Notes under the pieces: model-generated
What the model saw: the letters and a program-made list of their open reading frames with translations, nothing else
Told to the model about the DNA's origin: nothing
Database searches by the model: none
From: Escherichia phage vB_EcoM_NBG1
Sequence record: MH243438.1
Reading direction: 5' to 3' (one strand)
Length of the DNA: 64,000 nt
In this document: positions 1 through 64,000 of the stretch, one piece after another
Layout of the letters: every line of letters starts with the position of its first letter
Numbering within the stretch: position 1 is the stretch's first letter
Translations under genes and position numbers: made by a program

Positions 1-94
1 TGCGCTCGACCTTATTACAGGTTGGAAAAGGTACATCACTCAGAGGACTCGACGTTCATGAGGAGAGGTTGCGTTTCCCTTTATTAGGCAAGAA

Positions 95-424
95 TTATAC
101 TCTAGGCTTTTGAGCTTGTTTGGTATTGGATTCCCATGCGGCTTTGGTAATTTTGTTAGCGGCATAACCAAAGGCATTAGATAGAACACCTTTAGAGTTG
201 AATACATCCAATCCAATAAGTACACCGGCTGTGTTAAATTTAGGAGCAAAGTACGCATTAGTTTTAGAAAGAGCTTTTTTCAATTCAGGGTCTTGAACCA
301 AGCCATCAAAAACGCCTTTACTATTTACTTTGTATGTTACTTTGGGATTTTTACCTTCTTCGATAGCAGCTTTCTGTTCCGCAGATAATGTAACTTCAGT
401 GATAAACTCCTGATATGTTTTCAT
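95..424 (-). CDS. internal-protein-like small protein with capsid-targeting N-terminus (MKTYQEFITE)
   Basis: ATG start; N-terminal decapeptide matches the T4 IPI/IPII/IPIII capsid-targeting sequence ending in Glu (prohead protease site); body unrecognised. Confidence 0.6.
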   Translation of the reverse strand: MKTYQEFITEVTLSAEQKAAIEEGKNPKVTYKVNSKGVFDGLVQDPELKKALSKTNAYFAPKFNTAGVLIGLDVFNSKGVLSNAFGYAANKITKAAWESNTKQAQKPRV

Positions 425-449
425 TTTGTTCCTATTGTTTTAATTTATG

Positions 450-764
450 TTATTCTTTAGGGAAGTTTTTAGAGTATGCATCATAAAGTTTATTACCAAT
501 ACGACGGAAGACTTTAGCTGCAAAACGGTTTTCAGGGTTTTTAATCATGATTTGCATCATGTAAGTTCCTGCATCCGAAAGAGCTTCTTCATAGTACCCA
601 TTAATTTCTTTAAGAGTCCTACGTTTACCACCAGGACCATCAACAGTAATTTTCCATTTACCTGTAGAAGTGCGGCTCGGTGGCTCAACTTGTTCAATCC
701 AAATATAACCACCTTCAACGCGTTGGTTGGCGGATTCTGCAATAAATTCTTTATACGTTTTCAT
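450..764 (-). CDS. internal-protein-like small protein (MKTYKEFIAE)
   Basis: Capsid-targeting-type N-terminus; SD AGGAA upstream; repeated early promoter cassette at 765-826. Confidence 0.6.
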   Translation of the reverse strand: MKTYKEFIAESANQRVEGGYIWIEQVEPPSRTSTGKWKITVDGPGGKRRTLKEINGYYEEALSDAGTYMMQIMIKNPENRFAAKVFRRIGNKLYDAYSKNFPKE

Positions 765-828
765 TTTTTGTTTCCTTGTTTGTTTTGATAGAGTAATTAT
801 ACCATATTAATACTTAAGCGTAAACAAT

Positions 829-1089
829 TTAAGCTTTACCGCCAGAAATAATTCCGAAGTTGTTAAAATCGTATCCAGTATCGTCAACATCCACTTTAGG
901 ACTTGCTACAACATAAGCAATTTCACTACGTTTTGCATAGGTGTTGATTTCTTTACCATCGCCACCTAAGAAAGAATACCCATTACGTTTTAATGAGCCA
1001 AAGTCTTCGGCATCACCAATGAAAGCTTTAACTTTAAATTTAGGACATTTGGCATCTGCTTCAATGATAAATTCTTGATACATTTTCAT
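829..1089 (-). CDS. internal-protein-like small protein (MKMYQEFIIE)
   Basis: Capsid-targeting-type N-terminus; immediately downstream of denV on the minus strand. Confidence 0.55.
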   Translation of the reverse strand: MKMYQEFIIEADAKCPKFKVKAFIGDAEDFGSLKRNGYSFLGGDGKEINTYAKRSEIAYVVASPKVDVDDTGYDFNNFGIISGGKA

Positions 1090-1095
1090 TTTTCC

Positions 1096-1509
1096 TTAGT
1101 AAATTGATTTACCATAGTATTTGTACCAAGTCGGACGTTGAGCAATTTTTTCATCTAAGCGTGCTTGACTTATCGCAATGGACTCTTCGGACGGGATGTA
1201 ATTATTACGAAATTCTACAGGAATGTCGGAAATATCCTGGACTGTCGTGTCCTTGATTTTGAAACCACGTTTCAAACATTCGGCTATTAGCTCGATTTGA
1301 CGTAAACGTAAAAATTCGAGTTTGTCGTAAAAGAATGTTACGTGACCTGTGCCTAAGATAAATGTTGGAGAGATTTTAAAATCTTTTACACGTTTACCAT
1401 TTTGAACATGTTTACGGACTGCACCAAATACGCGTGGTAATTCACGATACTCAGCCATAAGATGTTGGTCGGACAGTTCAGAAACAAGTGTTAAATTGAT
1501 ACGAGTCAT
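1096..1509 (-). CDS. denV: endonuclease V, pyrimidine-dimer DNA glycosylase
   Basis: Near-identical to recalled T4 DenV ([12 protein letters not shown]...[12 protein letters not shown]); start moved to ATG at 1509 (MTRINL) preceded by GGAGG. Confidence 0.9.
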
Positions 1510-1567
1510 AATTTCCTCCAAGTAGTTGATAGATGTATAGTATCAAAGTCCTTGGAGGAAGTAAACA
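1510..1567 (-). promoter_or_regulatory. early promoter cassette with stem-loop (GTTTAC -35, 10-bp inverted repeat TTCCTCCAAG/CTTGGAGGAA, SD) upstream of denV
   Basis: RC of plus gtaaac at ~1561-1566; inverted repeat flanks the -10 region; GGAGG SD before ATG. Confidence 0.5.
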
Positions 1568-1849
1568 CTATTTTTCTGAAGCGCCTGAAATATATTTTTC
1601 AAGACGTTGTTTCATTAGCGAGCCGTTCTTAGCGATTTCTTCTGGTTTATCGCACATACGCAACAAGGCTTCAAGCTTAGCGATATCGCTGGTACGTTCA
1701 AATTTGCGAGTATCTATCTTACTAGCAAGTTCAGAAATACGTGCTAATAGACTTTCGGCTTCAACCAAAGCTGCACCTAACTTAGTTGCAAATGTGTCAG
1801 TAGCTTCATTAAGAATAGATTCTGATAAAAATTCACTATATGTTTTCAT
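1568..1849 (-). CDS. internal-protein-like small protein ([10 protein letters not shown])
   Basis: Internal ATG at 1849 with SD GGAAAG; capsid-targeting-type N-terminus; sits between denV and e where T4 has ipII/ipIII; ATGA overlap with e stop. Confidence 0.6.
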
Positions 1850-2334
1850 ATATACGCTTTCCAAGTTCCTGTTTTAAATGTTGAGATTACGCGTTTCGCG
1901 CGATTAGGTGTCTGACGATACCATTTAGATTGGGCTAGATTTACTGCCGCTTCATCCCAACGTTTCTGTTGAAGCATACGAAGAGAATTAGTAAAACCGG
2001 CGACGCCTGCTACGCCCATTTGGAAGACCATATTGACCAATGCACATCGACGAACCGCATCTAAAGAATCATATACCGGTTTAAGTTTAGCATTACCCAA
2101 GATTCCGCGAACGGCTTTATCAACGTCTTCATTAAATAGCTTTTCAGCCTCATCAAGGGTAATTGTACCGTTGCATTTACGACCGATCATTCTGTCAAGT
2201 TCAGCTTTAGCTACGGCTAAAGACGGGTTCTTTGTTACTAAATGGCCTATGCCAATCGTCCAAAAGCCTTCAGTGTCTTTGTATAAAGTCAGTCTAAGAC
2301 CTTCGTCATTACGAAGCATTTCAAATATATTCAT
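1846..2334 (-). CDS. e: lysozyme (endolysin)
   Basis: Near-identical to recalled T4 lysozyme ([21 protein letters not shown]...); start at ATG 2334 preceded by GGGAGG. Confidence 0.93.
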
Positions 2335-2368
2335 AATACCTCCCACGTTTATAGGAGGTATTTATTAC

Positions 2369-2827
2369 TTATAGTAGGGTAGTGAGTACCTTATATAACG
2401 ATTTGCCCATCACATATTCCCATTGAGAAGGTTTAATTAAAGCGAATGCATCAAATTCAGGAATCTGTCGTCCGTCTGGGAATGTATGATAGGAATTACA
2501 AACACTGTTTCTGAATTGCTCGTGCTCTACAGGGATGGTATATAGGAACAGATGAATATTCTTATTGTCTGAGTAATGATGTTCACCTAGGTCTTTCAGG
2601 AAGGCAGGGTCGTATTGTGTAAACCCAGTTTCTTCTTCGCATTCACGAATAGCGGCTTCAATAGGAGATTCGCCAGGTTCGACACGGCCTTTAGGAATAT
2701 CCCACCTATGAGCTAATGCACCTTTAGAACGAGAACCAGTTACACGCCCCATGAATAATTCTTTATCTTCGGTAAGGAAAATAATACCGGCTGATAGTTC
2801 TTTCACTTTATTTTTCTTACTCATCAT
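2369..2827 (-). CDS. nudE: Nudix hydrolase
   Basis: Nudix box G-x5-E-x7-REC-EEETG (GRVEPGESPIEAAIRECEEETGF); position after e as in T4 e.1. Confidence 0.85.
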   Translation of the reverse strand: MMSKKNKVKELSAGIIFLTEDKELFMGRVTGSRSKGALAHRWDIPKGRVEPGESPIEAAIRECEEETGFTQYDPAFLKDLGEHHYSDNKNIHLFLYTIPVEHEQFRNSVCNSYHTFPDGRQIPEFDAFALIKPSQWEYVMGKSLYKVLTTLL

Positions 2828-3053
2828 CTCGGTCCCATGATTTGGCCATTAATTCGGACATAAATTCTTCAATGCGCGTTTCTTTAGATGGACTTTCACT
2901 ATTAGAGACCGCAAGTTTGTAATCTGCAATAGGACAGAACATATCAAGGTCCATATTAAGGTCGTCTTTGATTTTTTCTTCTGACACATCTTTATCGTAT
3001 GTGTACAGATAACTATCACATGATTCTGATTTAATGTAAATTGCTATACTCAT
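2817..3053 (-). CDS. hypothetical protein
   Basis: ORF with internal ATG 3053 (MSIAIY) 9 nt after AGGA; ATGA overlap with upstream gene stop. Confidence 0.5.
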   Translation of the reverse strand: MSIAIYIKSESCDSYLYTYDKDVSEEKIKDDLNMDLDMFCPIADYKLAVSNSESPSKETRIEEFMSELMAKSWDRDDE

Positions 3054-3541
3054 CTCAAATTCCTGCATTCGGTAATAAAACGTTCAACTTCATTATTCTT
3101 GGCCTTTATCTTGTCTTTACGTTCCTGTAAACTACTTTTAACAAGATTAATAATGATGCCTACAGTACCGCCGCCAATGATGCCGCCAACAACACTTATG
3201 ATAATAGATGCTAATAAGATAGCAATAATATCAACAAAACCGAAAGAACTCACCTTAGTACTAAAAAACCATACCGACGGTACAAATATAATCCATCCTG
3301 TTATCCATTGGCACTTATTGAAAAACTTTTCAAGCTCAGCTTGAGTTGTTCGTATTACTTCATCGATAGGTTGATATCCATTAATGTATCTGTTCACGAT
3401 AATACCTGCTGGCTGGTCGATTTTAAATTCTTGGCAAATATGTTTCACTAAGTAGGATGGACATCCTGTCCAATCTACTGAATAGTATGAAATACCTTCG
3501 TTGCCATCGTCTATATTAGACCAATATGTTTTGTTAATCAT
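3050..3541 (-). CDS. hypothetical membrane protein with C-terminal FITECR tail
   Basis: Two hydrophobic segments (WITGWIIFVPSVWFF; FVDIIAILLASIIISVVGGIIGGG); C-terminal ...ERFITECRNLR. Confidence 0.55.
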   Translation of the reverse strand: MINKTYWSNIDDGNEGISYYSVDWTGCPSYLVKHICQEFKIDQPAGIIVNRYINGYQPIDEVIRTTQAELEKFFNKCQWITGWIIFVPSVWFFSTKVSSFGFVDIIAILLASIIISVVGGIIGGGTVGIIINLVKSSLQERKDKIKAKNNEVERFITECRNLR

Positions 3542-4227
3542 TACCAGCCTTCCATAGGGAATTCCAGATAAACTTGAGCATTGACACGAATTTCATTGGT
3601 AATCTTTTTAACTCGGTCTGTATTACGAGATACACGTCCGAACCAACGCCATCCGTTACTAATTGCACGAGAACCAGTGTGCCATGTTTGCCAATCAAAC
3701 TGAAGAAGAGTACGATCTGGAGCTTCCCATTTCTCTAGTTCACCTTTTTCAATTTTTTCGAGGACTTCTTTGTGCCACTGGCGATAGATAAGTTCGCCAT
3801 CAGGAATCTGACTGAACTCTGCAGTTCCTGTTGCAAAATGAGTAGGACACACGTCAGCGTTAACAAGACCAAGAATATGTTCAGAATGGTAACGAGGGTT
3901 GTCATAGTCAGGTTGTCCTGCAGTAATAAAGTGTTGACCAACTGGAATATCAGGGCGAGGAACATCATCATGGTGGTATCCAGGAATAGCAGGATACCAA
4001 CCAGGCATCAGCATATGAACCCGAGAATCAAATACAACATGTTGATTAGTCCAATCAATTGGGAGATTGGCAATAAAGCTACGAGTGATTGAGCCACCAT
4101 TATCCCAAGCAAAACCCAAATCACAATTAAAGAACATTGGTTCATTTTTGATTCGGTCATTTTGTACGTTATGTGCAAAACTACCAACTGCACGAGCTTG
4201 ACTATTAAAAGTTTTAGAACTATTCAT
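3541..4227 (-). CDS. hypothetical protein, possible Fe(II)/2-oxoglutarate dioxygenase-like
   Basis: 228 aa; H85-H86-D87 ... H183 ... R198-V-S pattern resembles HxD...H...RxS triad; not verified by any search. Confidence 0.3.
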   Translation of the reverse strand: MNSSKTFNSQARAVGSFAHNVQNDRIKNEPMFFNCDLGFAWDNGGSITRSFIANLPIDWTNQHVVFDSRVHMLMPGWYPAIPGYHHDDVPRPDIPVGQHFITAGQPDYDNPRYHSEHILGLVNADVCPTHFATGTAEFSQIPDGELIYRQWHKEVLEKIEKGELEKWEAPDRTLLQFDWQTWHTGSRAISNGWRWFGRVSRNTDRVKKITNEIRVNAQVYLEFPMEGW

Positions 4228-4228
4228 A

Positions 4229-4534
4229 TTATTTTCCTCGACATTCTTTAATGAAATTTTCTAGATTGGTAGATTCAATAGCTTTTTTACGAGCTTCTGC
4301 ATGTTCTTCTTCAGACAATTTACATTTATAATTAACCCAGACATTATGGTCGAAACTAGTCGTGGCATATAATAACAATGCTCCAACGAATAGCAAAAAC
4401 GGCGATAAGAATACAAAACCAGGAACACCATCCATATCGTAAGCCTTTTGTAATACTGCAACAGAAAGAGCTGCGTAAAAAGGTGATGCAAATATTGTTA
4501 AAAGACCAATTCGGTTGGTTTCGCCTAATTTCAT
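4229..4534 (-). CDS. hypothetical small membrane protein with C-terminal ENFIKECR tail
   Basis: Two hydrophobic segments; C-terminal ...LENFIKECRGK; SD GAGGAGAA upstream; 1-nt spacer to next gene. Confidence 0.55.
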   Translation of the reverse strand: MKLGETNRIGLLTIFASPFYAALSVAVLQKAYDMDGVPGFVFLSPFLLFVGALLLYATTSFDHNVWVNYKCKLSEEEHAEARKKAIESTNLENFIKECRGK

Positions 4535-4592
4535 AATATTCTCCTCATGTTTTAATAGGACTACTATAATATATCCCTATCAGTTTGTACAC
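4535..4592 (-). promoter_or_regulatory. early promoter/stem-loop cassette (GTGTAC -35 variant, TATAAT/TATAGT -10, ATAGG...CCTAT inverted repeat)
   Basis: Minus-strand reading: GTGTACAAACTGATAGGGATATATTATAGTAGTCCTATTAAAACATGAGGAGAATATTATG. Confidence 0.55.
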
Positions 4593-4793
4593 TTATTTTG
4601 ACATTTCTTCGATGTCACGACGATACCCATCACGAACTTCACGAAGAGCTTCAAGGCCACACATAGGCTCGATACCAGTAATGTGAACTTGATTAATCTG
4701 ATACTCTACATCTTCTAACTGAGCGAAAACATAACGACGTTCTGCTGCACAACCGGGTTTAGCTTTACCGAAACGTTTATTCAAAGTAGTCAT
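4593..4793 (-). CDS. hypothetical protein
   Basis: Internal ATG 4793 (MTTLNKRFGK) preceded by GGAG; cassette upstream. Confidence 0.5.
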   Translation of the reverse strand: MTTLNKRFGKAKPGCAAERRYVFAQLEDVEYQINQVHITGIEPMCGLEALREVRDGYRRDIEEMSK

Positions 4794-4873
4794 TTTTATA
4801 TCTCCATTCACTCATTTGTTTTGATAGGTCTATAGTATCAACAACTACAGACCTTGTAAACTGTTTTGTGAAA
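4794..4873 (-). promoter_or_regulatory. early promoter/stem-loop cassette
   Basis: Minus-strand: CACAAAACAGTTTACAAGGTCTGTAGTTGTTGATACTATAGACCTATCAAAACAAATGAGTGAATGGAGATATAAAAATG; GGTCT...AGACC inverted repeat. Confidence 0.55.
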
Positions 4874-5830
4874 TTATTTGAAAGGTTTTACCATATGAAA
4901 GTTTTGTTTGAAACGCTTGACGTAATCGTCGTGTCCTAAGCTTTGGTACATACTTACTACTTTGCTATAATTTTCCCAAGCGAACTCACGGAACCATCCT
5001 GATGTGATTGATGTACAGACCTTTTCAAGGGCCATCATAAAACTATCACGTGGATGGATTTTAAAGTCGTTAGGAATCTGTGAACGTTCAAGAGCTAATA
5101 CACAAGCTTCTTCATATACACCGGCTAATTTAACCATTTCTGGTAATGATTTGAACTTCTCGCGTGATGTCATAACTTCTGAGCCTTCTTTCATATAAAA
5201 CTTATAAGCAGGCTGGTCAGTTAGTGCAATGGCTTCATGAATAGTATCATGGTCATATGTATAGATGTCATCTTTAAAGAACGCACTTTTAGAAGTGTCA
5301 AGAACTGGGTGAGCATAATTCAAGGTTTCTTTCTGGCGTTTCAGCATAATTTCAGTAAGTTCATCGTTCAGTGTAACACCTTTACCACGAAGATACTGAA
5401 TATGATTCATAGTCTTTAAAAAGAATGGATTATTTTTCTTGAAACGATGAGACATCTTAATTGCAAGACATATCTCGGGAGTTGCCCAGTAAAACCCGTT
5501 CAAACGGTCTTTAGTCAAATTTTTCTTGGCGTATTTTAAAAGGTCATAAGAAGACGTGAAATCTTCAGGAGTGAGTTCACCAACTAATTCACGGACATTA
5601 GTGATTGCCGGAACAATATATGCTTCAAAATGAGTTTCGCGTCCATTATGGAAGCATTTGAAAACTTGGACGTCAGGGTTATCTTGGTGAACGTATACAC
5701 CCATCATTTGATTTTTGAATGCATTCCAAGAACATTGGTCCGCAATAAAATCCCAATCACTATTTTTGATAGCGCTAGAATCAATAAGACCATGATAGTG
5801 AAGTGCACGAGAACCAATAACTAACATCAT
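4874..5830 (-). CDS. hypothetical protein, possible nucleotidyltransferase fold
   Basis: 318 aa; N-terminal VIGSRALHYHGLIDSSAIKNSDWDFIA resembles GS...DxD of Pol-beta-type NTases but spacing is atypical; SD GAGGAA. Confidence 0.3.
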   Translation of the reverse strand: MMLVIGSRALHYHGLIDSSAIKNSDWDFIADQCSWNAFKNQMMGVYVHQDNPDVQVFKCFHNGRETHFEAYIVPAITNVRELVGELTPEDFTSSYDLLKYAKKNLTKDRLNGFYWATPEICLAIKMSHRFKKNNPFFLKTMNHIQYLRGKGVTLNDELTEIMLKRQKETLNYAHPVLDTSKSAFFKDDIYTYDHDTIHEAIALTDQPAYKFYMKEGSEVMTSREKFKSLPEMVKLAGVYEEACVLALERSQIPNDFKIHPRDSFMMALEKVCTSITSGWFREFAWENYSKVVSMYQSLGHDDYVKRFKQNFHMVKPFK

Positions 5831-5855
5831 AATAATTTCCTCGAATTTAGATTAC

Positions 5856-6095
5856 TTAAATTTCACGACATGCGATATTATATTCATCCCAGAGGTCATC
5901 ATGTGAAGCCTCTACCAATGGAACGATTGTACCGTTTATGTCTTCATTATAAGGGCAAATTGTACAGTGCGCATCTTCGAATCGGATGCCTTTGTGTTCA
6001 GATTTTTTATAACGCATATCGAATATCTTTGCAAACTTTTCACGAGTAATAGTTTTAGCAACCACTTTGGTTCCGATACTTTCGTAATAAATCAT
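5856..6095 (-). CDS. hypothetical protein
   Basis: Internal ATG 6095 (MIYYESIG) 8 nt after GGAG; contains HCTICPY; C-terminal ...NIACREI. Confidence 0.5.
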   Translation of the reverse strand: MIYYESIGTKVVAKTITREKFAKIFDMRYKKSEHKGIRFEDAHCTICPYNEDINGTIVPLVEASHDDLWDEYNIACREI

Positions 6096-6157
6096 TGTGG
6101 ACTCCATTTGTTTTGATAGGACTACTATAACATAGCCCTATCTTGTTGTAAACTGTT
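6096..6157 (-). promoter_or_regulatory. early promoter/stem-loop cassette
   Basis: Minus-strand: AACAGTTTACAACAAGATAGGGCTATGTTATAGTAGTCCTATCAAAACAAATGGAGTCCACAATG; -35 GTTTAC, -10 TATAGT, 18-nt spacer. Confidence 0.6.
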
Positions 6158-6355
6158 TTAGCAAGAATAACTAGATGATACCCAGCCTTGAACAGTGATA
6201 CTATTGTGGGATAATGAGATCGCGTCCTGGAGATTCAGACCTGCGTTATCTTCAATCCATAATGTAACTTCTTCGCGTTCTTCTGTTGCAATTTGGAACA
6301 GGTTTTCCAGAGCAGCTACTGCCGTACGTACAGCACAATCTAATTCACGAGACAT
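6158..6355 (-). CDS. small protein, paralog family with C-terminal GWVSSS..C
   Basis: 65 aa ending ...VQGWVSSSYSC; third of three tandem paralogs. Confidence 0.55.
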   Translation of the reverse strand: MSRELDCAVRTAVAALENLFQIATEEREEVTLWIEDNAGLNLQDAISLSHNSITVQGWVSSSYSC

Positions 6356-6364
6356 ATTGTTTCC

Positions 6365-6637
6365 TTAGCAAGTGTGAGAAGATGCGACCCAACCACCAGT
6401 TTCGAGGCTCAGGTTGTAGTCGTATTGGTAAACGTCAGCCCATTCAGCATAGCCGTTTTTTGTACAACGTTCAAGATCGGCTTTAAGATGTCCGGGTGAA
6501 TGATAGGTTCCACCCATACCATAAGCTGGATACAAGTCGAATGTTGTGTTTTGTTTATCAGCAATTTCTTTGGCAGCCTCAATAGCTGCATAGATTTTTG
6601 CTACAGCTTCAGCCAGTTCGGTTTGTTCTTTAGACAT
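6365..6637 (-). CDS. small protein, paralog family with C-terminal GWVASS..C
   Basis: 90 aa ending ...ETGGWVASSHTC; junction TGCTAAGGAAACAATATG to next gene. Confidence 0.55.
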   Translation of the reverse strand: MSKEQTELAEAVAKIYAAIEAAKEIADKQNTTFDLYPAYGMGGTYHSPGHLKADLERCTKNGYAEWADVYQYDYNLSLETGGWVASSHTC

Positions 6638-6646
6638 AATGATTCC

Positions 6647-6952
6647 TTAGCACAACGCAGAAGACGAAACCCAAGCACCTTCAGTAATAACGTAACCGTT
6701 ACCTTCACGCTTAACATCGCCACCATTATTTTCAATTTCATCTTTCATCCACTGGGATACGATTTCACCCTTAGGATAATAAGTACGACCACTACCATAA
6801 TCACCTACAGAAAATGATACAGCATATTGGTCTGCGATCTTTGTTGCTTCTTCTTCGATACGTTCAGCTTGATTCAGAAGTTTATAAATTGCATCTGAAG
6901 CGGATTTGGCATCATTAAACTCTGGTACTTTAATTTCAATAATCTTACTCAT
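6647..6952 (-). CDS. small protein, paralog family with C-terminal AWVSSS..C
   Basis: 101 aa ending ...TEGAWVSSSALC; junction TGCTAAGGAATCATTATG. Confidence 0.55.
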   Translation of the reverse strand: MSKIIEIKVPEFNDAKSASDAIYKLLNQAERIEEEATKIADQYAVSFSVGDYGSGRTYYPKGEIVSQWMKDEIENNGGDVKREGNGYVITEGAWVSSSALC

Positions 6953-7308
6953 TTTCTACATTCCTTAATAAAGTTTTCGATTGTTTCATTTTCACGTTTA
7001 GCTAGGAGTTCATTATAACTAATCATTTGAGAAGCGTAAACCTTTTTATTTTTCTTGTTATGGTTTATAAAATCGTAGTAAAAATAGACCACAGTACAAA
7101 ATGATGCGATGGATGCAAAGGCTTGGGTATACCGTAAGTCCTGCCATTGGTCTGTGAATCCACCGGTATTCCCTATAAATCCTAACACAACTCCGTCAAT
7201 AAGAAATCCAACTAATCCAAAGGCAAATCCCATGCCAATACTCATAATAAAAATTAGAATGTTCTCGCCGAGAGAAGGCCGAACAGTTAAGAGTTTAGGT
7301 TTTTGCAT
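6949..7308 (-). CDS. hypothetical membrane protein with C-terminal ENFIKECR tail
   Basis: Hydrophobic segments (ILIFIMSIGMGFAFGLVGFLIDGVVLGFIG; FASIASFCTVVYFYY); C-terminal ...IENFIKECRK. Confidence 0.55.
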   Translation of the reverse strand: MQKPKLLTVRPSLGENILIFIMSIGMGFAFGLVGFLIDGVVLGFIGNTGGFTDQWQDLRYTQAFASIASFCTVVYFYYDFINHNKKNKKVYASQMISYNELLAKRENETIENFIKECRK

Positions 7309-7682
7309 CTTATTTCCTTAACGAATTCCATAGCTTCTTCGTATTCGTACTTTTTAACAGCTTCGTCATACTGAGCTTGGGCTTTTGCGCACTGAACTTT
7401 CCATTCGCGTACTCGAGCTCTATAATGACGTCCTTGGTACCAATATCCCACCCAGTTAATAGGCATTAATAAAAATGGCACAATAAACGACCCGGCTATA
7501 ATAAGTAAAAACACTGCATCAGACGATATAACTTCACTAGAATCTAAAACAGCTCCTATAATCATAAAGATTAAAAATGCTAAAGCTAAAATAGGGCCAA
7601 ATAGTACTTCGTTTGGGATTAATTTACGTTTGTATTCGTATGCCCAGGGCTTAATTGGTTGATAAAGGGTTGGCTTTGACAT
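7287..7682 (-). CDS. hypothetical membrane protein with degenerate C-terminal EFVKEIRC tail
   Basis: Start moved to ATG 7682 (MSKPTLYQ); two hydrophobic segments; 3' end overlaps next gene start by 22 nt. Confidence 0.5.
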   Translation of the reverse strand: MSKPTLYQPIKPWAYEYKRKLIPNEVLFGPILALAFLIFMIIGAVLDSSEVISSDAVFLLIIAGSFIVPFLLMPINWVGYWYQGRHYRARVREWKVQCAKAQAQYDEAVKKYEYEEAMEFVKEIRCKNLNS

Positions 7683-8253
7683 ATTCTCTACATTCCATAA
7701 TAAATTGCTCAAGGATTAAATTGTTAGTGAAATTAGGACTAACAACCATAGTTTCATAAAGCGCATCAATAGCACTTAAAGCATCAACTCTCTTAAGCAA
7801 AGGCTTGCCTTCATACATAGTTTCAGAATCGACGATTAAAGTGAAGTAGTATTTTTTATTATTGACCAGAACTTCTGTATCAATATAAAACATGTTAGAC
7901 CTCAGAAGCTTATCTCTAAAACCATAATAATCTTTAGAGCGTTCGCTGATATATTCCCATTCAGTGTTTAAACAACAAACAGACCATGTAGGAGCAACGA
8001 AATCGGTGAATCTAATATCATGGTCTGCAACTAGTTTAGCAATAGCTCCGATATCATGAATCATAATACCTGGGGTTAATAAAGATTTTCTGCTATGGCT
8101 AGCCGTTTTCTCAGTAGTCTCATAAGAAGACGACCAGTACCATTTACGTCCAGTTGCAACATATCGTAATGAATCAACTAAAGACGTAGGTGGATTTACC
8201 TTATCTCGGAACTCTTCGAACATTGAGTCAATATCATTATTTTGGTTTCGCAT
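7651..8253 (-). CDS. hypothetical protein with C-terminal QFIMECRE motif
   Basis: Start at ATG 8253 (MRNQNN) 6 nt after AAGGAG; no obvious TM segment; motif 13 aa from the C-terminus. Confidence 0.5.
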   Translation of the reverse strand: MRNQNNDIDSMFEEFRDKVNPPTSLVDSLRYVATGRKWYWSSSYETTEKTASHSRKSLLTPGIMIHDIGAIAKLVADHDIRFTDFVAPTWSVCCLNTEWEYISERSKDYYGFRDKLLRSNMFYIDTEVLVNNKKYYFTLIVDSETMYEGKPLLKRVDALSAIDALYETMVVSPNFTNNLILEQFIMECREYVKANPLSTN

Positions 8254-8270
8254 GTTAACTCCTTTATTAT

Positions 8271-8294
8271 CCAAAAGGAGGACCGGAGTCCTCC
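8271..8294 (-). terminator. rho-independent terminator-like hairpin (GGAGGAC-loop-GTCCTCC then UUUU)
   Basis: 7-bp GC-rich stem followed by T-run on the minus strand, 9 nt downstream of stop at 8303 and ~18 nt before the next ATG. Confidence 0.55.
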
Positions 8295-8302
8295 GTATTA
8301 TT

Positions 8303-8896
8303 TTATTTCAAAGAGTTAATATATTCTTGTACATCAGCAGAAGTGGTTTCGACACCAGCTGGAGTGCCATTGAACGTTTCAACACGAGTCAGAGTGTCTT
8401 CGATATCAACCTTAGTCAGTGCAGCGATTTCAATTACATCATCAGCCGTAGAGATACCAAGGGCATTGGCTGCTCGAGTTTCACGAATGTATTCGAGTTT
8501 GATTGCCAGATTCTGACGAGCATCATCAAGTTCAACCACCTTACGAGCAATTTCAATTCGCATAGCGGCATACCCGTCAGCTTTTGTATTAAGTTGTTCG
8601 GCAGTTCGACGATACAGAAGACCAAGCTTAGCATGCATAGTAACATCTTGTCCTTCAGCCAGGAGCTTACGAATTTCACGTTCCTTAGAAGCGGCTTGCT
8701 TGTTCTTTTCATTAACAAGTTCGCGAATACGTTTTTCTTCATTAATAGATTTAACAGAAGCCGTTTTTAGTTCTTTGATTTGGGTAATCAACTTATCTGC
8801 AGCTGCGTTATACTGTTCTTCGACAGTCAGATTTTTAGCCATAGCAGTACCCAGTTTAGTGCGGATGAATTCAACAAGTTTCTTCAGTGTGTTCAT
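8303..8896 (-). CDS. coiled-coil protein, possibly PspA/IM30-like
   Basis: 197 aa, highly charged helical heptad-like sequence; start at ATG 8896 (MNTLKK) after AAGGT; family assignment is a guess. Confidence 0.3.
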
Positions 8897-8967
8897 ATTA
8901 TTACCTTTCAATTGGTGGTTTATTATCCAACGAGAGCATTATACTCTGCTCTCAAGAGTTTGTAAAT
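8897..8967 (-). promoter_or_regulatory. sigma70-like early promoter with stem-loop (TTTACA-N17/18-TATAAT; GAGAGCA/TGCTCTC inverted repeat around -10)
   Basis: Minus-strand: ATTTACAAACTCTTGAGAGCAGAGTATAATGCTCTCGTTGG... Confidence 0.55.
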
Positions 8968-9194
8968 TATTTTTTAATCAAATTGACATAAAACTCGGCG
9001 TCTTCCGGGTGCATGCCTTCGCAGTATTCTTCAACCATGAACTTCTTAACAGCTTCATAAGGACCACTCAGATTAAGCTCAGTTGTCCAGAACTTGGAAT
9101 CTTGGGCTGAATCGATACGAACTTCAGGGTGTCGGTTGCGAATAACTTCTTCGGTGTATTCATAATCAACGACATCAATACTAACTTTAGCCAT
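8967..9194 (-). CDS. hypothetical protein
   Basis: 75 aa; SD AGAGGAAA; cassette upstream. Confidence 0.5.
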   Translation of the reverse strand: MAKVSIDVVDYEYTEEVIRNRHPEVRIDSAQDSKFWTTELNLSGPYEAVKKFMVEEYCEGMHPEDAEFYVNLIKK

Positions 9195-9240
9195 TTTGTT
9201 TTCCTCTTGATTTGATGTGATTACTATAACATAAACTTAC
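9195..9240 (-). promoter_or_regulatory. early promoter cassette (TTTACA -35, TATAGT -10)
   Basis: Minus-strand: ATTTACATCTAAGTAAGTTTATGTTATAGTAATCACATCAAATCAAGAGGAAAACAAAATG. Confidence 0.5.
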
Positions 9241-9405
9241 TTAGATGTAAATTATTTCAACGTCACCTTTAGCTGCTTTATAACCTTCAGCCCAAGATAC
9301 AACAGAGTTTTTATCCGAGGATTCAAATTCAGGCATTGGACTTTCACCAATATTCACACAGTATGTTTCTTCATTTTCATCGAACCAAATAATTAAAGTA
9401 GTCAT
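9241..9405 (-). CDS. hypothetical small protein (54 aa), not in the ORF track
   Basis: ATG at 9405 preceded by GAGGAG; translation MTTLIIWFDENEETYCVNIGESPMPEFESSDKNSVVSWAEGYKAAKGDVEIIYI; cassette upstream. Confidence 0.45.
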   Translation of the reverse strand: MTTLIIWFDENEETYCVNIGESPMPEFESSDKNSVVSWAEGYKAAKGDVEIIYI

Positions 9406-9473
9406 TTTGTTTACTCCTCTGTAGTTGATAAGTCTATAGTATCACCGTCCTTGGTGCTTGTACATCGTTATTT
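9406..9473 (-). promoter_or_regulatory. early promoter/stem-loop cassette
   Basis: The 44-nt string tcattttgtttactcctctgtagttgataagtctatagtatcac is repeated exactly at 9402-9445 and 44981-45024. Confidence 0.55.
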
Positions 9474-9779
9474 TTAATTTTTCCAACTTAACAACTTGTA
9501 GTGTCCTTCATTCATACATGGTTTATCCCAAGAAATACTAATATATGATTCACCGTCAATAGAAGTCGCCGGGTTTTTCTCTACCGTAAGACCTTCACTT
9601 TCCAGCCATTCAATAGTATTTGCGCATAAATCGGAAGAACACCTCATCGGAAACCTGCAAGATTTTTCACCTTTAGCTGCAGTGTTATACATCTTTTCTA
9701 AAATACGCTTTTGCACGTTTTTAAAAATAGTTTCAGCAGATTCTTCAGATTTTTTATTCAGTTCAGTGTAAAGACTCAT
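9474..9779 (-). CDS. hypothetical protein
   Basis: 101 aa; SD GAGGAAAA; cassette upstream. Confidence 0.5.
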   Translation of the reverse strand: MSLYTELNKKSEESAETIFKNVQKRILEKMYNTAAKGEKSCRFPMRCSSDLCANTIEWLESEGLTVEKNPATSIDGESYISISWDKPCMNEGHYKLLSWKN

Positions 9780-9840
9780 AATATTTTCCTCATGTTTTTA
9801 TAGGTCTATAGTAACACATCTAGGGAAGAAGTAAACAACT
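9780..9840 (-). promoter_or_regulatory. early promoter/stem-loop cassette
   Basis: Minus-strand: GTTTACTTCTTCCCTAGATGTGTTACTATAGACCTATAAAAACATGAGGAAAATATTATG. Confidence 0.55.
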
Positions 9841-9868
9841 TTATGAAATATTTTTATGCCCTAGATGC

Positions 9869-9897
9869 CAAAAAGCCCCAACCTTTCGGAAGGGGCT
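9869..9897 (-). terminator. rho-independent terminator (AGCCCCUUCC-GAAA-GGUUGGGGCU then UUUUU)
   Basis: Long GC stem with GAAA tetraloop followed by U-run on the minus strand, closing the tRNA/small-ORF transcription unit. Confidence 0.6.
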
Positions 9898-9934
9898 ATG
9901 CCTTGCGGCAACCTTGTCGGGGTTCCACCTGCTA

Positions 9935-10205
9935 AGGCAAGTGTTTGTACGAAACGCCGGGATTCGAACCCGGTTATTAAGCAGTTGACGCTACTCAATA
10001 TTTTTAAAAGGCCATATCTCGACCATATCCGAACGTTCCGTCAAAAACGCTACTCGGCTTACGGCAAATATATTTCCTCGAATCGATAATTCTGTGCGCC
10101 GTTTCTGCTGTGATGTAAGGGGATATTAACAAATCGTAAAGATTTATTAAGACCAGTCCTTACTCAGGGAACATCAGTCCGACGACTTACCGGTAGCGAC
10201 CCGGC
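9935..10205 (-). ncRNA. non-coding stretch with tRNA-like T-arm (CCGGGUUCGAAUCCCGG); candidate stable small RNA or tRNA remnant
   Basis: No ORF with SD; perfect T-arm motif at ~9955-9975 but no acceptor-stem partner found; T4 encodes small stable RNAs next to its tRNAs. Confidence 0.25.
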
Positions 10206-10208
10206 TTC

Positions 10209-10553
10209 TTATTTTGGCATATCATCAATTTGCTCTCGACGCCGACGCCATAGATTAATCGCTTCATTGGCACATTCTGCGTTTGGTATATGACGGCAGT
10301 AATATAATGATTCGCGTTTCTGGAACCGATGTTGCAACGGGATTTCGTTTAAAAGGTCTTTACGGTCAAAGTATTCAAAACTAGTTAACCCAGAACGGTT
10401 TTTAATGAACTTCCAATGGCCGAATTCATTTTGAACATAGATGTAATCTGCATGTTGGTATAACAAATTAATCAATCGGTCTGAAATAACTGTATCATTT
10501 TCGTTAAAATAAAACGTTAAATCATGAACTACCAAATAAATATTGCCTTTCAT
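10209..10553 (-). CDS. hypothetical protein
   Basis: Start moved to ATG 10553 (MKGNIY) after GAGGA, so the gene no longer overlaps the tRNA. Confidence 0.5.
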   Translation of the reverse strand: MKGNIYLVVHDLTFYFNENDTVISDRLINLLYQHADYIYVQNEFGHWKFIKNRSGLTSFEYFDRKDLLNEIPLQHRFQKRESLYYCRHIPNAECANEAINLWRRRREQIDDMPK

Positions 10554-10571
10554 ATTTTCCTCACTTAAAGT

Positions 10572-10648
10572 TGGCCGAGACAGAAGGATTCTAACCTTCA
10601 ACCTACGGATTAGAATTCCGTTGCTCTATACAATTGAGCTATGCCTCG
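10572..10648 (-). tRNA. tRNA-Arg (anticodon UCU)
   Basis: Hand-folded cloverleaf: 7-bp acceptor stem (one GU), D-stem GCUC/GAGC, anticodon stem ACGGA/UCCGU with loop AUUCUAA, T-arm GAAGG-UUAGAAU-CCUUC, encoded CCA. Confidence 0.8.
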
Positions 10649-10654
10649 AATATA

Positions 10655-10728
10655 TGACCCAGACCAGATTCGAACTGGTAACCTTTCCCTTATGAGGGGA
10701 CTGCTGCTAACCATTGAGCTACAGGGCC
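10655..10728 (-). tRNA. tRNA with CAU anticodon (Met, or Ile if lysidine-modified)
   Basis: Acceptor stem 6/7 bp, perfect T-arm ACCAG-UUCGAAU-CUGGU, loop CUCAUAA; D-arm and anticodon stem weaker (3-4 bp); no encoded CCA. Confidence 0.6.
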
Positions 10729-10805
10729 TAAATAACTTTCTATTATGAAAGGCACTTTAGAGCACCTTTGGTAATAGAGGGTAGATTAATAATAACACAT
10801 AATTC

Positions 10806-11321
10806 TTAAAGCAAATCAATCATTTTAACAGTCGGCAAAACAATTTCTTCTTCAATATAAGCGAATTCAACACGTTCAACTACACGCAAGAAATCATAGT
10901 CGTAGTATTCGGAAGCATAGCCAAGAATATCAATAAGTCCTTGAGATATCTCATCGCCTTTCACAAAGAACAGGTCGAATACGCGGGCTTCGTCTTCTTC
11001 AGATTTATCACCAAGGTCTACTTCGATACCAAAGACCTTTTTAATAAATTCCGGTTGGAGTTGGTCTGAGAACAGTCCTTCAACCAAGTATTCATAGATT
11101 AAAAGCGAGCAATCACTGAATGGTGTATTACCACAATAACGTTCGGCTTTAGTGCTAGAATGACGACTCTTAAATTTCTTCAAGAGATATTTAAACTGTT
11201 GGAGCTCATGCTCTTCTACACCAAATAATGTTTTGGTTTTATAGTTGTCGCCGTCATTTTCCCAAGTAGTGACATCAATTACGTAACCCTTAGGAATTGT
11301 ACTGCCTAAACAAATATTCAT
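10806..11321 (-). CDS. hypothetical protein
   Basis: 171 aa ORF with ATG start, immediately upstream of the tRNAs. Confidence 0.5.
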   Translation of the reverse strand: MNICLGSTIPKGYVIDVTTWENDGDNYKTKTLFGVEEHELQQFKYLLKKFKSRHSSTKAERYCGNTPFSDCSLLIYEYLVEGLFSDQLQPEFIKKVFGIEVDLGDKSEEDEARVFDLFFVKGDEISQGLIDILGYASEYYDYDFLRVVERVEFAYIEEEIVLPTVKMIDLL

Positions 11322-11325
11322 TTAC

Positions 11326-11616
11326 TCACCGTACCATATTAATGTAATTATATTCAATGCAACGTAATTTCAAAGGATTCTTGAAAATATCATATTCAAG
11401 AGGGCCTTTTTCTGTTTCAATAAAGAAATCAAAGTTAACTGTGTTAAATTTATCGTCTTCACAAAATAATTTAACCTGTGAAGATGAACGGTCGATATAA
11501 ACCTTTTCAACCTCAAAGTTGGTCAGAATACCGTAGTCATCGACTAGTGCTTTAGCTGCACGTTGATCGCTTTCGTATCCGTTCTCAATAGATGACACTT
11601 TAGCATAAAGAATCAT
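11326..11616 (-). CDS. hypothetical protein
   Basis: 96 aa; ATGA overlap with upstream gene stop. Confidence 0.5.
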   Translation of the reverse strand: MILYAKVSSIENGYESDQRAAKALVDDYGILTNFEVEKVYIDRSSSQVKLFCEDDKFNTVNFDFFIETEKGPLEYDIFKNPLKLRCIEYNYINMVR

Positions 11617-11975
11617 GAGTGTTCCACCACTTCAAAGGTATGAGCATCAACAATATGATACCAGTCAAAATTTTCTTCTGCGTTTTTATAAATTTCACGA
11701 AGAGCCTCAACAGTTTTTCCTGTAGCAACAAGGTCGTCAATACCGCCAAGAGGATAACAGTCGTAACCAGCAAACAGAAGGAAATTAACAGTTTCTGTAG
11801 GTTCTGGATGCAGAACACCGTTATCGTCTACCACTTCAAAGAAAGTGTAAGAAGGAGTACAAGTTTTAATCCAAGCCCATGCTTGAGCTGCTGAATCAAA
11901 TGGTCTGCGTATCAAACGACAATCAGGGTCTTTAGAAGGATTTGCTTCAAAATCAGCATATACGTGATATTTCAT
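11613..11975 (-). CDS. hypothetical protein
   Basis: Start at ATG 11975 (MKYHVY) after AGGTGA; coupled to upstream gene (TAAaATG). Confidence 0.5.
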   Translation of the reverse strand: MKYHVYADFEANPSKDPDCRLIRRPFDSAAQAWAWIKTCTPSYTFFEVVDDNGVLHPEPTETVNFLLFAGYDCYPLGGIDDLVATGKTVEALREIYKNAEENFDWYHIVDAHTFEVVEHS

Positions 11976-11976
11976 T

Positions 11977-12162
11977 TTACTCACCTTTTGCAATTTTATC
12001 CATAACGATAGCGATTAAACCGATTAGAAATGCTACTACCAATGAGATAGAATTTTCTGTTGTTGTCAGTAGTCCACAAATGAATCCTACAAACATCGAA
12101 AAACTAAAAGCCATTGAAGCAATTACTACAGCAACATTACGAATCAGTTCAGCGCGTTTCAT
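11977..12162 (-). CDS. hypothetical small membrane protein
   Basis: Start at ATG 12162 (MKRAELIRN) after GGAG; two hydrophobic segments. Confidence 0.5.
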   Translation of the reverse strand: MKRAELIRNVAVVIASMAFSFSMFVGFICGLLTTTENSISLVVAFLIGLIAIVMDKIAKGE

Positions 12163-12232
12163 TTTATTTCTCCATTTACTCATTTGTTTTGATAGGACTA
12201 CTATAACATAGTCCTATCAGCATGTAAACTAC
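12163..12232 (-). promoter_or_regulatory. early promoter/stem-loop cassette with 9-bp inverted repeat ATAGGACTA/TAGTCCTAT
   Basis: Minus-strand: GTTTACATGCTGATAGGACTATGTTATAGTAGTCCTATCAAAACAAATGAGTAAATGGAGAAATAAAATG. Confidence 0.6.
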
Positions 12233-12520
12233 TTACAGAAGAGTTTTTGCAATAATTTTAAGCTGAGCTACAGAAATATGCTTAGCTTTAAACAGTGCAG
12301 TCTCTTCGGCCGGAGAGATAACAATAGTAGCGCCGTCTTTCTTAGCAGACCATCCATCCCCTAAGTAAACAGTACCTTTTACTTCTTCACCGTCAACCAG
12401 ACTAATCATTGGTTTACCCTCACGTCCTTTATTTGCTTTAATAACTTCGGAAGTAAGGGTTGCTTCGGTCAGAGTAGAAACGTTAGCAACAGGTGATATA
12501 AATTCTTTATAGGTTTTCAT
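12233..12520 (-). CDS. internal-protein-like small protein (MKTYKEFISP...), in the T4 ipI position
   Basis: Capsid-targeting-type N-terminus; lies next to 57B as ipI does in T4; body not recognised. Confidence 0.55.
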   Translation of the reverse strand: MKTYKEFISPVANVSTLTEATLTSEVIKANKGREGKPMISLVDGEEVKGTVYLGDGWSAKKDGATIVISPAEETALFKAKHISVAQLKIIAKTLL

Positions 12521-12597
12521 TTTATTTCCTTGAGGTTGTTTATTTGATAGGATGATAGTAACACACCATCATCCTTATGTAAACTGTTTTGTGAAAA
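12521..12597 (-). promoter_or_regulatory. early promoter/stem-loop cassette (AGGATGAT/ATCATCCT inverted repeat)
   Basis: Minus-strand: CACAAAACAGTTTACATAAGGATGATGGTGTGTTACTATCATCCTATCAAATAAACAACCTCAAGGAAATAAAATG. Confidence 0.55.
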
Positions 12598-13283
<686 letters not shown>

Positions 13284-13287
13284 TTTA

Positions 13288-14022
13288 TTACCTTAAGATT
13301 GTTTCAATTTTAGAATAAAGCTCTTCTAAAGAGCCGTCGTTTGTAATAACTAAATCGCCTTCTTCAATAGGCAACCCAGCTTCTGTAATATGTTTATCAG
13401 TGGATTCCGTACCAGAGCGAACCACATGAATAACTGTAGCACCCATCGCTCTAGCGGTTTCCATTTCATGGACTTGGCGTGTATCGGTCACAACATAGTA
13501 ATCGAAATCACTTCCAATATAATCCATATAGTTTAATGCAAAAAGTTTAACCCAATACATACGGTCAAATAAATTAACGACAACATCCGTACCGAGGGCT
13601 TGCATAAGACGGCGGATTGACCATGTGTCGTTGATATTATTTATAGCTTCACGCAGGGCTTCATATGGTTTAATATCTAGATACGAATATCCACCTTCTA
13701 ACGATGATAATACTTTAACATTATTAATCGGTAAATATTGACTTTGCAAATAAATTAGCGCTTCTTCCAATAATTCAATAACATCCAACTTATTGAGATT
13801 TAATGGTGTTTCACGGTCGTATCCAATGCCTTCAAAGTATTCGTATTTCAACTCTGTGAATACATCAGGATTTTCAGCATGTTTACGCCCCCAGGCTATT
13901 GCTAGAGCGTCTTTAATCGGATACGCCAATTGGTATTTTACGGATTTAAAGTTTGAATTGATGTAATCAGCAGTGGTGTCTTTACCACTACGTTTGATGC
14001 CACTTAAAAAGATTAGCTCCAT
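13288..14022 (-). CDS. 1: deoxynucleoside monophosphate kinase
   Basis: Near-identical to recalled T4 gp1 (IFLSG.KRSGKDTTAD...). Confidence 0.9.
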   Translation of the reverse strand: MELIFLSGIKRSGKDTTADYINSNFKSVKYQLAYPIKDALAIAWGRKHAENPDVFTELKYEYFEGIGYDRETPLNLNKLDVIELLEEALIYLQSQYLPINNVKVLSSLEGGYSYLDIKPYEALREAINNINDTWSIRRLMQALGTDVVVNLFDRMYWVKLFALNYMDYIGSDFDYYVVTDTRQVHEMETARAMGATVIHVVRSGTESTDKHITEAGLPIEEGDLVITNDGSLEELYSKIETILR

Positions 14023-14076
14023 AGGTTTTTCCTCATATAATTTATGAGTGATTATAACATACGGAGCTAGAAGCGA

Positions 14077-14661
14077 TTAACGCAAGGAAGGGTGTCTAGA
14101 AATGGATTTAGATTCGACTGCTTGACGTGGTTGTTGAGATACAATGACTTCACCATCCTTTTCTATCGTCATATACGCATAGTGAATAGTTGCTACGCAC
14201 GTAACGGCAGGGTCAGAGTCTTCGGTGTAACTAAATTCAATTTCACTCAAATCAGAAATCCATGGTTTATAGAAATTCGCCGTCAAAACTACTTCTGTCT
14301 TATTGTTATTTAAAATGTGCAAAGTAACAAACTCAGGACCATCGGAGTGGGCCGTATTATGTCCGGTTATATAGTTATTAGTGCTGAGCATCCATTTATA
14401 CATGTTCAACCAGGACGTCATGTCTTCATCAACTATAAATCGTACAATAAAAGGGTCATATTCAAATGTGGTGCCTGCACGCATTGCACGTCCTAACCCC
14501 ATCGTGCCTGTCACAGTTTCAACAACAGGAATTCTCACACCTGGCAATGGAGCTGTTTGGGCATTGAGCACAAAACCTGAAGTTCGTGTACTATCTGGGA
14601 TATCCACAACAAAGTTTGTTATATTTGTTTGGTTAAAAATCTGTCTCGTTGGACGAGTCAT
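14077..14661 (-). CDS. 3: tail completion / sheath stabilizer protein gp3
   Basis: Synteny (1-3-2-4 as in T4); start moved to ATG 14661 because the track start is GTG. Confidence 0.75.
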   Translation of the reverse strand: MTRPTRQIFNQTNITNFVVDIPDSTRTSGFVLNAQTAPLPGVRIPVVETVTGTMGLGRAMRAGTTFEYDPFIVRFIVDEDMTSWLNMYKWMLSTNNYITGHNTAHSDGPEFVTLHILNNNKTEVVLTANFYKPWISDLSEIEFSYTEDSDPAVTCVATIHYAYMTIEKDGEVIVSQQPRQAVESKSISRHPSLR

Positions 14662-14763
14662 AAGCACCTCAAAAACGCTTTAATAAAAATGCAGTATAAT
14701 GGTTTTAGGTCTCTTCCATTAATCCGGTTCAACAGAATATCAGAAGAACGGAAGAGAATAGAA

Positions 14764-15585
14764 TTAAGATTTCCAAACAGTATTCGCGGAGAAACGTTTT
14801 CCTTTTGACATAAACTGCTGAGTAGGTAACATGATTATGTTAGCCCAGTCTTTAGGAGCTATTTCTGTTATTGTTCCTCTAATGTGGCCTGGCAGGTATG
14901 CTTTAATCATTTTGTCAGCACCTTGAAATCCTTTCACCTTGCTCCAGTCTATCTTCAACTTTGTGTTATTAGTAATAGTGGTTGTGCTAGCATATTGCTT
15001 CAGCAATTCTTCAAGAAACTGTTGTCGTGCTTTAGGTGGGATGTAGTGCAAGTTTAACCCATACATCAAATTATGTTTACCTAATCCTAAATAAATAATC
15101 AAAGGATATCTGTCCCAGTATGGCAGAGTATCTTTATGTTTAGCATCATACACGTAAGTATAAATTTTGCCTGGCGTAGGCTTGACTACTTTATGGCCTT
15201 TTACACTTTTCTTAATTGTTTCAACAAACCACTTAGATGATTTGTTGTTTACTGCTGCGCCTTCATTTCTAATCTTTTCTCGTATTGAACTGCGAAACGA
15301 GTTTATCATCAGAAGTTGACGTTCTTGCTTATTGAGTTTATTTTTAGGTTTAGATTCAAGCGTTTCAATTTTCTGTGCAGTCTTAATAGATGATGCATAT
15401 CTAGACATTGCAGATGTAAATGACGAGTATTTTATTCCTTTTGATTCTGCAAATGCTTTTGCAGTGATTCCTTTCTCTTTAGCTTTCTTGTATTCTAATC
15501 CTATCTCAATCCATTTTCTTTCATTCATAGACTGAGCAATCTTAGGGGCTTGTACGCCTTCAGATATAATTTGGAATATGCTCAT
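14764..15585 (-). CDS. 2: DNA end protector protein gp2
   Basis: 273 aa, synteny and length match T4 gp2. Confidence 0.8.
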
Positions 15586-15587
15586 AA

Positions 15588-16037
15588 TTACCCCTTGTAT
15601 CCGAGTTTTCTAAGACCATCTTCGGTTAGAACTCGAAATTTTATATTTCTCTTTTCAGCAACAGCTGAGGCAGCTTTCCATTTGTCACAGTTCACAGACC
15701 AGGTATATATTTCATTCATATAACGTTTCTTTGCTGCGGTAGTAAGATTTGCAGGCTTAATAGGTGGTTGAGTTTCTTTCTTTGGTTTTATTTCTACAAA
15801 GAACTCTTGACCTGATGCATCTTTCATCCATATGTCCATATAGTATCGACGTTTCTTACCTTCTGCGTTACAGAAATATGGAATTACTGCTGTTTCACTA
15901 CCCCATGCAATAATTTCTGGATTTTTATCCAACCATTCGAAAAAGAATTTTTCCCAGTTTGAACGATACGTTATTTTGGTATGGTCTCCACGGTATTTTT
16001 TTAAATTTTTTGGGACCCATTTACCAGAGTAGGCCAT
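15588..16037 (-). CDS. 4: head completion protein gp4
   Basis: Start at ATG 16037 ([11 protein letters not shown]) after AAGGAGGA; the track N-terminal extension runs through the promoter region. Confidence 0.85.
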
Positions 16038-16048
16038 GTTGTCCTCCT

Positions 16049-16056
16049 TATAAATA
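16049..16056 (+). promoter_or_regulatory. T4-type late promoter TATAAATA for gene 53
   Basis: Exact TATAAATA ~43 nt upstream of the gene 53 start. Confidence 0.65.
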
Positions 16057-16063
16057 GTATTAT

Positions 16064-16071
16064 TATTTATA
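16064..16071 (-). promoter_or_regulatory. T4-type late promoter TATAAATA for gene 4
   Basis: Plus-strand tatttata = TATAAATA on the minus strand, ~27 nt upstream of the gene 4 ATG. Confidence 0.6.
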
Positions 16072-16098
16072 CCAATTTCATATTGGAAGGAGACTATC

Positions 16099-16674
16099 TT
16101 GTTATTTACATTCTTCGACCCAATAGGATATAGTGCTAAAACAGTTGATAAGAATGCACCTACTATTCCTATGACAGACATATTTCGTAACTATAAAGAG
16201 TACTTTAAGCGTGTTGCTGCCAATTATAGATTACGTTCTTATTATATTAAAGGCTCTCCACGTCCTGAAGAACTAGCTAATATCATTTATGGCAACCCGC
16301 AATTATACTGGGTTCTTTTGATGTGCAACGATAACTACGACCCGTATTATGGTTGGATTACATCTCAGGAAGCAGCGTATCAAGCTTCTATTCAGAAATA
16401 TGCTAATGCCGGTGGAGACCAAATTCTTTACCATATTAACGAGAACCGTGAGAAATTTTACAATTTAGTTTCATATCCAGACGAGCCTTTAGTGTGGTAC
16501 GATAAAGGTGATGAAGCTCGTAAGTATCCGCAATATAAAGGACCTTTAGCTGCAGTAGATATTTATGAAGCGGCTGTATTAGATAACGAAAAACTTCGTA
16601 AAATAAAAATTGTTGCAAAAGAAGATATAAACTCGTTTATTACTGATTTGATTCGTGAGATGGAGATTGCATAA
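16099..16674 (+). CDS. 53: baseplate wedge protein gp53
   Basis: Near-identical to recalled T4 gp53 (MLFTFFDPI.Y.AKTV.KNAPTIPMTDIFRNYK...); apparent TTG start 7 nt after GGAG. Confidence 0.9.
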   Translation: MLFTFFDPIGYSAKTVDKNAPTIPMTDIFRNYKEYFKRVAANYRLRSYYIKGSPRPEELANIIYGNPQLYWVLLMCNDNYDPYYGWITSQEAAYQASIQKYANAGGDQILYHINENREKFYNLVSYPDEPLVWYDKGDEARKYPQYKGPLAAVDIYEAAVLDNEKLRKIKIVAKEDINSFITDLIREMEIA

Positions 16675-18407
16675 TGGAAATGATTAGCAGTAGCCTTAAT
16701 TGGTTCGTGGGTGTTGTCGAGGACAGAATGGACCCATTAAAACAAGGGCGAGTTCGAGTGCGAGTGGTTGGACTTCATCCCGCACAGAGAGTACAAGGCG
16801 ATGTGCAGGGTATTCCTACAGAAAAACTTCCATGGATGACTGTTATTCAACCTATTACGTCTGCATCAATGTCAGGTATTGGTGGTTCTGTTACAGGTCC
16901 TGTTGAAGGAACTCGAGTATATGGTCATTTCTTAGACAAATGGAAAACAAACGGGATTGTACTTGGTACATACGGCGGAATCGTACGTGAAAAGCCTAAT
17001 AGACTTGAAGGTTTTTCAGACCCGACAGGCCAATATCCGCGACGTTTAGGTAATGATACGAACGTATTAAACCAAGGTGGTGAAGCTGGTTATTATTCGA
17101 ACTCTAACGTAATTCAAGATAACAACTTGGATTATGGTATAAACCCAGACGATACAGATTTAGCAAATATTCCAGAAGATGATGACCCTAATTTTACAAT
17201 AACAGAAATGTTACGTCGTGACGAAGGTCTTCGTGATAAAGTGTATTGGGACCATCTCGGATATCCTACCGTAGGTATTGGACACCTTATCGTAATGGAA
17301 AAGACCCGAGATATGTCTCGAATTAATAAATTGTTATCCGATCAAGTAGGGCGTGAAGTAACAGGAAATCCGGGAACTATTACATTAGAAGAAGCAACAG
17401 CGTTATTTGAGAAAGACCTTGCTAAGATGCAGAAAGACATTCGTTCTAATTCTAAAGTAGGTCCTGTTTATGCTAAAATGAACAGGTCTCGTCAAATGGC
17501 ATTAGAAAACATGTGTTTCCAAATGGGCGTTGGTGGTGTAGCAAAATTCAATACTATGCTTAAAGCAATGGCCACAGGCGATTGGAAAACTGCATACAAA
17601 TCTGGACGCGATTCATTATGGTTCCAACAGACTAAAGGACGCGCTTCACGTGTAACAACAATTATTTTAACCGGTAACATGGAATCATACGGTGTTCCTG
17701 TTAAAACTCCGCCTTCACCAGGAGTTGGTGCCGATTTAGTTACTAGAAATACCGATCCAGAAGACCCGGCCGGTCCTCCTGTTCCATTAGATTCACGTAT
17801 CCTTTTTAAAGAACCAGAATCAAGTTATCGTGGTGAGTATCCATACGTTCATGCTATGGAAACAGAAAGTGGTCATATCCAAGAATTTGACGATACTCCA
17901 GGTAATGAACGTTATCGCTTAGTTCATCCAACAGGGTCATATGAGGAAGTTTCTCCATCCGGCCGTCGTACTCGTAAAACTGTAGAAGACCTTTTTGACA
18001 TCACTAATGGCGATGGGAACTTTTTGATTTCTGGCGATAAGCTTGTTAACGTTGGTGCTAATGAAATATATTATAACATGGCAGACCGCCTCCATCAAAT
18101 AGACGGCAATGACACAATCTTTATTCGTGGTAACCAATCTAAAACTGTTGAAGGCGATGGAACTCTTTACGTTAAGGGTAATATCAAAATAGTTGTTGAC
18201 GGAAATGCAGATATTCTTGTTAAAGGTGATGCTAAAACTCAGGTCGAAGGGAATCATGATTACACCGTCAACGGAAACGTTAAATGGACTGTTAATGGTA
18301 ATGTTGATATGACTGTTGCCGGGGATTGGGCAGAAACAATGTCTACAATGAGCTCAGTAGCTTCAGGACAATACACCGTTGACGGATCTCGTATTGATAT
18401 TGGGTAA
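16674..18407 (+). CDS. 5: baseplate hub and tail lysozyme gp5
   Basis: 577 aa; lysozyme domain (DEGLRDKVYWDHLGYPTVGIGHL) and C-terminal VxG(N/D)xxxx octapeptide beta-helix repeats. Confidence 0.93.
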   Translation: MEMISSSLNWFVGVVEDRMDPLKQGRVRVRVVGLHPAQRVQGDVQGIPTEKLPWMTVIQPITSASMSGIGGSVTGPVEGTRVYGHFLDKWKTNGIVLGTYGGIVREKPNRLEGFSDPTGQYPRRLGNDTNVLNQGGEAGYYSNSNVIQDNNLDYGINPDDTDLANIPEDDDPNFTITEMLRRDEGLRDKVYWDHLGYPTVGIGHLIVMEKTRDMSRINKLLSDQVGREVTGNPGTITLEEATALFEKDLAKMQKDIRSNSKVGPVYAKMNRSRQMALENMCFQMGVGGVAKFNTMLKAMATGDWKTAYKSGRDSLWFQQTKGRASRVTTIILTGNMESYGVPVKTPPSPGVGADLVTRNTDPEDPAGPPVPLDSRILFKEPESSYRGEYPYVHAMETESGHIQEFDDTPGNERYRLVHPTGSYEEVSPSGRRTRKTVEDLFDITNGDGNFLISGDKLVNVGANEIYYNMADRLHQIDGNDTIFIRGNQSKTVEGDGTLYVKGNIKIVVDGNADILVKGDAKTQVEGNHDYTVNGNVKWTVNGNVDMTVAGDWAETMSTMSSVASGQYTVDGSRIDIG

Positions 18408-18410
18408 TAT

Positions 18411-18926
18411 ATGGCACAAATACTTCCTTTAAATACCGACTTAGGAGAAGACATGGAAGGGGCGTCTATTGACGTCCTTTTTACTCCACAGTTAGAAACA
18501 ACCGAAACTTTGGTGTCAATAAATATAACAGATTATGAACCGACACAAGGCATTACGGTAGATGGTAATCGTTTATATGGAACATATGAAAGTGTGTTTA
18601 GCTTTTCTTCGGACGCATTGAAATACCGATTAAATGATGATTTTGAAACTGCATCTTCATGGGATGATTTACCAAAAGATGAGTCTACACAGTTATATTT
18701 GTGGAGAGCTCCTCAGAATCTTCGTAAAGTGTTTAGTTATACGGTTGAAATGATTTATAACTACCAAGAAGAAAGTTCATCAGGCGGTTCTAGAAGTGAC
18801 TCTGGTACAGAACCTCCACCGGCTCCAGTACAAAAAACTCTTACTAAGGTTTATACAAAAACTATAGTAGGAAATTGGAGCAAATGGGCTCATCAATTAC
18901 GAAACTATGTTTATGTGAGGCCGTGA
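18411..18926 (+). CDS. 5.1: gp5.1-like protein
   Basis: Position and size as T4 5.1. Confidence 0.6.
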
Positions 18927-18928
18927 AA

Positions 18929-19222
18929 ATGTCTGGCTTAAGTTACGACAAGTGCGTTACAACAGGTCATGAAGCATGGCCTCCTACTGTAATAAATGCT
19001 TCCCAATCTAAAGTGTTCACCGGCGGTATTCCTGTTCTTGTGGCAGGAGACCAAATAACACCTCATACAGAAATTAAAAAACCATACGAGACTCATGGAG
19101 GTGTTACTGAACCTCGTACATCTAAAGTATACGTCACCGGTAAAAAGGCCGTTCAAATGGCTGACCCAATTTCATGCGGGGATACTGTTTCTCAGGCCTC
19201 GTCAAAAGTCTTTATAAAATAG
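18929..19222 (+). CDS. 5.4: PAAR-repeat baseplate spike tip protein gp5.4
   Basis: 97 aa from ATG 18929; position after 5.1; PAAR-like sequence. Confidence 0.75.
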
Positions 19223-19230
19223 GAATTAAA

Positions 19231-21204
19231 ATGGCAAACACTCCTGTAAATTATCAATTAACCCGAACAGCGAATGCTATTCCCGAGATTTTTATCGGGG
19301 GCACATTTGCCGAAATCAAACAGAACATTATCGAATGGCTTAATGGGCAGAATGAATTTCTTGATTATGATTTTGAAGGTTCGCGTTTAAACGTATTGTG
19401 TGACCTTTTAGCATATAACACTCTTTACATCCAACAGTTCAGTAATAGTGCAGTGTATGAAAGTTTTATGCGTACTGCAAACTTGCGTAGTTCTGTTGTA
19501 CAAGCGGCTCAAGATAACGGATATCTGCCTTCATCTAAATCAGCGGCACAAACAGAAATTATGCTCACATGTACGGATGCATTAAATAGAAACTATATCA
19601 CCATTCCGCGTGGCACTCGTTTCTTAGCATACGCTAAAGATACTTCTGTTAACCCGTATAACTTTGTTTCTACTGAAGATGTCATTGTAGTTAAAGACAA
19701 AAATAACCAATATTTCCCACGTCTTCGATTAGCTCAGGGTCGTATTGTTCGCACTGAATTAACATTTGATAGATTAAAACCTATCATTATTCGTGATAAG
19801 AATATTGACCGTAATTTGGTTAAGTTGTATGTTGACGGGGCAGAATGGATTAACTGGACTCGTAAGTCGATGGTTCACGCTGGTTCTACGTCAACAATCT
19901 ATTATATGCGTGAAACAGTTGATGGGAACACCGAATTTTATTTTGGTGAAGGCGAAATCTCTATTAACACGTCAGAAGGTGCGTTAACATCTAACTATAT
20001 TGGTGGCCTTAAACCTGTTCAGGGTTCTAAAATCGTAATTGAGTATATTTCTACTAATGGCGCAGATGCTAACGGTGCTGTAGGATTTTCTTATGCTGAT
20101 ACATTAGCTAATATCACGGTAATCGATATTAATGAGAACCCTAGCAATAACCCAGACTTTGTCGGGGCCGATGGTGGCGGTGACCCTGAAGATATTGAAC
20201 GTATCCGCGAATTAGGCACAATTAAACGCGAAACTCAACAACGTTGTGTAACCGCTTCCGACTATGACACATTCGTCTCTGAGCGGTTTGGTTCTATTAT
20301 TCAAGCGGTTCAAACATTCACAGATTCATCTAAACCAGGGTACGCATATATTGCTGCTAAGCCTAAATCTGGATTGTATTTGACTTCTGTCCAACGCGAT
20401 GATATCAAAAACTATTTGAATGATTATAACTTAGGGACTATTACACCTGTTGTTATTTCGCCTGATTATTTGTTTATCAAAATGAATATCAAAGTTACAT
20501 ACGCGTTGAATAAACTCCAAGAATCAGAACAATATCTTGAAGGGCAGATTATTAATAAAATAGACCGTTATTATATTGAAGATGTAGAAATTTTTAACTC
20601 ATCGTTTGCAAAATCTAAAATGCTAACTTATGTCGATGATGCAGATATTTCTATTATTGGTTCTTCAGCTACTATTCAAATGGTTCGCGAAGTACAAAAC
20701 TTCTATAAAACGCCTGAGGCCGGTATTAAATACAATAATCAGATTAAAGATAGATCGATGGAATCTAATATATTCTCGTTTGATTCGCACAGACCTAATC
20801 CAGAAAATGCAAACGAAACTATTAAATATGGTGTTCGCATAGTATCTTCTGACCGTAATGACCGTGGCATAGGTCAAGTTATTATTGGTCCATTTGCAGA
20901 CGGTGATGTTGTTGAAAACGAAAATATACAACCTTATACAGGTAATGATTTTAATAAACTTACTGTTACTGACGGACGAAACAAATACTATTCAATTGGT
21001 GAAGTGAATTATCCTGCCGATTCGATTTATTGGAACATTGCTAAAATTGACCTCACTTCAGACCGTTTTGAAGTTCAAACAATTGAACTTTATTCCGACC
21101 CTGCAGATGATATTATTTTTACAAAGGATGGTTCTTTAATCGTATTCGAAAATGACTTACGTCCTCAGTACTTAACTATAGATTTGGAGCCTATTTCACA
21201 ATGA
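19231..21204 (+). CDS. 6: baseplate wedge protein gp6
   Basis: Start at ATG 19231 (MANTPVNYQL) after AGGAATTAAA; synteny. Confidence 0.9.
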   Translation: MANTPVNYQLTRTANAIPEIFIGGTFAEIKQNIIEWLNGQNEFLDYDFEGSRLNVLCDLLAYNTLYIQQFSNSAVYESFMRTANLRSSVVQAAQDNGYLPSSKSAAQTEIMLTCTDALNRNYITIPRGTRFLAYAKDTSVNPYNFVSTEDVIVVKDKNNQYFPRLRLAQGRIVRTELTFDRLKPIIIRDKNIDRNLVKLYVDGAEWINWTRKSMVHAGSTSTIYYMRETVDGNTEFYFGEGEISINTSEGALTSNYIGGLKPVQGSKIVIEYISTNGADANGAVGFSYADTLANITVIDINENPSNNPDFVGADGGGDPEDIERIRELGTIKRETQQRCVTASDYDTFVSERFGSIIQAVQTFTDSSKPGYAYIAAKPKSGLYLTSVQRDDIKNYLNDYNLGTITPVVISPDYLFIKMNIKVTYALNKLQESEQYLEGQIINKIDRYYIEDVEIFNSSFAKSKMLTYVDDADISIIGSSATIQMVREVQNFYKTPEAGIKYNNQIKDRSMESNIFSFDSHRPNPENANETIKYGVRIVSSDRNDRGIGQVIIGPFADGDVVENENIQPYTGNDFNKLTVTDGRNKYYSIGEVNYPADSIYWNIAKIDLTSDRFEVQTIELYSDPADDIIFTKDGSLIVFENDLRPQYLTIDLEPISQ

Positions 21205-24200
21205 CAGTAAAAGCGCCAGCAGTCACAAGTCTCAGAATATCCAAGTTGTCCGCTAACCAAGTTCAAATACGCTGGGATGACGTTGGTGCTAATTTCTACT
21301 ATTTCGTAGAAATCGCTGAGACTAAAACGGCAGACGGGGAAATAATTCCCCCTGCCAGCTACAGATGGATAAATTTAGGATATACTCCTAATAGCAACTG
21401 GTTCGAAAGTAGCTTAGACCCATTAACTTCTTATATTATTCGTGTATCAACTGCCGCCGAAGGCTTCGAGAGATCTGATTGGGTATATACCGAAATATTT
21501 GAATCATTTCAGACTAACGCGTATACATTTCAACATATGATTGAAATGCAATTGGCTAACACTTTTATTAGAGAAAAATTTACAAATAACAACATGGCTT
21601 ATGTCGATTTTAATAACGACACTATAATGGCAGCTCTAATGAATGAATCGTTCCAATTTAGCCCTGCTTATGCGGATATTTCATCTATTAAAAATTTCAT
21701 TATTGGCGAAAATGAGTATCATGAAATTCAAGGTTCGATTCAACAGGTGTGTCATGATATAAACCGTGTTTATTTGATGGAATCCGAAGGAATTCTTTAT
21801 TTGTTTGAACGGTATCAGCCCGTGGTTAAAGTCTCTAATGATAAGGGACAAACCTGGAAATCGGTTAAATTGTTTAATGACCGTGTAGGGTACCCTGTAT
21901 CAAGAACAGTGTATTACCAGACAGATTACACCACGTATGTTCTTGGGTATGATAAGTTATTTTACGGTCGTAAATCAACTGACGTTCGTTGGTCTGCTGA
22001 TGATGTGAGATTTAGTTCTCAAGATATAACATTTGCTAAAATTGGTGACCAGTTAAATTTAGGATTTGACGTAGAAATATTTGGTAACTACGCATCATTA
22101 CCTGCTAACGTATCACGTATTGCAGAAGCTATCGTTTGCAATGACGATTATGTGTACGTCGCTGCTCGAGATAAAGTTCGTTTTATTAAAACTAGTAATG
22201 CCCCTATTGATTCAGACCCGTTATCTCCGACATATTCCGAACGTTTGTTTGAACAAGAAACATTTAACATCACAGGTAACCCTAAGGCAGTTTGCTATAA
22301 AATGGATTCTGTCGGTGGTAAAATATTTGCACTGATTATCGGCGAAGTTGTTAATCTTAACGACGACCCGAGGACCACTCCTATTGTTGATTCTGCTGAT
22401 AAGGGTGTTTACGTTCTAGACCATGATGCTGGCACATTTAAACGTGTGTTTGGTAATACTGAAGAAGAACGTCGTCGTATTGAACCTGGGTACACCAGTA
22501 TGTCTACTGATGGTGTTGAGTTATCTATTTCATCTAGTAATTTTAAATTTCTAGAATCGGATATTGTTGATGACCCAAAAACACAAATCAAGTACGGTTT
22601 AATCGGTGCTGTTAAATATGAGTATCCTCGCGAATGGTTGGCTGATAAACATTATCATATGATGGCATTTATTTCAACTGAAGACTCTCAATGGGAATCG
22701 TTCACTCCTCAACCGATGGAATACTATGCTGAGCCATTCTTTAGTTATTCTAGAAAGTCCGGTACTCGATGTTGGATTAATAACTCAGACAAGGCTGTTG
22801 TAATTTATTCTGATTTACTTTACACTAAGGTTATTGAGAATCATCCACTTAGTTCTTCAGACCGTGAAGTTCATGAATATTGGAAGGACGGTGACTGTAC
22901 AATAGTGATGCCTAACGTAGATTTCACCGGATTTAAAAAATATGCATCCGGCATGATTTTCTATAAATCATCAGGTGAGATTATTTCTTATTATGATTTT
23001 AGTTATCGTGTTAGAGATAATGTTTCTATAATTTGGAAGCCTACTAATATATTCTTAACAGCATCGTTACAAAACCAAGAAAAAGATACCACATGGACTC
23101 CTGTAGAAGAGAACGGTATTGCAGACCCAGATTTACGACCATTGCTCACTACAATGATGCCGGAGTCTTATCTTTTAGATAATACAAACTTCGAAGCATT
23201 CTGCGAGGCTTATATTCAGTATCTTTCTGACGGTTATGGGACTCATTATAACAACCTTTTAAATCTTATTAAAAATCAATATCCGCGAGAAGAACATGCG
23301 TGGGAATATTTATGGTCTGAGATTTATAAACGAAACATTTACTTAAACGCCGAAAAACGCGACTTAGTGTCTCGTTTCTTTGAATCAAGAAGTTATGACT
23401 TCTATTCAACTAAAGGAACTGAAGCATCATATAAATTCTTGTTTAAAGTGCTTTATAACGAAGATGTTGAAATTGAAATTGAATCTAGTTCCGGGACCGA
23501 ATATGATATCATCATTGAATCTGATTCGTTGACAGAAGATTTGGTCGGACAAACCATATACACCGCTACAGGACGTTGTAATGTGACGTATATCGAGAGA
23601 AGTTACTCTAAAGGTAAATTACAATGGACTGTAACAATTCACAACCTCTTAGGTCGTTTAATCCAAGGACAGGAAGTTAAAGCTGAAAGACTCCCTGGTT
23701 TTGAAGGTGAAATTGTTCGTGGTATTAAAGGTAAAGAGCTTTCTCAGAACAACATCGATTACATAAATCGTGGTAGAGCATACTACGTAATGAAGATTAA
23801 ATCTAAACTTCCATCATCTCGTTGGAAATCAGACGTATTACGTTTTGTTCATCCGGTTGGATTTGGATTTATCGCAATTACCCTTCTCACAATGTTTATT
23901 AACACCGGATTAACACTTAAACATGTTGAAACCATTATTAATAAATACAAAAACTATAAGTGGGATTCTGGATTACCGACTAAATATGCAGACCGAGTGG
24001 CTAAATTAGACCCACAAGGAAATGTTGAGTTTGACCCTATTACAGGTAAAGCGATATATGAAATAGGCCCTATGGCTGGTCAAGATTATCCATTGCCTGA
24101 AGATTATAACGCTGAAAACAATAACTCCATATTTCAAGGTCAACTTCCATCGGAACGACGTAAATTGATGAGCCCATTATTTGATGCGTCCGGAACAACA

Positions 24201-24299
24201 TTCTCTAGATTTAGAGATTTGGTTGAACAACGGTTAATCGATAATGTAGGAAATCCAAGAGACCCCGTGAATCCACCACAGGTTAAATTAGATGAATGA
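21201..24299 (+). CDS. 7: baseplate wedge initiator gp7
   Basis: 1032 aa, same length as T4 gp7; synteny. Confidence 0.9.
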   Translation: MTVKAPAVTSLRISKLSANQVQIRWDDVGANFYYFVEIAETKTADGEIIPPASYRWINLGYTPNSNWFESSLDPLTSYIIRVSTAAEGFERSDWVYTEIFESFQTNAYTFQHMIEMQLANTFIREKFTNNNMAYVDFNNDTIMAALMNESFQFSPAYADISSIKNFIIGENEYHEIQGSIQQVCHDINRVYLMESEGILYLFERYQPVVKVSNDKGQTWKSVKLFNDRVGYPVSRTVYYQTDYTTYVLGYDKLFYGRKSTDVRWSADDVRFSSQDITFAKIGDQLNLGFDVEIFGNYASLPANVSRIAEAIVCNDDYVYVAARDKVRFIKTSNAPIDSDPLSPTYSERLFEQETFNITGNPKAVCYKMDSVGGKIFALIIGEVVNLNDDPRTTPIVDSADKGVYVLDHDAGTFKRVFGNTEEERRRIEPGYTSMSTDGVELSISSSNFKFLESDIVDDPKTQIKYGLIGAVKYEYPREWLADKHYHMMAFISTEDSQWESFTPQPMEYYAEPFFSYSRKSGTRCWINNSDKAVVIYSDLLYTKVIENHPLSSSDREVHEYWKDGDCTIVMPNVDFTGFKKYASGMIFYKSSGEIISYYDFSYRVRDNVSIIWKPTNIFLTASLQNQEKDTTWTPVEENGIADPDLRPLLTTMMPESYLLDNTNFEAFCEAYIQYLSDGYGTHYNNLLNLIKNQYPREEHAWEYLWSEIYKRNIYLNAEKRDLVSRFFESRSYDFYSTKGTEASYKFLFKVLYNEDVEIEIESSSGTEYDIIIESDSLTEDLVGQTIYTATGRCNVTYIERSYSKGKLQWTVTIHNLLGRLIQGQEVKAERLPGFEGEIVRGIKGKELSQNNIDYINRGRAYYVMKIKSKLPSSRWKSDVLRFVHPVGFGFIAITLLTMFINTGLTLKHVETIINKYKNYKWDSGLPTKYADRVAKLDPQGNVEFDPITGKAIYEIGPMAGQDYPLPEDYNAENNNSIFQGQLPSERRKLMSPLFDASGTTFSRFRDLVEQRLIDNVGNPRDPVNPPQVKLDE

Positions 24300-25296
24300 T
24301 TCAAGTGTTATCTATCGTGCAATAGTTACATCAAAATTTAGAACAGAGAAAATGCTGAATTTTTATAATTCAGTTGGGGATGGAGATGATAAGAACTCCA
24401 TTTATATTACGTTTGGACGTTCAGAGCCTTGGGCGTCAAATGAAAATGAGGTGGGCTTCGCCCCACCTTATCCTACAGATTCTGTTCTTGGTGTTACTGA
24501 TATGTGGACCCATATGATGGGTACCGTTAAAGTTTTACCTTCAATGTTAGATTCTGTTATTCCTAGACGTGATTGGGGAGATGTGCGATATCCAGACCCT
24601 TACACGTTTAGAATTAACGATATAGTCGCATGTAATACTGCTCCGTACAACGCGACAGAAGTTGGAGCTGGTTGGTTAATTTACCGTTGTTTAGATGTCC
24701 CTGACGTAGGGCTCTGTTCAATAGAATCTTTAGATAATAAAGATGAATGTCTTAAATTAGGTGGTAAATGGACCCCGTCTGTTCGTTCTATGTCTCCTCC
24801 TGAAGGCAGAGGCGATGCTAATGGGGTTATCGAAACCGGTGATGGATATATTTGGGAATACCTTTATGAGATTCCTGCCGATGTGTCAATTAACCGTTGC
24901 ACTAACGAATATCTTGTAGTTCCATGGCCGGAAGAAATTAAAGAAGACCCCACCCGTTGGGGATATGAAAATAACTTAACTTGGCAACAAGATGACTACG
25001 GTTTGATTTACCGTGTTAAAGCTAATACGATGCGGTTTAAAGCATATTTTGATTCTGTTTATTTCCCTGAGGCAGCTTTGCCTGGTAACAAGGGTTTTAG
25101 ACAGATATCAATTATCGCAAACCCGTTAGAAGCTAAGAAAAATCCAAATGACCCTAATGTTAAAGCAGAAAAGGATTATTACGACCCTAGAGACCTGCAA
25201 CGTCATTCCGGTGAAATGATTTATATGGAAAACCGACCACCTGTTATTATGGCAATGGACCAAACAGAAGAAATTAACATTTTGTTTATGTTTTAA
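24292..25296 (+). CDS. 8: baseplate wedge protein gp8
   Basis: 334 aa, synteny. Confidence 0.9.
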   Translation: MNDSSVIYRAIVTSKFRTEKMLNFYNSVGDGDDKNSIYITFGRSEPWASNENEVGFAPPYPTDSVLGVTDMWTHMMGTVKVLPSMLDSVIPRRDWGDVRYPDPYTFRINDIVACNTAPYNATEVGAGWLIYRCLDVPDVGLCSIESLDNKDECLKLGGKWTPSVRSMSPPEGRGDANGVIETGDGYIWEYLYEIPADVSINRCTNEYLVVPWPEEIKEDPTRWGYENNLTWQQDDYGLIYRVKANTMRFKAYFDSVYFPEAALPGNKGFRQISIIANPLEAKKNPNDPNVKAEKDYYDPRDLQRHSGEMIYMENRPPVIMAMDQTEEINILFMF

Positions 25297-25299
25297 TTA

Positions 25300-25324
25300 G
25301 GGAGCCTTCGGGCTCCCATTTTTG
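25300..25324 (+). terminator. rho-independent terminator GGGAGCC-uucg-GGCUCCC then UUUUU
   Basis: Perfect 7-bp stem with UUCG tetraloop and T-run directly after the gp8 stop. Confidence 0.7.
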
Positions 25325-25328
25325 TATC

Positions 25329-25336
25329 TATAAATA
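25329..25336 (+). promoter_or_regulatory. late promoter TATAAATA for gene 9
   Basis: Exact TATAAATA ~33 nt upstream of the gp9 ATG. Confidence 0.65.
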
Positions 25337-25368
25337 GAATATAATATCGGACAACAAAAGGCAGAATT

Positions 25369-26241
25369 ATGGCATTTTTTAAGCAAACTCCTAAACAATT
25401 AATCGATACCGGCGAAATTGGTAATGCCTCAACAGGTGATATCTTATTCGACGGTGGTAATAAAATAAATGACGATATCAACGCTATTTACAATGCATTT
25501 GGCGATCAACGTAAAATGGCCGTAGCAGATGGAACCGGACCTACAGGTCAAACTATTCATGCCACAGGTTATTATCAAAAAGGAAAGGCGGTCGATTATC
25601 AAACTCCTATTAAACCAGGCACTATGCATGATATTGATGCTTCTGATGGTGGTGTGATTGTTATTATTGACCGTCCTGAATTAGGTGACTCTGTAGAATT
25701 CATAAACTCTAATGGGTCTATTTCTGTTAACAATCCTTTAAGTATCCAAGTAACCGATGGTTCGATTAAAGGTGTTCTTAATAATCTTGTTATTTCAACC
25801 CCTTATACCCATGTTGTTCTTCGTTGTGTTGAACTTAATGGGCCAACTTCAGTATGGAATTATTCTACTGATAGCATGTTTGGGCAGAAAGAATCTCCTG
25901 TCGATGGGACTTGGAGTCTTACAGGAAACACAGTTTCTATTCCTCTGTTTTATCGCACAGATTATAACATGGCTAAATTGCTTGTTACATGCCAATCCGC
26001 TGACGGTAGAAAAATAAAAACATGCGAAATAAATATTCTAATAGATACAATTAACTCAGAAGTTCTTTCTACCGAATTTGCAGTAATGCGAGTTGGTAAT
26101 GTAGATGAAACAGACGAGATTGCTAATATTAGCTTTAGTATTATTAACAACTTTGCTACTATGACGATTACATCCGATATTATTGGATTACGTTCAGCAG
26201 TTAAAATTATCTCAACTCAGAAAATTGGGGTCGCTCAATAA
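25369..26241 (+). CDS. 9: baseplate wedge / long tail fiber socket gp9
   Basis: 290 aa, synteny. Confidence 0.9.
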   Translation: MAFFKQTPKQLIDTGEIGNASTGDILFDGGNKINDDINAIYNAFGDQRKMAVADGTGPTGQTIHATGYYQKGKAVDYQTPIKPGTMHDIDASDGGVIVIIDRPELGDSVEFINSNGSISVNNPLSIQVTDGSIKGVLNNLVISTPYTHVVLRCVELNGPTSVWNYSTDSMFGQKESPVDGTWSLTGNTVSIPLFYRTDYNMAKLLVTCQSADGRKIKTCEINILIDTINSEVLSTEFAVMRVGNVDETDEIANISFSIINNFATMTITSDIIGLRSAVKIISTQKIGVAQ

Positions 26242-28046
26242 TGAAACAAAATATTAAAATTGGTAACGTCGTTGATGACGGACAAGGCGATTACCTTCGT
26301 CGAGGTGGTGAAAAAATAAATGAGAACTTTGACGAAATCTATTATGAATTAGGTGATGGTGAAGTTCCTTACGCCGCTGGTGCGTGGAAGACTTATGATG
26401 CGGCTGATGGTCTTAATCTTAAGGCCGCTTGGGGTAAATCTTATGCAATTAATACTACTTCTGGACGAGTTTCGGTAAATCTTCCTAAAGGGACAATTGC
26501 AGACTATAATAAAGTTATTCGTGCTCGTGACGTATTTGCAACTTGGAACATTAACCCTGTTACTTTAATTCCGGCAAACGGAGACACGATTAAAGGTTCT
26601 TCATCTCCGGTAGAAATTAACGTTCAGTTCTCTGATTTAGAATTAGTTTATTGTGCTCCTGGACGTTGGGAATACATCAAGAACAAACAAATTGATAAAA
26701 TAGTTAGCTCTGACATTAGTAATGTTGCTCGTAGAGAATATCTGGTTGAAACCCAAGGTCAGACCGATTTCATGGATGTTTTTAATGGAACCTCTTATAA
26801 CGTTAACAACATTCGCGTAAAACATCGTGGCAACGAATTGTATTATGGTGATGTATTCAGTGATAATAGTGATTTTGGTTCTCCAGGCGCTAATCCTGGT
26901 GAACTGGTTGCACTCGATGGATTTAATATTAGATTACGCCAACCATGTAATGTTGGCGACACTGTACAAATTGAGACATTCCTAGACGGTGTTTCTCAGT
27001 GGCGTAGTTCATATACTCGTCGCCAAGTTCGCATTTTAGATAGTAAATTGACTGCTAAAAAGTCTATTGACGGAAGTATTTACGTCACTGATTTGAGTAC
27101 ATTCAGGTCTATTCCATTTACAGCATTTGGTATTAATCCTACGGAACCACCTAACCCGAATTCATTAGAAGTTCGCTTCAATGGTATTCTCCAAGAATTA
27201 GCTGGTACTGTTGGAACTCCTATTTTCCGTTGTGAAGGTGTGGATGCTGATTCTGAAGAGTCATGCGCTAATCTCGGTGGGACATGGACTCAATCGTATA
27301 CAGATTATGCGATTGAATATACTGATAATATCCCTAGCGCAATTCTGTTTGACCGTCAATTTGAAGACCAAGACATTATTACCATCACATGGTTTAATAA
27401 CGATTTAGGAACTCTTCTTGAAATGGAAGAAATCCTTGATGCCACTGACGAGAAATATGTTTCTCAAGGGTCTAACATTGAAATTACTGGCGATGTTGCA
27501 TTAACCGATTTTGATAAAATCGGCTGGCCTAATGTAGAACCTGTTCCTACATATGAACGTGAATTCTCGACTATCTCAGCAATATTTGACACAATTTATC
27601 CTGTTGGGACTATTTACGAAAATGCGGTTAACCCTAATAATCCAGCCACTTATTTAGGTTTTGGTTCGTGGAAAATTTGGGGACAAGGCAAAGTATTAGC
27701 AGGTTGGAATGATGACGCGTCGGATCCTAATTTTGCATTAAATAATAATGACCTTGACATCAATGGTAACCCTACTCATACCGCAGGTGGTACCGTTGGT
27801 GTAACAACCATCACATTAGAAAATGCTGATTTACCAGCTACACAAACCGATGAAAAGGTTCTTATTTCTGATGATAATGGTACAGTAATTATAGGCGGTT
27901 GCCAATATGACCCGGATGAAGAAGGTCCTATTTACACTAAATATCGTGAAGACCATGCAAAGACTAATGGATCTCATGTTCCAGCGCGTTCTATAACTAA
28001 TATTCAGCCATCTATAACTGTATACCGTTGGGTAAGGATTGCATAA
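26241..28046 (+). CDS. 10: baseplate wedge and tail pin gp10
   Basis: 601 aa, synteny. Confidence 0.9.
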
Positions 28047-28705
28047 TGACTGTACTTAATACAAAGGCGGGAGTTATTTCCCGTCATGCTGATTTTTTGA
28101 ATTACAGAAAAAATCCAGATCAAATTGATGTTTTAAACAACCAAGCTGTAGGTTCCGTGACTATTTCTCAGTTAGCTCGCGGTTTTTATGATGCTAACGT
28201 AGAATCTGCAATAAATGATGTCCATAATATGGCACGAGCTGATATTGGTACTGTTGTCACAAACACTTCAGGCATATCGCCTGAAGGTACAGCACAAGTT
28301 GATTATTGGACTTTTTCTGGTGATGTTCTCGACGATACTTTGGCCCCTGGAACGCCGGTCGTTATTAACGTATTTGGACTTGCGGTTAAAGCAACAATCG
28401 GTATGACTGATAACGAATTAACGGCACAAGTTCGTATAGCTTTACAAGAAGCCATTGCTAATCAAATCGCTATTTCTTCTTATAAAGACCATCCGTCCGA
28501 AGGTAATAAACTTCAGGTGACATATTTAGATAACCAACGTCATGTGTTGCCAACATATGCTTCGTTTGGTGTAACAATTTCGCAAGAAATTTTGTCTGAA
28601 GCAAAATCCGGATACGGAACATGGAATTTATTGGGTGCCCAAACGGTTACTCTTGATAACCATAATACTCCTACCGTTTTCTACCACTTTGTGAGAGCCT
28701 CATGA
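28046..28705 (+). CDS. 11: baseplate wedge and tail pin gp11
   Basis: ATG at 28046 overlapping gp10 stop gives 219 aa, the T4 gp11 length; the track start is an upstream TTG. Confidence 0.9.
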
Positions 28706-30285
28706 GTAATAACAATACATACCAACACGTTTCAAACGAATCCATTTACGTTGAATTCGACCCTACGGGGTCGAATTTTCCAGATACAGTCACTAATGTC
28801 CAAGCCGCATTAGCTGCTATTTCTCCTTCAGGTGTTAATGGTGTACCGGAAGCAACAACTACTACACCAGGAATTATTCAAATAGCTACTCCACAAGAAG
28901 TTATTGATGGATTAGATAATAGTAAAGCTGTTACTCCGGCATCACTGAATGCTCGTCTACAATATCCTAATGCAACCGAAACTCAATATGGCTTAACTCG
29001 TTATGCTACTGAAGATGAAGCAGTAACAGGAACTATTGACGATGCATCAATTACTCCGCTTAAATTGAATCAAAAAATAGACGATGTATTTCAGACAAAA
29101 GTGTCAACAGAAGCAACAAATGGTGTAATTAAAATTTCAACTTCTGCTGCGGCATTAGCTGGTTCTGATGATACAACGGCAATGACCCCGTTAAAAACAC
29201 AACAATTAGCAATTAAACTTATTTCACAAATTGCTCCAAATAATAGTGACGCCACCGAATCTATTACCGGTGTTGTTCGTTTGGCTACAGTTGCTCAAGC
29301 ACAACAAGGCACCCTGCGTGAAGGCTATGCAATTTCACCTTATACCTTTATGAATTCAGTAGCATCAGAAACTAATAAAGGTGTCGTTAAACTAGGGACA
29401 CAGACTGAAGTAAATAGTAACAACTCTTCAGTTGTAGTGACCGGCGCAACATTAAACGGACGTGGTGCTACAACTTCTTTACGTGGAGTTGTTCGTTTAA
29501 CTACACAAGCGGGTAGCCAATCAGGTGGTGATGGTTCTTCTGCCCTTGCTTGGAATGCTGATGTTATCCACCAACGAGGCGGACAAACTATTAATGGCAC
29601 GCTTCGCATTAATAATACGTTGACGGTTGGTTCTGGTGGCGCTAATATAACGGGTAATGTCAATATGACCGGTGGTTATATTCAAGGCAATCGTATTGTG
29701 ACTCAAAATGAATTAGACCGAATTCTTCCAGTTGGCGCTATTACAATGTGGGCTGCAGATAGTTTACCGAGTTCTGACTGGCGCTTCTGTCACGGTGGGA
29801 CCGTTTCTGCTTCAGAATGTCCGGTATATGCTTCCAGAATTGGGACACGATATGGCGGTAGTTCTTCTAACCCAGGCTTGCCTGATATGCGTGGATTATT
29901 TGTTCGTGGCTCAGGTCGTGGCTCTCACTTAACAAATCCAAATGTTAATGGTAATGACCAGTTTGGTAAGCCTAGATTAGGTGTAGGTTGTACTGGTGGA
30001 TATGTTGGTGAAGTACAGAAACAACAGATGTCTTATCATAAACACGCTGGCGGATTTGGTGAGCATGATGATTCTGGAGCATTTGGTAATACCCGTAGAT
30101 CAAATTTTGTTGGTACACGTAAAGGACTTGACTGGGATAACCGTTCATACTTCACCAATGACGGATACGAAATTGACCCGGCATCACAACGAAATTCCAA
30201 ATATACATTAAATCGTCCTGAATTAATTGGAAATGAAACACGTCCATGGAACATTTCTTTAAACTATATTATTAAGGTAAAATAA
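28702..30285 (+). CDS. 12: short tail fiber gp12
   Basis: 527 aa, same length as T4 gp12; synteny. Confidence 0.9.
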
Positions 30286-31733
30286 TGACTGATATAACTC
30301 TGGTAGATTTACCATATGTTGACGGTCCGCCAGACGCGGGTCAGAGTCGTATTGAATGGATTAAAAACGATGAAGAAATAACAGGCGCTGACACAAAATA
30401 CGGTTCTGAAGGTGTAATGAACCGTCCTATTGTTGAAGTTCAACGTAACGTAGAAGCGTTAGATGTTAATATTAAAACTATAGCATCTTCTTTGAATACG
30501 GCCAATGAAGATATCAAAGTTATTCAAGGTATTTTAGATGTTTCTGGGGATGTTGATGCTCTTGCACAGATAGGTCAGAACACCCAAGATATCGATGTCA
30601 TTAAAGTCACAGTTCAAACCCATGCTAGTGAATTGAATGATTTGAATGAACATATTGATGCGAATACTGATGATATTGGTGTTTATAATCAGGAAACAGA
30701 TTCAGTTTATAGAACGGTTCGTAACGACCTGCTTTGGATTAAAAATGAATTAGGACAATATACTGGTCAAGATATTAATGGGGTTCCTACTCCAGGAAAT
30801 GATAGCACTGGTATGAAACGCCGTATTATGACTAATAGCTCCGTAATTGTTGACCATGGCGTTCGATTAACTGATTTAGAAACTAAATTTGCTGATTCTG
30901 ATGTTGGCTCTTTAACTATTGAAGTCGAACACTTGCGCGAAGAAATGGGGCCTCGTACTTCTTTCACTACCCCGGTGTTTAGTCGTCTTTCCAGTATTGA
31001 TTTAACTTTGTCGCGTCAAAATGCTGACTTGGATGGCATTAAACAGTCTATTGGGTATCCTAATACGACTTCTATTATTACTACCACTAATGCAAATAGT
31101 TCAGCAATAAATGACATTAATCTTGAGCTCAATCAATCAGGTGGTATTAAACCTCGTTTGACTACGGTAGAAACTGCCATTGGCGCTGATGATTTGCCTA
31201 CTACAATCCAAGGACGTATTAAACTCAATACTGATGCTATCGGAGCATTGAACACTGTTGTCGGCTCTGATTCTTCGTCAGGACTGCGTTTTAATGTGTC
31301 ATGGTTAAATAACGTAGTCGGTGTTGACGCTTCAGGTGGGAAACCGGAACCAGACGGCTCTTTGCTTTATCGTACTCGAGAGCTTGAAGGAACTATCAGT
31401 GGGATGAGTAATGACATTCAGAACATTCAAACTGATGTTGGGACTAATAGCACAGGAATTAAGGGTTCTGTAAACACATTAAATACTCTTATAAATGGCA
31501 CCAACCCAAATGGTTCGACTGTTGAAGAACGCGGTATATTGCCTACAGTTAAAAGTCATGATACGACAATTAATGGTTTAACTTCTAGAATTGCTACTCT
31601 TGAAACTGATTTGGCCGCTGCAGAAGCTGAAATCCAAACTCTTAAGGAAGCTGGATATATTGAAGATGCTCCTTCAGACGGTAAATTCTATGTTCGCAAA
31701 GATGGTGCATGGGTTGAACTTCCTACAGCTTAA
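30285..31733 (+). CDS. wac: fibritin (whisker)
   Basis: Coiled-coil protein ending in foldon-like GYIEDAPSDGKFYVRKDGAWVELPTA. Confidence 0.9.
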   Translation: MTDITLVDLPYVDGPPDAGQSRIEWIKNDEEITGADTKYGSEGVMNRPIVEVQRNVEALDVNIKTIASSLNTANEDIKVIQGILDVSGDVDALAQIGQNTQDIDVIKVTVQTHASELNDLNEHIDANTDDIGVYNQETDSVYRTVRNDLLWIKNELGQYTGQDINGVPTPGNDSTGMKRRIMTNSSVIVDHGVRLTDLETKFADSDVGSLTIEVEHLREEMGPRTSFTTPVFSRLSSIDLTLSRQNADLDGIKQSIGYPNTTSIITTTNANSSAINDINLELNQSGGIKPRLTTVETAIGADDLPTTIQGRIKLNTDAIGALNTVVGSDSSSGLRFNVSWLNNVVGVDASGGKPEPDGSLLYRTRELEGTISGMSNDIQNIQTDVGTNSTGIKGSVNTLNTLINGTNPNGSTVEERGILPTVKSHDTTINGLTSRIATLETDLAAAEAEIQTLKEAGYIEDAPSDGKFYVRKDGAWVELPTA

Positions 31734-31738
31734 TGAAA

Positions 31739-31754
31739 AGGGCCTTCGGGCCCT
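31739..31754 (+). other. stable hairpin AGGGCC-uucg-GGCCCU after wac (no U-run)
   Basis: 6-bp stem with UUCG tetraloop between wac and gene 13. Confidence 0.5.
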
Positions 31755-31765
31755 AAAGGATTTAT

Positions 31766-32692
31766 ATGTCAGGTTATAATGCACAAAACCCTAAAGAATT
31801 AAAGGACGTAATATTACGTCGTTTAGGCGCTCCTATTGTAAATGTTGAATTAACTACAGACCAAATTTATGATTGTATTTCACGAGCGTTAGAACTTTAT
31901 GGCGAATACCATTTTGACGGGTTGAATAAAGGTTTCCATGTATTTTTTGTTGATGACGAAGAAAAATACCGTCACGGCGTATTTGATATGCGTGGTTCTA
32001 ACGTATTTGCCGTAACAAGAATTATAAGAACAAATGTTGGCTCTATTACTTCAATGGATGGTAATGCAACTTATCCATGGTTCACTGATTTCCTTTTAGG
32101 AATGGCTGGTGTTTCAGGTGGTATGGGTAGTAATTGTGGTAAATTCTACGGCCCGAACGCTTTTGGCGCAGACCTTGGGTATTATTCTCAATTAGTATCT
32201 TATATGGGTATGCTTCAAGATATGATTGCTCCTCTTCCAGATTTTTGGTTTAACTCTGCAAACGAGCAATTAAAAGTAATGGGTAACTTTAGACAGAAAG
32301 ATGTCATTATCGTTGAATCATATGTTCGCTCTTATATCGAGACCCATAAGATGGTAGGAAATACAGTAGGGTACGGACAGGTCGGTCCTCGTGATTCATG
32401 GTCTATTTCTGAACGTTATGATAATCCAGACCATAATTTGGTCGGACGACGAGTTGGTGAAGATCCTGCAACTAAACAAGGCGCATACAACAACCGCTGG
32501 GTTAAAGATTATGCAACTGCATTAGCTAAAGAGCTTAATGGACAAATTCTTGCTAAACATCAAGGTATGATGTTACCGGGTGGCGTCACTGTTGATGGTG
32601 TTCGATTAATTGAAGAAGCTCGTTTAGAGAAAGAAGCTTTACGAGAAGAGTTATATTTACTGGACCCTCCTGCAGGTATTTTGGTAGGTTAA
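31766..32692 (+). CDS. 13: neck protein gp13
   Basis: 308 aa, synteny. Confidence 0.9.
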
Positions 32693-32693
32693 T

Positions 32694-33458
32694 ATGGCAA
32701 CTTATGATAAAAATCTTTTCGCCAAGCTAGAAAATCGTGGTGGGTATTCTCAGACAAATGAGACCGAAATCCTCAATCCATTTGTCAATTTTAATAACTA
32801 TGAGAATAGTCAGACATTAGCCGATGTTCTAGTGGCAGAAAGCATACAGATGCGCGGTATTGAATGTTTTTATGTTCCACGTGAATATGTTGCCGTGGAC
32901 CTTATCTTTGGTGAGGACCTTAAAAATAAATTTACTAAAGCATGGAAATTTGCTGCATATCTGAACTCTTTTGAAGGTTATGAAGGAGCGAAATCGTTCT
33001 TTAGCAACTTCGGAATGCAAGTTCAAGACGAAGTTACATTATCTATTAACCCGGGTCTTTTCAAACACCAGGTCAACAATCAGGAGCCTAAGGAAGGTGA
33101 TTTAATATACTTCCCAATGGACAACAGTTTGTTTGAGATTAACTGGGTTGAACCATATGACCCATTCTATCAAGTAGGTAAAAATGCGATTCGTAAAATT
33201 ACCGCAGGCAAGTTTATTTACTCTGGCGAAGAAATCAATCCGGTGCTTCAGAAAAATGAAGGTATCAATATACCTGAATTTAGTGACTTGGAACTTAACC
33301 CTGTTAGAAATCTTGACGGTATCCATGACATTAATATCGATGAGTATTCTGAAGTTGAGCAAATCAATTCAGAGGCAAGTGAATACGTTGAGCCGTATGT
33401 AGTAGTTAACAACCGTGGTAGACAAAATTCACCATTTGACGATGGGTTTATGAATTAA
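32694..33458 (+). CDS. 14: neck protein gp14
   Basis: 254 aa, synteny. Confidence 0.9.
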
Positions 33459-33482
33459 TAAATAGATAAGATAAAGCAAACA

Positions 33483-33498
33483 CCGGTCGAAAGGCCGG
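33483..33498 (+). other. hairpin CCGGUC-gaaa-GGCCGG in the gene 15 leader
   Basis: 6-bp stem (one GU) with GAAA tetraloop immediately before SD AGGAG. Confidence 0.45.
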
Positions 33499-33507
33499 TT
33501 AGGAGAA

Positions 33508-34332
33508 ATGATGTTTGGTTATTTTTACAACTCGTCGTTCAGGCGATATATCACAATGATGGGCGATTTGTTTTCAAATATCCAAGTTAACCGTCAATTG
33601 TCTACAGGCAATAAATTAATTAGAGTTCCTATTACGTATGCATCTAAAGAGCACTTTATGATGAAACTTAATAAATGGACCTCTATAAACTCACAAGAAG
33701 ATGTGGCTAAAGTCGAAACTATTCTACCACGTATAAATCTCCAAATGGTAGATTTCGTTTATAACCCAACGTTTAAAACGAATATATTGAATAACTCTCT
33801 TTTGAGTAAATCGACTAAGGATATTGTAGACCAATACAACCCATCACCAATTAAAATGATTTTTGAACTGAGCATCTTTACTCGTTATGAAGATGATATG
33901 TTCCAAATCGTTGAGCAAATTATTCCATATTTTCAGCCGCATTTTAATACGACTATGATTGAGCAATATGGGCAGGATATTCCATTTGAAAGGGATATTA
34001 AAGTCGTATGGATGGCAGCAGCAATGGATGAACAAATAGACGGTGATAATTTATCCCGTCGACGTTTAGAGTGGTCATTAACATTTGAAGTAAATGGATG
34101 GATGTATCCTCCGGTAGGCGCAGCTGAAGGCCTTATTAAAACGACTTATCTTGATTTTCATGCTAATGAACGAGACCTTCAAACAGCCGCCAGTGTTTTT
34201 GAATCAGTTGATACAGAAATTAAACCGAGAGACGTTGAAGCACAAGATTGGAATGGTGAAGTTGAACAAACTTATACTCATGATATTCCAATCCCGACTC
34301 CACCAACCCCTCCTGGTCCTAGAAAACAATAA
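33508..34332 (+). CDS. 15: tail sheath stabilizer / completion protein gp15
   Basis: 274 aa, synteny. Confidence 0.9.
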   Translation: MMFGYFYNSSFRRYITMMGDLFSNIQVNRQLSTGNKLIRVPITYASKEHFMMKLNKWTSINSQEDVAKVETILPRINLQMVDFVYNPTFKTNILNNSLLSKSTKDIVDQYNPSPIKMIFELSIFTRYEDDMFQIVEQIIPYFQPHFNTTMIEQYGQDIPFERDIKVVWMAAAMDEQIDGDNLSRRRLEWSLTFEVNGWMYPPVGAAEGLIKTTYLDFHANERDLQTAASVFESVDTEIKPRDVEAQDWNGEVEQTYTHDIPIPTPPTPPGPRKQ

Positions 34333-34341
34333 GAGGTAAAT

Positions 34342-36655
<2,314 letters not shown>

Positions 36656-36685
36656 ATAAAATAAAGCAAATTAAGAGGAATTAAA

Positions 36686-38668
36686 ATGGCACTTCTCTCT
36701 CCGGGCGTTGAGCTCAAAGAAACTACCGTACAGAGTACTGTAGTTAATAACTCCACTGGTACTGCTGCCCTGGCTGGAAAATTCCAATGGGGACCTGCAT
36801 TCCAGATTAAACAAATCACTGATGAAGTTGCATTGGTTGATATGTTTGGTACTCCTAATACAGATACAGCAGATTATTTCATGTCTGCTATGAACTTCCT
36901 TCAATATGGTAATGACCTTCGTGTTGTACGCGCAGTTGATCGTGATACTGCTAAGAACTCATCTCCTGTAGCAGGCAATATTGAATTCACAATCTCTGCT
37001 GCTGGTAGTAACTATGCAGTTGGTGATAAAATTATCGTTAAGTATTTGACCGAAACTGTTGAAGCAGATGGTTATGTCACTTCAGTTGATGTCGATGGTA
37101 AAATTCTTAACATTTATATCCCAACCGGTAAAATTATTGCTCGTGCAAAAGAAATTAATGAATATCCGGCATTGGGTTCTAACTGGACCGCCGAAGTTGC
37201 CAGTTCTTCTTCTGGACTCTCTGGCGTTATTACAATTGGTTCTATCGTAACCGATTCAGGTATTCTGTTAACTGAAGTTGAAACTTCTGAAGAAGCTATT
37301 ACTTCTCTAACTTTCCAAGAATCTATTAAAAAATATGGTGTCCCAGGCGTAGTTGCTCTTTATCCTGGTGAACTTGGCGACCAGCTCGAAATTGAAATCG
37401 TATCTAAAGCAGACTATGACAAAGGTGCTTCAGCCCAGTTAAAAATTTATCCTGATGGTGGTACTCGTGCATCTACGGCTAAAGCAATCTTTGGGTATGG
37501 CCCACAAACTGATGACCAATATGCAATTATCGTTCGTCGTAACGATGCTGTAGTTCAGAGCGTAATTCTTTCTACTAAACGCGGTGAACGCGATATTTAT
37601 GGTAGTAATATCTTTATTGATGATTTCTTTGCTAAAGGCGCAAGCAATTATATTTTCGCTACGGCACAAGGTTGGCCAAAAGGTTTCTCTGGCGTAATCA
37701 AACTGGGTGGTGGCTTATCATCTAATGAAACGGTTGACGCTGGTGATTTAATGGAAGCTTGGGATTTGTTTGCTGACCGCGAATCTGTTAATGCGCAGTT
37801 GTTTATTGCCGGTTCTTGTGCAGGTGAATCTTTAGAAGTTGCTTCTACAGTTCAGAAACATGTTGTAGCAATTGGTGATTCTCGCCAAGATTGCTTGGTT
37901 CTTTGCTCACCGCCACGTGCAACTATAGTCGGTATTCCTGTTAATCGTGCAGTTGATAATCTGGTTGATTGGCGTACTGCATCAGGAACTTACACTGATA
38001 ATAACTTTAATGTAAGTTCTACTTATGCTGCTATTGACGGTAACTATAAATATCAATATGACAAATATAATGACGTGAATCGTTGGGTTCCGTTAGCTGC
38101 TGATATTGCAGGTCTTTGTGCTCGCACAGACAATATTTCTCAGCCTTGGATGTCTCCGGCTGGTTATAACCGTGGACAAATTCTTAACGTTATTAAGCTT
38201 GCAATTGAAACTCGTCAACCACAACGTGATCGTTTGTATCAGGAAGCTATTAACCCTGTTACTGGTACCGGTGGCGATGGATATGTTCTGTATGGTGATA
38301 AAACTGCCACTTCCGTTCCTTCACCATTTGACCGTATTAACGTTCGTCGTTTGTTCAATATGGTTAAAACGAACATTGGTTCAGCATCTAAATATCGCCT
38401 GTTTGAATTGAACAACGCATTTACCCGTTCTTCTTTCCGTACAGAGACTTCTCAATATCTACAGGGTATTAAAGCTCTCGGTGGTGTATATAACTTTAAA
38501 GTTGTTTGTGATACTACCAATAACACCCCAGCAGTTATCGACCGTAATGAATTTGTAGCTACTTTCTACTTACAACCTGCCCGCTCGATAAATTATATTA
38601 CGTTGAACTTTGTAGCAACAGCAACTGGTGCCGATTTCGACGAACTGATTGGTGCTGTAGGTGGTTAA
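36686..38668 (+). CDS. 18: tail sheath protein gp18
   Basis: 660 aa, synteny. Confidence 0.93.
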   Translation: MALLSPGVELKETTVQSTVVNNSTGTAALAGKFQWGPAFQIKQITDEVALVDMFGTPNTDTADYFMSAMNFLQYGNDLRVVRAVDRDTAKNSSPVAGNIEFTISAAGSNYAVGDKIIVKYLTETVEADGYVTSVDVDGKILNIYIPTGKIIARAKEINEYPALGSNWTAEVASSSSGLSGVITIGSIVTDSGILLTEVETSEEAITSLTFQESIKKYGVPGVVALYPGELGDQLEIEIVSKADYDKGASAQLKIYPDGGTRASTAKAIFGYGPQTDDQYAIIVRRNDAVVQSVILSTKRGERDIYGSNIFIDDFFAKGASNYIFATAQGWPKGFSGVIKLGGGLSSNETVDAGDLMEAWDLFADRESVNAQLFIAGSCAGESLEVASTVQKHVVAIGDSRQDCLVLCSPPRATIVGIPVNRAVDNLVDWRTASGTYTDNNFNVSSTYAAIDGNYKYQYDKYNDVNRWVPLAADIAGLCARTDNISQPWMSPAGYNRGQILNVIKLAIETRQPQRDRLYQEAINPVTGTGGDGYVLYGDKTATSVPSPFDRINVRRLFNMVKTNIGSASKYRLFELNNAFTRSSFRTETSQYLQGIKALGGVYNFKVVCDTTNNTPAVIDRNEFVATFYLQPARSINYITLNFVATATGADFDELIGAVGG

Positions 38669-38679
38669 TAAGACGCCTG

Positions 38680-38701
38680 ATGGGCTATTTCGGTAGCCCA
38701 T
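38680..38701 (+). other. hairpin ATGGGCTA-loop-TAGCCCAT after gene 18
   Basis: 8-bp stem; its 3' arm abuts the late promoter. Confidence 0.5.
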
Positions 38702-38708
38702 ATAAATA
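38701..38708 (+). promoter_or_regulatory. late promoter TATAAATA for gene 19
   Basis: Exact TATAAATA between the two hairpins upstream of gp19. Confidence 0.65.
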
Positions 38709-38734
38709 TACTATATCGTTTAAAAATTAATTCT

Positions 38735-38762
38735 ATGGGCATCCGGTTAATCCTAAGCCCAT
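38735..38762 (+). other. second hairpin ATGGGC...GCCCAT in the gene 19 leader
   Basis: 6-bp stem with 16-nt loop; arms identical in sequence to those of the 38680-38701 hairpin. Confidence 0.45.
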
Positions 38763-38780
38763 ATTACTACAGAGGCTAAT

Positions 38781-39272
38781 ATGTTTGTAGATGACGTAAC
38801 TCGTGCCTTCGAATCTGGTGATTTCGCTCGCCCTAACCTGTTCGAAGTAGAAATCTCTTATCTTGGGCAAAACTTTAGCTTCCAGTGTCGTGCTACGGCT
38901 CTTCCTGCTGCAATCGTTGAAAAGGTTCCTGTTTCTTATATGAACCGTAAAATTAACGTGGCCGGTGACCGTACATTCGATGATTGGACTATTACAGTAA
39001 TGAACGATGATGCCCATAGCATTCGTCAGAAATTTGTTGATTGGCAAGGTATTGCAGCAGGTCAAGGTAATGAAATTACCGGTGGTAAACCTGCTGAATA
39101 TAAAAAGACTGCTATCGTTCGTCAATTTGCTCGTGATGCTAAAACGGTCACTAAAGAAGTTGAAATTGTCGGCTTGTGGCCTACTAACGTTGGTGAAGTA
39201 TCTCTTGACTGGGACAGTAATAACGAGATTGAAACGTTCGAAGTAACTCTTGCTCTTGATTGGTGGGAATAA
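38781..39272 (+). CDS. 19: tail tube protein gp19
   Basis: 163 aa, same as T4 gp19. Confidence 0.93.
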   Translation: MFVDDVTRAFESGDFARPNLFEVEISYLGQNFSFQCRATALPAAIVEKVPVSYMNRKINVAGDRTFDDWTITVMNDDAHSIRQKFVDWQGIAAGQGNEITGGKPAEYKKTAIVRQFARDAKTVTKEVEIVGLWPTNVGEVSLDWDSNNEIETFEVTLALDWWE

Positions 39273-39278
39273 TCTGGT

Positions 39279-39294
39279 TGGGGAGAAATCCCCA
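39279..39294 (+). other. hairpin UGGGGA-gaaa-UCCCCA after gene 19
   Basis: 6-bp stem with GAAA tetraloop. Confidence 0.5.
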
Positions 39295-39320
39295 GCTTCC
39301 CGTGATGACGGAGAAGTCCA

Positions 39321-39328
39321 TATAAATA
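39321..39328 (+). promoter_or_regulatory. late promoter TATAAATA for gene 20
   Basis: Exact TATAAATATAACTATA ~30 nt upstream of the gp20 ATG. Confidence 0.65.
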
Positions 39329-39356
39329 TAACTATAATTCCCATTCGGAGAATACA

Positions 39357-40928
39357 ATGAAATTTAATATCTTAAGTTTGTTTGCTCCATGGGCAAAAAT
39401 GGACGAACGTGATTACAAAGACCAAGAAAAAGAAAATTTAGAATCTATCACCGCACCAAAATTGGACGACGGCGCTAAAGAATACGAAGTATCTGAAAAT
39501 GAAGCACAGCAAACATATAATGCTATGTTTCAGAGAATGTTCGGTAGTCAAGAACCAGGGCTCAAATCAACCCGTGAATTAATCGATACGTATCGAAATT
39601 TGATGACAAACTATGAAGTGGATAATGCAGTCTCTGAAATAGTTTCCGATGCTATCGTATATGAAGATGATACAGAAGTCGTTTCTATAAATTTAGACAA
39701 CACAAAATTTAGTCCAAATATCAAATCAATGATGTTGGATGAATTTAACGAAGTGTTGAATCATTTATCTTTCCAACGTAAAGGTTCAGATCATTTTAGA
39801 CGTTGGTATGTGGATTCTCGAATTTTCTTCCATAAAATTATTGACCCTAAACGCCCTAAAGAAGGTATTAAAGAGCTTCGTCGTTTAGACCCACGTCAAG
39901 TTCAATATGTCCGTGAAGTTATTACAACCACTGAAGCCGGTGTTAAAATAGTCAAGGGTTATAAAGAATATTTCATTTATGACACATCACACGAATCTTA
40001 TGCTTGTGATGGACGCATATATGAAGCTGGCACAAAAATAAAAATCCCTAAAGCTGCGATTGTTTATGCCCATTCTGGTTTAGTTGATTGTTGTGGTAAA
40101 AATATCATCGGTTATTTGCATCGGGCTATTAAGCCAGCGAACCAATTAAAACTTCTTGAAGATGCTGTCGTAATTTATCGTATTACTCGTGCTCCCGATC
40201 GTCGTGTATGGTACGTTGATACAGGTAATATGCCTTCAAGAAAAGCAGCAGAACATATGCAACATGTTATGAATACGATGAAAAACCGTATTGCATATGA
40301 TGCTACTACAGGCAAGATTAAAAACCAGCAGCATATTATGTCGATGACCGAAGATTATTGGTTACAACGACGTGATGGTAAAGCAGTAACAGAAGTTGAC
40401 ACATTACCAGGTGCAGATAATACTGGAAATATGGAAGATGTACGTTGGTTCCGTAATGCGCTTTATATGGCTTTACGTATTCCTATTACCCGTATTCCAA
40501 GTGACCAAGGTGGTATACAGTTTGATGCTGGTACTTCTATTACACGAGATGAATTATCATTTGGTAAATTTATTCGTGAGCTGCAACATAAATTTGAAGA
40601 GATATTCCTAGACCCGCTTAAAACTAATTTAATTCTTAAAGGAATTATTACAGAAGATGAGTGGAATGATGAAATAAATAATATTAAGATAAAATTTCAT
40701 CGGGATAGTTATTTCTCGGAATTAAAGGATGCTGAGATTCTGGAGCGTCGCATTAATATGCTTCAGATGGCCGAACCATTTATTGGTAAATATATTTCTC
40801 ACAGAACAGCTATGAAAGATATTCTTCAGATGTCTGACGAGGAAATTGAACAAGAGGCTAAGCAAATTGAAGAAGAGTCGAAAGAGGCTCGTTTCCAAGA
40901 CCCCGACCAAGAACAAGAGGATTTTTAA
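39357..40928 (+). CDS. 20: portal vertex protein gp20
   Basis: 523 aa, synteny. Confidence 0.93.
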
Positions 40929-41164
40929 TGGACGATTTAATTCAAGCTATTAAATCAAACGACCTCGTTGCTACTCGAAAGTTTTTTGAAAGTGCAATGG
41001 CAGAAAAAACGGTTCGTTTGATTGAAGCACGCAAAGCAGAAATCGCTTCTCAATTTTTGATTGAAGGCGAAGAACCTGAAGAAGAAAAGAAAGCTAAAGC
41101 TTCGGAAGACGACGCTGATGAAGGCGATGACGACGAAGACGATGATGATGAGGACGATGAATAA
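40928..41164 (+). CDS. 67: prohead core protein gp67
   Basis: 78 aa with poly-acidic C-terminus ([19 protein letters not shown]). Confidence 0.85.
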
Positions 41165-41589
41165 TGTATCTTATCCCTGAATCTTATGAATTGGTACTCG
41201 AAAATGTCGAAGCACTTATTCCTGAAGCACAGGGCCGAATCGATGCATTGTCTTCTGCTCTCGATATTGACGATATAAATACTATTATCGAGAACATGCT
41301 TGAAACTGAAACGGATTTAGCTGTTGCAATGGCTTCCATTATTAATGAAGAACAGTTAAATGAGTTTATCGTTAAACATGTTTCTTCTCGTGGTGAAGTC
41401 ACCCGCACTAAAGACCGTAAAACTCGTGAACGTAACGCGTTCCAAACAACTGGTCTTTCTAAAGCAAAACGTAGACAAATCGCTCGTAAGGTCGTTAAAG
41501 CTAAAAAAGCTAACCCTTCAGGCCAAGTTAAAGGCTTGCGTAAGCGTAAAAAGGCTCTTAAACGTCGTAAAGCATTAGGATTAAGCTAA
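41164..41589 (+). CDS. 68: prohead core protein gp68
   Basis: 141 aa, synteny. Confidence 0.85.
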
Positions 41590-42230
41590 TGAATAAACCC
41601 GAGTTACTTATTGAAACTTGGGGTCAACCCGGTGAGATTATTGATGGCGTTCCAATGTTGGAATCTCATGATGGAAAAGATTCTGGCTTAAAACCAGGGC
41701 TTTATATAGAAGGTATTTTTCTTCAGGCAGAGGTTGTTAACCGAAATAAACGTTTATATCCTAAACGCGTTTTGGAAAAAGCAGTAAGTGACTATATTAA
41801 AGAACAAGTCGCAACCAAACAAGCCCTTGGAGAATTAAACCATCCACCTCGTGCAAATGTTGACCCTATGCAAGCCGCTATCATTATTGAAGATATGTGG
41901 TGGAAAGGAAACGATGTATATGGACGTGCTAGAATTATTGAAGGCGACCATGGTCCCGGCGATAAATTAGCTGCTAATATACGAGCTGGTTGGATTCCAG
42001 GTGTTTCCTCTCGTGGTCTTGGTTCTTTAACCGACACCAATAAAGGGTACCGTATCGTGAACGAAGGATTTAAATTAACCGTCGGCGTAGATGCCGTATG
42101 GGGACCTTCTGCTCCAGATGCTTGGGTTACTCCTAAACAAATATCAGAATCAGAAAATTCGGTGGAAACCACCAAAAACAGTGCTGATGAAGCATTTAAA
42201 GCTCTCGCAGAGAGTTTAAAAGCATTATAA
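41589..42230 (+). CDS. 21: prohead core scaffold protein and protease gp21
   Basis: 213 aa, synteny. Confidence 0.9.
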   Translation: MNKPELLIETWGQPGEIIDGVPMLESHDGKDSGLKPGLYIEGIFLQAEVVNRNKRLYPKRVLEKAVSDYIKEQVATKQALGELNHPPRANVDPMQAAIIIEDMWWKGNDVYGRARIIEGDHGPGDKLAANIRAGWIPGVSSRGLGSLTDTNKGYRIVNEGFKLTVGVDAVWGPSAPDAWVTPKQISESENSVETTKNSADEAFKALAESLKAL

Positions 42231-42263
42231 ATAATAATGTAATCTAAACCACAGGACACTAAA

Positions 42264-43076
42264 ATGATCAAAGAACAACTTTTGAAAGAAGCTCAGAACA
42301 TCGAGACTTCAGTTGCTCTTAATAGTGTTTTCGAATCAGTAGAACTGTCTCCGGACGTTAAAGCTAATTTCAGCACTGTATTCGAAGCCACCGTTAAGCA
42401 GGAAGCAGTCAAGCTGGCTGAATCTCATATCAAAGCCATCGCCGAAAAAGCCGAAGAAGAAGTTGAAAAGGCTAAAGAAGATGCTGAAGAGAAAGCTGAT
42501 AAAAAATTGGCTGAACAAGCTTCTAAATTCCTAGACCATCTTGCAAAAGAATGGCTCGCAGAAAACCAAATCGCAGTTGATAAAGGCATTAAAGCTGATT
42601 TGTTCGAATCCATGCTTGGTGGTCTGAAAGAACTGTTTGTTGAACATAACGTTGTTGTTCCAGAAGAATCTGTAGATGTTGTAGCAGAAATGGAAGAAGA
42701 GCTGGCCGAACATAAAGAAGAAACCGCTCGTTTGTTCGAAGAAGTTACCAAACGTGATGCATATATCAATTACGTTCAGCGTGAAACCGCTATTAATGAA
42801 AGCGTAAAAGACCTGACTGAATCTCAGAAAGAAAAAGTTATTGGCCTAGTTGAAGGTATGGATTATTCTGACGCATTTGGTACTAAGTTAACTGCTATTG
42901 TAGAAATGGTTAAAGGTTCTACTAAAGAAGAAGCCGCTATTACCGAAAGTATAAATACAGTTGACAATGACGCTGCCGGTCTTAATTTTGTTGCCGAAGC
43001 AGTTGACACTACCACAACTCAGGTAGAACAGAATTCTAATGTAAGTTTATATGCGAAAGTCGCATCTCGTTTCTAA
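42264..43076 (+). CDS. 22: prohead core scaffold protein gp22
   Basis: 270 aa, acidic coiled-coil. Confidence 0.9.
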   Translation: MIKEQLLKEAQNIETSVALNSVFESVELSPDVKANFSTVFEATVKQEAVKLAESHIKAIAEKAEEEVEKAKEDAEEKADKKLAEQASKFLDHLAKEWLAENQIAVDKGIKADLFESMLGGLKELFVEHNVVVPEESVDVVAEMEEELAEHKEETARLFEEVTKRDAYINYVQRETAINESVKDLTESQKEKVIGLVEGMDYSDAFGTKLTAIVEMVKGSTKEEAAITESINTVDNDAAGLNFVAEAVDTTTTQVEQNSNVSLYAKVASRF

Positions 43077-43093
43077 TTTAAAGGTTAACACAA

Positions 43094-44662
43094 ATGACTA
43101 CTATCAAAACTAAAGCTCAGCTCGTAGACAAATGGAAAGAACTGCTGGAAGGTGAAGGCCTGCCGGAAATCGCTAATAGCAAGCAGGCTATTATCGCTAA
43201 AATCTTCGAAAACCAGGAAAAAGATTTCGAAGTATCCCCTGAATATAAAGACGAGAAAATCGCTCAGGCATTTGGTTCTTTCTTGACCGAAGCTGAAATT
43301 GGTGGTGACCATGGTTATAATGCTCAGAACATCGCAGCGGGTCAAACCTCTGGTGCAGTAACCCAAATTGGGCCGGCAGTTATGGGTATGGTTCGTCGTG
43401 CTATTCCTAATCTGATCGCTTTTGATATTTGTGGTGTTCAGCCTATGAACAGCCCGACCGGTCAGGTATTTGCTCTCCGTGCAGTATATGGTAAAGACCC
43501 TATCGCTGCTGGCGCTAAAGAAGCTTTCCATCCGATGTATGCTCCAGATGCGATGTTCTCTGGTCAGGGTGCTGCTAAGAAATTCCCAGCTCTGGCTGCT
43601 GACACTACTACTGTTGTAGGTGATATCTATACTCACTTCTTCCAAGAAACTGGTACTGTATATCTGCAAGCTTCTGCTGTCGTAACACTTGATTCTGGTG
43701 CAACTGATGCAGCTAAATTAGATGCAGAAGTTAAGAAACAAATGGAAGCTGGTGCACTGGTAGAAATCGCTGAAGGTATGGCTACTTCTATCGCTGAACT
43801 CCAGGAAGGTTTCAACGGTTCTACCGATAACCCATGGAATGAAATGGGCTTCCGTATCGATAAACAAGTTATTGAAGCTAAATCTCGCCAGCTGAAAGCT
43901 GCTTACTCTATCGAATTAGCACAAGACCTCCGTGCAGTACACGGTATGGATGCTGATGCTGAACTGAGCGGTATTCTTGCTACTGAAATTATGCTGGAAA
44001 TCAACCGTGAAGTTGTTGATTGGATTAACTACTCGGCACAGGTTGGTAAATCTGGTATGACCCTGACTCCGGGTTCTAAAGCTGGTGTATTTGACTTCCA
44101 GGACCCGATTGATATCCGTGGTGCTCGTTGGGCCGGTGAAAGCTTTAAATCTCTGTTGTTCCAGATTGATAAAGAAGCAGTTGAAATTGCTCGTCAAACC
44201 GGTCGTGGTGAAGGTAACTTCATTATCGCTTCCCGTAACGTAGTTAACGTACTGGCTTCAGTTGATACTGGTATTTCTTACGCTGCACAGGGTCTGGCTT
44301 CTGGTTTTAATACCGACACTACTAAGTCTGTATTTGCCGGTGTACTTGGTGGTAAATACCGCGTATACATCGACCAGTATGCTAAACAGGATTACTTCAC
44401 CGTTGGTTACAAAGGCGCTAACGAAATGGATGCAGGTATTTACTATGCTCCTTACGTTGCACTTACCCCACTGCGTGGTTCTGATCCTAAGAACTTCCAG
44501 CCGGTAATGGGCTTTAAAACTCGTTACGGTATCGGTGTTAACCCGTTTGCTGAAAGTTCCCTGCAGGCTCCAGGTGCTCGCATCCAGTCCGGTATGCCGT
44601 CTATCCTGAACAGCCTTGGTAAGAACGCTTACTTCCGCCGTGTATATGTAAAAGGCATCTAA
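43094..44662 (+). CDS. 23: major capsid protein gp23
   Basis: 522 aa, near-identical to recalled T4 gp23. Confidence 0.95.
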   Translation: MTTIKTKAQLVDKWKELLEGEGLPEIANSKQAIIAKIFENQEKDFEVSPEYKDEKIAQAFGSFLTEAEIGGDHGYNAQNIAAGQTSGAVTQIGPAVMGMVRRAIPNLIAFDICGVQPMNSPTGQVFALRAVYGKDPIAAGAKEAFHPMYAPDAMFSGQGAAKKFPALAADTTTVVGDIYTHFFQETGTVYLQASAVVTLDSGATDAAKLDAEVKKQMEAGALVEIAEGMATSIAELQEGFNGSTDNPWNEMGFRIDKQVIEAKSRQLKAAYSIELAQDLRAVHGMDADAELSGILATEIMLEINREVVDWINYSAQVGKSGMTLTPGSKAGVFDFQDPIDIRGARWAGESFKSLLFQIDKEAVEIARQTGRGEGNFIIASRNVVNVLASVDTGISYAAQGLASGFNTDTTKSVFAGVLGGKYRVYIDQYAKQDYFTVGYKGANEMDAGIYYAPYVALTPLRGSDPKNFQPVMGFKTRYGIGVNPFAESSLQAPGARIQSGMPSILNSLGKNAYFRRVYVKGI

Positions 44663-44686
44663 TCTTAATTGATTAAATCTTATTTT

Positions 44687-44711
44687 GGGAGACTTCGGTC
44701 TCCCATTTTTG
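44687..44711 (+). terminator. rho-independent terminator GGGAGAC-uucg-GUCUCCC then AUUUUUGG
   Basis: 7-bp stem with UUCG tetraloop and T-run after the gp23 stop. Confidence 0.7.
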
Positions 44712-44714
44712 GTT

Positions 44715-44984
44715 TTATTTCTGTGCAATTTCGATGTAAGTTTTCAAAATATTTTGCCAATTAGGCATACCTTCTTGGACATATGCTGGAGAACCGTCTT
44801 TGTTTTTGAATGATGCAAGTTTATCAGTGGCCCAATAACCTTTAGCTCGAGCTTCAGAATCAACTTTCATCCATACTTTGTTGAAGGCATTACCATTAAC
44901 TTTTGCACCGTATTTTTCTACTAACTTAACTGCTTCAGCTTCCAGAACTTTTAAAGTATCTCGTAAGAAACGTGCTTTAGTCAT
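44715..44984 (-). CDS. hypothetical protein (89 aa) between genes 23 and 24
   Basis: ATG with SD GAGGAG; driven by a cassette copy; occupies the slot where T4 carries segD. Confidence 0.55.
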   Translation of the reverse strand: MTKARFLRDTLKVLEAEAVKLVEKYGAKVNGNAFNKVWMKVDSEARAKGYWATDKLASFKNKDGSPAYVQEGMPNWQNILKTYIEIAQK

Positions 44985-45044
44985 TTTGTTTACTCCTCTG
45001 TAGTTGATAAGTCTATAGTATCACATACCAAATACGTTGTAAAC
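44985..45044 (-). promoter_or_regulatory. early promoter/stem-loop cassette (exact 44-nt repeat of the 9402-9445 copy)
   Basis: Identical 44-nt string; -35 GTTTAC at ~45039-45044. Confidence 0.55.
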
Positions 45045-45050
45045 AATCTT

Positions 45051-45058
45051 TATAAATA
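45051..45058 (+). promoter_or_regulatory. late promoter TATAAATA for gene 24
   Basis: Exact TATAAATA ~28 nt upstream of the gp24 ATG, 7 nt from the minus-strand -35. Confidence 0.65.
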
Positions 45059-45085
45059 ATCTATATCACATAAGGAAAAAATGCA

Positions 45086-46369
45086 ATGAGTAAAATCCAA
45101 AAATTATTGCGTGAATCTACAACGTCTACTAGCAACTCAATCGGTCGCCCAAATCTCGTTGCTTTGACTCGCGCTACGACTAAATTAATATATTCTGACA
45201 TTGTAGCAACACAAAGAACTAATCAACCTGTTGCTGCTTTTTATGGTATCAAATATCTTAACCCAGACAACGAATTAACATTTAAAACTGGTGCTACTTA
45301 TGCAGGTGAAGCTGGATATGTAGACCGAGAAAAAATTACCGAACTCACAGAAGAATCAAAAGTCACATTAAATAAAGGCGATTTTTTCAAATATAATAAT
45401 ATCGTCTATAAAGTGTTAGAAGATACGCCATTTGCAGATATTCAAGAAAGTGATCTAGAATTAGCTCTTCAGATTGCAGTCGTTCATTTAAAGGTACGGT
45501 TATTTTCAGATGCAGCGGTAACAAGCAAATTTGAAAGCTCTGGTAGCGAAATTTCTGATGCAAGATTCCAGATTAATAAATGGCAAACTTCAGTCAAATC
45601 TCGTAAACTTAAAACCGGCCTCACGGTTGAATTAGCGCAAGATTTGGAAGCGAATGGATTTGATGCCCCTAACTTCTTAGAAGATTTGCTTGCTACTGAA
45701 ATGGCTGATGAAATTAATAAAGATATTCTTCAGTCTTTAATTACTGTATCGAAACGTTATAAAGTTACTGGAATTACTGATACCGGATTTATTGACTTGA
45801 GCTATGCGTCTGCTCCAGAAGCAGGTCGTTCATTATACCGAATGGTATGCGAAATGGTTTCGCATATCCAAAAAGAGTCAACTTATACTGCAACGTTTTG
45901 CGTAGCCTCAGCTCGTGCAGCTGCTATTCTTGCTGCTTCTGGTTGGTTAAAACATAAGCCAGAAGATGACAAGTATCTTTCACAAAATGCTTATGGATTC
46001 TTGGCAAATGGATTACCTCTTTACTGCGATACCAACAGTCCGTTAGATTATGTTATTGTGGGTGTTGTAGAAAATATCGGCGAAAAAGAAATTGTAGGGT
46101 CCATCTTTTATGCTCCATACACTGAAGGAGTAGATTTAGATGACCCGGAACATGTTGGTGCATTTAAAGTTGTAGTTGATCCAGAAAGCTTGCAACCGTC
46201 TATCGGATTATTGGTTAGATATGCTTTATCAGCAAATCCTTACACAGTAGCAAAAGACGAAAAAGAAGCGAGAGTAATTGATGGCGGGGACATGGATAAA
46301 ATGGCAGGACGTTCAGACTTGTCTGTTTTACTCGGTGTTAAATTGCCTAAAATTATTATAGATGAATAA
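45086..46369 (+). CDS. 24: head vertex protein gp24
   Basis: 427 aa, same as T4 gp24; gp23 paralog. Confidence 0.93.
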   Translation: MSKIQKLLRESTTSTSNSIGRPNLVALTRATTKLIYSDIVATQRTNQPVAAFYGIKYLNPDNELTFKTGATYAGEAGYVDREKITELTEESKVTLNKGDFFKYNNIVYKVLEDTPFADIQESDLELALQIAVVHLKVRLFSDAAVTSKFESSGSEISDARFQINKWQTSVKSRKLKTGLTVELAQDLEANGFDAPNFLEDLLATEMADEINKDILQSLITVSKRYKVTGITDTGFIDLSYASAPEAGRSLYRMVCEMVSHIQKESTYTATFCVASARAAAILAASGWLKHKPEDDKYLSQNAYGFLANGLPLYCDTNSPLDYVIVGVVENIGEKEIVGSIFYAPYTEGVDLDDPEHVGAFKVVVDPESLQPSIGLLVRYALSANPYTVAKDEKEARVIDGGDMDKMAGRSDLSVLLGVKLPKIIIDE

Positions 46370-46372
46370 ACG

Positions 46373-46398
46373 AAAAAGGGACCGTAAGGTCCCTTTTT
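46373..46398. terminator. bidirectional terminator AAAAA-GGGACC-guaa-GGUCCC-UUUUU
   Basis: Perfect 6-bp stem flanked by A-run and T-run between convergent genes 24 and rnlB. Confidence 0.7.
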
Positions 46399-46400
46399 CG

Positions 46401-47399
46401 TTATGATACTAATTCAATCCATGCAGGACGCAGAACATCTTGCACCATTCGGACTAATTCTTTCTTAACAAGATTCGGATTATCGGATGATGTTAATACA
46501 ATACCTTCACGAGAAGTTTCTTCCAGAATATCTTGAACAGTCAATCCCATCACTTTGCCAAAATCTTTTGGCGTTACAGTCCCAATCTTAGAAATCACAT
46601 TATTAACACGATTTAATGTAACATAACAAGCTAGAACATCAAGCAAGTTTTTGTCAATTTCGGTTAATGGAACCTGAGTTTTAATAGGCTTATCAGACTT
46701 TTTCTTTTCACTGAATTTAGAGTTCTTGCACTTAATAGCTACACGAGTACCGTTTGGCAGCCATTTAGGGAAACAAGGCTTCAGAACATAACCTTCTGCT
46801 GTATTATCGCCAATAACATTAGCATCAAATACACAATTATTTGCTTCTACAAGGTCTTCTGACGCAGTAGCATTATAAGCGGCTAAGACGGAATCAAGGT
46901 CATTTGGAATCGTGATAAGAGCATCGAATGTTCCACGACCGAGCATTGGTGCCATTTTAAAACCGAATTCATTACAGAAATCTTGCATTTCGTAATCGGT
47001 CAAATACGTATTATCACCACTTTCTGTATTGATAAGGATATCGAACACATAAAAATCTTTTTCACCGTAGTCAACACCTTTCTGGATTCCACCACCAGCG
47101 AATTCACCGAATACTTGATATGATACGGCTCGAGCTGTGTACATGAATTCCTGAACGGCTTTAATAGCTTTATCATACTTCTTAAGTACGATTTCATAAC
47201 CATAAAAATCTTCTGCTGGAAGAATAGGGCCTGTGCGCTTGGCGCATGTGACGTTGTCACGTTCAATTATTAACGAGAAGTTAGTCCCATGGATTTTCTC
47301 ACGTGCTACCCAAACACCAGTAGTCAAACCATTAGTGTAGAGTTTTTCAATAACCTTAGAGTTGTAGTGGTTTTCAAGACTGCTGTATTTCTTAAACAT
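46401..47399 (-). CDS. rnlB: RNA ligase 2
   Basis: 332 aa, near-identical to recalled T4 Rnl2 ([15 protein letters not shown]...EKIHGTNFS). Confidence 0.93.
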
Positions 47400-47490
47400 A
47401 AATCACCATTATAAATAATAATATCAAAATAATTAGCAGAGACTCTATCTCCGACCCGATGTTTAATTTGAATGGATAGAACCTAGATTC

Positions 47491-47517
47491 ATTATACCAT
47501 CAAAAAATGTAAAGCAT
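47491..47517 (-). promoter_or_regulatory. T4 middle-type promoter (MotA box ATGCTTTA, 13-nt spacer, TATAAT)
   Basis: Minus-strand: ATATGCTTTACATTTTTTGATGGTATAATG. Confidence 0.45.
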
Positions 47518-47518
47518 A

Positions 47519-47770
47519 TTAGAACTTGATTTCTATCCAATGACCATCACGCTGGTCGTGATTAATTTTGTACTGAAAGCCGTTATCACGAAGCCATTGA
47601 CCGACTTGTTCAGTTATAGTTAAATCGTTCTTTGACGGGTAGTACGTGAATTGTGTCTGGCCTTTGTCAGCGGCTTTCTCTGCCATCACAGAGAAGTTAG
47701 TAATAAAATCACTCAACAAATTAGCTTTAGTGGCCAGTGCCCTTTCTCTTAATTCCTGTGCAAAACTCAT
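47519..47770 (-). CDS. hypothetical protein (T4 24.2 position)
   Basis: 83 aa; synteny between rnlB and hoc. Confidence 0.55.
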   Translation of the reverse strand: MSFAQELRERALATKANLLSDFITNFSVMAEKAADKGQTQFTYYPSKNDLTITEQVGQWLRDNGFQYKINHDQRDGHWIEIKF

Positions 47771-47961
47771 TTCTTCACCTTTTTGTTAATCAAACGTTTA
47801 CGGTATACAACTTTTTCTTTTGCTTTAAACTTTGACCGAGCTGTCTCGGCTTTAGTCCATAGTAATCCAACTTCTTTAGGTTGTAAACCAATTTTTTGAG
47901 CAATTTCTACGAATGAAAATCCCGCCTCATGTAATGTATAAACTTCAACTTCAGCTCTCAT
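47767..47961 (-). CDS. hypothetical protein (T4 24.3 position)
   Basis: Start moved to ATG 47961 (MRAEVEV); the track start is TTG. Confidence 0.55.
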   Translation of the reverse strand: MRAEVEVYTLHEAGFSFVEIAQKIGLQPKEVGLLWTKAETARSKFKAKEKVVYRKRLINKKVKK

Positions 47962-48025
47962 AATCAATCCCGTATTATTTGGTTTGTGCCATTATATACA
48001 TCAATCTCAAGTTGTGTTTTGTATG

Positions 48026-48056
48026 CTTTAAAAACGAAGAAAGGGGCCGAAGCCCC
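48026..48056 (-). terminator. rho-independent terminator AGGGGC-uucg-GCCCCU then U-rich tract
   Basis: 6-bp stem with UUCG tetraloop followed by UUUCUUCGUUUUU just after the hoc stop. Confidence 0.65.
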
Positions 48057-48062
48057 TTACGA

Positions 48063-49193
48063 TTATGGATATGTATAGATGATACCAGTTTCCAAAGCAG
48101 TTTTATGGATGATGTATCCATTACGTGATTCTTGAACATCAACTTCCGGATAGTCTTTCATCATCTTCTGAAGAGTGTAACGATGCAGGTAGTATTTACT
48201 ATCTGGATCTTCAGTTTTCCAATCTTTACCTTCTTCAGTCATTTTTTGGATTTCATCCATAACCCACCATCCGCACCAGATGTAAGCTGAAGTACGATGT
48301 GGAAGAGGATGAACATAAGGTAATTCACCTTCTGGTTCCGGAGCAACTTTATCAGTTACCTGAACTTGACCTTCTGCTGTAATAGTTTTGCTATCGTAAT
48401 CAGTTGCAGTAATAGTTGCAGTAACTTCAATAGTTTGACTTCCAATAGACGAGGTATCAACGGTATATACATTAGTTGACCCTTCTACAGGAGAAGAATC
48501 TTTCTTCCATGAATACGCAATTTGCGCTTCTTCTGGAGCATCAGTGACATTAGCGGTAAATGTAGCCGAAGCATCTTGCTGAACGTTAATAGAAGGAGGA
48601 GTCAATGTAACCTGTGGATTCATTGTCTTCTTATTAACCGTTAATGATACTTCATTCGAAGTAACTTCCTTTGCATCATAATCTGTCGCGGTTACTTGGG
48701 CTACACATTTAATTCTTTTTACTCCACTTGCAGTTGGAGTATAGCTAAATGTAGAGTTAGTTTCTCCACCAACCTGTGAATCATCTACATACCACTGATA
48801 CGTAGCAGATGCGCCTGATGGCTGCGAAGCCAAAGCAGCGGTAAATTCAACAGCTGTTCCAATCACTCCAGCCGCAGGACTAGCAGGAGTTACGGCTAAG
48901 GTAGTCGTCTGTGTCTTATTTTGAACTGTGATAGTCGTAGTAATTTCTGCTGTTTCAGCGTCAGTATCAGGAATAGTATTTGTTGCAACAACTTTAATTG
49001 TTTTTGTTCCAGCAGGTCCTTTTAACACGTAATCAAAAGTTTCTGCCGATCCTACTTGAGGAGCATCGTCTACACTCCATGCATAGGTAATAGTTCCACC
49101 TTCAGTTTGACCACTGGGTGCAGCAGTAAACTGCTTAGTCTCATCTATAACTCCAGTAGGTGTTTTAGGAGTTATATCAACTGTAAAAGCCAT
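48063..49193 (-). CDS. hoc: highly immunogenic outer capsid protein
   Basis: 376 aa; three Ig-like repeats and C-terminal capsid-binding region; near-identical to recalled T4 Hoc. Confidence 0.93.
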   Translation of the reverse strand: MAFTVDITPKTPTGVIDETKQFTAAPSGQTEGGTITYAWSVDDAPQVGSAETFDYVLKGPAGTKTIKVVATNTIPDTDAETAEITTTITVQNKTQTTTLAVTPASPAAGVIGTAVEFTAALASQPSGASATYQWYVDDSQVGGETNSTFSYTPTASGVKRIKCVAQVTATDYDAKEVTSNEVSLTVNKKTMNPQVTLTPPSINVQQDASATFTANVTDAPEEAQIAYSWKKDSSPVEGSTNVYTVDTSSIGSQTIEVTATITATDYDSKTITAEGQVQVTDKVAPEPEGELPYVHPLPHRTSAYIWCGWWVMDEIQKMTEEGKDWKTEDPDSKYYLHRYTLQKMMKDYPEVDVQESRNGYIIHKTALETGIIYTYP

Positions 49194-49202
49194 AAGTTAT
49201 CC

Positions 49203-49871
49203 TTATTTTAATGTTACGAAAGAAGAATTACGAGTTTCACGAATTAGAACTGATCCATCGCGATTAATATAATAAATTAAGCTAAATAATGTTTGGTGAG
49301 CAGAAGCGTGCACAAAACTGGTTGGGCGAGATTTCCAATCTGGGGTTTCGGCTATCCATTGATAAATCCACCAAGGAACAGTAACATATCCTGGGCCTTT
49401 GCCTAATTTAATGAGTGTAGGACTAAAATTTTCAGGCAGAACAAATTTTACTTCTTTATTTACCTCTGGCTCAGGTTCTTTTTCAGATTCAACAACCTGA
49501 GTAATTGCTTCTTCGAATTTATCATGGTCGAATTCTTTTTCTTGTTCGACAACTTCTAATACTTCAGCTTGTTCTGTTGGAGAATCAAACAACAGAATAG
49601 CTTCTTCTTTAACTTCTTCGTTGGTGAAATTAACACCGTCCACATCATCTGCGGCAGTAATTAAATCGGTGATAGATAATCCATCAGTTTCAGGTAATGG
49701 TTCATCAGCCAGTGCGTTAAGAGCTTCTTCGATATCAATAACAATATTATCGAATGATTTTGTTTTCTTAACACTAATGCCAAATTGTTCCGCATATTCA
49801 AACAGTTTAGCTTTGGCTTCCTTTTTATCAGAAAGAGCACGTAACTCTTCAATATAGTCTTTATCGATCAT
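49203..49871 (-). CDS. inh: prohead protease inhibitor Inh
   Basis: 222 aa, position next to hoc. Confidence 0.8.
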   Translation of the reverse strand: MIDKDYIEELRALSDKKEAKAKLFEYAEQFGISVKKTKSFDNIVIDIEEALNALADEPLPETDGLSITDLITAADDVDGVNFTNEEVKEEAILLFDSPTEQAEVLEVVEQEKEFDHDKFEEAITQVVESEKEPEPEVNKEVKFVLPENFSPTLIKLGKGPGYVTVPWWIYQWIAETPDWKSRPTSFVHASAHQTLFSLIYYINRDGSVLIRETRNSSFVTLK

Positions 49872-49884
49872 GATATTTCCTCAT

Positions 49885-49892
49885 TATAAATA
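49885..49892 (+). promoter_or_regulatory. late promoter TATAAATA upstream of the segE-like gene
   Basis: TATAAATATAACTATA, a 16-nt match to the gene 20 late promoter. Confidence 0.55.
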
Positions 49893-49920
49893 TAACTATA
49901 TTTATTACATGGAAAAGAGT

Positions 49921-50652
49921 ATGTATCACTTTGTTTATGAGACCGTAAATTTAATCAATGGTAAAAAGTACATTGGCAAACATTCTACAGAAAATTTAAA
50001 TGATTCGTATCTAGGGTCAGGTGTTGCCTTAAATCGCGCTATCAAAAAATACGGAGAAGAATCATTTAAACGTTCAATAATTAAACAATTTGAAACTTCC
50101 GCTGAAGCTTTAGAATACGAAGCTCAGTTAGTAACAGAGGATTTGGTCAAATCTAACGAGTATTATAATATGCGCCAAGGCGGTGAAGGTGGAAGGTATA
50201 AGTACACCGAAGCTGATAAGACTAAAATGTCTAATAGTGCTAAAGAACGAATAAAGAGGCTTGGTCATAATCTTTTAGGAAAACACAGATCGGAAGAAAC
50301 AAAAAGAAAACTATCTGAAACAAATAAACGTCGATACTCTGAAGACCCAACATGCCACGGGCGGTATGGTACAGGAAAGCCAAAGATTGATAAAATTAAA
50401 GGTCCTAAAAATCCTACAACTCTAAATAAAATTTGTGTTAACAACGGTAAAGAAAACAGATTTATATCAGCTGAGGACCCGATGCCTGAAGGATTTGTAA
50501 AAGGAATGGTCCAACTTAATAGAAAATCTAGAAAGGGCTGTGAAGTAAAACCTACGACCACCGGCAGAATATGGGTAAATAACGGGGCTATAAATAAATT
50601 AGTAAATCCGTTATCCATCCCAGATGGATATGTTAAAGGCCGTTTAAGGTAA
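49921..50652 (+). CDS. segE: GIY-YIG homing endonuclease (segE-like)
   Basis: N-terminal YHFVYETVNLINGKKYIGKHS GIY-YIG motif; position between inh and uvsW as T4 segE; start ambiguous (49909 or 49921). Confidence 0.7.
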   Translation: MYHFVYETVNLINGKKYIGKHSTENLNDSYLGSGVALNRAIKKYGEESFKRSIIKQFETSAEALEYEAQLVTEDLVKSNEYYNMRQGGEGGRYKYTEADKTKMSNSAKERIKRLGHNLLGKHRSEETKRKLSETNKRRYSEDPTCHGRYGTGKPKIDKIKGPKNPTTLNKICVNNGKENRFISAEDPMPEGFVKGMVQLNRKSRKGCEVKPTTTGRIWVNNGAINKLVNPLSIPDGYVKGRLR

Positions 50653-50657
50653 TTATT

Positions 50658-52172
50658 ATGACAGATATTAAAGTACATTTTCATGATTTTAGCCATGTAA
50701 GAATTGAATGCGACGAAAGCGTGTTCTATGAATTACGCGACTTTTTTAGCTTTGAAGCCGATGGGTACAAATTCAACCCGCGTTACAAATATGGGAACTG
50801 GGATGGTAGAATTAGACTTTTAGATTACAACCGTTTGTTACCATATGGACTTGTAGGACAAATAAAAAAGTTCTGTAGCAATATGAGTTATTCTGTATGG
50901 ATTGACCCTAAAATCTTTGAGACCGAAGACCTTACCAGGGAAGATTTTGACGCATGGCTTTCTAAACAAGAAATTTATTCAGGCAACGCCAAAATCGAAC
51001 CACATTGGTATCAAAAAGATGCAGTATATGAAGGACTAGTTAATCGTCGTCGAATTTTAAACCTTCCGACATCAGCAGGTAAATCACTAATCCAAGCACT
51101 TTTAGCTCGGTATTATCTAGAGAACTATGAAGGTAAAATTCTCATTATCGTCCCTACAACAGCATTGACAACCCAGATGGCTAATGATTTTGTTGATTAT
51201 CGCTTGTTTAGTCATTCGATGATTAAGAAAATTGGCGGTGGTGCTGATAAAGCAGACAAATCTAAAAACGACGCTCCAATTATTGTTGGCACATGGCAAA
51301 CGGTAGTTAAGCAGCCTAAAGAATGGTTCTCTCAGTTCGGTATGATGATGAACGATGAATGCCACTTAGCAACAGGCAAAAGTATTTCTTCAATCATCGC
51401 AGGATTAAATAATTGTATGTTTAAATTCGGTTTATCTGGCTCATTAAGAGACGGAAAGGCCAATGTAATGCAGTACGTAGGTATGTTCGGCGAAATCTTC
51501 CGTCCTGTTAGCACGTCTAAATTAATGGAAGATGGACAGGTAACTGAGCTTAAGATTAATAGTATTTTCCTTCGTTATCCAGACGAATTCGCCACCAAAT
51601 TAAAAGGTAAAACATACCAAGAAGAAGTTAAAATTATTACCGGACTAAAACGACGTACAAAGTGGATTGCTCAACTTTCAGTCAAATTGGCTAAGAAAGA
51701 CGAGAACGCCTTTGTAATGTTTAAACACGTTACACACGGTAAAGAAATATTTGAAGCTATTAAAGAGCTTGGATACGAAAAAGTTTATTACGTATCAGGC
51801 GAAGTTGATACTGAAACACGTAACGCGCTTAAAGTCATGGCAGAAAATGGTAAAGGCATTATTATTGTCGCATCATATGGAGTATTCTCTACCGGTATTT
51901 CAGTCAAGAATCTTCATCATGTTATTTTTGCCCATGGTGTTAAATCAAAAATTATCGTACTTCAAACAGTAGGTCGTGTGCTTCGTAAGCATGGTTCTAA
52001 AGCTGTTGCTACAGTTTGGGATCTCATCGATGACGCAGGTGTAAAACCTAAATCATTAAATACTAAAAAGAAGTATACTCATCTTAATTACTTGTTAAAA
52101 CACGGTATTGATCGTATCCAACGTTACGCTGATGAGAAATTTAACTATGTAATGAAAACAATTAATTTATAA
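50658..52172 (+). CDS. uvsW: DNA/RNA helicase UvsW
   Basis: 504 aa; near-identical N-terminus to recalled T4 UvsW (DIKVHFHDFSHVRI...). Confidence 0.93.
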   Translation: MTDIKVHFHDFSHVRIECDESVFYELRDFFSFEADGYKFNPRYKYGNWDGRIRLLDYNRLLPYGLVGQIKKFCSNMSYSVWIDPKIFETEDLTREDFDAWLSKQEIYSGNAKIEPHWYQKDAVYEGLVNRRRILNLPTSAGKSLIQALLARYYLENYEGKILIIVPTTALTTQMANDFVDYRLFSHSMIKKIGGGADKADKSKNDAPIIVGTWQTVVKQPKEWFSQFGMMMNDECHLATGKSISSIIAGLNNCMFKFGLSGSLRDGKANVMQYVGMFGEIFRPVSTSKLMEDGQVTELKINSIFLRYPDEFATKLKGKTYQEEVKIITGLKRRTKWIAQLSVKLAKKDENAFVMFKHVTHGKEIFEAIKELGYEKVYYVSGEVDTETRNALKVMAENGKGIIIVASYGVFSTGISVKNLHHVIFAHGVKSKIIVLQTVGRVLRKHGSKAVATVWDLIDDAGVKPKSLNTKKKYTHLNYLLKHGIDRIQRYADEKFNYVMKTINL

Positions 52173-52186
52173 GGGCTTCGGCCCTT
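52171..52186 (+). other. hairpin AAGGGC-uucg-GCCCUU between uvsW and uvsW.1
   Basis: 6-bp stem with UUCG tetraloop overlapping the uvsW stop, followed by SD AGGAG. Confidence 0.5.
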
Positions 52187-52197
52187 AGGAGATAAAA

Positions 52198-52428
52198 ATG
52201 GTACTTGAATTTAAACAATTTTTATACGAAGCATCTATTGACGAATTCATGGGTAAAATTGCTAGTTGTCATACCCTAGAAGGGCTTGAAGAATTGGAAG
52301 CTTATTATAAGAAACGTATAAAAGAAACGGAATTAAAAGATACAGATGATATTTCTGTCAGGGATGCCTTAGCAGGTAAGCGTGCCGAACTTGAAGGCGA
52401 TGATGAGGATGTGGAAGAAGACTTCTAA
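52198..52428 (+). CDS. uvsW.1: UvsW.1 protein
   Basis: 76 aa acidic protein after uvsW. Confidence 0.8.
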   Translation: MVLEFKQFLYEASIDEFMGKIASCHTLEGLEELEAYYKKRIKETELKDTDDISVRDALAGKRAELEGDDEDVEEDF

Positions 52429-52430
52429 TT

Positions 52431-52468
52431 AAAAAAAAGGCCCGACCTTTTTGGAAGGGCCAAAAACC
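52431..52468 (-). terminator. terminator for the minus-strand uvsY operon (GGCCC...GGGCC then U8)
   Basis: On the minus strand: GGUUUUUGGCCC-loop-GGGCCUUUUUUUU. Confidence 0.55.
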
Positions 52469-52487
52469 ATAGGCAAAAAAGGTAACA

Positions 52488-52655
52488 CTATAGTAAAAGT
52501 TGGGTTTCGTTCAATTGCTCTTCTGAACTTTCTGAAACCGGCAATTGTTGTACATAATTATAACAAGGACCAGGATGTGCTGGGCCTTTGTCTGTTTCAA
52601 CAACCAATGCAGAATCGATTGGAGTTTTACAGACAACACAAATCTTATCTGACAT
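52488..52655 (-). CDS. small Cys-containing protein (uvsY.-2 position), not in the ORF track
   Basis: ATG 52655 after AGGAGG; translation MSDKICVVCKTPIDSALVVETDKGPAHPGPCYNYVQQLPVSESSEEQLNETQLLL; CxxC...PC zinc-ribbon-like. Confidence 0.5.
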   Translation of the reverse strand: MSDKICVVCKTPIDSALVVETDKGPAHPGPCYNYVQQLPVSESSEEQLNETQLLL

Positions 52656-52687
52656 GATTGCCTCCTAAGTTGAAATTACATATCTAT

Positions 52688-52912
52688 TTATACAACTCTC
52701 ATATGCATATCAATGCCCATATCTTTAGAATAAAAATATTCATCAAGATATCCGGCAAATTTTCCTTTAATATAAAGGACATCTTCACCACACGGATGGT
52801 CTGCCAGGATACGAATATCCTGACGACGTAGACGATACTTTTCCATTAGGAATTTAATTTCAGTTTCAAATTCTTCGTCATTATTAAAGGCATCTTCAAT
52901 TGAATAACGCAT
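52688..52912 (-). CDS. hypothetical protein (uvsY.-1 position)
   Basis: 74 aa; immediately downstream of uvsY. Confidence 0.6.
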   Translation of the reverse strand: MRYSIEDAFNNDEEFETEIKFLMEKYRLRRQDIRILADHPCGEDVLYIKGKFAGYLDEYFYSKDMGIDMHMRVV

Positions 52913-53325
52913 TATTGCCCCGCTTCAAATTCTCGCATATCCTGGATATGTTTAAGTGCAAAACTACGAGACTTAACTGCGTCAAGTGCACCACTACAGA
53001 ACTCAAGTAAAATTCCCCAGTATTGTAAAGTAGTCTCTATTTTAAGCACATCTTTATCTGCAGCCAGGACAGTTTTCATTTCAGATTTCTCGTATCGGTC
53101 CATACTGAATTCATCACCGTCACCTCGTCCCGAGTAGTAGTCTAATCTTGCTTTTAGAGCAGTTTTCTTCTGAGTCTCTATACGCAACATTTCTTTACGA
53201 ATAAATGAGTGCTTACGTAGCCATTTGCTGTATAACTTAACATTATTCGCTGTCTCATATTGCAACTTTGTTGTATCAATAGCTAAGTCTGCGTCTAACT
53301 CTTCCTGTAAATCTTCCAGCTTCAT
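52912..53325 (-). CDS. uvsY: recombination mediator UvsY
   Basis: Start at ATG 53325 (MKLEDLQEEL) gives 137 aa; near-identical to recalled T4 UvsY. Confidence 0.9.
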   Translation of the reverse strand: MKLEDLQEELDADLAIDTTKLQYETANNVKLYSKWLRKHSFIRKEMLRIETQKKTALKARLDYYSGRGDGDEFSMDRYEKSEMKTVLAADKDVLKIETTLQYWGILLEFCSGALDAVKSRSFALKHIQDMREFEAGQ

Positions 53326-53379
53326 AATATTCTCTCTTTTACTAATAATCTCCCGGCTGTATCGGAAGGACCTAAAACC

Positions 53380-53405
53380 ATTATACATAGGTTGCCTTGA
53401 AGCAT
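53380..53405 (-). promoter_or_regulatory. T4 middle-type promoter for uvsY (MotA box ATGCTTCA, 12-nt spacer, TATAAT)
   Basis: Minus-strand: TAATGCTTCAAGGCAACCTATGTATAATGG; uvsY is a middle gene in T4. Confidence 0.55.
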
Positions 53406-53803
53406 TACACTCTATTGCTTGACGCTAACTGAAGTTTAATTTGTTCAATATCGTCAGGGTTGTCTACGACCGAAAATCTAATCTCTACTATAACCGTATA
53501 GTCATCATATACTGGCGTTACACTTACAGAAAGTTTGTCGATGCGTGGCTCATAGTTACGGACAGCTGCCTGGATATTACGCTCAATCGTATCGGCTGTA
53601 AGTGGTGTCATGTTCTCGAAAAGTTCGTCGACCAAATCACATCCAAATTCAGGGTCGAAGGGGCGTGAGCCTTTTCTAGTTGTCACTATGCCAAGAAGAC
53701 TATTTTTAATAGAACGAAGTCCTACAGAACGAGCAACGTCCTTGTTCCAATCCATACGCATTTCTGGGTCGATATCTGAATAAAGTTTATTGATATTAGA
53801 CAT
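53405..53803 (-). CDS. 25: baseplate wedge protein gp25
   Basis: 132 aa, same as T4 gp25. Confidence 0.9.
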   Translation of the reverse strand: MSNINKLYSDIDPEMRMDWNKDVARSVGLRSIKNSLLGIVTTRKGSRPFDPEFGCDLVDELFENMTPLTADTIERNIQAAVRNYEPRIDKLSVSVTPVYDDYTVIVEIRFSVVDNPDDIEQIKLQLASSNRV

Positions 53804-54429
53804 TATAGTAACTCAAAGAATTCTTTGAGGCCTCGTATTGTGTGAACGTGTGACGCCCCACATTTGGGACATTTAATAGGGGTTGCCAGATAAATCGATG
53901 GCGATACCAAAAGATTTTTAATATTGATCATGTCATCTTCTGTTATAAGGCCGTAAAGGTCGTTTATTTCTGCTTCAGTTAAATCTTCAACAGGGATGGA
54001 CTCTCCATTGACAAAAACGGCCTCAATACATGAAGCAATCATTAATGCGATATTTTTATCGTCAAATAATTTAGGTTGACGGAACTTAATTTTAATACCA
54101 CTAAACGAATACCAGGGATCGGCCTGTTCATCTAATTGAGTGTGCAATAAATTCATATAGACTTGAAATGAATGCCCACAGGAACAATTCCAGGTGTGTT
54201 CTTGATTCACTTCACCTAATGAATGGGCCCACAGATTTACCAACAATAACTCGGCTTCTTGTTTAGTCAAGTTTTTAGCATTAGAGCAATTAGTGATAAT
54301 ATTGTTCACTGCTGATTCAATAGTACCGGTAGCCCGCGCACCTATGAGTCCTAAATATTCTTTTAAAGTAAAGGCTCTACAATTCACTTCTTTATCGCCT
54401 AAACGTACTGTAAACGTATATTTGTACAT
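53803..54429 (-). CDS. 26: baseplate hub protein gp26
   Basis: 208 aa, synteny. Confidence 0.85.
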   Translation of the reverse strand: MYKYTFTVRLGDKEVNCRAFTLKEYLGLIGARATGTIESAVNNIITNCSNAKNLTKQEAELLLVNLWAHSLGEVNQEHTWNCSCGHSFQVYMNLLHTQLDEQADPWYSFSGIKIKFRQPKLFDDKNIALMIASCIEAVFVNGESIPVEDLTEAEINDLYGLITEDDMINIKNLLVSPSIYLATPIKCPKCGASHVHTIRGLKEFFELL

Positions 54430-54446
54430 GTTAACTCCTTTATTGT

Positions 54447-54459
54447 GTATTTATAAATA
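54447..54459. promoter_or_regulatory. palindromic bidirectional late promoter TATTTATAAATA (gene 26 leftward, gene 51 rightward)
   Basis: 12-bp perfect palindrome containing TATAAATA on both strands, between divergent genes 26 and 51. Confidence 0.6.
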
Positions 54460-54476
54460 ATAGAAAAGGAGTAATT

Positions 54477-55229
54477 ATGGCTAATATAATTCGTTGTAAA
54501 TTACCGGATGGTGTTCATCGTTTTAAGCCGTTCACCGTAGCGGATTATAGAGACTTTTTACTAGTTAGAAATGATATCGAACATCGTTCGCCACAAGAAC
54601 AAAAAGAAATAATTGCCGATCTGATTGATGATTATTTTGGCGAGTACCCTAAAACATGGCAACCATTTATATTCCTGCAAGTTTTTGCAGGCTCTATAGG
54701 TAAAACAAAAGTTCCCGTTATTTTCACTTGCCCTAAATGCTCTAAAGAAAAAACTGCACCATTTGAGATATATCAAAAAGAACTAGTCGAACCTGAACTT
54801 GATGTTGCTGGTATAAAAATACGTTTTTCTTTCCCTGAAAAGTTTTATGACAATAAAGCATTAATGATAAGTGAAAACATAAAAGAAATATATTATAATG
54901 ATGAATGGTACCCATGGAATGATTTGACTGAAGAGAACCAAATCCAAGTAATAGAAGCAATAGACATTGACTCGCTCGAGAAGGTTATTGCTTCTATGAA
55001 TCCTATTAATTTGACCCTTAGATTAGGTTGTTGTGAACGACATGTTAAAACATATACTGATATCTTAGAGGTTTTTAAATTGTTAGTTAACCCTGATGAG
55101 ATTTTTACATTCTATCAGATAAACCATTCACTGGTAAAGAGTCAATACACATTGGATTCTATTATGCAAATGATTCCTGTTGAACGTGGTATTGCTTTAA
55201 CATTAGTAGAAAAGGACCATAAAAAATGA
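54477..55229 (+). CDS. 51: baseplate hub assembly catalyst gp51
   Basis: 250 aa, synteny; SD AAGGAG. Confidence 0.85.
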
Positions 55230-56398
55230 AAGTATTCCAACGTCCAGGATATCCTAACTTAAGCGTTAAATTATACCAAGATTATTCGGCTTGGCAAGAA
55301 AATAGATACGTTGAACTCGCGGCAACAATAACAACTTTAACCATGCGAGATTCGCTATATGGAAGAAATGAAGGGATTCTTCAATTTTATGACACTAAAA
55401 ACATCCACACTAAAATGGACGGTAGACAGATAGTTCAAATCTCTGTTTCAAATTCAAACACACCTCTCCAAGTTAGAACTCGAATTTATGGATGTAGACA
55501 TTATTCTGTGTCTGTGGACTCAAAAGGTGACAATATTATTGCAATTGAGCTTGGAACAATACATTCTATAGAGAACCTTAAATTTGGGCGACCATTCTTC
55601 CCGGACGCAGGCGAATCTATACGTGAAATGTTAGGTGTCATATACAAAGACCGTGCGTTAATTACTCCGCCAATAAACACTATTAATGCTTATGTTCCTG
55701 ATATCCCTTGGACAAGCACATTTGATGATTATTTGGCATATGTCAGAGAATTAGGACTTGCTACAGCGAGTGATAAGTTCGTATTCGTATGGCAAGATAT
55801 TTTAGGCGTAAACATGATTGACTACGATACTCTTATTGGTCAGGAAGGCATTAAGATGATTGTAGGTGAGCCAAATACTGTAGGTCAGTATATTCAAGAG
55901 CTTGAGTATCCATTAGTATGGGATTTCACCTGGATGACTAAAGCTAACCAATTTACACGAGACCCTATTAAAAACGCTACGATATTCGCTCATTCATTTT
56001 TAGATACATCTATTCCGGTTATTGTTACAGGCGATGGTGATAATGCTATTCTTGTGTCAAGATCCGGTGGATATTCCGAAATGACCTATCGTAATGGATT
56101 TGAAGAAGCAAGTCGTCTTCAGACAATGGCTCAATATGACGGATATGCTAAATGCACTACTACAGGTAATTTTAACATAACGCCTGCTACTAAAATTATA
56201 TTTGTTGACCAAAAGAACCAATTCAAATCCGAATTTTACGTGGATGAAGTTATTCACGAGTTATCAAATAACAACTCACAAACTCATCTGTACATGTTTA
56301 CCAACTCAATGGTGTTAGAACCTGTTAACCCAGTTAAGGTTAAAAATGAACTTAAATCTGATTCTACCTCTAAAGAAAATAATTCTACCACAGTCTAA
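55226..56398 (+). CDS. 27: baseplate hub protein gp27
   Basis: 390 aa, synteny. Confidence 0.9.
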
Positions 56399-56879
56399 TA
56401 AAAAGGTAATGATTCCTAAATTAGGGCTTAAACATTATAATCTTTTAAAGGACGTTAAAGGTCCTGATGAAAACATGAAAATCTTAGCTGATTCTATTTG
56501 TAAAAATATGAGTCCCGCAGATTTTGATTTTGCATGTCTACATATATTGGAATTTAATAACAAACTTAAGTCTGAAGTTGAAAAAGACGGATTCACATAT
56601 AAACTAGATGACGTCTATGTATGCCAACGAACAGAATTCCAATTCCAAGGCAATACTTTTTATTTTAGACCTCCAGGCAAATTTGAACAATTCGCTACAA
56701 TCAGTGAAATGCTATCAAATTGCTTAATAAAAGTTAATGACGAAGAGAAAGAAATTTCTTTCCTTGAGATGCCTGCTTTTGTAATCAAATGGGCAGAAGA
56801 CCTTTCGACAACTATTGCTATTCCAGGCCCTAATGGTCCTATTAAGGGTATAGCAGAAATTATTGGATTGCTTGAATGA
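56346..56879 (+). CDS. 28: baseplate hub distal subunit gp28
   Basis: 177 aa, same as T4 gp28; overlaps the gp27 3' end; alternative start at 56409. Confidence 0.8.
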
Positions 56880-58648
56880 AACCTGAAGAAATGAAATCCA
56901 TGCGTAGAAATAAGGTCATTGCCGATAATAAACCACAAAAAGTAGCTGCAACAGCAGCTACCGATTCATTAGAAGCATTGAATGACATTTCATCAAAACT
57001 AGACGATGTCCAAGCCGCGTCTGAACTCACATCACAAAGTGTAGAAGATAAAGGCAATGGAATTATTGAATCAATTGGAGACTTAAAGAATTCGACAGAT
57101 AATACTGCTGAAGGCACAGAGCTTATCGCAGAAGTTATTGAAAAACAAACTGAAGTCACTAAAAGTATAAACGAAGTTTCTAGTGCAATAAGCTCTAAGT
57201 TAGACCGATTAGCTACATTATTAGAGCAAAAATTACAAACATCTACCGCTATTCAAAATACAGGAGGCACCTCTCTTGAAGTAATTGAGAACGCAATACC
57301 TGTTAAAGTGGTTGAGAATGAAACTTCTGATGAGTTGTTTAAAGCATTCCCTACACCTGAAAAGATTGATAATAAGCCAGACGAAGATTTCTTTCCAGTC
57401 CCGGTTCAAGAAAGTGCTAATTCTACTTCCGATTCTAAAGGCGGAATTAGCTTTAAATTGAGCGATAAAATTGCAATGCTCACCAAAACAGTTCAAACCG
57501 GGTTTAATAAATCAATATCCATTTCAGACAGAATTGCTGGAATGCTTTTCAAATACACTATAACGGCTGCTATTGAAGCAGCAAAAATGGCCGCACTTAT
57601 TCTTGGTATTGTTATCGGTATTGATTTATTGATAGTCCATTTCAAATATTGGACAGACAAGTTCACTTCTGCCTGGGATTTATTTGATGAAAACTTTACT
57701 AAATTCTCCGACGAAGCTAAAGAGTGGGGTAAATTCTTAAGTGATATATTCACTTCTATTGACTCGATAAAACAATTGTGGGAAGCTGGAGACTGGGGTG
57801 GTTTAACCGTTGCTATTGTCAAAGGTGTAGGAACAGCATTAATGAACTTAGGTGAACTAATTCAATTAGGAATGGCTAAACTCTCCGCGTCTATATTGCG
57901 TGCTATAGGTTTTGGTGATACCGCAGACGAAATAGAAGGACGTGCTTTAGAAGGATTCCAAGAAACTACTGGGAACAAATTAAAGAAAGAAGACCAAGAG
58001 AAAGTCGCTAAATATCAAATGAAACGTGACGATGGGGAATTAGGAACCGTTTCTAAAGGTCTTGATATGTTACAACGCGGCAAAACATTCGTTACTAACT
58101 GGGTTCGTGGTAATGACAATAAAGAAGAGTTTAGTACAAGTGATGAGCGCGCTGCGGAATCAGCAAAATTAAAAGAGTTACCTGAAGAGGAACGTAAAGA
58201 GGCGTACATAAAAGCGAATGAAACTCGTGCTGCACTGGTTAGATTTGAGGATTATATCGATAAAATCGATATGACTAATCCAGAAAATGCTAAAAACGTC
58301 GAGAAGTCTTATGCTGATTTAAGTAAACTTATTAAAGACCCTGAACTTAATAAAACTCCTGTTGTTAAAAAGGAAATAGATGCTAGATTTGAAAAGCTAA
58401 ATAATAAAATGGCTGAAGCCAAAAAGGCTCAGACTACAGTTAAGCCTGAATCTTCGTCTAAATCTCCGGAAGCAAAACAAGTTCAGTCAATAGAGAAAGG
58501 ACGTGCTTCTGAATCTAAACAACAGCAACCGGTAGCGGCGATTAGTAACACAAATAATGTCGTCAAAAAGAATACCGTAGTCCAGAATATGACCCCTGTA
58601 ACAAGTACAACGGCTCCTGGAATTTTCCATGCCACCGGTGTTAATTAA
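56876..58648 (+). CDS. 29: baseplate hub / tail length determinator gp29
   Basis: 590 aa, same as T4 gp29. Confidence 0.9.
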   Translation: MKPEEMKSMRRNKVIADNKPQKVAATAATDSLEALNDISSKLDDVQAASELTSQSVEDKGNGIIESIGDLKNSTDNTAEGTELIAEVIEKQTEVTKSINEVSSAISSKLDRLATLLEQKLQTSTAIQNTGGTSLEVIENAIPVKVVENETSDELFKAFPTPEKIDNKPDEDFFPVPVQESANSTSDSKGGISFKLSDKIAMLTKTVQTGFNKSISISDRIAGMLFKYTITAAIEAAKMAALILGIVIGIDLLIVHFKYWTDKFTSAWDLFDENFTKFSDEAKEWGKFLSDIFTSIDSIKQLWEAGDWGGLTVAIVKGVGTALMNLGELIQLGMAKLSASILRAIGFGDTADEIEGRALEGFQETTGNKLKKEDQEKVAKYQMKRDDGELGTVSKGLDMLQRGKTFVTNWVRGNDNKEEFSTSDERAAESAKLKELPEEERKEAYIKANETRAALVRFEDYIDKIDMTNPENAKNVEKSYADLSKLIKDPELNKTPVVKKEIDARFEKLNNKMAEAKKAQTTVKPESSSKSPEAKQVQSIEKGRASESKQQQPVAAISNTNNVVKKNTVVQNMTPVTSTTAPGIFHATGVN

Positions 58649-58656
58649 GGATTATT

Positions 58657-59766
58657 ATGATTAGTGTAAAAGAAATAGTAGTAGATGCAAAGGATTTAAA
58701 TAAAGCAATCCCAGTCTCAGAAAGTGCTGGGCAAAGCACTAAAACCGAAACAACTACTAAAACTTATGTTGCTCAATTTCCTACAGGAAGAGCAGCCGGA
58801 AATGACTCCACAGGAGACTTCCAGGTAACAGACCTTTATAAGAATGGATTATTATTTACCGCGTACAATATGTCTGCACGCGATTCAGGATCCCTCAGGA
58901 ATTTACGTCCGGCATATGCCGGTACTTCATCTAATGGTATCATATCAGATTTAACTGATAATGTGAAAGATGCAGTGACTAAATTCTCTAATGGATTGCT
59001 TCCTGCCGGGGCTAATAAATCTACTATAAATAAAACTCCTGTTGCTAATATACTTTTGCCACGTTCCAAATCTGACGTCGATACAACTTCACATCGTTTT
59101 AATGATATCGGTGATAGCCTTATTACTAAAGGTGGAGGTACTGCTACGGGTGTTTTAAGTAACATTGCTTCTACTGCAGTCTTTGGTGCATTAGATTCTA
59201 TTACTCAAGGGCTTATGGCTGATAATAACGAACAGATTTATACGACTTCTCGTAGTATGTACGGTGGTGCTGAGAACCGTACCAAAGTCTTTACATGGGA
59301 TTTAACTCCACGTTCAACTGAAGACCTTATGGCTATTATAAACATTTACCAGTATTTTAACTATTTCTCTTATGGTGAGACTGGTAAATCACAGTATGCC
59401 CAAGAGATTAAAAGTTATTTAGACGAATGGTACCGTTCAACGTTTATTGAGCCTATGACGCCGGATGATGCAGTAAAAAATAAGACATTGTTTGAAAAGA
59501 TTACTGCGTCATTAACAAATGTATTAGTTGTAAGCAACCCTACAATTTGGATGGTTAAAAACTTTGGTTATACGTCTAAATTTGATGGATTAACTGACGT
59601 ATTTGGTCCATGCCAAATACAAAGCGTACGTTTTGATAAAACTCCAAATGGACAATTTAATGGTCTTGCTGTTGCTCCTAACTTACCATCAACATTTACG
59701 TTAGAGATAACAATGCGAGAAATTATTACATTAAACCGTTCTTCACTTTATGCGGGGACTTTCTAA
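58657..59766 (+). CDS. 48: baseplate tail tube cap gp48
   Basis: 369 aa, synteny. Confidence 0.88.
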   Translation: MISVKEIVVDAKDLNKAIPVSESAGQSTKTETTTKTYVAQFPTGRAAGNDSTGDFQVTDLYKNGLLFTAYNMSARDSGSLRNLRPAYAGTSSNGIISDLTDNVKDAVTKFSNGLLPAGANKSTINKTPVANILLPRSKSDVDTTSHRFNDIGDSLITKGGGTATGVLSNIASTAVFGALDSITQGLMADNNEQIYTTSRSMYGGAENRTKVFTWDLTPRSTEDLMAIINIYQYFNYFSYGETGKSQYAQEIKSYLDEWYRSTFIEPMTPDDAVKNKTLFEKITASLTNVLVVSNPTIWMVKNFGYTSKFDGLTDVFGPCQIQSVRFDKTPNGQFNGLAVAPNLPSTFTLEITMREIITLNRSSLYAGTF

Positions 59767-60728
59767 TGTACTCTTTAGAAGAATTTAATAACCAAGCTAT
59801 AAATGCAGATTTCCAACGAAACAATATGTTTAGTTGTGTATTTGCTACTACACCATCAACCAAATCGTCTTCACTAATTTCGTCAATTGGTAGTTTTGCT
59901 TATAATAACTTAGGGTTGGATTCAGATTGGCTAGGATTGTCTCAAGGTGATATCAATCAGGGCGTAACAACCCTGATTACAGCAGGAACACAGAAATTAA
60001 TTCGAAAATCAGGTATAAGTAAATATCTGATTGGAGCAATGAGTCAACGTACGGTACAAAGCTTGTTAGGTGAGTTCACAGTAGGAGCTTATCTGATAGA
60101 CTTCTTCAATATGGCATATAATAATACAGGTTTAATGATTTATTCTGTAAAAATGCCTGAGAACCGATTATCTTATGAAACGGATTTCAACTATAACTCC
60201 CCGAACATCCGAATTACCGGCCGAGAAATGGACCCATTAGTAATAAGCTTTAGAATGGATTCCGAAGCATCTAACTTTAGAGCAATGCAAGACTGGGTAA
60301 ACTCAGTCCAAGACCCTGTAACAGGTCTTCGTGCTTTACCACAAGACGTCGAAGCAGATATTCAGGTTAATTTACACGCACGAAATGGTTTACCACATAC
60401 CGCTGTCATGTTCACAGGATGTATTCCTGTTAGTGTCTCTTCTCCTGAGTTAACGTATGATGGTGATAATCAGATAACAGTTTTTGATGTAACATTTGCT
60501 TATCGCGTTATGCAATCAGGTGCTGTAAATAGGCAGGCTGCTTTAGAATGGCTGGAATCAGGACTTATTAGTAGTGTTTCAGGAATGTTTGGAAATAATC
60601 AGAATGATTCTGGGCTAGGAAGTGCAGTATCAAGACTTTCTAGATTAGGTGGGACTGCTGGAGGTGTGTCTAATATAAACACATTGACAGGTGTGGTGAA
60701 TTCTGCGTCAAGAGTTTTAGGACTATAA
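59766..60728 (+). CDS. 54: baseplate tail tube initiator gp54
   Basis: 320 aa, same as T4 gp54. Confidence 0.9.
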   Translation: MYSLEEFNNQAINADFQRNNMFSCVFATTPSTKSSSLISSIGSFAYNNLGLDSDWLGLSQGDINQGVTTLITAGTQKLIRKSGISKYLIGAMSQRTVQSLLGEFTVGAYLIDFFNMAYNNTGLMIYSVKMPENRLSYETDFNYNSPNIRITGREMDPLVISFRMDSEASNFRAMQDWVNSVQDPVTGLRALPQDVEADIQVNLHARNGLPHTAVMFTGCIPVSVSSPELTYDGDNQITVFDVTFAYRVMQSGAVNRQAALEWLESGLISSVSGMFGNNQNDSGLGSAVSRLSRLGGTAGGVSNINTLTGVVNSASRVLGL

Positions 60729-60757
60729 GAAAAAGGGAGACGTTGTCTCCCTTTAGG
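60729..60757. terminator. bidirectional terminator AAAAA-GGGAGAC-guu-GUCUCCC-UUU
   Basis: 7-bp stem between convergent gene 54 and the alt-region ORF; A-run and T-rich flank. Confidence 0.65.
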
Positions 60758-60760
60758 GGT

Positions 60761-61054
60761 TTATTTACGGAATGAAAGGAATGCTGGTGCTCGGAATGGA
60801 GTATCATCTTTAGAGTATTTAACTAATACGACCATTGGTACCTCTGTTTCTAAATGACCTGTCACTACACCGATAAAAATTTGATCAGTGTGCTCAGGGT
60901 CACGAAAGTTTTTAAGAGGTTCCATAGCAATATGGAATGCACCTGGGAATACTCGATTCAATTCGTCAATCACAGCTTCGTTAAAAACATCATCCGCTGG
61001 GATAGCATCTTCAACTACTAGTTCTTGACCATTAAAGCGAAGCATAGATTTCAT
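60761..61054 (-). CDS. hypothetical protein (alt.-1..-3 position)
   Basis: Start at ATG 61054 (MKSMLRFNGQ) after GAGGAA; cassette upstream. Confidence 0.5.
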   Translation of the reverse strand: MKSMLRFNGQELVVEDAIPADDVFNEAVIDELNRVFPGAFHIAMEPLKNFRDPEHTDQIFIGVVTGHLETEVPMVVLVKYSKDDTPFRAPAFLSFRK

Positions 61055-61113
61055 AACGTTTTCCTCATGTTGTTGATGGGATGATAGTATCACACATCCA
61101 TGTGTTTGTAAAC
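61055..61113 (-). promoter_or_regulatory. early promoter/stem-loop cassette
   Basis: Minus-strand: GTTTACAAACACATGGATGTGTGATACTATCATCCCATCAACAACATGAGGAAAACGTTATG. Confidence 0.55.
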
Positions 61114-63200
61114 TATCCTTGGATAAATTTAAACGGAACTGATTCTAAATCCATTAAAGATGCTAACAATTTCAAACCTTTAGGTGCACTAGTTTTTTCT
61201 ACAAATGAGGCAAAAGATACCGGCTCATCTGATTCGATTTCACCCGTCATAGCAACTACCTCGCCTGTTTCCATGAGAACATCACCATCGTAAATGACAG
61301 CTTCGTCCAACTGGTCCGAGGACATGACTTCAGCTTGAATAAATTTAAGGTTGGATTCTAAACCTGCACCAGTGTCAGATGACGCATCTGTAATTTTATT
61401 TATCTGCAAGAGAATGCCTCTAGGCAAAATAATTTCTTGCTCATTAGGGTGATTACTCAACTGTCCCGGATAAATCACGTTAACTTTATGGGCGCCATCA
61501 ATAGCCCATCCAACGTTAACACGGATTTGTTCTGGTGCATGCATAGCTGTTCTTACTTGACTAGGAGAAATAGTAACACCTTCGTCGTTATTGTCAATGT
61601 TAAGCTCTTTGCGAACTTCTTCAGGAGCAAGTCCAAGGGCAACGTTCTCTTTAAACCCACCGAAAATAATAGGAGCTAGTGAAGTGGAAACATAGTTTCT
61701 GAAATAGAATACCTTATTTTTAACCATTGCTTCGTAAATAGGCATTCTGATAGACTGAGCTCTATATAACGTTAGTCCTTCAGGTAAACGGTCTCCATTT
61801 AAAAACGCCGAATCAAGACCATCAATAGCGCGTTTAACTTCATCTTCATCCGCAACATCGTAAAAATCTGGTTTATAACGACCTAACAACATATTATTGA
61901 TATCTGTATATGCAGAAGAGGCATATTCACGAATAGCTCGTTTTTCAGAAACAGAGTATTGTTTAGGGTCCCGATTCATTGTTATATTAAAGGTGCCTCT
62001 AGCCGATTCTCGGGCATAAGTATACATCACATTAGACAAGAACGCTGATTTACGTTGTTTCCAAGTTCTTTCAGATACTTCAGCTAAAACGTCGTCAGGC
62101 AGTTGGAAATTATCACGTCTAAAATCTTCAAACCATTCGTCTTTAATAGAGTCTGCAATTTCATTTGCAGCTTCAACAAAAGCAGCTAATGCTTTAACAG
62201 ATGTTGTTTTTTCGGTTTTAATTTTCTTAGCAAACTTTTCTAAAGTCGGCTTAATAACACCACCATAAGAAACTTCATCAGCAAATTTAAAGGATTCATC
62301 AATACGATTATAAATCTTATTTTCGATATCAGCAACTAAAGTGCCTTTTGCTGTGGATGATGCTTGGGCTAGTACGATTTCATATGCTTCAGGAAGTAAT
62401 TCGGCTGTAGCCGGGCCACTAACTTCTTTAGCAGAATTTTCGTATTTCTGGAATAACTCACCTTCTTGGCGGTCAGCTTCTAAAGATTGACTTGCTGCAA
62501 TAGCACGACGAGAAATTTTAGTACGAGCAATAACAGGCTTATCTTTACGTTTTTCTTCTACAGCAGCAATAGAACCAGCGATAGCCGTTTCTTTGGTGAC
62601 CTTTTCGCCAGTCTTTTTACTCACATAAACTTCGCCAACATCAGAATCTACTTTCGTGTACAACTCTGTGTTAATGTTAGGGATGCCTTTAATATCTTCA
62701 ATGTTGGCATTTTTACGAACCATCATCACATAGGTGTGTTTACCTGTGAATTGATACATTGCCGACAATACTTTAAAACGACCACCGGTTTTAGTAGAAA
62801 CTAAACGAGCAAGAAGAGTTTGAAGCTGTTGTCCACGTCCTTTCAATTTCTTGGTAGGGAATCGGAACAGAACTGCATCCATACGAAGAGCTTTAACTTG
62901 TTCATATACTGTATTGAAAATGGTGTTGATTGCATCAATAGGAGCAGGACCAAGGCCATTTTTCAATTCAGCGAGATTACCCTTTTCAGACAGACTCATA
63001 ATAACAACATGAGCGTATTTGTCGCCGAGTTTAACTTGTTTTACAGCATCGCCTTCGGAAAGGTAAGAGAATAAACGAACTACAATATTTGTATCGATAT
63101 CACCAATTTTCCAGACTTGTGGAACTTTAGCTTTAGGGTTCAAATTGACGACAGGAAGACTGCCTTCAGATTCAAACACTTCATTTAATTGTTCAGACAT
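61113..63200 (-). CDS. alt: ADP-ribosyltransferase Alt (capsid-packaged)
   Basis: 695 aa; position between 54 and 30; ART-like R...STS...EQE (FRNYVSTS, NEQEII). Confidence 0.8.
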   Translation of the reverse strand: MSEQLNEVFESEGSLPVVNLNPKAKVPQVWKIGDIDTNIVVRLFSYLSEGDAVKQVKLGDKYAHVVIMSLSEKGNLAELKNGLGPAPIDAINTIFNTVYEQVKALRMDAVLFRFPTKKLKGRGQQLQTLLARLVSTKTGGRFKVLSAMYQFTGKHTYVMMVRKNANIEDIKGIPNINTELYTKVDSDVGEVYVSKKTGEKVTKETAIAGSIAAVEEKRKDKPVIARTKISRRAIAASQSLEADRQEGELFQKYENSAKEVSGPATAELLPEAYEIVLAQASSTAKGTLVADIENKIYNRIDESFKFADEVSYGGVIKPTLEKFAKKIKTEKTTSVKALAAFVEAANEIADSIKDEWFEDFRRDNFQLPDDVLAEVSERTWKQRKSAFLSNVMYTYARESARGTFNITMNRDPKQYSVSEKRAIREYASSAYTDINNMLLGRYKPDFYDVADEDEVKRAIDGLDSAFLNGDRLPEGLTLYRAQSIRMPIYEAMVKNKVFYFRNYVSTSLAPIIFGGFKENVALGLAPEEVRKELNIDNNDEGVTISPSQVRTAMHAPEQIRVNVGWAIDGAHKVNVIYPGQLSNHPNEQEIILPRGILLQINKITDASSDTGAGLESNLKFIQAEVMSSDQLDEAVIYDGDVLMETGEVVAMTGEIESDEPVSFASFVEKTSAPKGLKLLASLMDLESVPFKFIQG

Positions 63201-63230
63201 AGTGTTTTCCTTTTAGTAATAATTTATATT

Positions 63231-63256
63231 TATGCCAAAAAGAGCCCGAAGGCTCT
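63231..63256 (-). terminator. terminator-like hairpin AGAGCC-uucg-GGCUCU then UUUUUGG
   Basis: 6-bp stem with UUCG tetraloop on the minus strand between the 63256-63444 ORF and alt. Confidence 0.5.
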
Positions 63257-63444
63257 TAATCCACAATCGGAAGCAAAGTACGATAAACTTCAAAATTAGA
63301 GCCTTTTTCGTACTTATCGAAATTGTCCATAAAAATATGATAGGAATCGTTATTAGGAAAATCTAATATAATCTGAGAGCAAGAGGTGGAAACATCTCCA
63401 CCATCCTTCTTAGCTACAATAACTGTTTCTAAATAAGCTTTCAT
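63256..63444 (-). CDS. hypothetical small protein
   Basis: Start at ATG 63444 (MKAYLETV), TAATG-coupled to the ligase stop. Confidence 0.5.
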   Translation of the reverse strand: MKAYLETVIVAKKDGGDVSTSCSQIILDFPNNDSYHIFMDNFDKYEKGSNFEVYRTLLPIVD

Positions 63445-64000
63445 TATAAACCTGTCTGGGACCACGGTCCAAATACGTCTTCAAACGAATCCGCTTCTGT
63501 TTTATCAAAACGGAACCCTTTAATAATTGGAAGGAAAATACCTACAGTACCTTCACGGCCTTTAGAATGAACCCAACCATTACATTCACAATCAGCGATA
63601 CGTCCAATTAATTTACCTTCACGAGCTTCGGTCATTAATCGTTCACGGTCTAAATCATGACGCTCGTCTAAAGGAATAAGAACCTTTACACCGTCAACTG
63701 TTTTATGAGTTGTATCTTTAAAACCTGACCCACAATCGGTTGTAATACGACGACAACGTGATACGAGTTCGACACCACCTAATTTGTTAGGGTCTTTAGA
63801 GTGTTCATAGTATCCTACAACTTCTAAAGCGATATCAATAACTTCTTTAAATTTAATTAGGTTCTTAGAGCGTTTGTTTTCCCAATATGAATCACGGTTT
63901 TTAAGAATAATACCTTCAAGACCTTGGTCAACATATTTTTTATAAACCACTTTAGCTTCGTCAAGATTACGAACTAACTGATTTTCAATTGGCTCAATTC
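63444..64000 (-). CDS. 30: ATP-dependent DNA ligase, C-terminal part (5' end beyond window)
   Basis: Frame stays open to the window edge; the track start is an internal GTG; position after alt as in T4. Confidence 0.75.
   Translation of the reverse strand, partial: IEPIENQLVRNLDEAKVVYKKYVDQGLEGIILKNRDSYWENKRSKNLIKFKEVIDIALEVVGYYEHSKDPNKLGGVELVSRCRRITTDCGSGFKDTTHKTVDGVKVLIPLDERHDLDRERLMTEAREGKLIGRIADCECNGWVHSKGREGTVGIFLPIIKGFRFDKTEADSFEDVFGPWSQTGL

Follow-up and report, generated by a model that had tools for sequence, protein, structure and literature searches.

A phage family of small proteins with a conserved C-terminal cysteine is genetically linked to a DUF7277/DUF7275 gene, suggesting a putative enzyme–client module

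Results

Three consecutive small genes with a common C-terminal tail

The window analysed here, a stretch of 64,000 nucleotides of Escherichia phage vB_EcoM_NBG1 (MH243438.1), is a segment of a Mosigvirus (RB69-like T-even) genome with about 98% identity to vB_EcoM_SA79RD, ATK47 and APCEc01. Both the list of open reading frames and the sequence itself place three consecutive genes of 101, 90 and 65 aa on the minus strand, from 6952 down to 6158, in an early region of accessory genes, with e, nudE and e.2 on its lysozyme side and e.3 on the other; all genes there run on the minus strand. Immediately before their stop codons the proteins end in EGAWVSSSALC (101 aa), TGGWVASSHTC (90 aa) and VQGWVSSSYSC (65 aa). 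The genes and the features around them are the following.

6647..6952, minus strand: paralog 1, 101 aa (RB69ORF138c/139c); N-terminal helix, YGSGRTYYP loop and tail GAWVSSSALC-stop
6647..6679, minus strand: tail codons of paralog 1, G-A-W-V-S-S-S-A-L-C and stop, read from the sequence
6638..6646, minus strand: 9-nt junction GGAATCATT, which with the preceding TAA gives TAAGGA, the Shine-Dalgarno sequence for paralog 2
6365..6637, minus strand: paralog 2, 90 aa (RB69ORF137c); N-terminal helix, YGMGGTYHSP loop and tail GGWVASSHTC-stop
6365..6397, minus strand: tail codons of paralog 2, G-G-W-V-A-S-S-H-T-C and stop, read from the sequence
6356..6364, minus strand: 9-nt junction GGAAACAAT, the Shine-Dalgarno sequence for paralog 3
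6158..6355, minus strand: paralog 3, 65 aa (RB69ORF136c); helix and tail QGWVSSSYSC-stop, without the central YGxGG loop
6158..6190, minus strand: tail codons of paralog 3, Q-G-W-V-S-S-S-Y-S-C and stop, read from the sequence
7012..7040, minus strand: promoter-like TTTACG-17-TATAAT inside e.3, upstream of paralog 1, from a consensus scan only
6124..6152, minus strand: promoter-like TTTACA-17-TATAGT, with TG, just 3′ of paralog 3, from a consensus scan only

The initial annotation, which gave no strand, had described the junctions between these genes as conserved, which holds for the two internal ones. They read TGC TAA GGAATCATT ATG and TGC TAA GGAAACAAT ATG, and both take the form TGC-TAA-GGAA(T/A)CA(T/A)T-ATG, in which Cys codon, stop, Shine-Dalgarno sequence and start follow one another; the 65-aa gene has no such junction at its 3′ end, where AACAG... 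comes next. Stop/Shine-Dalgarno junctions of the GGAATCATT type are consistent with translational coupling, and since the ATG of paralog 1 also overlaps the stop codon of e.3, the three genes are likely translated as a coupled string. At the place equivalent to 7012..7040, the record OL960576 carries an annotated middle promoter. The second promoter-like site, at 6124..6152, lies upstream of an 83-aa ORF and of the partner gene described below, and OL960576 annotates a terminator there.

Comparison of the three sequences confirmed that the genes are true paralogs of one small-protein family, as first proposed, with a similarity that reaches past the tail. Across 73 residues, 30% of positions are identical between the 90- and 101-aa proteins (E = 3e-6), which both match phrog_899 (E = 3.5e-19 and 1.3e-22, respectively). 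The 65-aa protein, which matches phrog_4882 (E = 7.7e-37), has the N-terminal helix and the last ~25–37 residues in common with the other two (E = 4e-4 and 1e-3), and in the alignment the central SF..YGxGxTYYP segment is missing from it. Likeness limited to the last 10 residues and explained by junction DNA, the outcome named at the outset as fatal to paralogy, is therefore not what the alignments give.

The Cys-stop block that had drawn attention to these genes is present in all three, and it proves to be the hallmark of the family. A six-frame scan of all 64 kb with the expression W-[VILA]-[SAT]-S-[SAT]...C-stop matched at these three sites only. The codons of the tail differ among the copies (Val as GTT, GTC or GTA; other positions as TCG/GCA/TCA and TCT/TCT/AGT), and 175 distinct tails from other phages use TGC (121) or TGT (54) for Cys, draw Ser from both codon boxes, and stop at TAA (142), TGA (29) or TAG (4). 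Because synonymous codons and stops vary in this way between copies and between phages, we conclude that the tail is under protein-level selection; the same diversity rules out junction DNA as the cause of the motif.

An old set of paralogs under purifying selection

Each paralog of the window has its own ortholog at 50–64% identity in other T4-like genera, in which the genes follow one another in the order 101-type, 90-type, ..., 65-type and then the partner gene; the orthologs of paralog 3 (57–63% identity in other genera) are always the copy nearest to that gene. Between the paralogs, identity is only about 30%. Orthologs at 50–64% in a kept order, set against copies that are so much less alike, argue against reading the local triplication originally envisaged as recent, and by these comparisons the paralog set is ancient.

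Diversifying selection, the second element of that proposal, finds no gene-wide signal either, since the ortholog dN/dS of the small genes (0.15–0.46, Nei-Gojobori) points to purifying selection; the corresponding value for the partner gene is 0.07. The check suggested for the three copies, by alignment and dN/dS, bore fruit in its first half, with the alignment revealing paralogy, and failed in its second, since dS between the paralogs is saturated and their dN/dS uninformative. Copy number per phage ranges from one (for example in PG7-like and Aeromonas phages) up to five or six. In LF82 phages the 90-aa allele is 78% identical in amino-acid sequence and its neighbours are 100% identical, which looks like a replacement by recombination within Mosigvirus.

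A large family defined by a C-terminal signature

Searching about 5.8 billion proteins with a profile yielded 146 relatives, and an exhaustive HMMER search of 1.84 billion cluster representatives returned 579 clusters (50% identity) at E ≤ 1e-3; among the best 150 of these 579, lengths run from 67 to 175 aa and the match almost always reaches the last residue. Paralog 2 itself occurs in 281 phage records by tblastn. Typical members combine an Ala/Glu-rich helix (A..A..IADE.G..F), an AYGMGGTYYP loop, a variable, mostly acidic linker and a closing G-W-x-(S/A/P)-S-S-x-x-C. The loop is usual in the family and is not found in every member. In the numbering of the 101-aa protein, the invariant residues of the family are W94, S97, S98 and C101, and all three window proteins carry the defining C-terminal W-x-(S/A/P)-S-S-x-x-C. 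Cys is the exact last residue in 229 of 248 homologs and the penultimate one in 12 more, and in 148 of 242 members the Cys of this terminal region is the only one in the protein.

The bodies in front of the tail are of several types. Only helix and tail are common to the 65-aa type, a GFWFSSSMSC type and a type that carries an internal WLNSSC in addition to a terminal WYPSSC, the latter two being extra types found in other genera. The terminal Cys is missing from some paralogs, such as one ending in ...NWSNSES in Acinetobacter phage DLP3. Several body types in which only helix and tail are alike would be expected if the tail were the recognition element for a single enzyme.

The proteins are acidic, with pI values in the range 4.2–4.8 and a family median of 4.5. 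Pfam, NCBIfam and PADLOC gave no significant match for the small proteins; the 101-aa protein hit PADLOC's PDC-S49 at an insignificant 12.5 bits (E = 0.01). A PDB profile search with the small family returned only designed helical proteins, along with AcrIIC4 at E about 0.7–1, and the structural neighbours in BFVD were all 'uncharacterized' members of the family itself. Within the syntenic e.2–e.3 interval of T4 we found no homolog. By its sequences and their distribution, the family is phage-restricted, acidic and unannotated. AF2, run on the 101-aa protein with an alignment of 79 sequences, yields a high-confidence model (pLDDT 90.6) with a helix at residues 15–43 and short strands. In this model the tail forms a strand (93–96) and a helix (97–100) that pack on the domain (pLDDT about 87) and does not extend as a free arm.

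Proteins of this kind could be stand-alone inhibitors or immunity proteins, that is, anti-defence factors or mimics of DNA or protein diversified by duplication, next to an enzyme that has nothing to do with them. This is close to the inhibitor or immunity family first suggested, and several properties would suit it: the proteins are small, acidic (like many phage inhibitors) and helical, they lie in an early accessory-gene region, their copy number differs between phages, and one allele has been replaced within Mosigvirus. We nevertheless consider it improbable, since the conservation pattern and the gene linkage described next disfavour it. The profile searches of the PDB and the BFVD comparison revealed no characterised phage anti-defence inhibitor or DNA mimic that the proteins resemble by fold or sequence.

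Linkage to a DUF7277/DUF7275 gene across phages

Downstream of the third paralog the window contains the following features.

5856..6107, minus strand: 83-aa ORF between the small genes and the partner gene; phrog_3723; lineage-specific
4874..5830, minus strand: partner enzyme, putative, 318 aa (RB69ORF134c); phrog_2141
5528..5827, minus strand: DUF7277, residues 2–101 (PF23942; 1.3e-27, 96.7 bits, cut-off 27)
4916..5473, minus strand: DUF7275, residues 120–305 (PF23940; 2.1e-78, 263 bits, cut-off 27)

The partner gene starts 328 nt downstream of paralog 3, past the 83-aa ORF, which is outside the conserved core and occurs in only 9 of 80 loci of the partner. In five further, unrelated contigs with distant family members (a 370-kb jumbo phage and contigs of 122, 75, 90 and 99 kb), a DUF7277/DUF7275 gene lies 0–1.5 kb downstream on the same strand in 5 of 5, the DUF7277 match being absent or faint in the partner proteins of two of them. 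A DNA pattern for YGMGGTYY retrieved 24 IMG/VR loci, and the partner gene is present in every one that has enough downstream flank. In the reverse direction, 68 of 80 diverse IMG/VR loci of the partner carry one to six family ORFs on the same strand by HMM, all of them upstream except for the sixth copy in two six-copy loci, which lies ~1 kb downstream. With a looser tail criterion the count rises to 72 of 80 loci and 203 ORFs. The remaining 8–12 of 80 are without a recognisable client, and in several of these seemingly empty loci the tail has diverged, for instance to ...WDSSSC. When the same-strand ORFs of the 80 loci were clustered, only the partner and the Cys-tailed proteins proved common across lineages; all remaining neighbours reflect lineage synteny.

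Of 50,697 phage records, 733 contain the partner gene, among them phages of Escherichia, Acinetobacter, Aeromonas, Pseudomonas, Vibrio, Klebsiella and other hosts, and the module as a whole is found in T4-like phages, in jumbo phages and in phages of 60–150 kb that infect many proteobacterial genera. Among 185,579 bacterial and archaeal species genomes only four MAG contigs matched the partner, so the module appears to be essentially phage-restricted. Gordonia and Streptomyces phages and KVP40 encode shorter and distant DUF7275 relatives that lack a Cys-tailed neighbour and have a different protein of ~97 aa beside them.

Small genes placed just upstream of one and the same gene across very different phages point to an undescribed module of an enzyme and its clients, and we regard a functional linkage between the small proteins and the DUF7277/DUF7275 protein as very probable. 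The near-constant siting also favours a role of the small proteins as clients of this enzyme over one as free-standing inhibitors or immunity proteins. What survives of the inhibitor idea is the acidic character of the proteins; a stand-alone role is disfavoured by the linkage, and an inhibitory function may instead be what the proteins eventually assume after modification.

The same linkage would arise if the small proteins were adaptors or regulators, subunits that dock into the enzyme by their tails and are not its substrates. Each paralog might then bring the enzyme to another target, or else turn its activity on or off, the tail acting as a plug in the active site in the manner of an antitoxin. 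Variable bodies on a constant tail suit adaptors as well as they suit substrates, and the predicted structured tail would fit them too. Toxin–antitoxin pairs, in contrast to these loci with their one to six copies, keep a 1:1 stoichiometry; PADLOC found no match for the enzyme or for the 65- and 90-aa proteins and only the insignificant PDC-S49 hit for the 101-aa protein, and an Rx4-6H motif was not evident by eye. The invariant Ser-Ser and the terminal Cys, moreover, resemble chemical handles more than a mere docking peptide. We therefore judge an adaptor role to be rather unlikely, and favour a reading in which the tail is acted upon.

What the partner enzyme may be

In alignments of 35–47 diverse sequences, the N-terminal domain of the partner shows the succession hhIGSxA, 10–17 residues, D-x-D-h-h and, further on, an h-E-h-E-h-A strand, with G6-S7 and D25-x-D27 invariant alongside the hExEh strand. 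The signature of the Pol-beta nucleotidyltransferase superfamily is hG[GS]...[DE]h[DE]h...h[DE]h, and at the level of motifs the N-terminus thus appears Pol-beta nucleotidyltransferase-like. DUF6036, described as 'nucleotidyltransferase', is matched by 1 of 35 enzyme members (E = 8e-4); that member was not found among the ten candidates scanned. Some GenBank annotators independently named homologs 'putative nucleotidyltransferase'. Profile searches of the PDB with the whole enzyme, the N-terminal domain and the C-terminal domain returned no meaningful match, an hhalign comparison of the N-terminal domain with a kanamycin nucleotidyltransferase sequence was not significant, and a single-sequence AF2 run on the enzyme (pLDDT 37.7) is unusable as a fold model. 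The nucleotidyltransferase assignment is therefore a motif-level one.

The C-terminal DUF7275 domain has the invariant residues H194, D195, H198, E240, E241, E248 and R249; C272 and G278-W279, within KVCTSITSGWFRE, are nearly invariant, and close members also keep H128. Its predicted secondary structure is all-helical, as read from the single-sequence AF2 run for secondary structure only. The pattern of invariant residues suggests a metal or phosphate site. DUF7275 matched neither the Pfam HD family nor any PDB entry, and inspection of its invariants by eye revealed no HEPN Rx4-6H motif.

A potential metal site of this kind also bears on a third possibility, namely that the small proteins are scaffolds or precursors comparable to those of RiPPs, with chemistry taking place on the C-terminal Cys or on the W...SS...C peptide (cross-linking, oxidation or the building of a small molecule) and the product being released or used as a cofactor, much as in RiPPs of the cofactor type or in C-terminal scaffold pathways of the TglA-Cys kind. 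Several genes resembling precursors are encoded upstream of a single enzyme, conservation is concentrated at the extreme C-terminus, and the His/Asp/Glu cluster H194, D195, H198, E240, E241 and E248 could bind a metal; scaffold pathways that act on a C-terminal Cys have been published (for example 10.1101/338681 and PMC10880893). Against such a pathway, neither a protease nor a transporter nor any known RiPP enzyme family belongs to the conserved core, we detected no homology to MNIO, LanD or radical-SAM enzymes, the proteins are predicted to be folded domains of 65–175 aa and not leader-plus-core peptides, and the module resides in lytic phages among early genes. Taken together, these points leave a precursor role with little probability.

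Discussion

Our comparative analysis suggests how a set of small phage proteins with dissimilar bodies might be served by one enzyme through a common C-terminal element. We propose that the DUF7277–DUF7275 enzyme would recognise the tail that all paralogs have in common and covalently modify it, and that the variable bodies would give the modified proteins separate roles in infected cells, plausibly in host takeover or counter-defence. That the small proteins are clients modified on their shared tail is, in our estimate from sequence comparison, about an even bet (a probability of roughly 0.5). The tail is probably the site of modification, because it presents the hydroxyls of two invariant Ser residues, along with a thiol and a carboxylate at its terminus, beside an invariant Trp. 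Given the Pol-beta signature at the N-terminus, nucleotidyl transfer would be the most likely chemistry, with the terminal Cys or the hydroxyl of a tail Ser as acceptor of the nucleotidyl group; as a specific claim, nucleotidylylation is still doubtful. We advance more tentatively the wider proposal of a phage-wide system of post-translational modification, in which the enzyme would place a nucleotide-derived or other group on W-x-S-S-x-x-Cys and the modified proteins would be the active effectors. A host-directed role of the small proteins is our inference; their genes lie in the midst of other early accessory genes, downstream of sites resembling early or middle promoters.

Several observations weigh against modification of the tail. 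It is modelled as packed on the domain and not as a free substrate arm, some paralogs have lost the Cys, 8–12 of the 80 enzyme loci are clientless, and the distant DUF7275 relatives have no Cys-tailed neighbour.

Among characterised systems, the pairing of GlnD with PII is one of the closest functional analogies, although none of the systems compared here belongs to the same family. GlnD is a uridylyltransferase that acts on the small signalling protein PII. As the motifs suggest for the module described here, a Pol-beta-type domain is followed by a largely helical domain with His and Asp residues, and the dedicated partner is a protein of ~100 aa with a conserved hydroxyl-bearing motif. No homology of sequence or fold was detected between the two pairs, PII is a trimeric ferredoxin-like protein modified on a Tyr of its T-loop and not on a C-terminal tail, the present module belongs to phages and has one to six clients, and an HD-domain identity of DUF7275 is only putative.

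Similarly, MntA–HepT (MNT-HEPN) and AbiEii/MenT place a minimal G-S...D-x-D nucleotidyltransferase beside a small partner that is modified or exerts control. The module studied here differs in its variable number of partners, its restriction to phages and an unrelated partner family, and neither an HEPN Rx4-6H motif noted by eye nor a significant PADLOC match ties it to those systems. An MNT-HEPN or AbiE toxin–antitoxin system was accordingly rejected, PADLOC giving no significant match and each enzyme having one to six partners. ThiS and MoaD with their GG termini and E1-like enzymes, LysW with its EDWGE end and TglA-Cys are small acidic proteins on whose invariant extreme C-terminus a dedicated neighbouring enzyme acts, as we propose for the present family; a ubiquitin-like or sulfur-carrier protein of the ThiS or MoaD type was rejected, as the proteins have neither a beta-grasp fold nor a GG terminus. 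A RiPP cluster was set aside too: nothing beyond the enzyme and the Cys-tailed proteins is common to the lineages, and the neighbours in the window include no RiPP-enzyme Pfam.

The proteins of the window are clear members of phrog_899, phrog_4882 and phrog_2141 with DUF7277 and DUF7275, all of them catalogue entries without assigned function. A search of the accessible literature found no paper naming DUF7275 or DUF7277, the RB69 ORF names or the PHROG identifiers, and broader terms brought up nothing on such a module, on the Cys-terminal signature or on the linkage of the families. New here is the near-obligate gene linkage of the Cys-tailed family with the DUF7277/DUF7275 gene.

Among the early genes of large lytic phages are many small ones without assigned function. 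For the set described here, a strict signature at the C-terminus and a partner enzyme of its own provide an organising principle, so that a list of 'hypothetical proteins' becomes a biochemical hypothesis that can be tested directly. If the proposal is true, it would mean a new chemistry of a C-terminal protein 'tag' and a new enzyme family, together with effectors that are activated by modification, for example against host defence or metabolism. The module could in this way reveal both a new family of protein-modifying enzymes and a new class of phage effectors.

Variation within the array

The middle gene of the array, encoding 90 aa, has a divergent allele in Escherichia phage LF82-2 (L119), with 78% protein identity to the window copy and a dN/dS of 0.46, while the genes on either side of it, for 101 aa and 65 aa, have products 100% identical to those of the window, a pattern that, from sequence comparison, looks like mosaic allele replacement within the array.

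L119, 2501-2773: divergent 90-aa allele

In RB69 (AY303349, 69737-70040), the 101-aa paralog gives a two-piece tblastn match and is broken into two ORFs, RB69ORF138c and RB69ORF139c, the latter 71 aa long and ending in ...SQWYEK. Either a frameshift or an error in sequencing accounts for the split, and the 101-aa copy may therefore be dispensable in that strain.

In a further type of paralog that the window lacks, the tail motif occurs twice, internally (...DWLNSSCYGE...) and terminally (...IWYPSSC), which suggests that the W-x-x-S-S-C unit is modular.

Double-motif paralog in Dhakavirus-like and other T4-like loci
L033, 3800-4117
L036, 4239
L038, 3602

In Acinetobacter phage vB_AbaM_DLP3 (L123, 2328-2946 and 4683-4997), the enzyme gene is preceded by three small paralogs, one of which lacks the Cys and ends in ...NWSNSES; directly downstream of the enzyme is a gene annotated 'putative ADP-ribosyl transferase'.

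Genes around the module

Between array and enzyme in the window lies a lineage-specific ORF, present in 9 of 80 loci, whose product contains HCTICP and another Cys close to its C-terminus.

5856-6107, minus strand: 83-aa ORF, phrog_3723

Five genes flanking the module in the window have a different C-terminal motif in common, ...(E/N)xF(I/V)xEC-R..., in the versions FITECRNLR, FIKECRGK, FIKECRK, FVKEIRCKNLNS and FIMECREY.... These genes are e.2-like, RB69ORF133c-like, e.3, e.4 and e.5; related records label several of their products membrane proteins. They are a second neighbour set with a conserved C-terminal block, in addition to the Cys-tailed array.

EC-R motif genes of the window, minus strand
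3044-3541
4229-4534
6949-7308
7287-7712
7651-8274

Genes for tRNAs or tRNA repair occur within a few kb of the module in several unrelated phages, with tRNA clusters also in the Mosigvirus region; this nearness may simply be early-region clustering.

L004 (jumbo contig), 689-3478: Rnl1 plus PNK
L121 (Streptomyces phage Wakanda), 1-417: polynucleotide kinase
L120 (Gordonia phage ClubL), 5347-7484: tRNA cluster

Distant DUF7275-type enzymes

The DUF7275-type enzymes of ClubL, Wakanda and KVP40 (L122) are distant and shorter (248-263 aa) and keep G-S...D-x-D. None of these three loci has a Cys-tailed neighbour of the enzyme, and in each a protein of ~97 aa adjoins it.

L120, 4100-4390: ~97-aa neighbour
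L121, 4094-4393: ~97-aa neighbour
L122, 2860-3156: ~97-aa neighbour

Judged by their residues (...GYYDSWEGG.., ..YYSYHGYDNYG.., ..GYRDSYVGDF..), these neighbours look mutually related, and they may represent an alternative client family.

Follow-up and report, generated by a model that had tools for sequence, protein, structure and literature searches.

What is the RNA that follows the two tRNA genes of this phage? On the minus strand of the window (the whole 64-kb stretch of DNA that was analysed, to which all positions refer), two tRNA genes precede a non-coding stretch that contains a perfect tRNA T-arm, and an earlier note on this DNA had proposed either a decayed tRNA or a small stable RNA. 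When positions 9800–10800 were searched by megablast, the top matches were Mosigvirus (RB69-like) phages at 95–96% identity, and 779 phage records were matched. We put at about 0.9 the probability that the phage is an RB69-like T-even phage (Mosigvirus) and that the region forms the distal half of its tRNA operon. The minus-strand order is a candidate middle-type promoter, tRNA-Ile2(CAU), tRNA-Arg(UCU), a 114-aa open reading frame (ORF), rnaD, rnaC, a 78-nt trailer and an intrinsic terminator. Gene order and both tRNAs match the RB69/Mosigvirus tRNA region of the annotated relatives pEB20 and ATK47, and ATK47 already carries the annotation 'rnaC; small stable RNA; species 1 RNA' at the homologous place. 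The Mosigvirus AV113 differs, with Met, Tyr, Asn and Arg tRNAs and without ORF150c. Just downstream of the terminator, most relatives carry a segment of ~545 bp with a 154-aa ORF, which is absent from the window and from PHB12.

The operon has a candidate MotA-dependent middle promoter at 10789–10816 (minus strand), recognized by its resemblance to T4. It comprises a MotA-box-like sequence, ATTTGCTTTA, at 10816–10807, a 12-nt spacer and a −10 element, TATTAT, at 10794–10789, and hardly differs from the DNA that precedes T4 tRNA-Gln. A middle promoter is described for T4 immediately 5′ of the tRNA cluster (PMC2330249), and by analogy with this counterpart the element at 10789–10816 may play the same role. 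No late promoter, TATAAATA, lies near the region, the nearest one on the same strand being at 13638. In T4 one primary transcript of ~1.75 kb spans the cluster in full and stops beyond the species I gene; the tRNAs and the species I and II RNAs are all derived from it (PMC2330249). Judging by the T4 literature and by the anatomy of the locus, the whole unit would likewise be transcribed into one precursor, which host tRNA-processing enzymes would cut. The processing route need not be identical, however, because the 114-aa ORF separates tRNA-Arg from rnaD, unlike in T4. The upstream gene trna.2 is 87% identical to the T4 protein.

The 114-aa ORF (10209–10553, minus strand; RB69ORF150c-like) is present in the ORF list and annotated in relatives, whereas T4 has no ORF between tRNA-Arg and rnaD. 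It matches phrog_3355, a family of unknown function (E = 1.3e-50), and has no Pfam match above threshold; Pfam and PHROGs yield no function for this ORF or its neighbours. The ORF and rnaD overlap, at the stop codon of the former and the 5′ end of the latter.

Exactly two tRNA genes were found in the 64-kb window by ARAGORN and by Rfam at the gathering threshold, both on the minus strand. One is tRNA-Arg(UCU) at 10572–10648, with an encoded CCA, which reads AGA (Rfam, 65.6 bits); the other, at 10655–10728, is a tRNA with a CAU anticodon of the Ile2 (lysidine) type, predicted to read AUA (Rfam, 54 bits). ARAGORN, which the earlier note had proposed as a check, was run on the whole window and returned no additional intact tRNA. 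A permissive Rfam scan likewise gave no further tRNA in 9750–10800, the best extra match, to tRNA-Sec, scoring 16.6 bits where the cutoff is 47. The contrast drawn in that note, only two tRNAs versus eight in T4, is thereby borne out: the T4 record annotates eight, and the published numbers are two for RB69 and eight for T4 (Nolan et al., PMC1524935).

The two tRNAs relate differently to those of T4. Identity of tRNA-Arg(UCU) to the tRNA-Arg of JS98 is 62/77 and to that of T4 just 43/83; on its sequence, it is not the T4 allele. The CAU tRNA, by contrast, is identical to the annotated T4 tRNA-Ile at 73 of 74 positions. C4-G69 and C5-G68 are seen in its sequence, and these pairs we take to be determinants for TilS. 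Judged by these features it is a lysidine-type Ile tRNA with an Ile-type and not a Met-type body, for which conversion to lysidine and charging with Ile are predicted. The earlier proposal that it reads AUA if lysidinylated agrees both with this identity and with the literature on RB69, where the CAU species is given as 'Ile CAU*', a lysidine-modified Ile tRNA (PMC1524935).

The two tRNAs thus decode AGA and, after lysidine modification, AUA. That both codons are rare in E. coli, as had been stated, was confirmed in a sample of 42 annotated K-12 genes, where AGA makes up 2.3% of Arg codons and AUA 4.2% of Ile codons. In the long ORFs of the window the corresponding values are 18.4% and 17.7%, and the usage of AGA and AUA by the phage is ~5–7 times that of the E. 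coli sample.

The non-coding stretch extends from 10209, at the stop codon of the 114-aa ORF, to the terminator at 9870, and its length is ~340 nt, not the ~270 nt estimated before. In the T4 reference record, rnaD (species 2 RNA, 119 nt) and rnaC (species 1 RNA, 139 nt) lie directly after tRNA-Arg, and orthologues of both are present here (105/120 and 136/139 identical positions, respectively). By homology, then, the stretch is a known feature, the pair of rnaD and rnaC orthologues, and the earlier suggestion of a small stable RNA like the T4 species 1/2 RNAs was the apt one. RNAC and RNAD have been detected in T4 infection by RNA-seq and validated by northern blot (PMC9697503). By analogy with T4, the present phage would be expected to produce discrete stable rnaC and rnaD RNAs with the same exact ends. 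When the window was scanned with Rfam 15 (4,227 models, gathering score), the two tRNAs alone gave matches; rnaC and rnaD matched no model. Both the RB69 two-tRNA set and T4 RNAC/RNAD are already published, and the structural details given here are a modest addition. A set of two tRNAs is textbook matter for phages of the RB69 type, as the species 1/2 RNAs are for T4, and in this respect the finding is an ordinary one.

The rnaD orthologue occupies 10094–10212 (minus strand), as defined by T4 homology and a consensus fold. The 5′ 47 nt and the 3′ 22 nt are conserved with T4, as is the architecture of a 5′ hairpin followed by a long hairpin, whereas the tip of the long hairpin differs. A consensus fold built from 16 homologues has covarying pairs. 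In it, the stem of the 5′ hairpin measures 5 bp and its loop 7 nt, with covariation (A-U or G-C) at the closing pair; the long hairpin is irregular, its base being conserved while its tip comes in three versions among relatives. The single-sequence fold has a z-score of −2.5. A pairing between the 5′ region of rnaD and the trailer was considered and rejected, as the variable position covaries inside rnaD's own 5′ hairpin. At its 5′ side, T4 rnaD adjoins tRNA-Arg while that of the window is preceded by the ORF whose stop codon it overlaps; at its 3′ side, rnaD lies immediately upstream of rnaC, with a spacer of 7 nt versus 6 nt in T4.

The 78 nt that follow rnaC, up to the U-tract, are nearly identical to T4. 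Within them, a conserved 3′ trailer at 9898–9947 (minus strand) may form three small hairpins (9943–9926, 9924–9910 and 9909–9900). This trailer is nearly invariant in Tequatro-, Mosig-, Gapriver- and Dhakavirus and is kept in the Dhakavirus phages that have no rnaC. Minimal covariation was seen in the trailer, and the modelled fold of three small hairpins plus terminator is weakly supported. The intrinsic terminator of the operon, at 9870–9897 (minus strand), was found by folding, and the GAAA-tetraloop terminator noted earlier is indeed there: a G+C-rich hairpin, AGCCCC-UU-CC-GAAA-GG-UU-GGGGCU, at 9897–9874, followed by a tract of five U's at 9874–9870, the first of which is also the partner in the closing A-U pair. 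A simple terminator scan gives no call at 9870–9897 because the stem has a UU/UU internal loop. Sequence conservation of the trailer/terminator block ends at the U-tract.

The rnaC orthologue (9948–10086, minus strand; identified by T4 homology and fold) has the same length as T4 rnaC, 139 nt, and differs from it by three substitutions without gaps over the full length. The two RNAs share the same predicted fold and the same position at the operon end, between rnaD on one side and the conserved trailer and terminator on the other. To the homologues we counted 21 and later 33 distinct sequences of 138–141 nt, from phage records and viral contigs, belonging to seven genera (Tequatro-, Mosig-, Gapriver-, Karam-, Winkler-, Gelderland- and Marfavirus).

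In the single-sequence minimum free energy (MFE) fold of rnaC (z = −2.45), nt 2–4 and 7–8 pair with nt 135–137 and 131–132, directly 3′ of the T-arm, and close a four-way junction. The same junction is returned by RNAalifold, with compensatory changes in 26 of 42 pairs. It is built from an acceptor-like stem (nt 2–8 with 131–137, that is, 10085–10079 with 9956–9950) interrupted by an invariant UU/UU internal loop, a long arm I (nt 9–77), an arm II (nt 87–112, ~10000–9975) and a T-arm (nt 114–130, 9973–9957), the three arms being common to the MFE and consensus folds. A perfect T-arm, CCGGGUUCGAAUCCCGG, at 9957–9973 on the minus strand had been pointed out before, with the remark that it has no matching acceptor stem. 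The T-arm was read correctly; the acceptor strand does have a partner, at rnaC nt 2–8 (10079–10085), ~125 nt upstream, and the two strands covary. An MFE fold of the whole region, which breaks the rnaC T-arm, was rejected as it is unsupported by covariation.

The fold was then scored by pair counts across the 33 homologues. Standard pairs fill 96.7% of the cells, versus 36–49% when the partners are slid; 27 of the 46 pairs have changes in both partners, and all 500 shuffles fall short of the observed value on every measure. Counts on the first 21 homologues agree with those on the set of 33, with 96.7–97.6% of cells paired over both sets. Acceptor pair 4:135 is A-U in 15 sequences and G-C in 18, and the middle pair of the T-stem alternates among G-C, U-A and A-U. 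The seven-position acceptor-like stem, which runs straight into the 5-bp T-stem, thus covaries, as does the T-stem itself. Taken together, rnaC is a conserved 139-nt RNA whose predicted fold is a tRNA-shaped four-way junction, and not a broken tRNA.

Two loops of this predicted structure are complementary, UUGAC in arm I (10044–10040) and GUCAA in arm II (9989–9985; both minus strand). They are invariant save in the Marfavirus-type homologues, in which both change together, to UUGGC and GCCAA. This covariation makes them a candidate kissing-loop or dimerisation contact, but only tentatively, because it amounts to a single compensatory event in one clade.

A covariance model built from the homologues scores the window rnaC at 158.8 bits, within the 100–165 bits of true homologues. 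No cellular homologue of rnaC appeared among the at least 120 bacterial and archaeal pattern matches listed, the best of which reach at most 15 bits and are chance matches. In metagenomes, 50 of 53 pattern matches are due to chance: none reaches E ≤ 0.01, and the best of the 50 scores 22 bits. Two of the 22 pattern matches in viral contigs (L030 and L037) likewise did not score with the covariance model.

Compared with a canonical tRNA, rnaC shares the acceptor-like stem stacked on a 5-bp T-stem and the UUCGAAU loop, but it lacks a D-arm and a 7-nt anticodon loop. In their places it has a 69-nt arm and a 10-bp arm, respectively, whose loops are mutually complementary. ARAGORN and the Rfam family RF00005 make no tRNA call at 9948–10086. 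The tRNA-like domain of tmRNA and YrlA, other tRNA-like RNAs that are processed by tRNA enzymes, are the closest systems for comparison; the Rfam tRNA, tmRNA and YrlA models do not match rnaC. Permissive Rfam matches over rnaC, to tRNA-Sec (16.6 bits) and isrK (16.5 bits), were set aside as sub-threshold noise.

The genomic context of rnaC in other genera also points to the tRNA genes. The neighbours of rnaC are tRNA-Trp and tRNA-Gly in Karamvirus and Gelderlandvirus, and tRNA-Phe and tRNA-Trp in Winklervirus, always with spacers of 4–6 nt, as between the tRNAs of these arrays. Such a placement suggests that rnaC is handled and inherited like a tRNA gene. In the Dhakavirus phages JS98 and IME341, what is missing is precisely the module of rnaC and its spacers, and the trailer follows rnaD immediately. 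The 3′ flank of rnaC, U-ACA-AA, is one substitution away from the N-CCA-AA of neighbouring tRNAs, and in the Marfavirus type it is U-CCA-A. Against a tRNA-like handling of rnaC, the encoded 3′ end is U-ACA instead of N-CCA in all homologues save that type. Given its shape, the acceptor/T-arm minihelix of rnaC might serve as an RNase P-type substrate, be cleaved by that enzyme and confer tRNA-like stability.

Several readings of the function of these RNAs were weighed. With low confidence, we propose that rnaC mimics a tRNA and in this way occupies or titrates a host factor that binds tRNA. In its full form, which we consider unlikely, this reading makes rnaC a functional mimic derived from a tRNA gene, and not an inert by-product: its acceptor/T-arm domain would give it access to the tRNA pathways of the host (RNase P, CCA-adding and modification enzymes), while the two invariant complementary loops would hold together a body unlike that of a tRNA. 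What rnaC titrates or decoys would be a host factor that binds tRNA, such as a defence nuclease directed at tRNAs, and rnaD plus the trailer would constitute a separate, terminator-ended regulatory RNA. If true, this would at last give a role to RNAs orphaned since the 1970s. Concrete mutants to test are suggested by the covariation-backed fold of rnaC, by its two loops, invariant and complementary, and by its place in tRNA arrays.

Alternatively, rnaD, rnaC and the trailer could act only in cis, as processing sites, 3′ stabiliser and terminator for the tRNA/ORF transcript, the stable RNAs being by-products with no role in trans. In agreement with this, about 50 years have brought no function to light (PMC3014915, PMC9697503), trailer and terminator form one conserved block that stops exactly at the U-tract, and the rnaD-plus-trailer unit survives without rnaC in Dhakavirus. 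However, the rnaC copies of Karam-, Gelderland- and Winklervirus are free-standing amid the tRNA arrays, with no adjoining rnaD, trailer or terminator, and a cis role at the 3′ end cannot explain conservation there. The invariance of the rnaC loop sequences also argues against it. So does a 2025 evolution study of a T4-like phage, in which one convergent SNP in rnaD went with a rise in virulence on ECOR34, a semi-permissive host, from 0.17 to 0.98 (PMC12685909), a result suggesting that these RNAs matter in host-specific infection. We therefore judge a purely cis-acting role to be rather improbable.

A third possibility, in line with the 'tRNA-like remnant' of the earlier note, is that the T-arm stretch is a tRNA pseudogene decaying after the loss of most T4-type tRNAs. 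The perfect T-arm in a place where tRNA finders make no call would fit such a remnant, as would the resemblance of the 3′ flank to a tRNA end and the CCA of the Marfavirus-type copies; these last two features make an ancient tRNA-gene origin of rnaC plausible. Decay, on the other hand, is contradicted by the evidence. Identity to T4 is 98% for the element (rnaC), against 88% for the neighbouring rnaD and about 52% for tRNA-Arg; the length of the element has stayed at 138–141 nt in 33 distinct homologues of seven genera; and changes in more than half of its pairs (27/46) are compensatory. Furthermore, T4 keeps all eight tRNAs and yet carries the same element, and the T4 rnaC RNA accumulates (PMC9697503). 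Far from decaying like a pseudogene, rnaC is thus shown to be under strong purifying selection and to behave as a module akin to a tRNA gene, and we give the pseudogene reading hardly any credence.

A coding role of the stretch, for small proteins, is equally hard to credit. It would fit the hypothetical-protein CDSs that many GenBank phage records show at the homologous place and the mechanical ORFs of 42–74 aa on both strands here. However, any given frame is open across rnaC in at most 14 of the 33 homologues, indels of 1–2 nt shift the frames, substitutions are paired across stems and not concentrated at third codon positions, and the T4 products are characterised RNAs (PMC3014915). The identification of the stretch as the rnaD and rnaC orthologues therefore has a practical side for annotation, as many phage records place 'hypothetical protein' CDSs on rnaC and rnaD or call part of rnaC a tRNA. 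ARAGORN itself falls into this error in two relatives, where the 95-nt tRNA that it reports is the 3′ two-thirds of rnaC.

The two apical loops of rnaC, the orthologue of T4 species 1 RNA, are mutually complementary: UUGAC (window 10040-10044, minus strand) and GUCAA (window 9985-9989, minus strand). The pair is constant across homologues, with the sole exception of the Marfavirus type, in which both loops have switched jointly, to UUGGC and GCCAA. The complementary loops are a candidate kissing loop or may provide a dimerisation contact. Marfavirus-type copies (L017:400-539, L027-L029, L168 and L207; L-numbers denote homologous loci in their own coordinates) encode a tRNA-like U-CCA 3' end, and every copy outside this type ends in U-ACA.

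From rnaC to the end of the U-tract of the terminator runs a 78-nt trailer (window 9870-9947, minus strand; also L007:1622-1700 and L022:617-695). Its conservation equals that of rnaC in four genera and stops exactly at the U-tract, and Dhakavirus phages without rnaC retain it. The trailer may represent an RNA in its own right that ends at the terminator, or it may consist of processing signals; all records examined lack an annotation for it. In Karamvirus, Gelderlandvirus and Winklervirus, rnaC is housed within the tRNA array, in the order Trp-rnaC-Gly or Phe-rnaC-Trp, flanked by spacers of 4-6 nt (L005:1502-1642, L008:1428-1566, L016:406-544, L019:326-465 and L021:291-429), and neither rnaD (the species 2 RNA orthologue) nor the trailer adjoins these array-embedded copies.

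Many GenBank records lay hypothetical proteins, and even tRNAs, over rnaC and rnaD. The 3' two-thirds of rnaC is called by ARAGORN as a 95-nt 'tRNA-Met' or 'tRNA-Phe' in two relatives (L006:1551-1645 and L026:7816-7911), and Rfam 15 holds no matching model for either RNA.

The tRNA-Arg(UCU) of the window (10572-10648, minus strand) falls in the JS98-type lineage, with 62/77 positions identical, and not in that of T4, where the figure is only 43/83. Compared with its counterparts in ATK47 and pEB20, it has changes at position 32 and at the discriminator base. Its T-loop, UUAGAAU with A at position 56, is unusual, and its D-loop lacks the GG pair. Mosigvirus AV113 (L024, 1-416) has tRNAs for Met, Tyr, Asn and Arg, and the size of the tRNA set is therefore variable within this genus; in AV113, ORF150c is absent and rnaD adjoins tRNA-Arg, a T4-like arrangement.

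Upstream of the CAU tRNA lies a candidate middle promoter with a MotA-box-like element, ATTTGCTTTA-N12-TATTAT (window 10789-10816, minus strand), near-identical to the sequence upstream of tRNA-Gln in T4. The leader that follows contains a conserved 8-bp hairpin, AAAGGUGC...GUGCCUUU.

Most close relatives, including pEB20 and ATK47, carry ~545 bp of extra sequence directly 3' of the terminator (site at window ~9780-9869; L002:1604-2068 and the L001 equivalent), holding a 154-aa ORF of phrog_2280, whose function is not known; the segment is missing from the window and from phage PHB12. In Gaprivervirus TH54 (L023:621-730), rnaD is followed, in place of rnaC, by unrelated sequence containing a pair of hairpin repeats that resemble each other, AGCGGACGGTGCGTCCGGTA and AGCGGATGGTGCATCCGGTA.

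Follow-up and report, generated by a model that had tools for sequence, protein, structure and literature searches.

A conserved small gene antisense to the capsid genes in the slot between genes 23 and 24 of Mosigvirus phages

Results

Organization of the 23-24 locus

The DNA analysed, hereafter the window, is a stretch of 64,000 nucleotides from Escherichia phage vB_EcoM_NBG1 (MH243438.1), a member of the genus Mosigvirus (RB69 group). Around the slot between the two capsid genes, the local order is gene 23 (+), an 89-aa ORF (−), gene 24 (+) and rnlB (−). Gene 23, encoding the 522-aa major capsid protein and annotated in 99%-identical records, occupies positions 43094-44662 (+) and forms the left border of the slot, while gene 24, encoding the capsid vertex protein (45086-46369, +), forms the right border and is followed by rnlB (46401-47399, −). 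As proposed in an initial annotation of this DNA, an ORF of 89 aa is found in the slot on the minus strand. It starts with ATG, lies at 44715-44984 and is preceded by a Shine-Dalgarno (SD) sequence, AGGAG (44993-44997, −), 8 nt 5' of the start codon. Many Escherichia and Shigella phages, among them the Mosigvirus records vB_Eco_F27 and PhAPEC2, match about 1.1 kb around the slot at 99% identity. The ORF is a conserved small gene that is already listed as a hypothetical protein in the annotations of many related phages, with annotated copies in more than 200 GenBank records. An early promoter, a late promoter and terminators are likewise already annotated at this locus in the record of phage vB_EcoM_SA79RD.

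Gene 23 is followed by an intrinsic terminator (44686-44715, +), formed by the hairpin TGGGAGAC-TTCG-GTCTCCCA (44686-44705) and a T-tract. Folding of the hairpin gave −18.1 kcal/mol (z −4.4) on the plus strand and −15 kcal/mol (z −4.8) on the minus strand. A terminator scan returned a call on the plus strand alone; on the minus strand the hairpin is followed by AAAAUAAG, with no U-tract. JS98, VR7 and T4 have a hairpin in the corresponding position; JS98 and T4 likewise have no minus-strand U-tract, and VR7 has U-tracts on both sides. Since the minus-strand hairpin of the window is not followed by a U-tract, early transcripts may run antisense into gene 23 or be trimmed to the hairpin. At the other border of the slot, gene 24 occurs once in the window, 04086 and the metagenomic lineage L016, and as two tandem copies in JS98, in VR7 and in two metagenomic lineages (L004 1-2399, L005 1-2395, L012 337-2901, L014 338-2897); this duplication did not correlate with the presence of the 89-aa gene.

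Conservation and synteny of the 89-aa gene

A profile match to phrog_6003 (E 2.1e-45) spans the whole 89-aa protein, aligning residues 1-89 with positions 1-90 of the 90 in the profile, and places it in the family of JS98 orf173 and VR7ORF190c. A tblastn search found 240 matching phage records, 238 of which covered at least 80% of the query. About 120 of them were Mosigvirus copies, mostly 95-100% identical, and another 120 or so, from Dhakavirus (JS98 orf173) and Gaprivervirus (VR7ORF190c), were 30-38% identical. Profile searches with the family returned solely proteins of about 84-93 aa from T-even-like contigs. Invariant positions in the alignment, which spans family members as little as 30-38% identical, were M1, K3, F6, L21, N30-G31-N32-A33, N35, A45, W51 and Q70. 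Codon alignments showed saturated synonymous sites (pS 0.56-0.84) together with pN values of 0.21-0.48, and the sole unsaturated pair, JS98 and 04086, gave a dN/dS of 0.14. On these sequence grounds, the 89-aa ORF is a genuine protein-coding gene. Its GC3 is 24%, the same as in gene 24, and in composition the gene thus fits its surroundings. One 90-aa phage protein, P0006 (contig ERZ27245996 k123_278436), carries the label 'NADPH-dependent curcumin reductase CurA' and is evidently mis-annotated.

All orthologues that could be placed lie between gp23 and gp24 in antisense orientation: those of JS98, VR7 and 04086 and those of four metagenomic lineages, whose proteins are 71% (L012), 70% (L014), 62% (L016) and 34% (L017) identical to that of the window. 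Orthologues only 30-38% identical thus occupy the same slot across three genera and four metagenomic lineages, which identifies the gene as an old resident of the locus and not as a recent cassette insertion. Family, slot, antisense orientation, the divergent early/late promoter junction and the hairpin at the end of gp23 are common to JS98 orf173, VR7ORF190c and RB69ORF188c-189c. Nothing essential distinguishes the window copy from the known family: it is the standard Mosigvirus allele, its protein being 100% identical to the copies of many records (e.g. AV110 and APCEc01).

The exception to this synteny lies outside the subfamily, in Acinetobacter phage ABPH49 (MH533020, Vequintavirinae; L008 3495-3761), where the family member sits among small hypothetical ORFs on the same strand. 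The ABPH49 protein is 61% identical to the family member P0021 and about 34% identical to the window protein. Its presence in an unrelated myovirus subfamily indicates that the gene is not functionally tied to the head genes and that it has moved horizontally at least once. In addition, two phages harbour interrupted copies. The RB69 reference (NC_004928 109291-109531; L011 6292-6532) has a +1 and a −1 frameshift and a patch of substitutions in the gene, which is annotated in two fragments (ORF188c, ORF189c). Its leader departs from the 47-nt element described below at 3 positions. Phage mogra has a split copy. The broken RB69 copy could reflect decay or an old sequencing error. Together, the frameshifted and split copies indicate that the gene is dispensable, at least in laboratory propagation. 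In a literature search we found neither a transcriptome nor a functional study of this ORF, and no phage for which its transcript, its 5' end or its protein has been measured.

These data also bear on the idea that the locus chiefly makes a regulatory RNA, antisense to the 3' end of gene 23 (or to the leader of gene 24), with the ORF being incidental. Read-through into gene 23 is plausible, given that no minus-strand U-tract is found in the window, JS98 or T4. However, the conservation at the protein level, the saturated synonymous sites and the conserved GGAG of the SD show selection on the peptide, VR7 does have a minus-strand U-tract, and most T-even phages have an empty slot with no antisense promoter. 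Moreover, early promoters of T4 are shut off before late mRNA appears (PMC2988021). We therefore consider a regulatory RNA as the main product very unlikely.

Early and late promoters at the junction

The initial annotation had placed a GTTTAC −35 at 45039-45044 and a late TATAAATA box at 45051-45058, and both were found at these positions. The former belongs to a predicted T4-type sigma-70 early promoter (45015-45044, −), supported by a consensus scan, by a cross-lineage footprint and by the SA79RD annotation, which is made up of the −35 GTTTAC (45044-45039), a TGn (45023-45021) and the −10 TACTAT (45020-45015). The scan of the slot described it as TTTACA-17-TACTAT with an extended −10 (TG present), 18 nt lying between GTTTAC and TACTAT. 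Read along the minus strand, the region consists of TATTTATA-AAGATT-GTTTAC-N14-GTGA-TACTAT, the leader, AGGAG, 8 nt and the ATG, and transcription of the 89-aa gene is predicted to start near A45008. All the sequence features of a T4-type early promoter are therefore present: a GTTTAC −35, a spacer of about 17-18 nt with TGn, a TAnnnT −10 and an A/T-rich upstream tract. The pattern GTTTAC-N17-19-TAYTAT occurs 7 times in the window, always on the minus (early-gene) strand, against an expectation of 0.15, and for a 66-nt pattern spanning promoter and leader zero chance matches are expected.

On the plus strand, the TATAAATA box (45051-45058) constitutes the late promoter of gene 24. It is located 27 nt 5' of the gene-24 ATG, within the distance of about 25-30 nt from the start codon that characterizes late genes, and is kept in all relatives. 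The proximity of both signals reported in the initial annotation stands, although the 7 nt given there is an end-to-start count: six bases (45045-45050) lie between the late box and the early −35. Its description of the early and late signals as interleaved was overstated, as the two promoters are arranged back-to-back without overlap. A −35 paired so tightly with TATAAATA has essentially no second instance in the window; the one further match to a relaxed pattern is the looser GTAAAT-N8-TATAAATA at 50575. Viewed from the minus strand, TATAAATA stands where the early promoter would have an A/T-rich UP-like element. As T4 early promoters have been described as UP/−35/TGn/−10 promoters (PMC2988021), the late box may double as such an element.

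The upstream regions of nine lineages, the T4 segD slot included, were then aligned. The elements TATTTATAAA..(G)TTTACA and gTGtTAyTAT were kept across the alignment, whereas the 14-nt core of the spacer and the leader vary freely, a contrast that we read as the footprint of functional −35 and −10 elements. The GGAG core of the SD was kept in all nine slot leaders, including that of T4 segD. The late box and the −35 are 6 nt apart in seven of the lineages; in L017 and T4 the distance is 5 nt.

The 47-nt repeat and the early leaders

The sequence preceding the 89-aa ORF had been described as an exact repeat of 44 nt; the exactness holds, but the repeat is 47 nt long (44978-45024 = 9399-9445). 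The copy in the slot (44978-45024, −) comprises the extended −10, a predicted 24-nt 5' UTR, the SD and ATGACTA, and the second copy (9399-9445, −) is the leader of a 54-aa e.7-like early ORF (9241-9405, −). The position of this ORF matches that of an unnamed gene between e.6 and e.8 in RB6. Together with its neighbours at 8967-9194 and 9474-9779, it makes up a series of tiny early ORFs in the e.6-e.8 region (54, 75 and 101 aa, all on the minus strand), every one of which is preceded by a promoter-leader module of its own.

The consensus G(A/T)TACTATAGaCCTATCAAAACA...GGAG...ATG (GWTACTATAGaCCTATCAAAACA..GGAG) is common to all early leaders of the window, which include the repeat families D1 and D2. 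This consensus downstream of the −10 was observed on the minus strand across 777-12585 and 44978-45047, and some early leaders have a GATAGG...CCTATC inverted repeat across the −10. The two 47-nt copies, both of family D2, are 100% identical, compared with 62% for the other D2 copies, and judging from the sequences the exact pair is an extreme case of this phage-wide leader consensus. Both copies of the 47-mer are present in about 100 records (418 places in 315 records). In the orthologous slots of the closest non-Mosigvirus lineages, L016 and L017, the leaders differ; that of L017 shares the 3' half of the 47-mer, and the RB6 e.7 leader shares TATAGACTTATCAA alone, which is the 5' half. These differences indicate that the 47-nt identity arose within the Mosigvirus lineage, most likely by recombination or gene conversion between early leaders and without transposition of the ORF. 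As the orthologues each have their own diverged leader, the gene must long predate this Mosigvirus-specific homogenisation. Codon 2 (ACT) was considered as a clue to the direction of conversion and failed; L017 has ATGACTAAA without the 47-nt leader.

Repeated promoter-leader modules have been described as PeSLs, promoter-early stem-loop cassettes (Arbiol 2010, Comeau 2014). Measured against the published definition of these cassettes (PMC4122927), the slot module shows the A/T-rich tract, the sigma-70-like early promoter, the SD and the start codon, repeated in the genome before unrelated small ORFs, and it adjoins an indel-prone site. It differs from PeSLs in lying inside the core structural block, where they are reportedly rare, and in that the identical part of the repeat begins only at the −10 box. 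As to the stem-loop upstream of the promoter, no inverted repeat was found in 45045-45110, and folding gave z-scores of −0.43 and +0.75 at the two 47-nt copies. A flanking pair of repeats was not found either: the gp23 terminator is all that lies downstream of the ORF, and the other exact copy is 35.6 kb away. Since both copies are direct repeats separated by essential genes, a crossover between them would not be viable.

It could be argued that the gene is a recent arrival, a mobile promoter-gene cassette of the PeSL type that entered the late cluster by recombination at the 47-nt element. The exact repeat shared with another early gene and the polymorphism of the slot among relatives agree with this, shuffling of this kind has been described for PeSLs (PMC4122927), and the homologue in the unrelated Vequintavirinae phage implies at least one move. 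Nevertheless, the syntenic orthologues of 30-38% identity with different leaders imply that the insertion is ancient, the leader identity having arisen secondarily. Both copies lack an upstream stem-loop, no second repeat follows the ORF, a crossover between the two distant direct repeats would be lethal, and the GC3 equals that of the neighbours. Recent insertion of a cassette is thus unlikely. Of the 'cassette-driven' accessory gene in the segD slot proposed initially, the accessory gene behind an early-type promoter stands, and a cassette-driven insertion is not supported, given the old syntenic orthologues and their diverged leaders. The term cassette fits the shared promoter-leader; it is no evidence on how the ORF reached the slot.

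Occupants of the slot and comparison with segD

Comparing the 23-24 region across T-even genomes, a check suggested in the initial annotation, revealed empty slots, segD, the 89-aa gene and a different endonuclease. The statement that T4 carries segD between genes 23 and 24 was confirmed: T4, T6 and some others have segD in the slot, on the minus strand, and 53 of 923 matching records cover it. T2 and most Tequatrovirus phages have an empty slot of 83 nt, containing the terminator hairpin and TATAAATA alone, and the slot is also empty in Jiaodavirus KpV477, Winklervirus CHI14 and Moonvirus CF1. In Pseudotevenvirus RB16 (NC_014467 135773-136411; L020 2239-2877), the slot holds a homing endonuclease gene on the plus strand, which adds another independent occupant. 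The slot thus has at least four states and is a recurrent insertion point; empty, the most widespread state, is probably also the ancestral one.

The initial annotation had itself raised the possibility that the 89-aa ORF is a degraded segD fragment, and a remnant of segD or of another homing endonuclease would be in keeping with the location of T4 segD in the same slot and orientation, with the endonuclease gene of RB16, also in the slot, and with a seg-like gene elsewhere in the window (49870-50652). BLASTP of the 89-aa ORF against SegD, a single comparison, yielded only a 17-aa match (E 0.022), tblastn of SegD gave no match in 44663-45085, and neither a GIY-YIG motif nor the Pfam GIY-YIG domain was found in the ORF. 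Against such decay stands, moreover, a full-length conserved family under purifying selection, so that we dismiss a segD remnant with near certainty.

The seg-like gene just mentioned is a 260-aa ORF (49870-50652, +) flanked by inh (49203-49871, −) and uvsW (50658-52172, +). Its similarity to the N-terminal 90 residues of T4 SegD (45.6% identity, E 5e-22) identifies it as a GIY-YIG seg-like gene; it occupies the slot of T4 segE and is absent from the close relative SA79RD.

Two different endonuclease genes using the slot, and the alternation of occupied and empty states among close relatives, might also suggest that occupancy itself is selected, the insert destroying a SegD-like empty-site target and so shielding the capsid-gene region in mixed infections. 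This would leave the purifying selection at the amino-acid level, and the homologue outside the slot, unexplained, and we regard it as very improbable.

T4 segD and the 89-aa gene share the slot, the antisense orientation, the GGAG SD and the end at the gp23 terminator hairpin, and in both cases a sigma-70-type promoter abuts the gene-24 TATAAATA, in T4 at 5 nt. They differ in the product, since SegD (223 aa, with a GIY-YIG domain) is not related to the 89-aa protein, and in the −35, ATTTAC in T4 versus GTTTAC in the window. The putative T4 promoter (NC_000866 about 107253-107281, minus strand; L003 2754-2782) reads TTTACA-17-TATTAT with TG; it is the best sigma-70-like site of that region (10/12 matches) and is homologous in position to the early promoter of the window. 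DNA likeness between the T4 and window slots is confined to the junction of promoter and gene-24 leader (45 nt, 80%), and only about 12 extra nt beyond the homologous gene-24 leader would speak for a possible shared origin of both promoters. According to a 2010 review, no segD-specific promoter could be found and its transcript levels are probably vanishingly low (PMC2988022). In the supplements of a 2022 time-resolved omics study of T4, segD RNA is classed as early and its protein as middle, with SegD peptides quantified (PMC9697503). This classing supports an early use of the slot, although the early RNA could come from read-through from promoters on the rnlB side instead of the proximal site.

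Structure prediction and database searches

An AlphaFold2 model built from an alignment of 14 family sequences (pLDDT 89, pTM 0.76) predicted an alpha-alpha-beta-beta-alpha arrangement, with helices at residues 3-25, 31-48 and 76-88 and a beta-hairpin at 56-60/66-70. In the model, the NGNA motif is placed in the loop and the start of helix 2, and W51 and Q70 flank the hairpin. All 14 members are basic (pI 9.2-9.9, net charge +2.6 to +7.6).

Searches of Pfam, NCBIfam and PDB sequences returned sub-threshold noise alone, such as a C2-domain chain (E 0.026). DUF4859 (Pfam) was discarded, with 17.9 bits against a gathering cut-off of 22.6 and matches in 2 of the 14 members. Foldseek with the model against the PDB gave nothing below E 0.49, and the sole return of a structure search of BFVD was a member of the family. 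When 1.84 billion cluster representatives were searched exhaustively with the profile, nine proteins were retrieved, about six of them genuine family members. Among the others, P0020 is a chimeric contig, and the large Ig-repeat proteins P0022 (E 1e-15) and P0024 (E 5e-7) were rejected: local hmmsearch resolved them into 9-11 weak matches of 2-12 bits each in identical tandem Big_2/filamin repeats, and such summed weak matches, which are also at odds with the helical model, are artefacts.

Discussion

The feature between genes 23 and 24 is ordinary T-even architecture built from known kinds of parts. We conclude, with a probability of roughly 0.7, that the accessory gene in the slot is genuine and has long resided there, that it runs antisense to the late capsid genes and that it is expressed early. 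We propose that host sigma-70 polymerase would fire immediately after infection from the strong promoter composed of the A/T tract, GTTTAC, TGn and TACTAT, and that the leader of about 24 nt with its GGAG SD would direct translation of the 89-aa basic protein. The early mRNA would stop at the gp23 terminator hairpin or read through it. Early and late promoters would use the same 60 bp or so at different times and, owing to this timing, would not compete. The 47-nt identity of the leader would have come from gene conversion or recombination between early leaders in the Mosigvirus lineage.

As for the function of the protein, we suggest with low confidence that it may be a non-essential host-directed factor which serves take-over or counter-defence and has a host macromolecule as binding partner, possibly a nucleic acid given the charge of the protein. 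The suggestion draws on the size, the charge, the early-type promoter, a divergence faster than that of the neighbouring capsid genes, the patchy distribution and the dispensability. Since no relative was found by sequence or fold, it is made solely by class analogy with small T-even early proteins (AsiA, Arn, Dmd, MotB and the AV110 early proteins), which the 89-aa protein resembles in size, early-type promoter and dispensability, as well as in a patchy distribution and a divergence that is rapid compared with adjacent core genes, but to which it shows no homology or fold similarity. A screen of AV110 early proteins selected its candidates by homology to T4 early proteins (bioRxiv 10.64898/2026.09.14.751387). 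T4 has no homologue of the 89-aa ORF, carrying segD there instead, so the ORF was missed in that screen despite an identical copy in AV110.

A bolder reading, which we hold to be rather doubtful, is that the protein is the founding member of an uncharacterised fold family of early effectors and that the conserved back-to-back promoter junction serves as a reusable 'expression socket' also used by segD. If so, effectors that are, for instance, nucleic-acid-binding or defence-neutralising would have been long kept in three genera of coliphages at a fixed expression site between the capsid genes, and T4 segD would have an early promoter of its own that has been overlooked.

On the whole, the finding clarifies more than it surprises. 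As a by-product, T4 segD, promoterless according to the 2010 review, has a good sigma-70-type site at the homologous position. In three genera, the occupant of the 23-24 slot is one old, fast-evolving, basic small protein without known relatives, which screens for early genes based on homology to T4 overlook. Should it be proven to act in host take-over or against host defences, the repertoire of such factors would gain a new fold.
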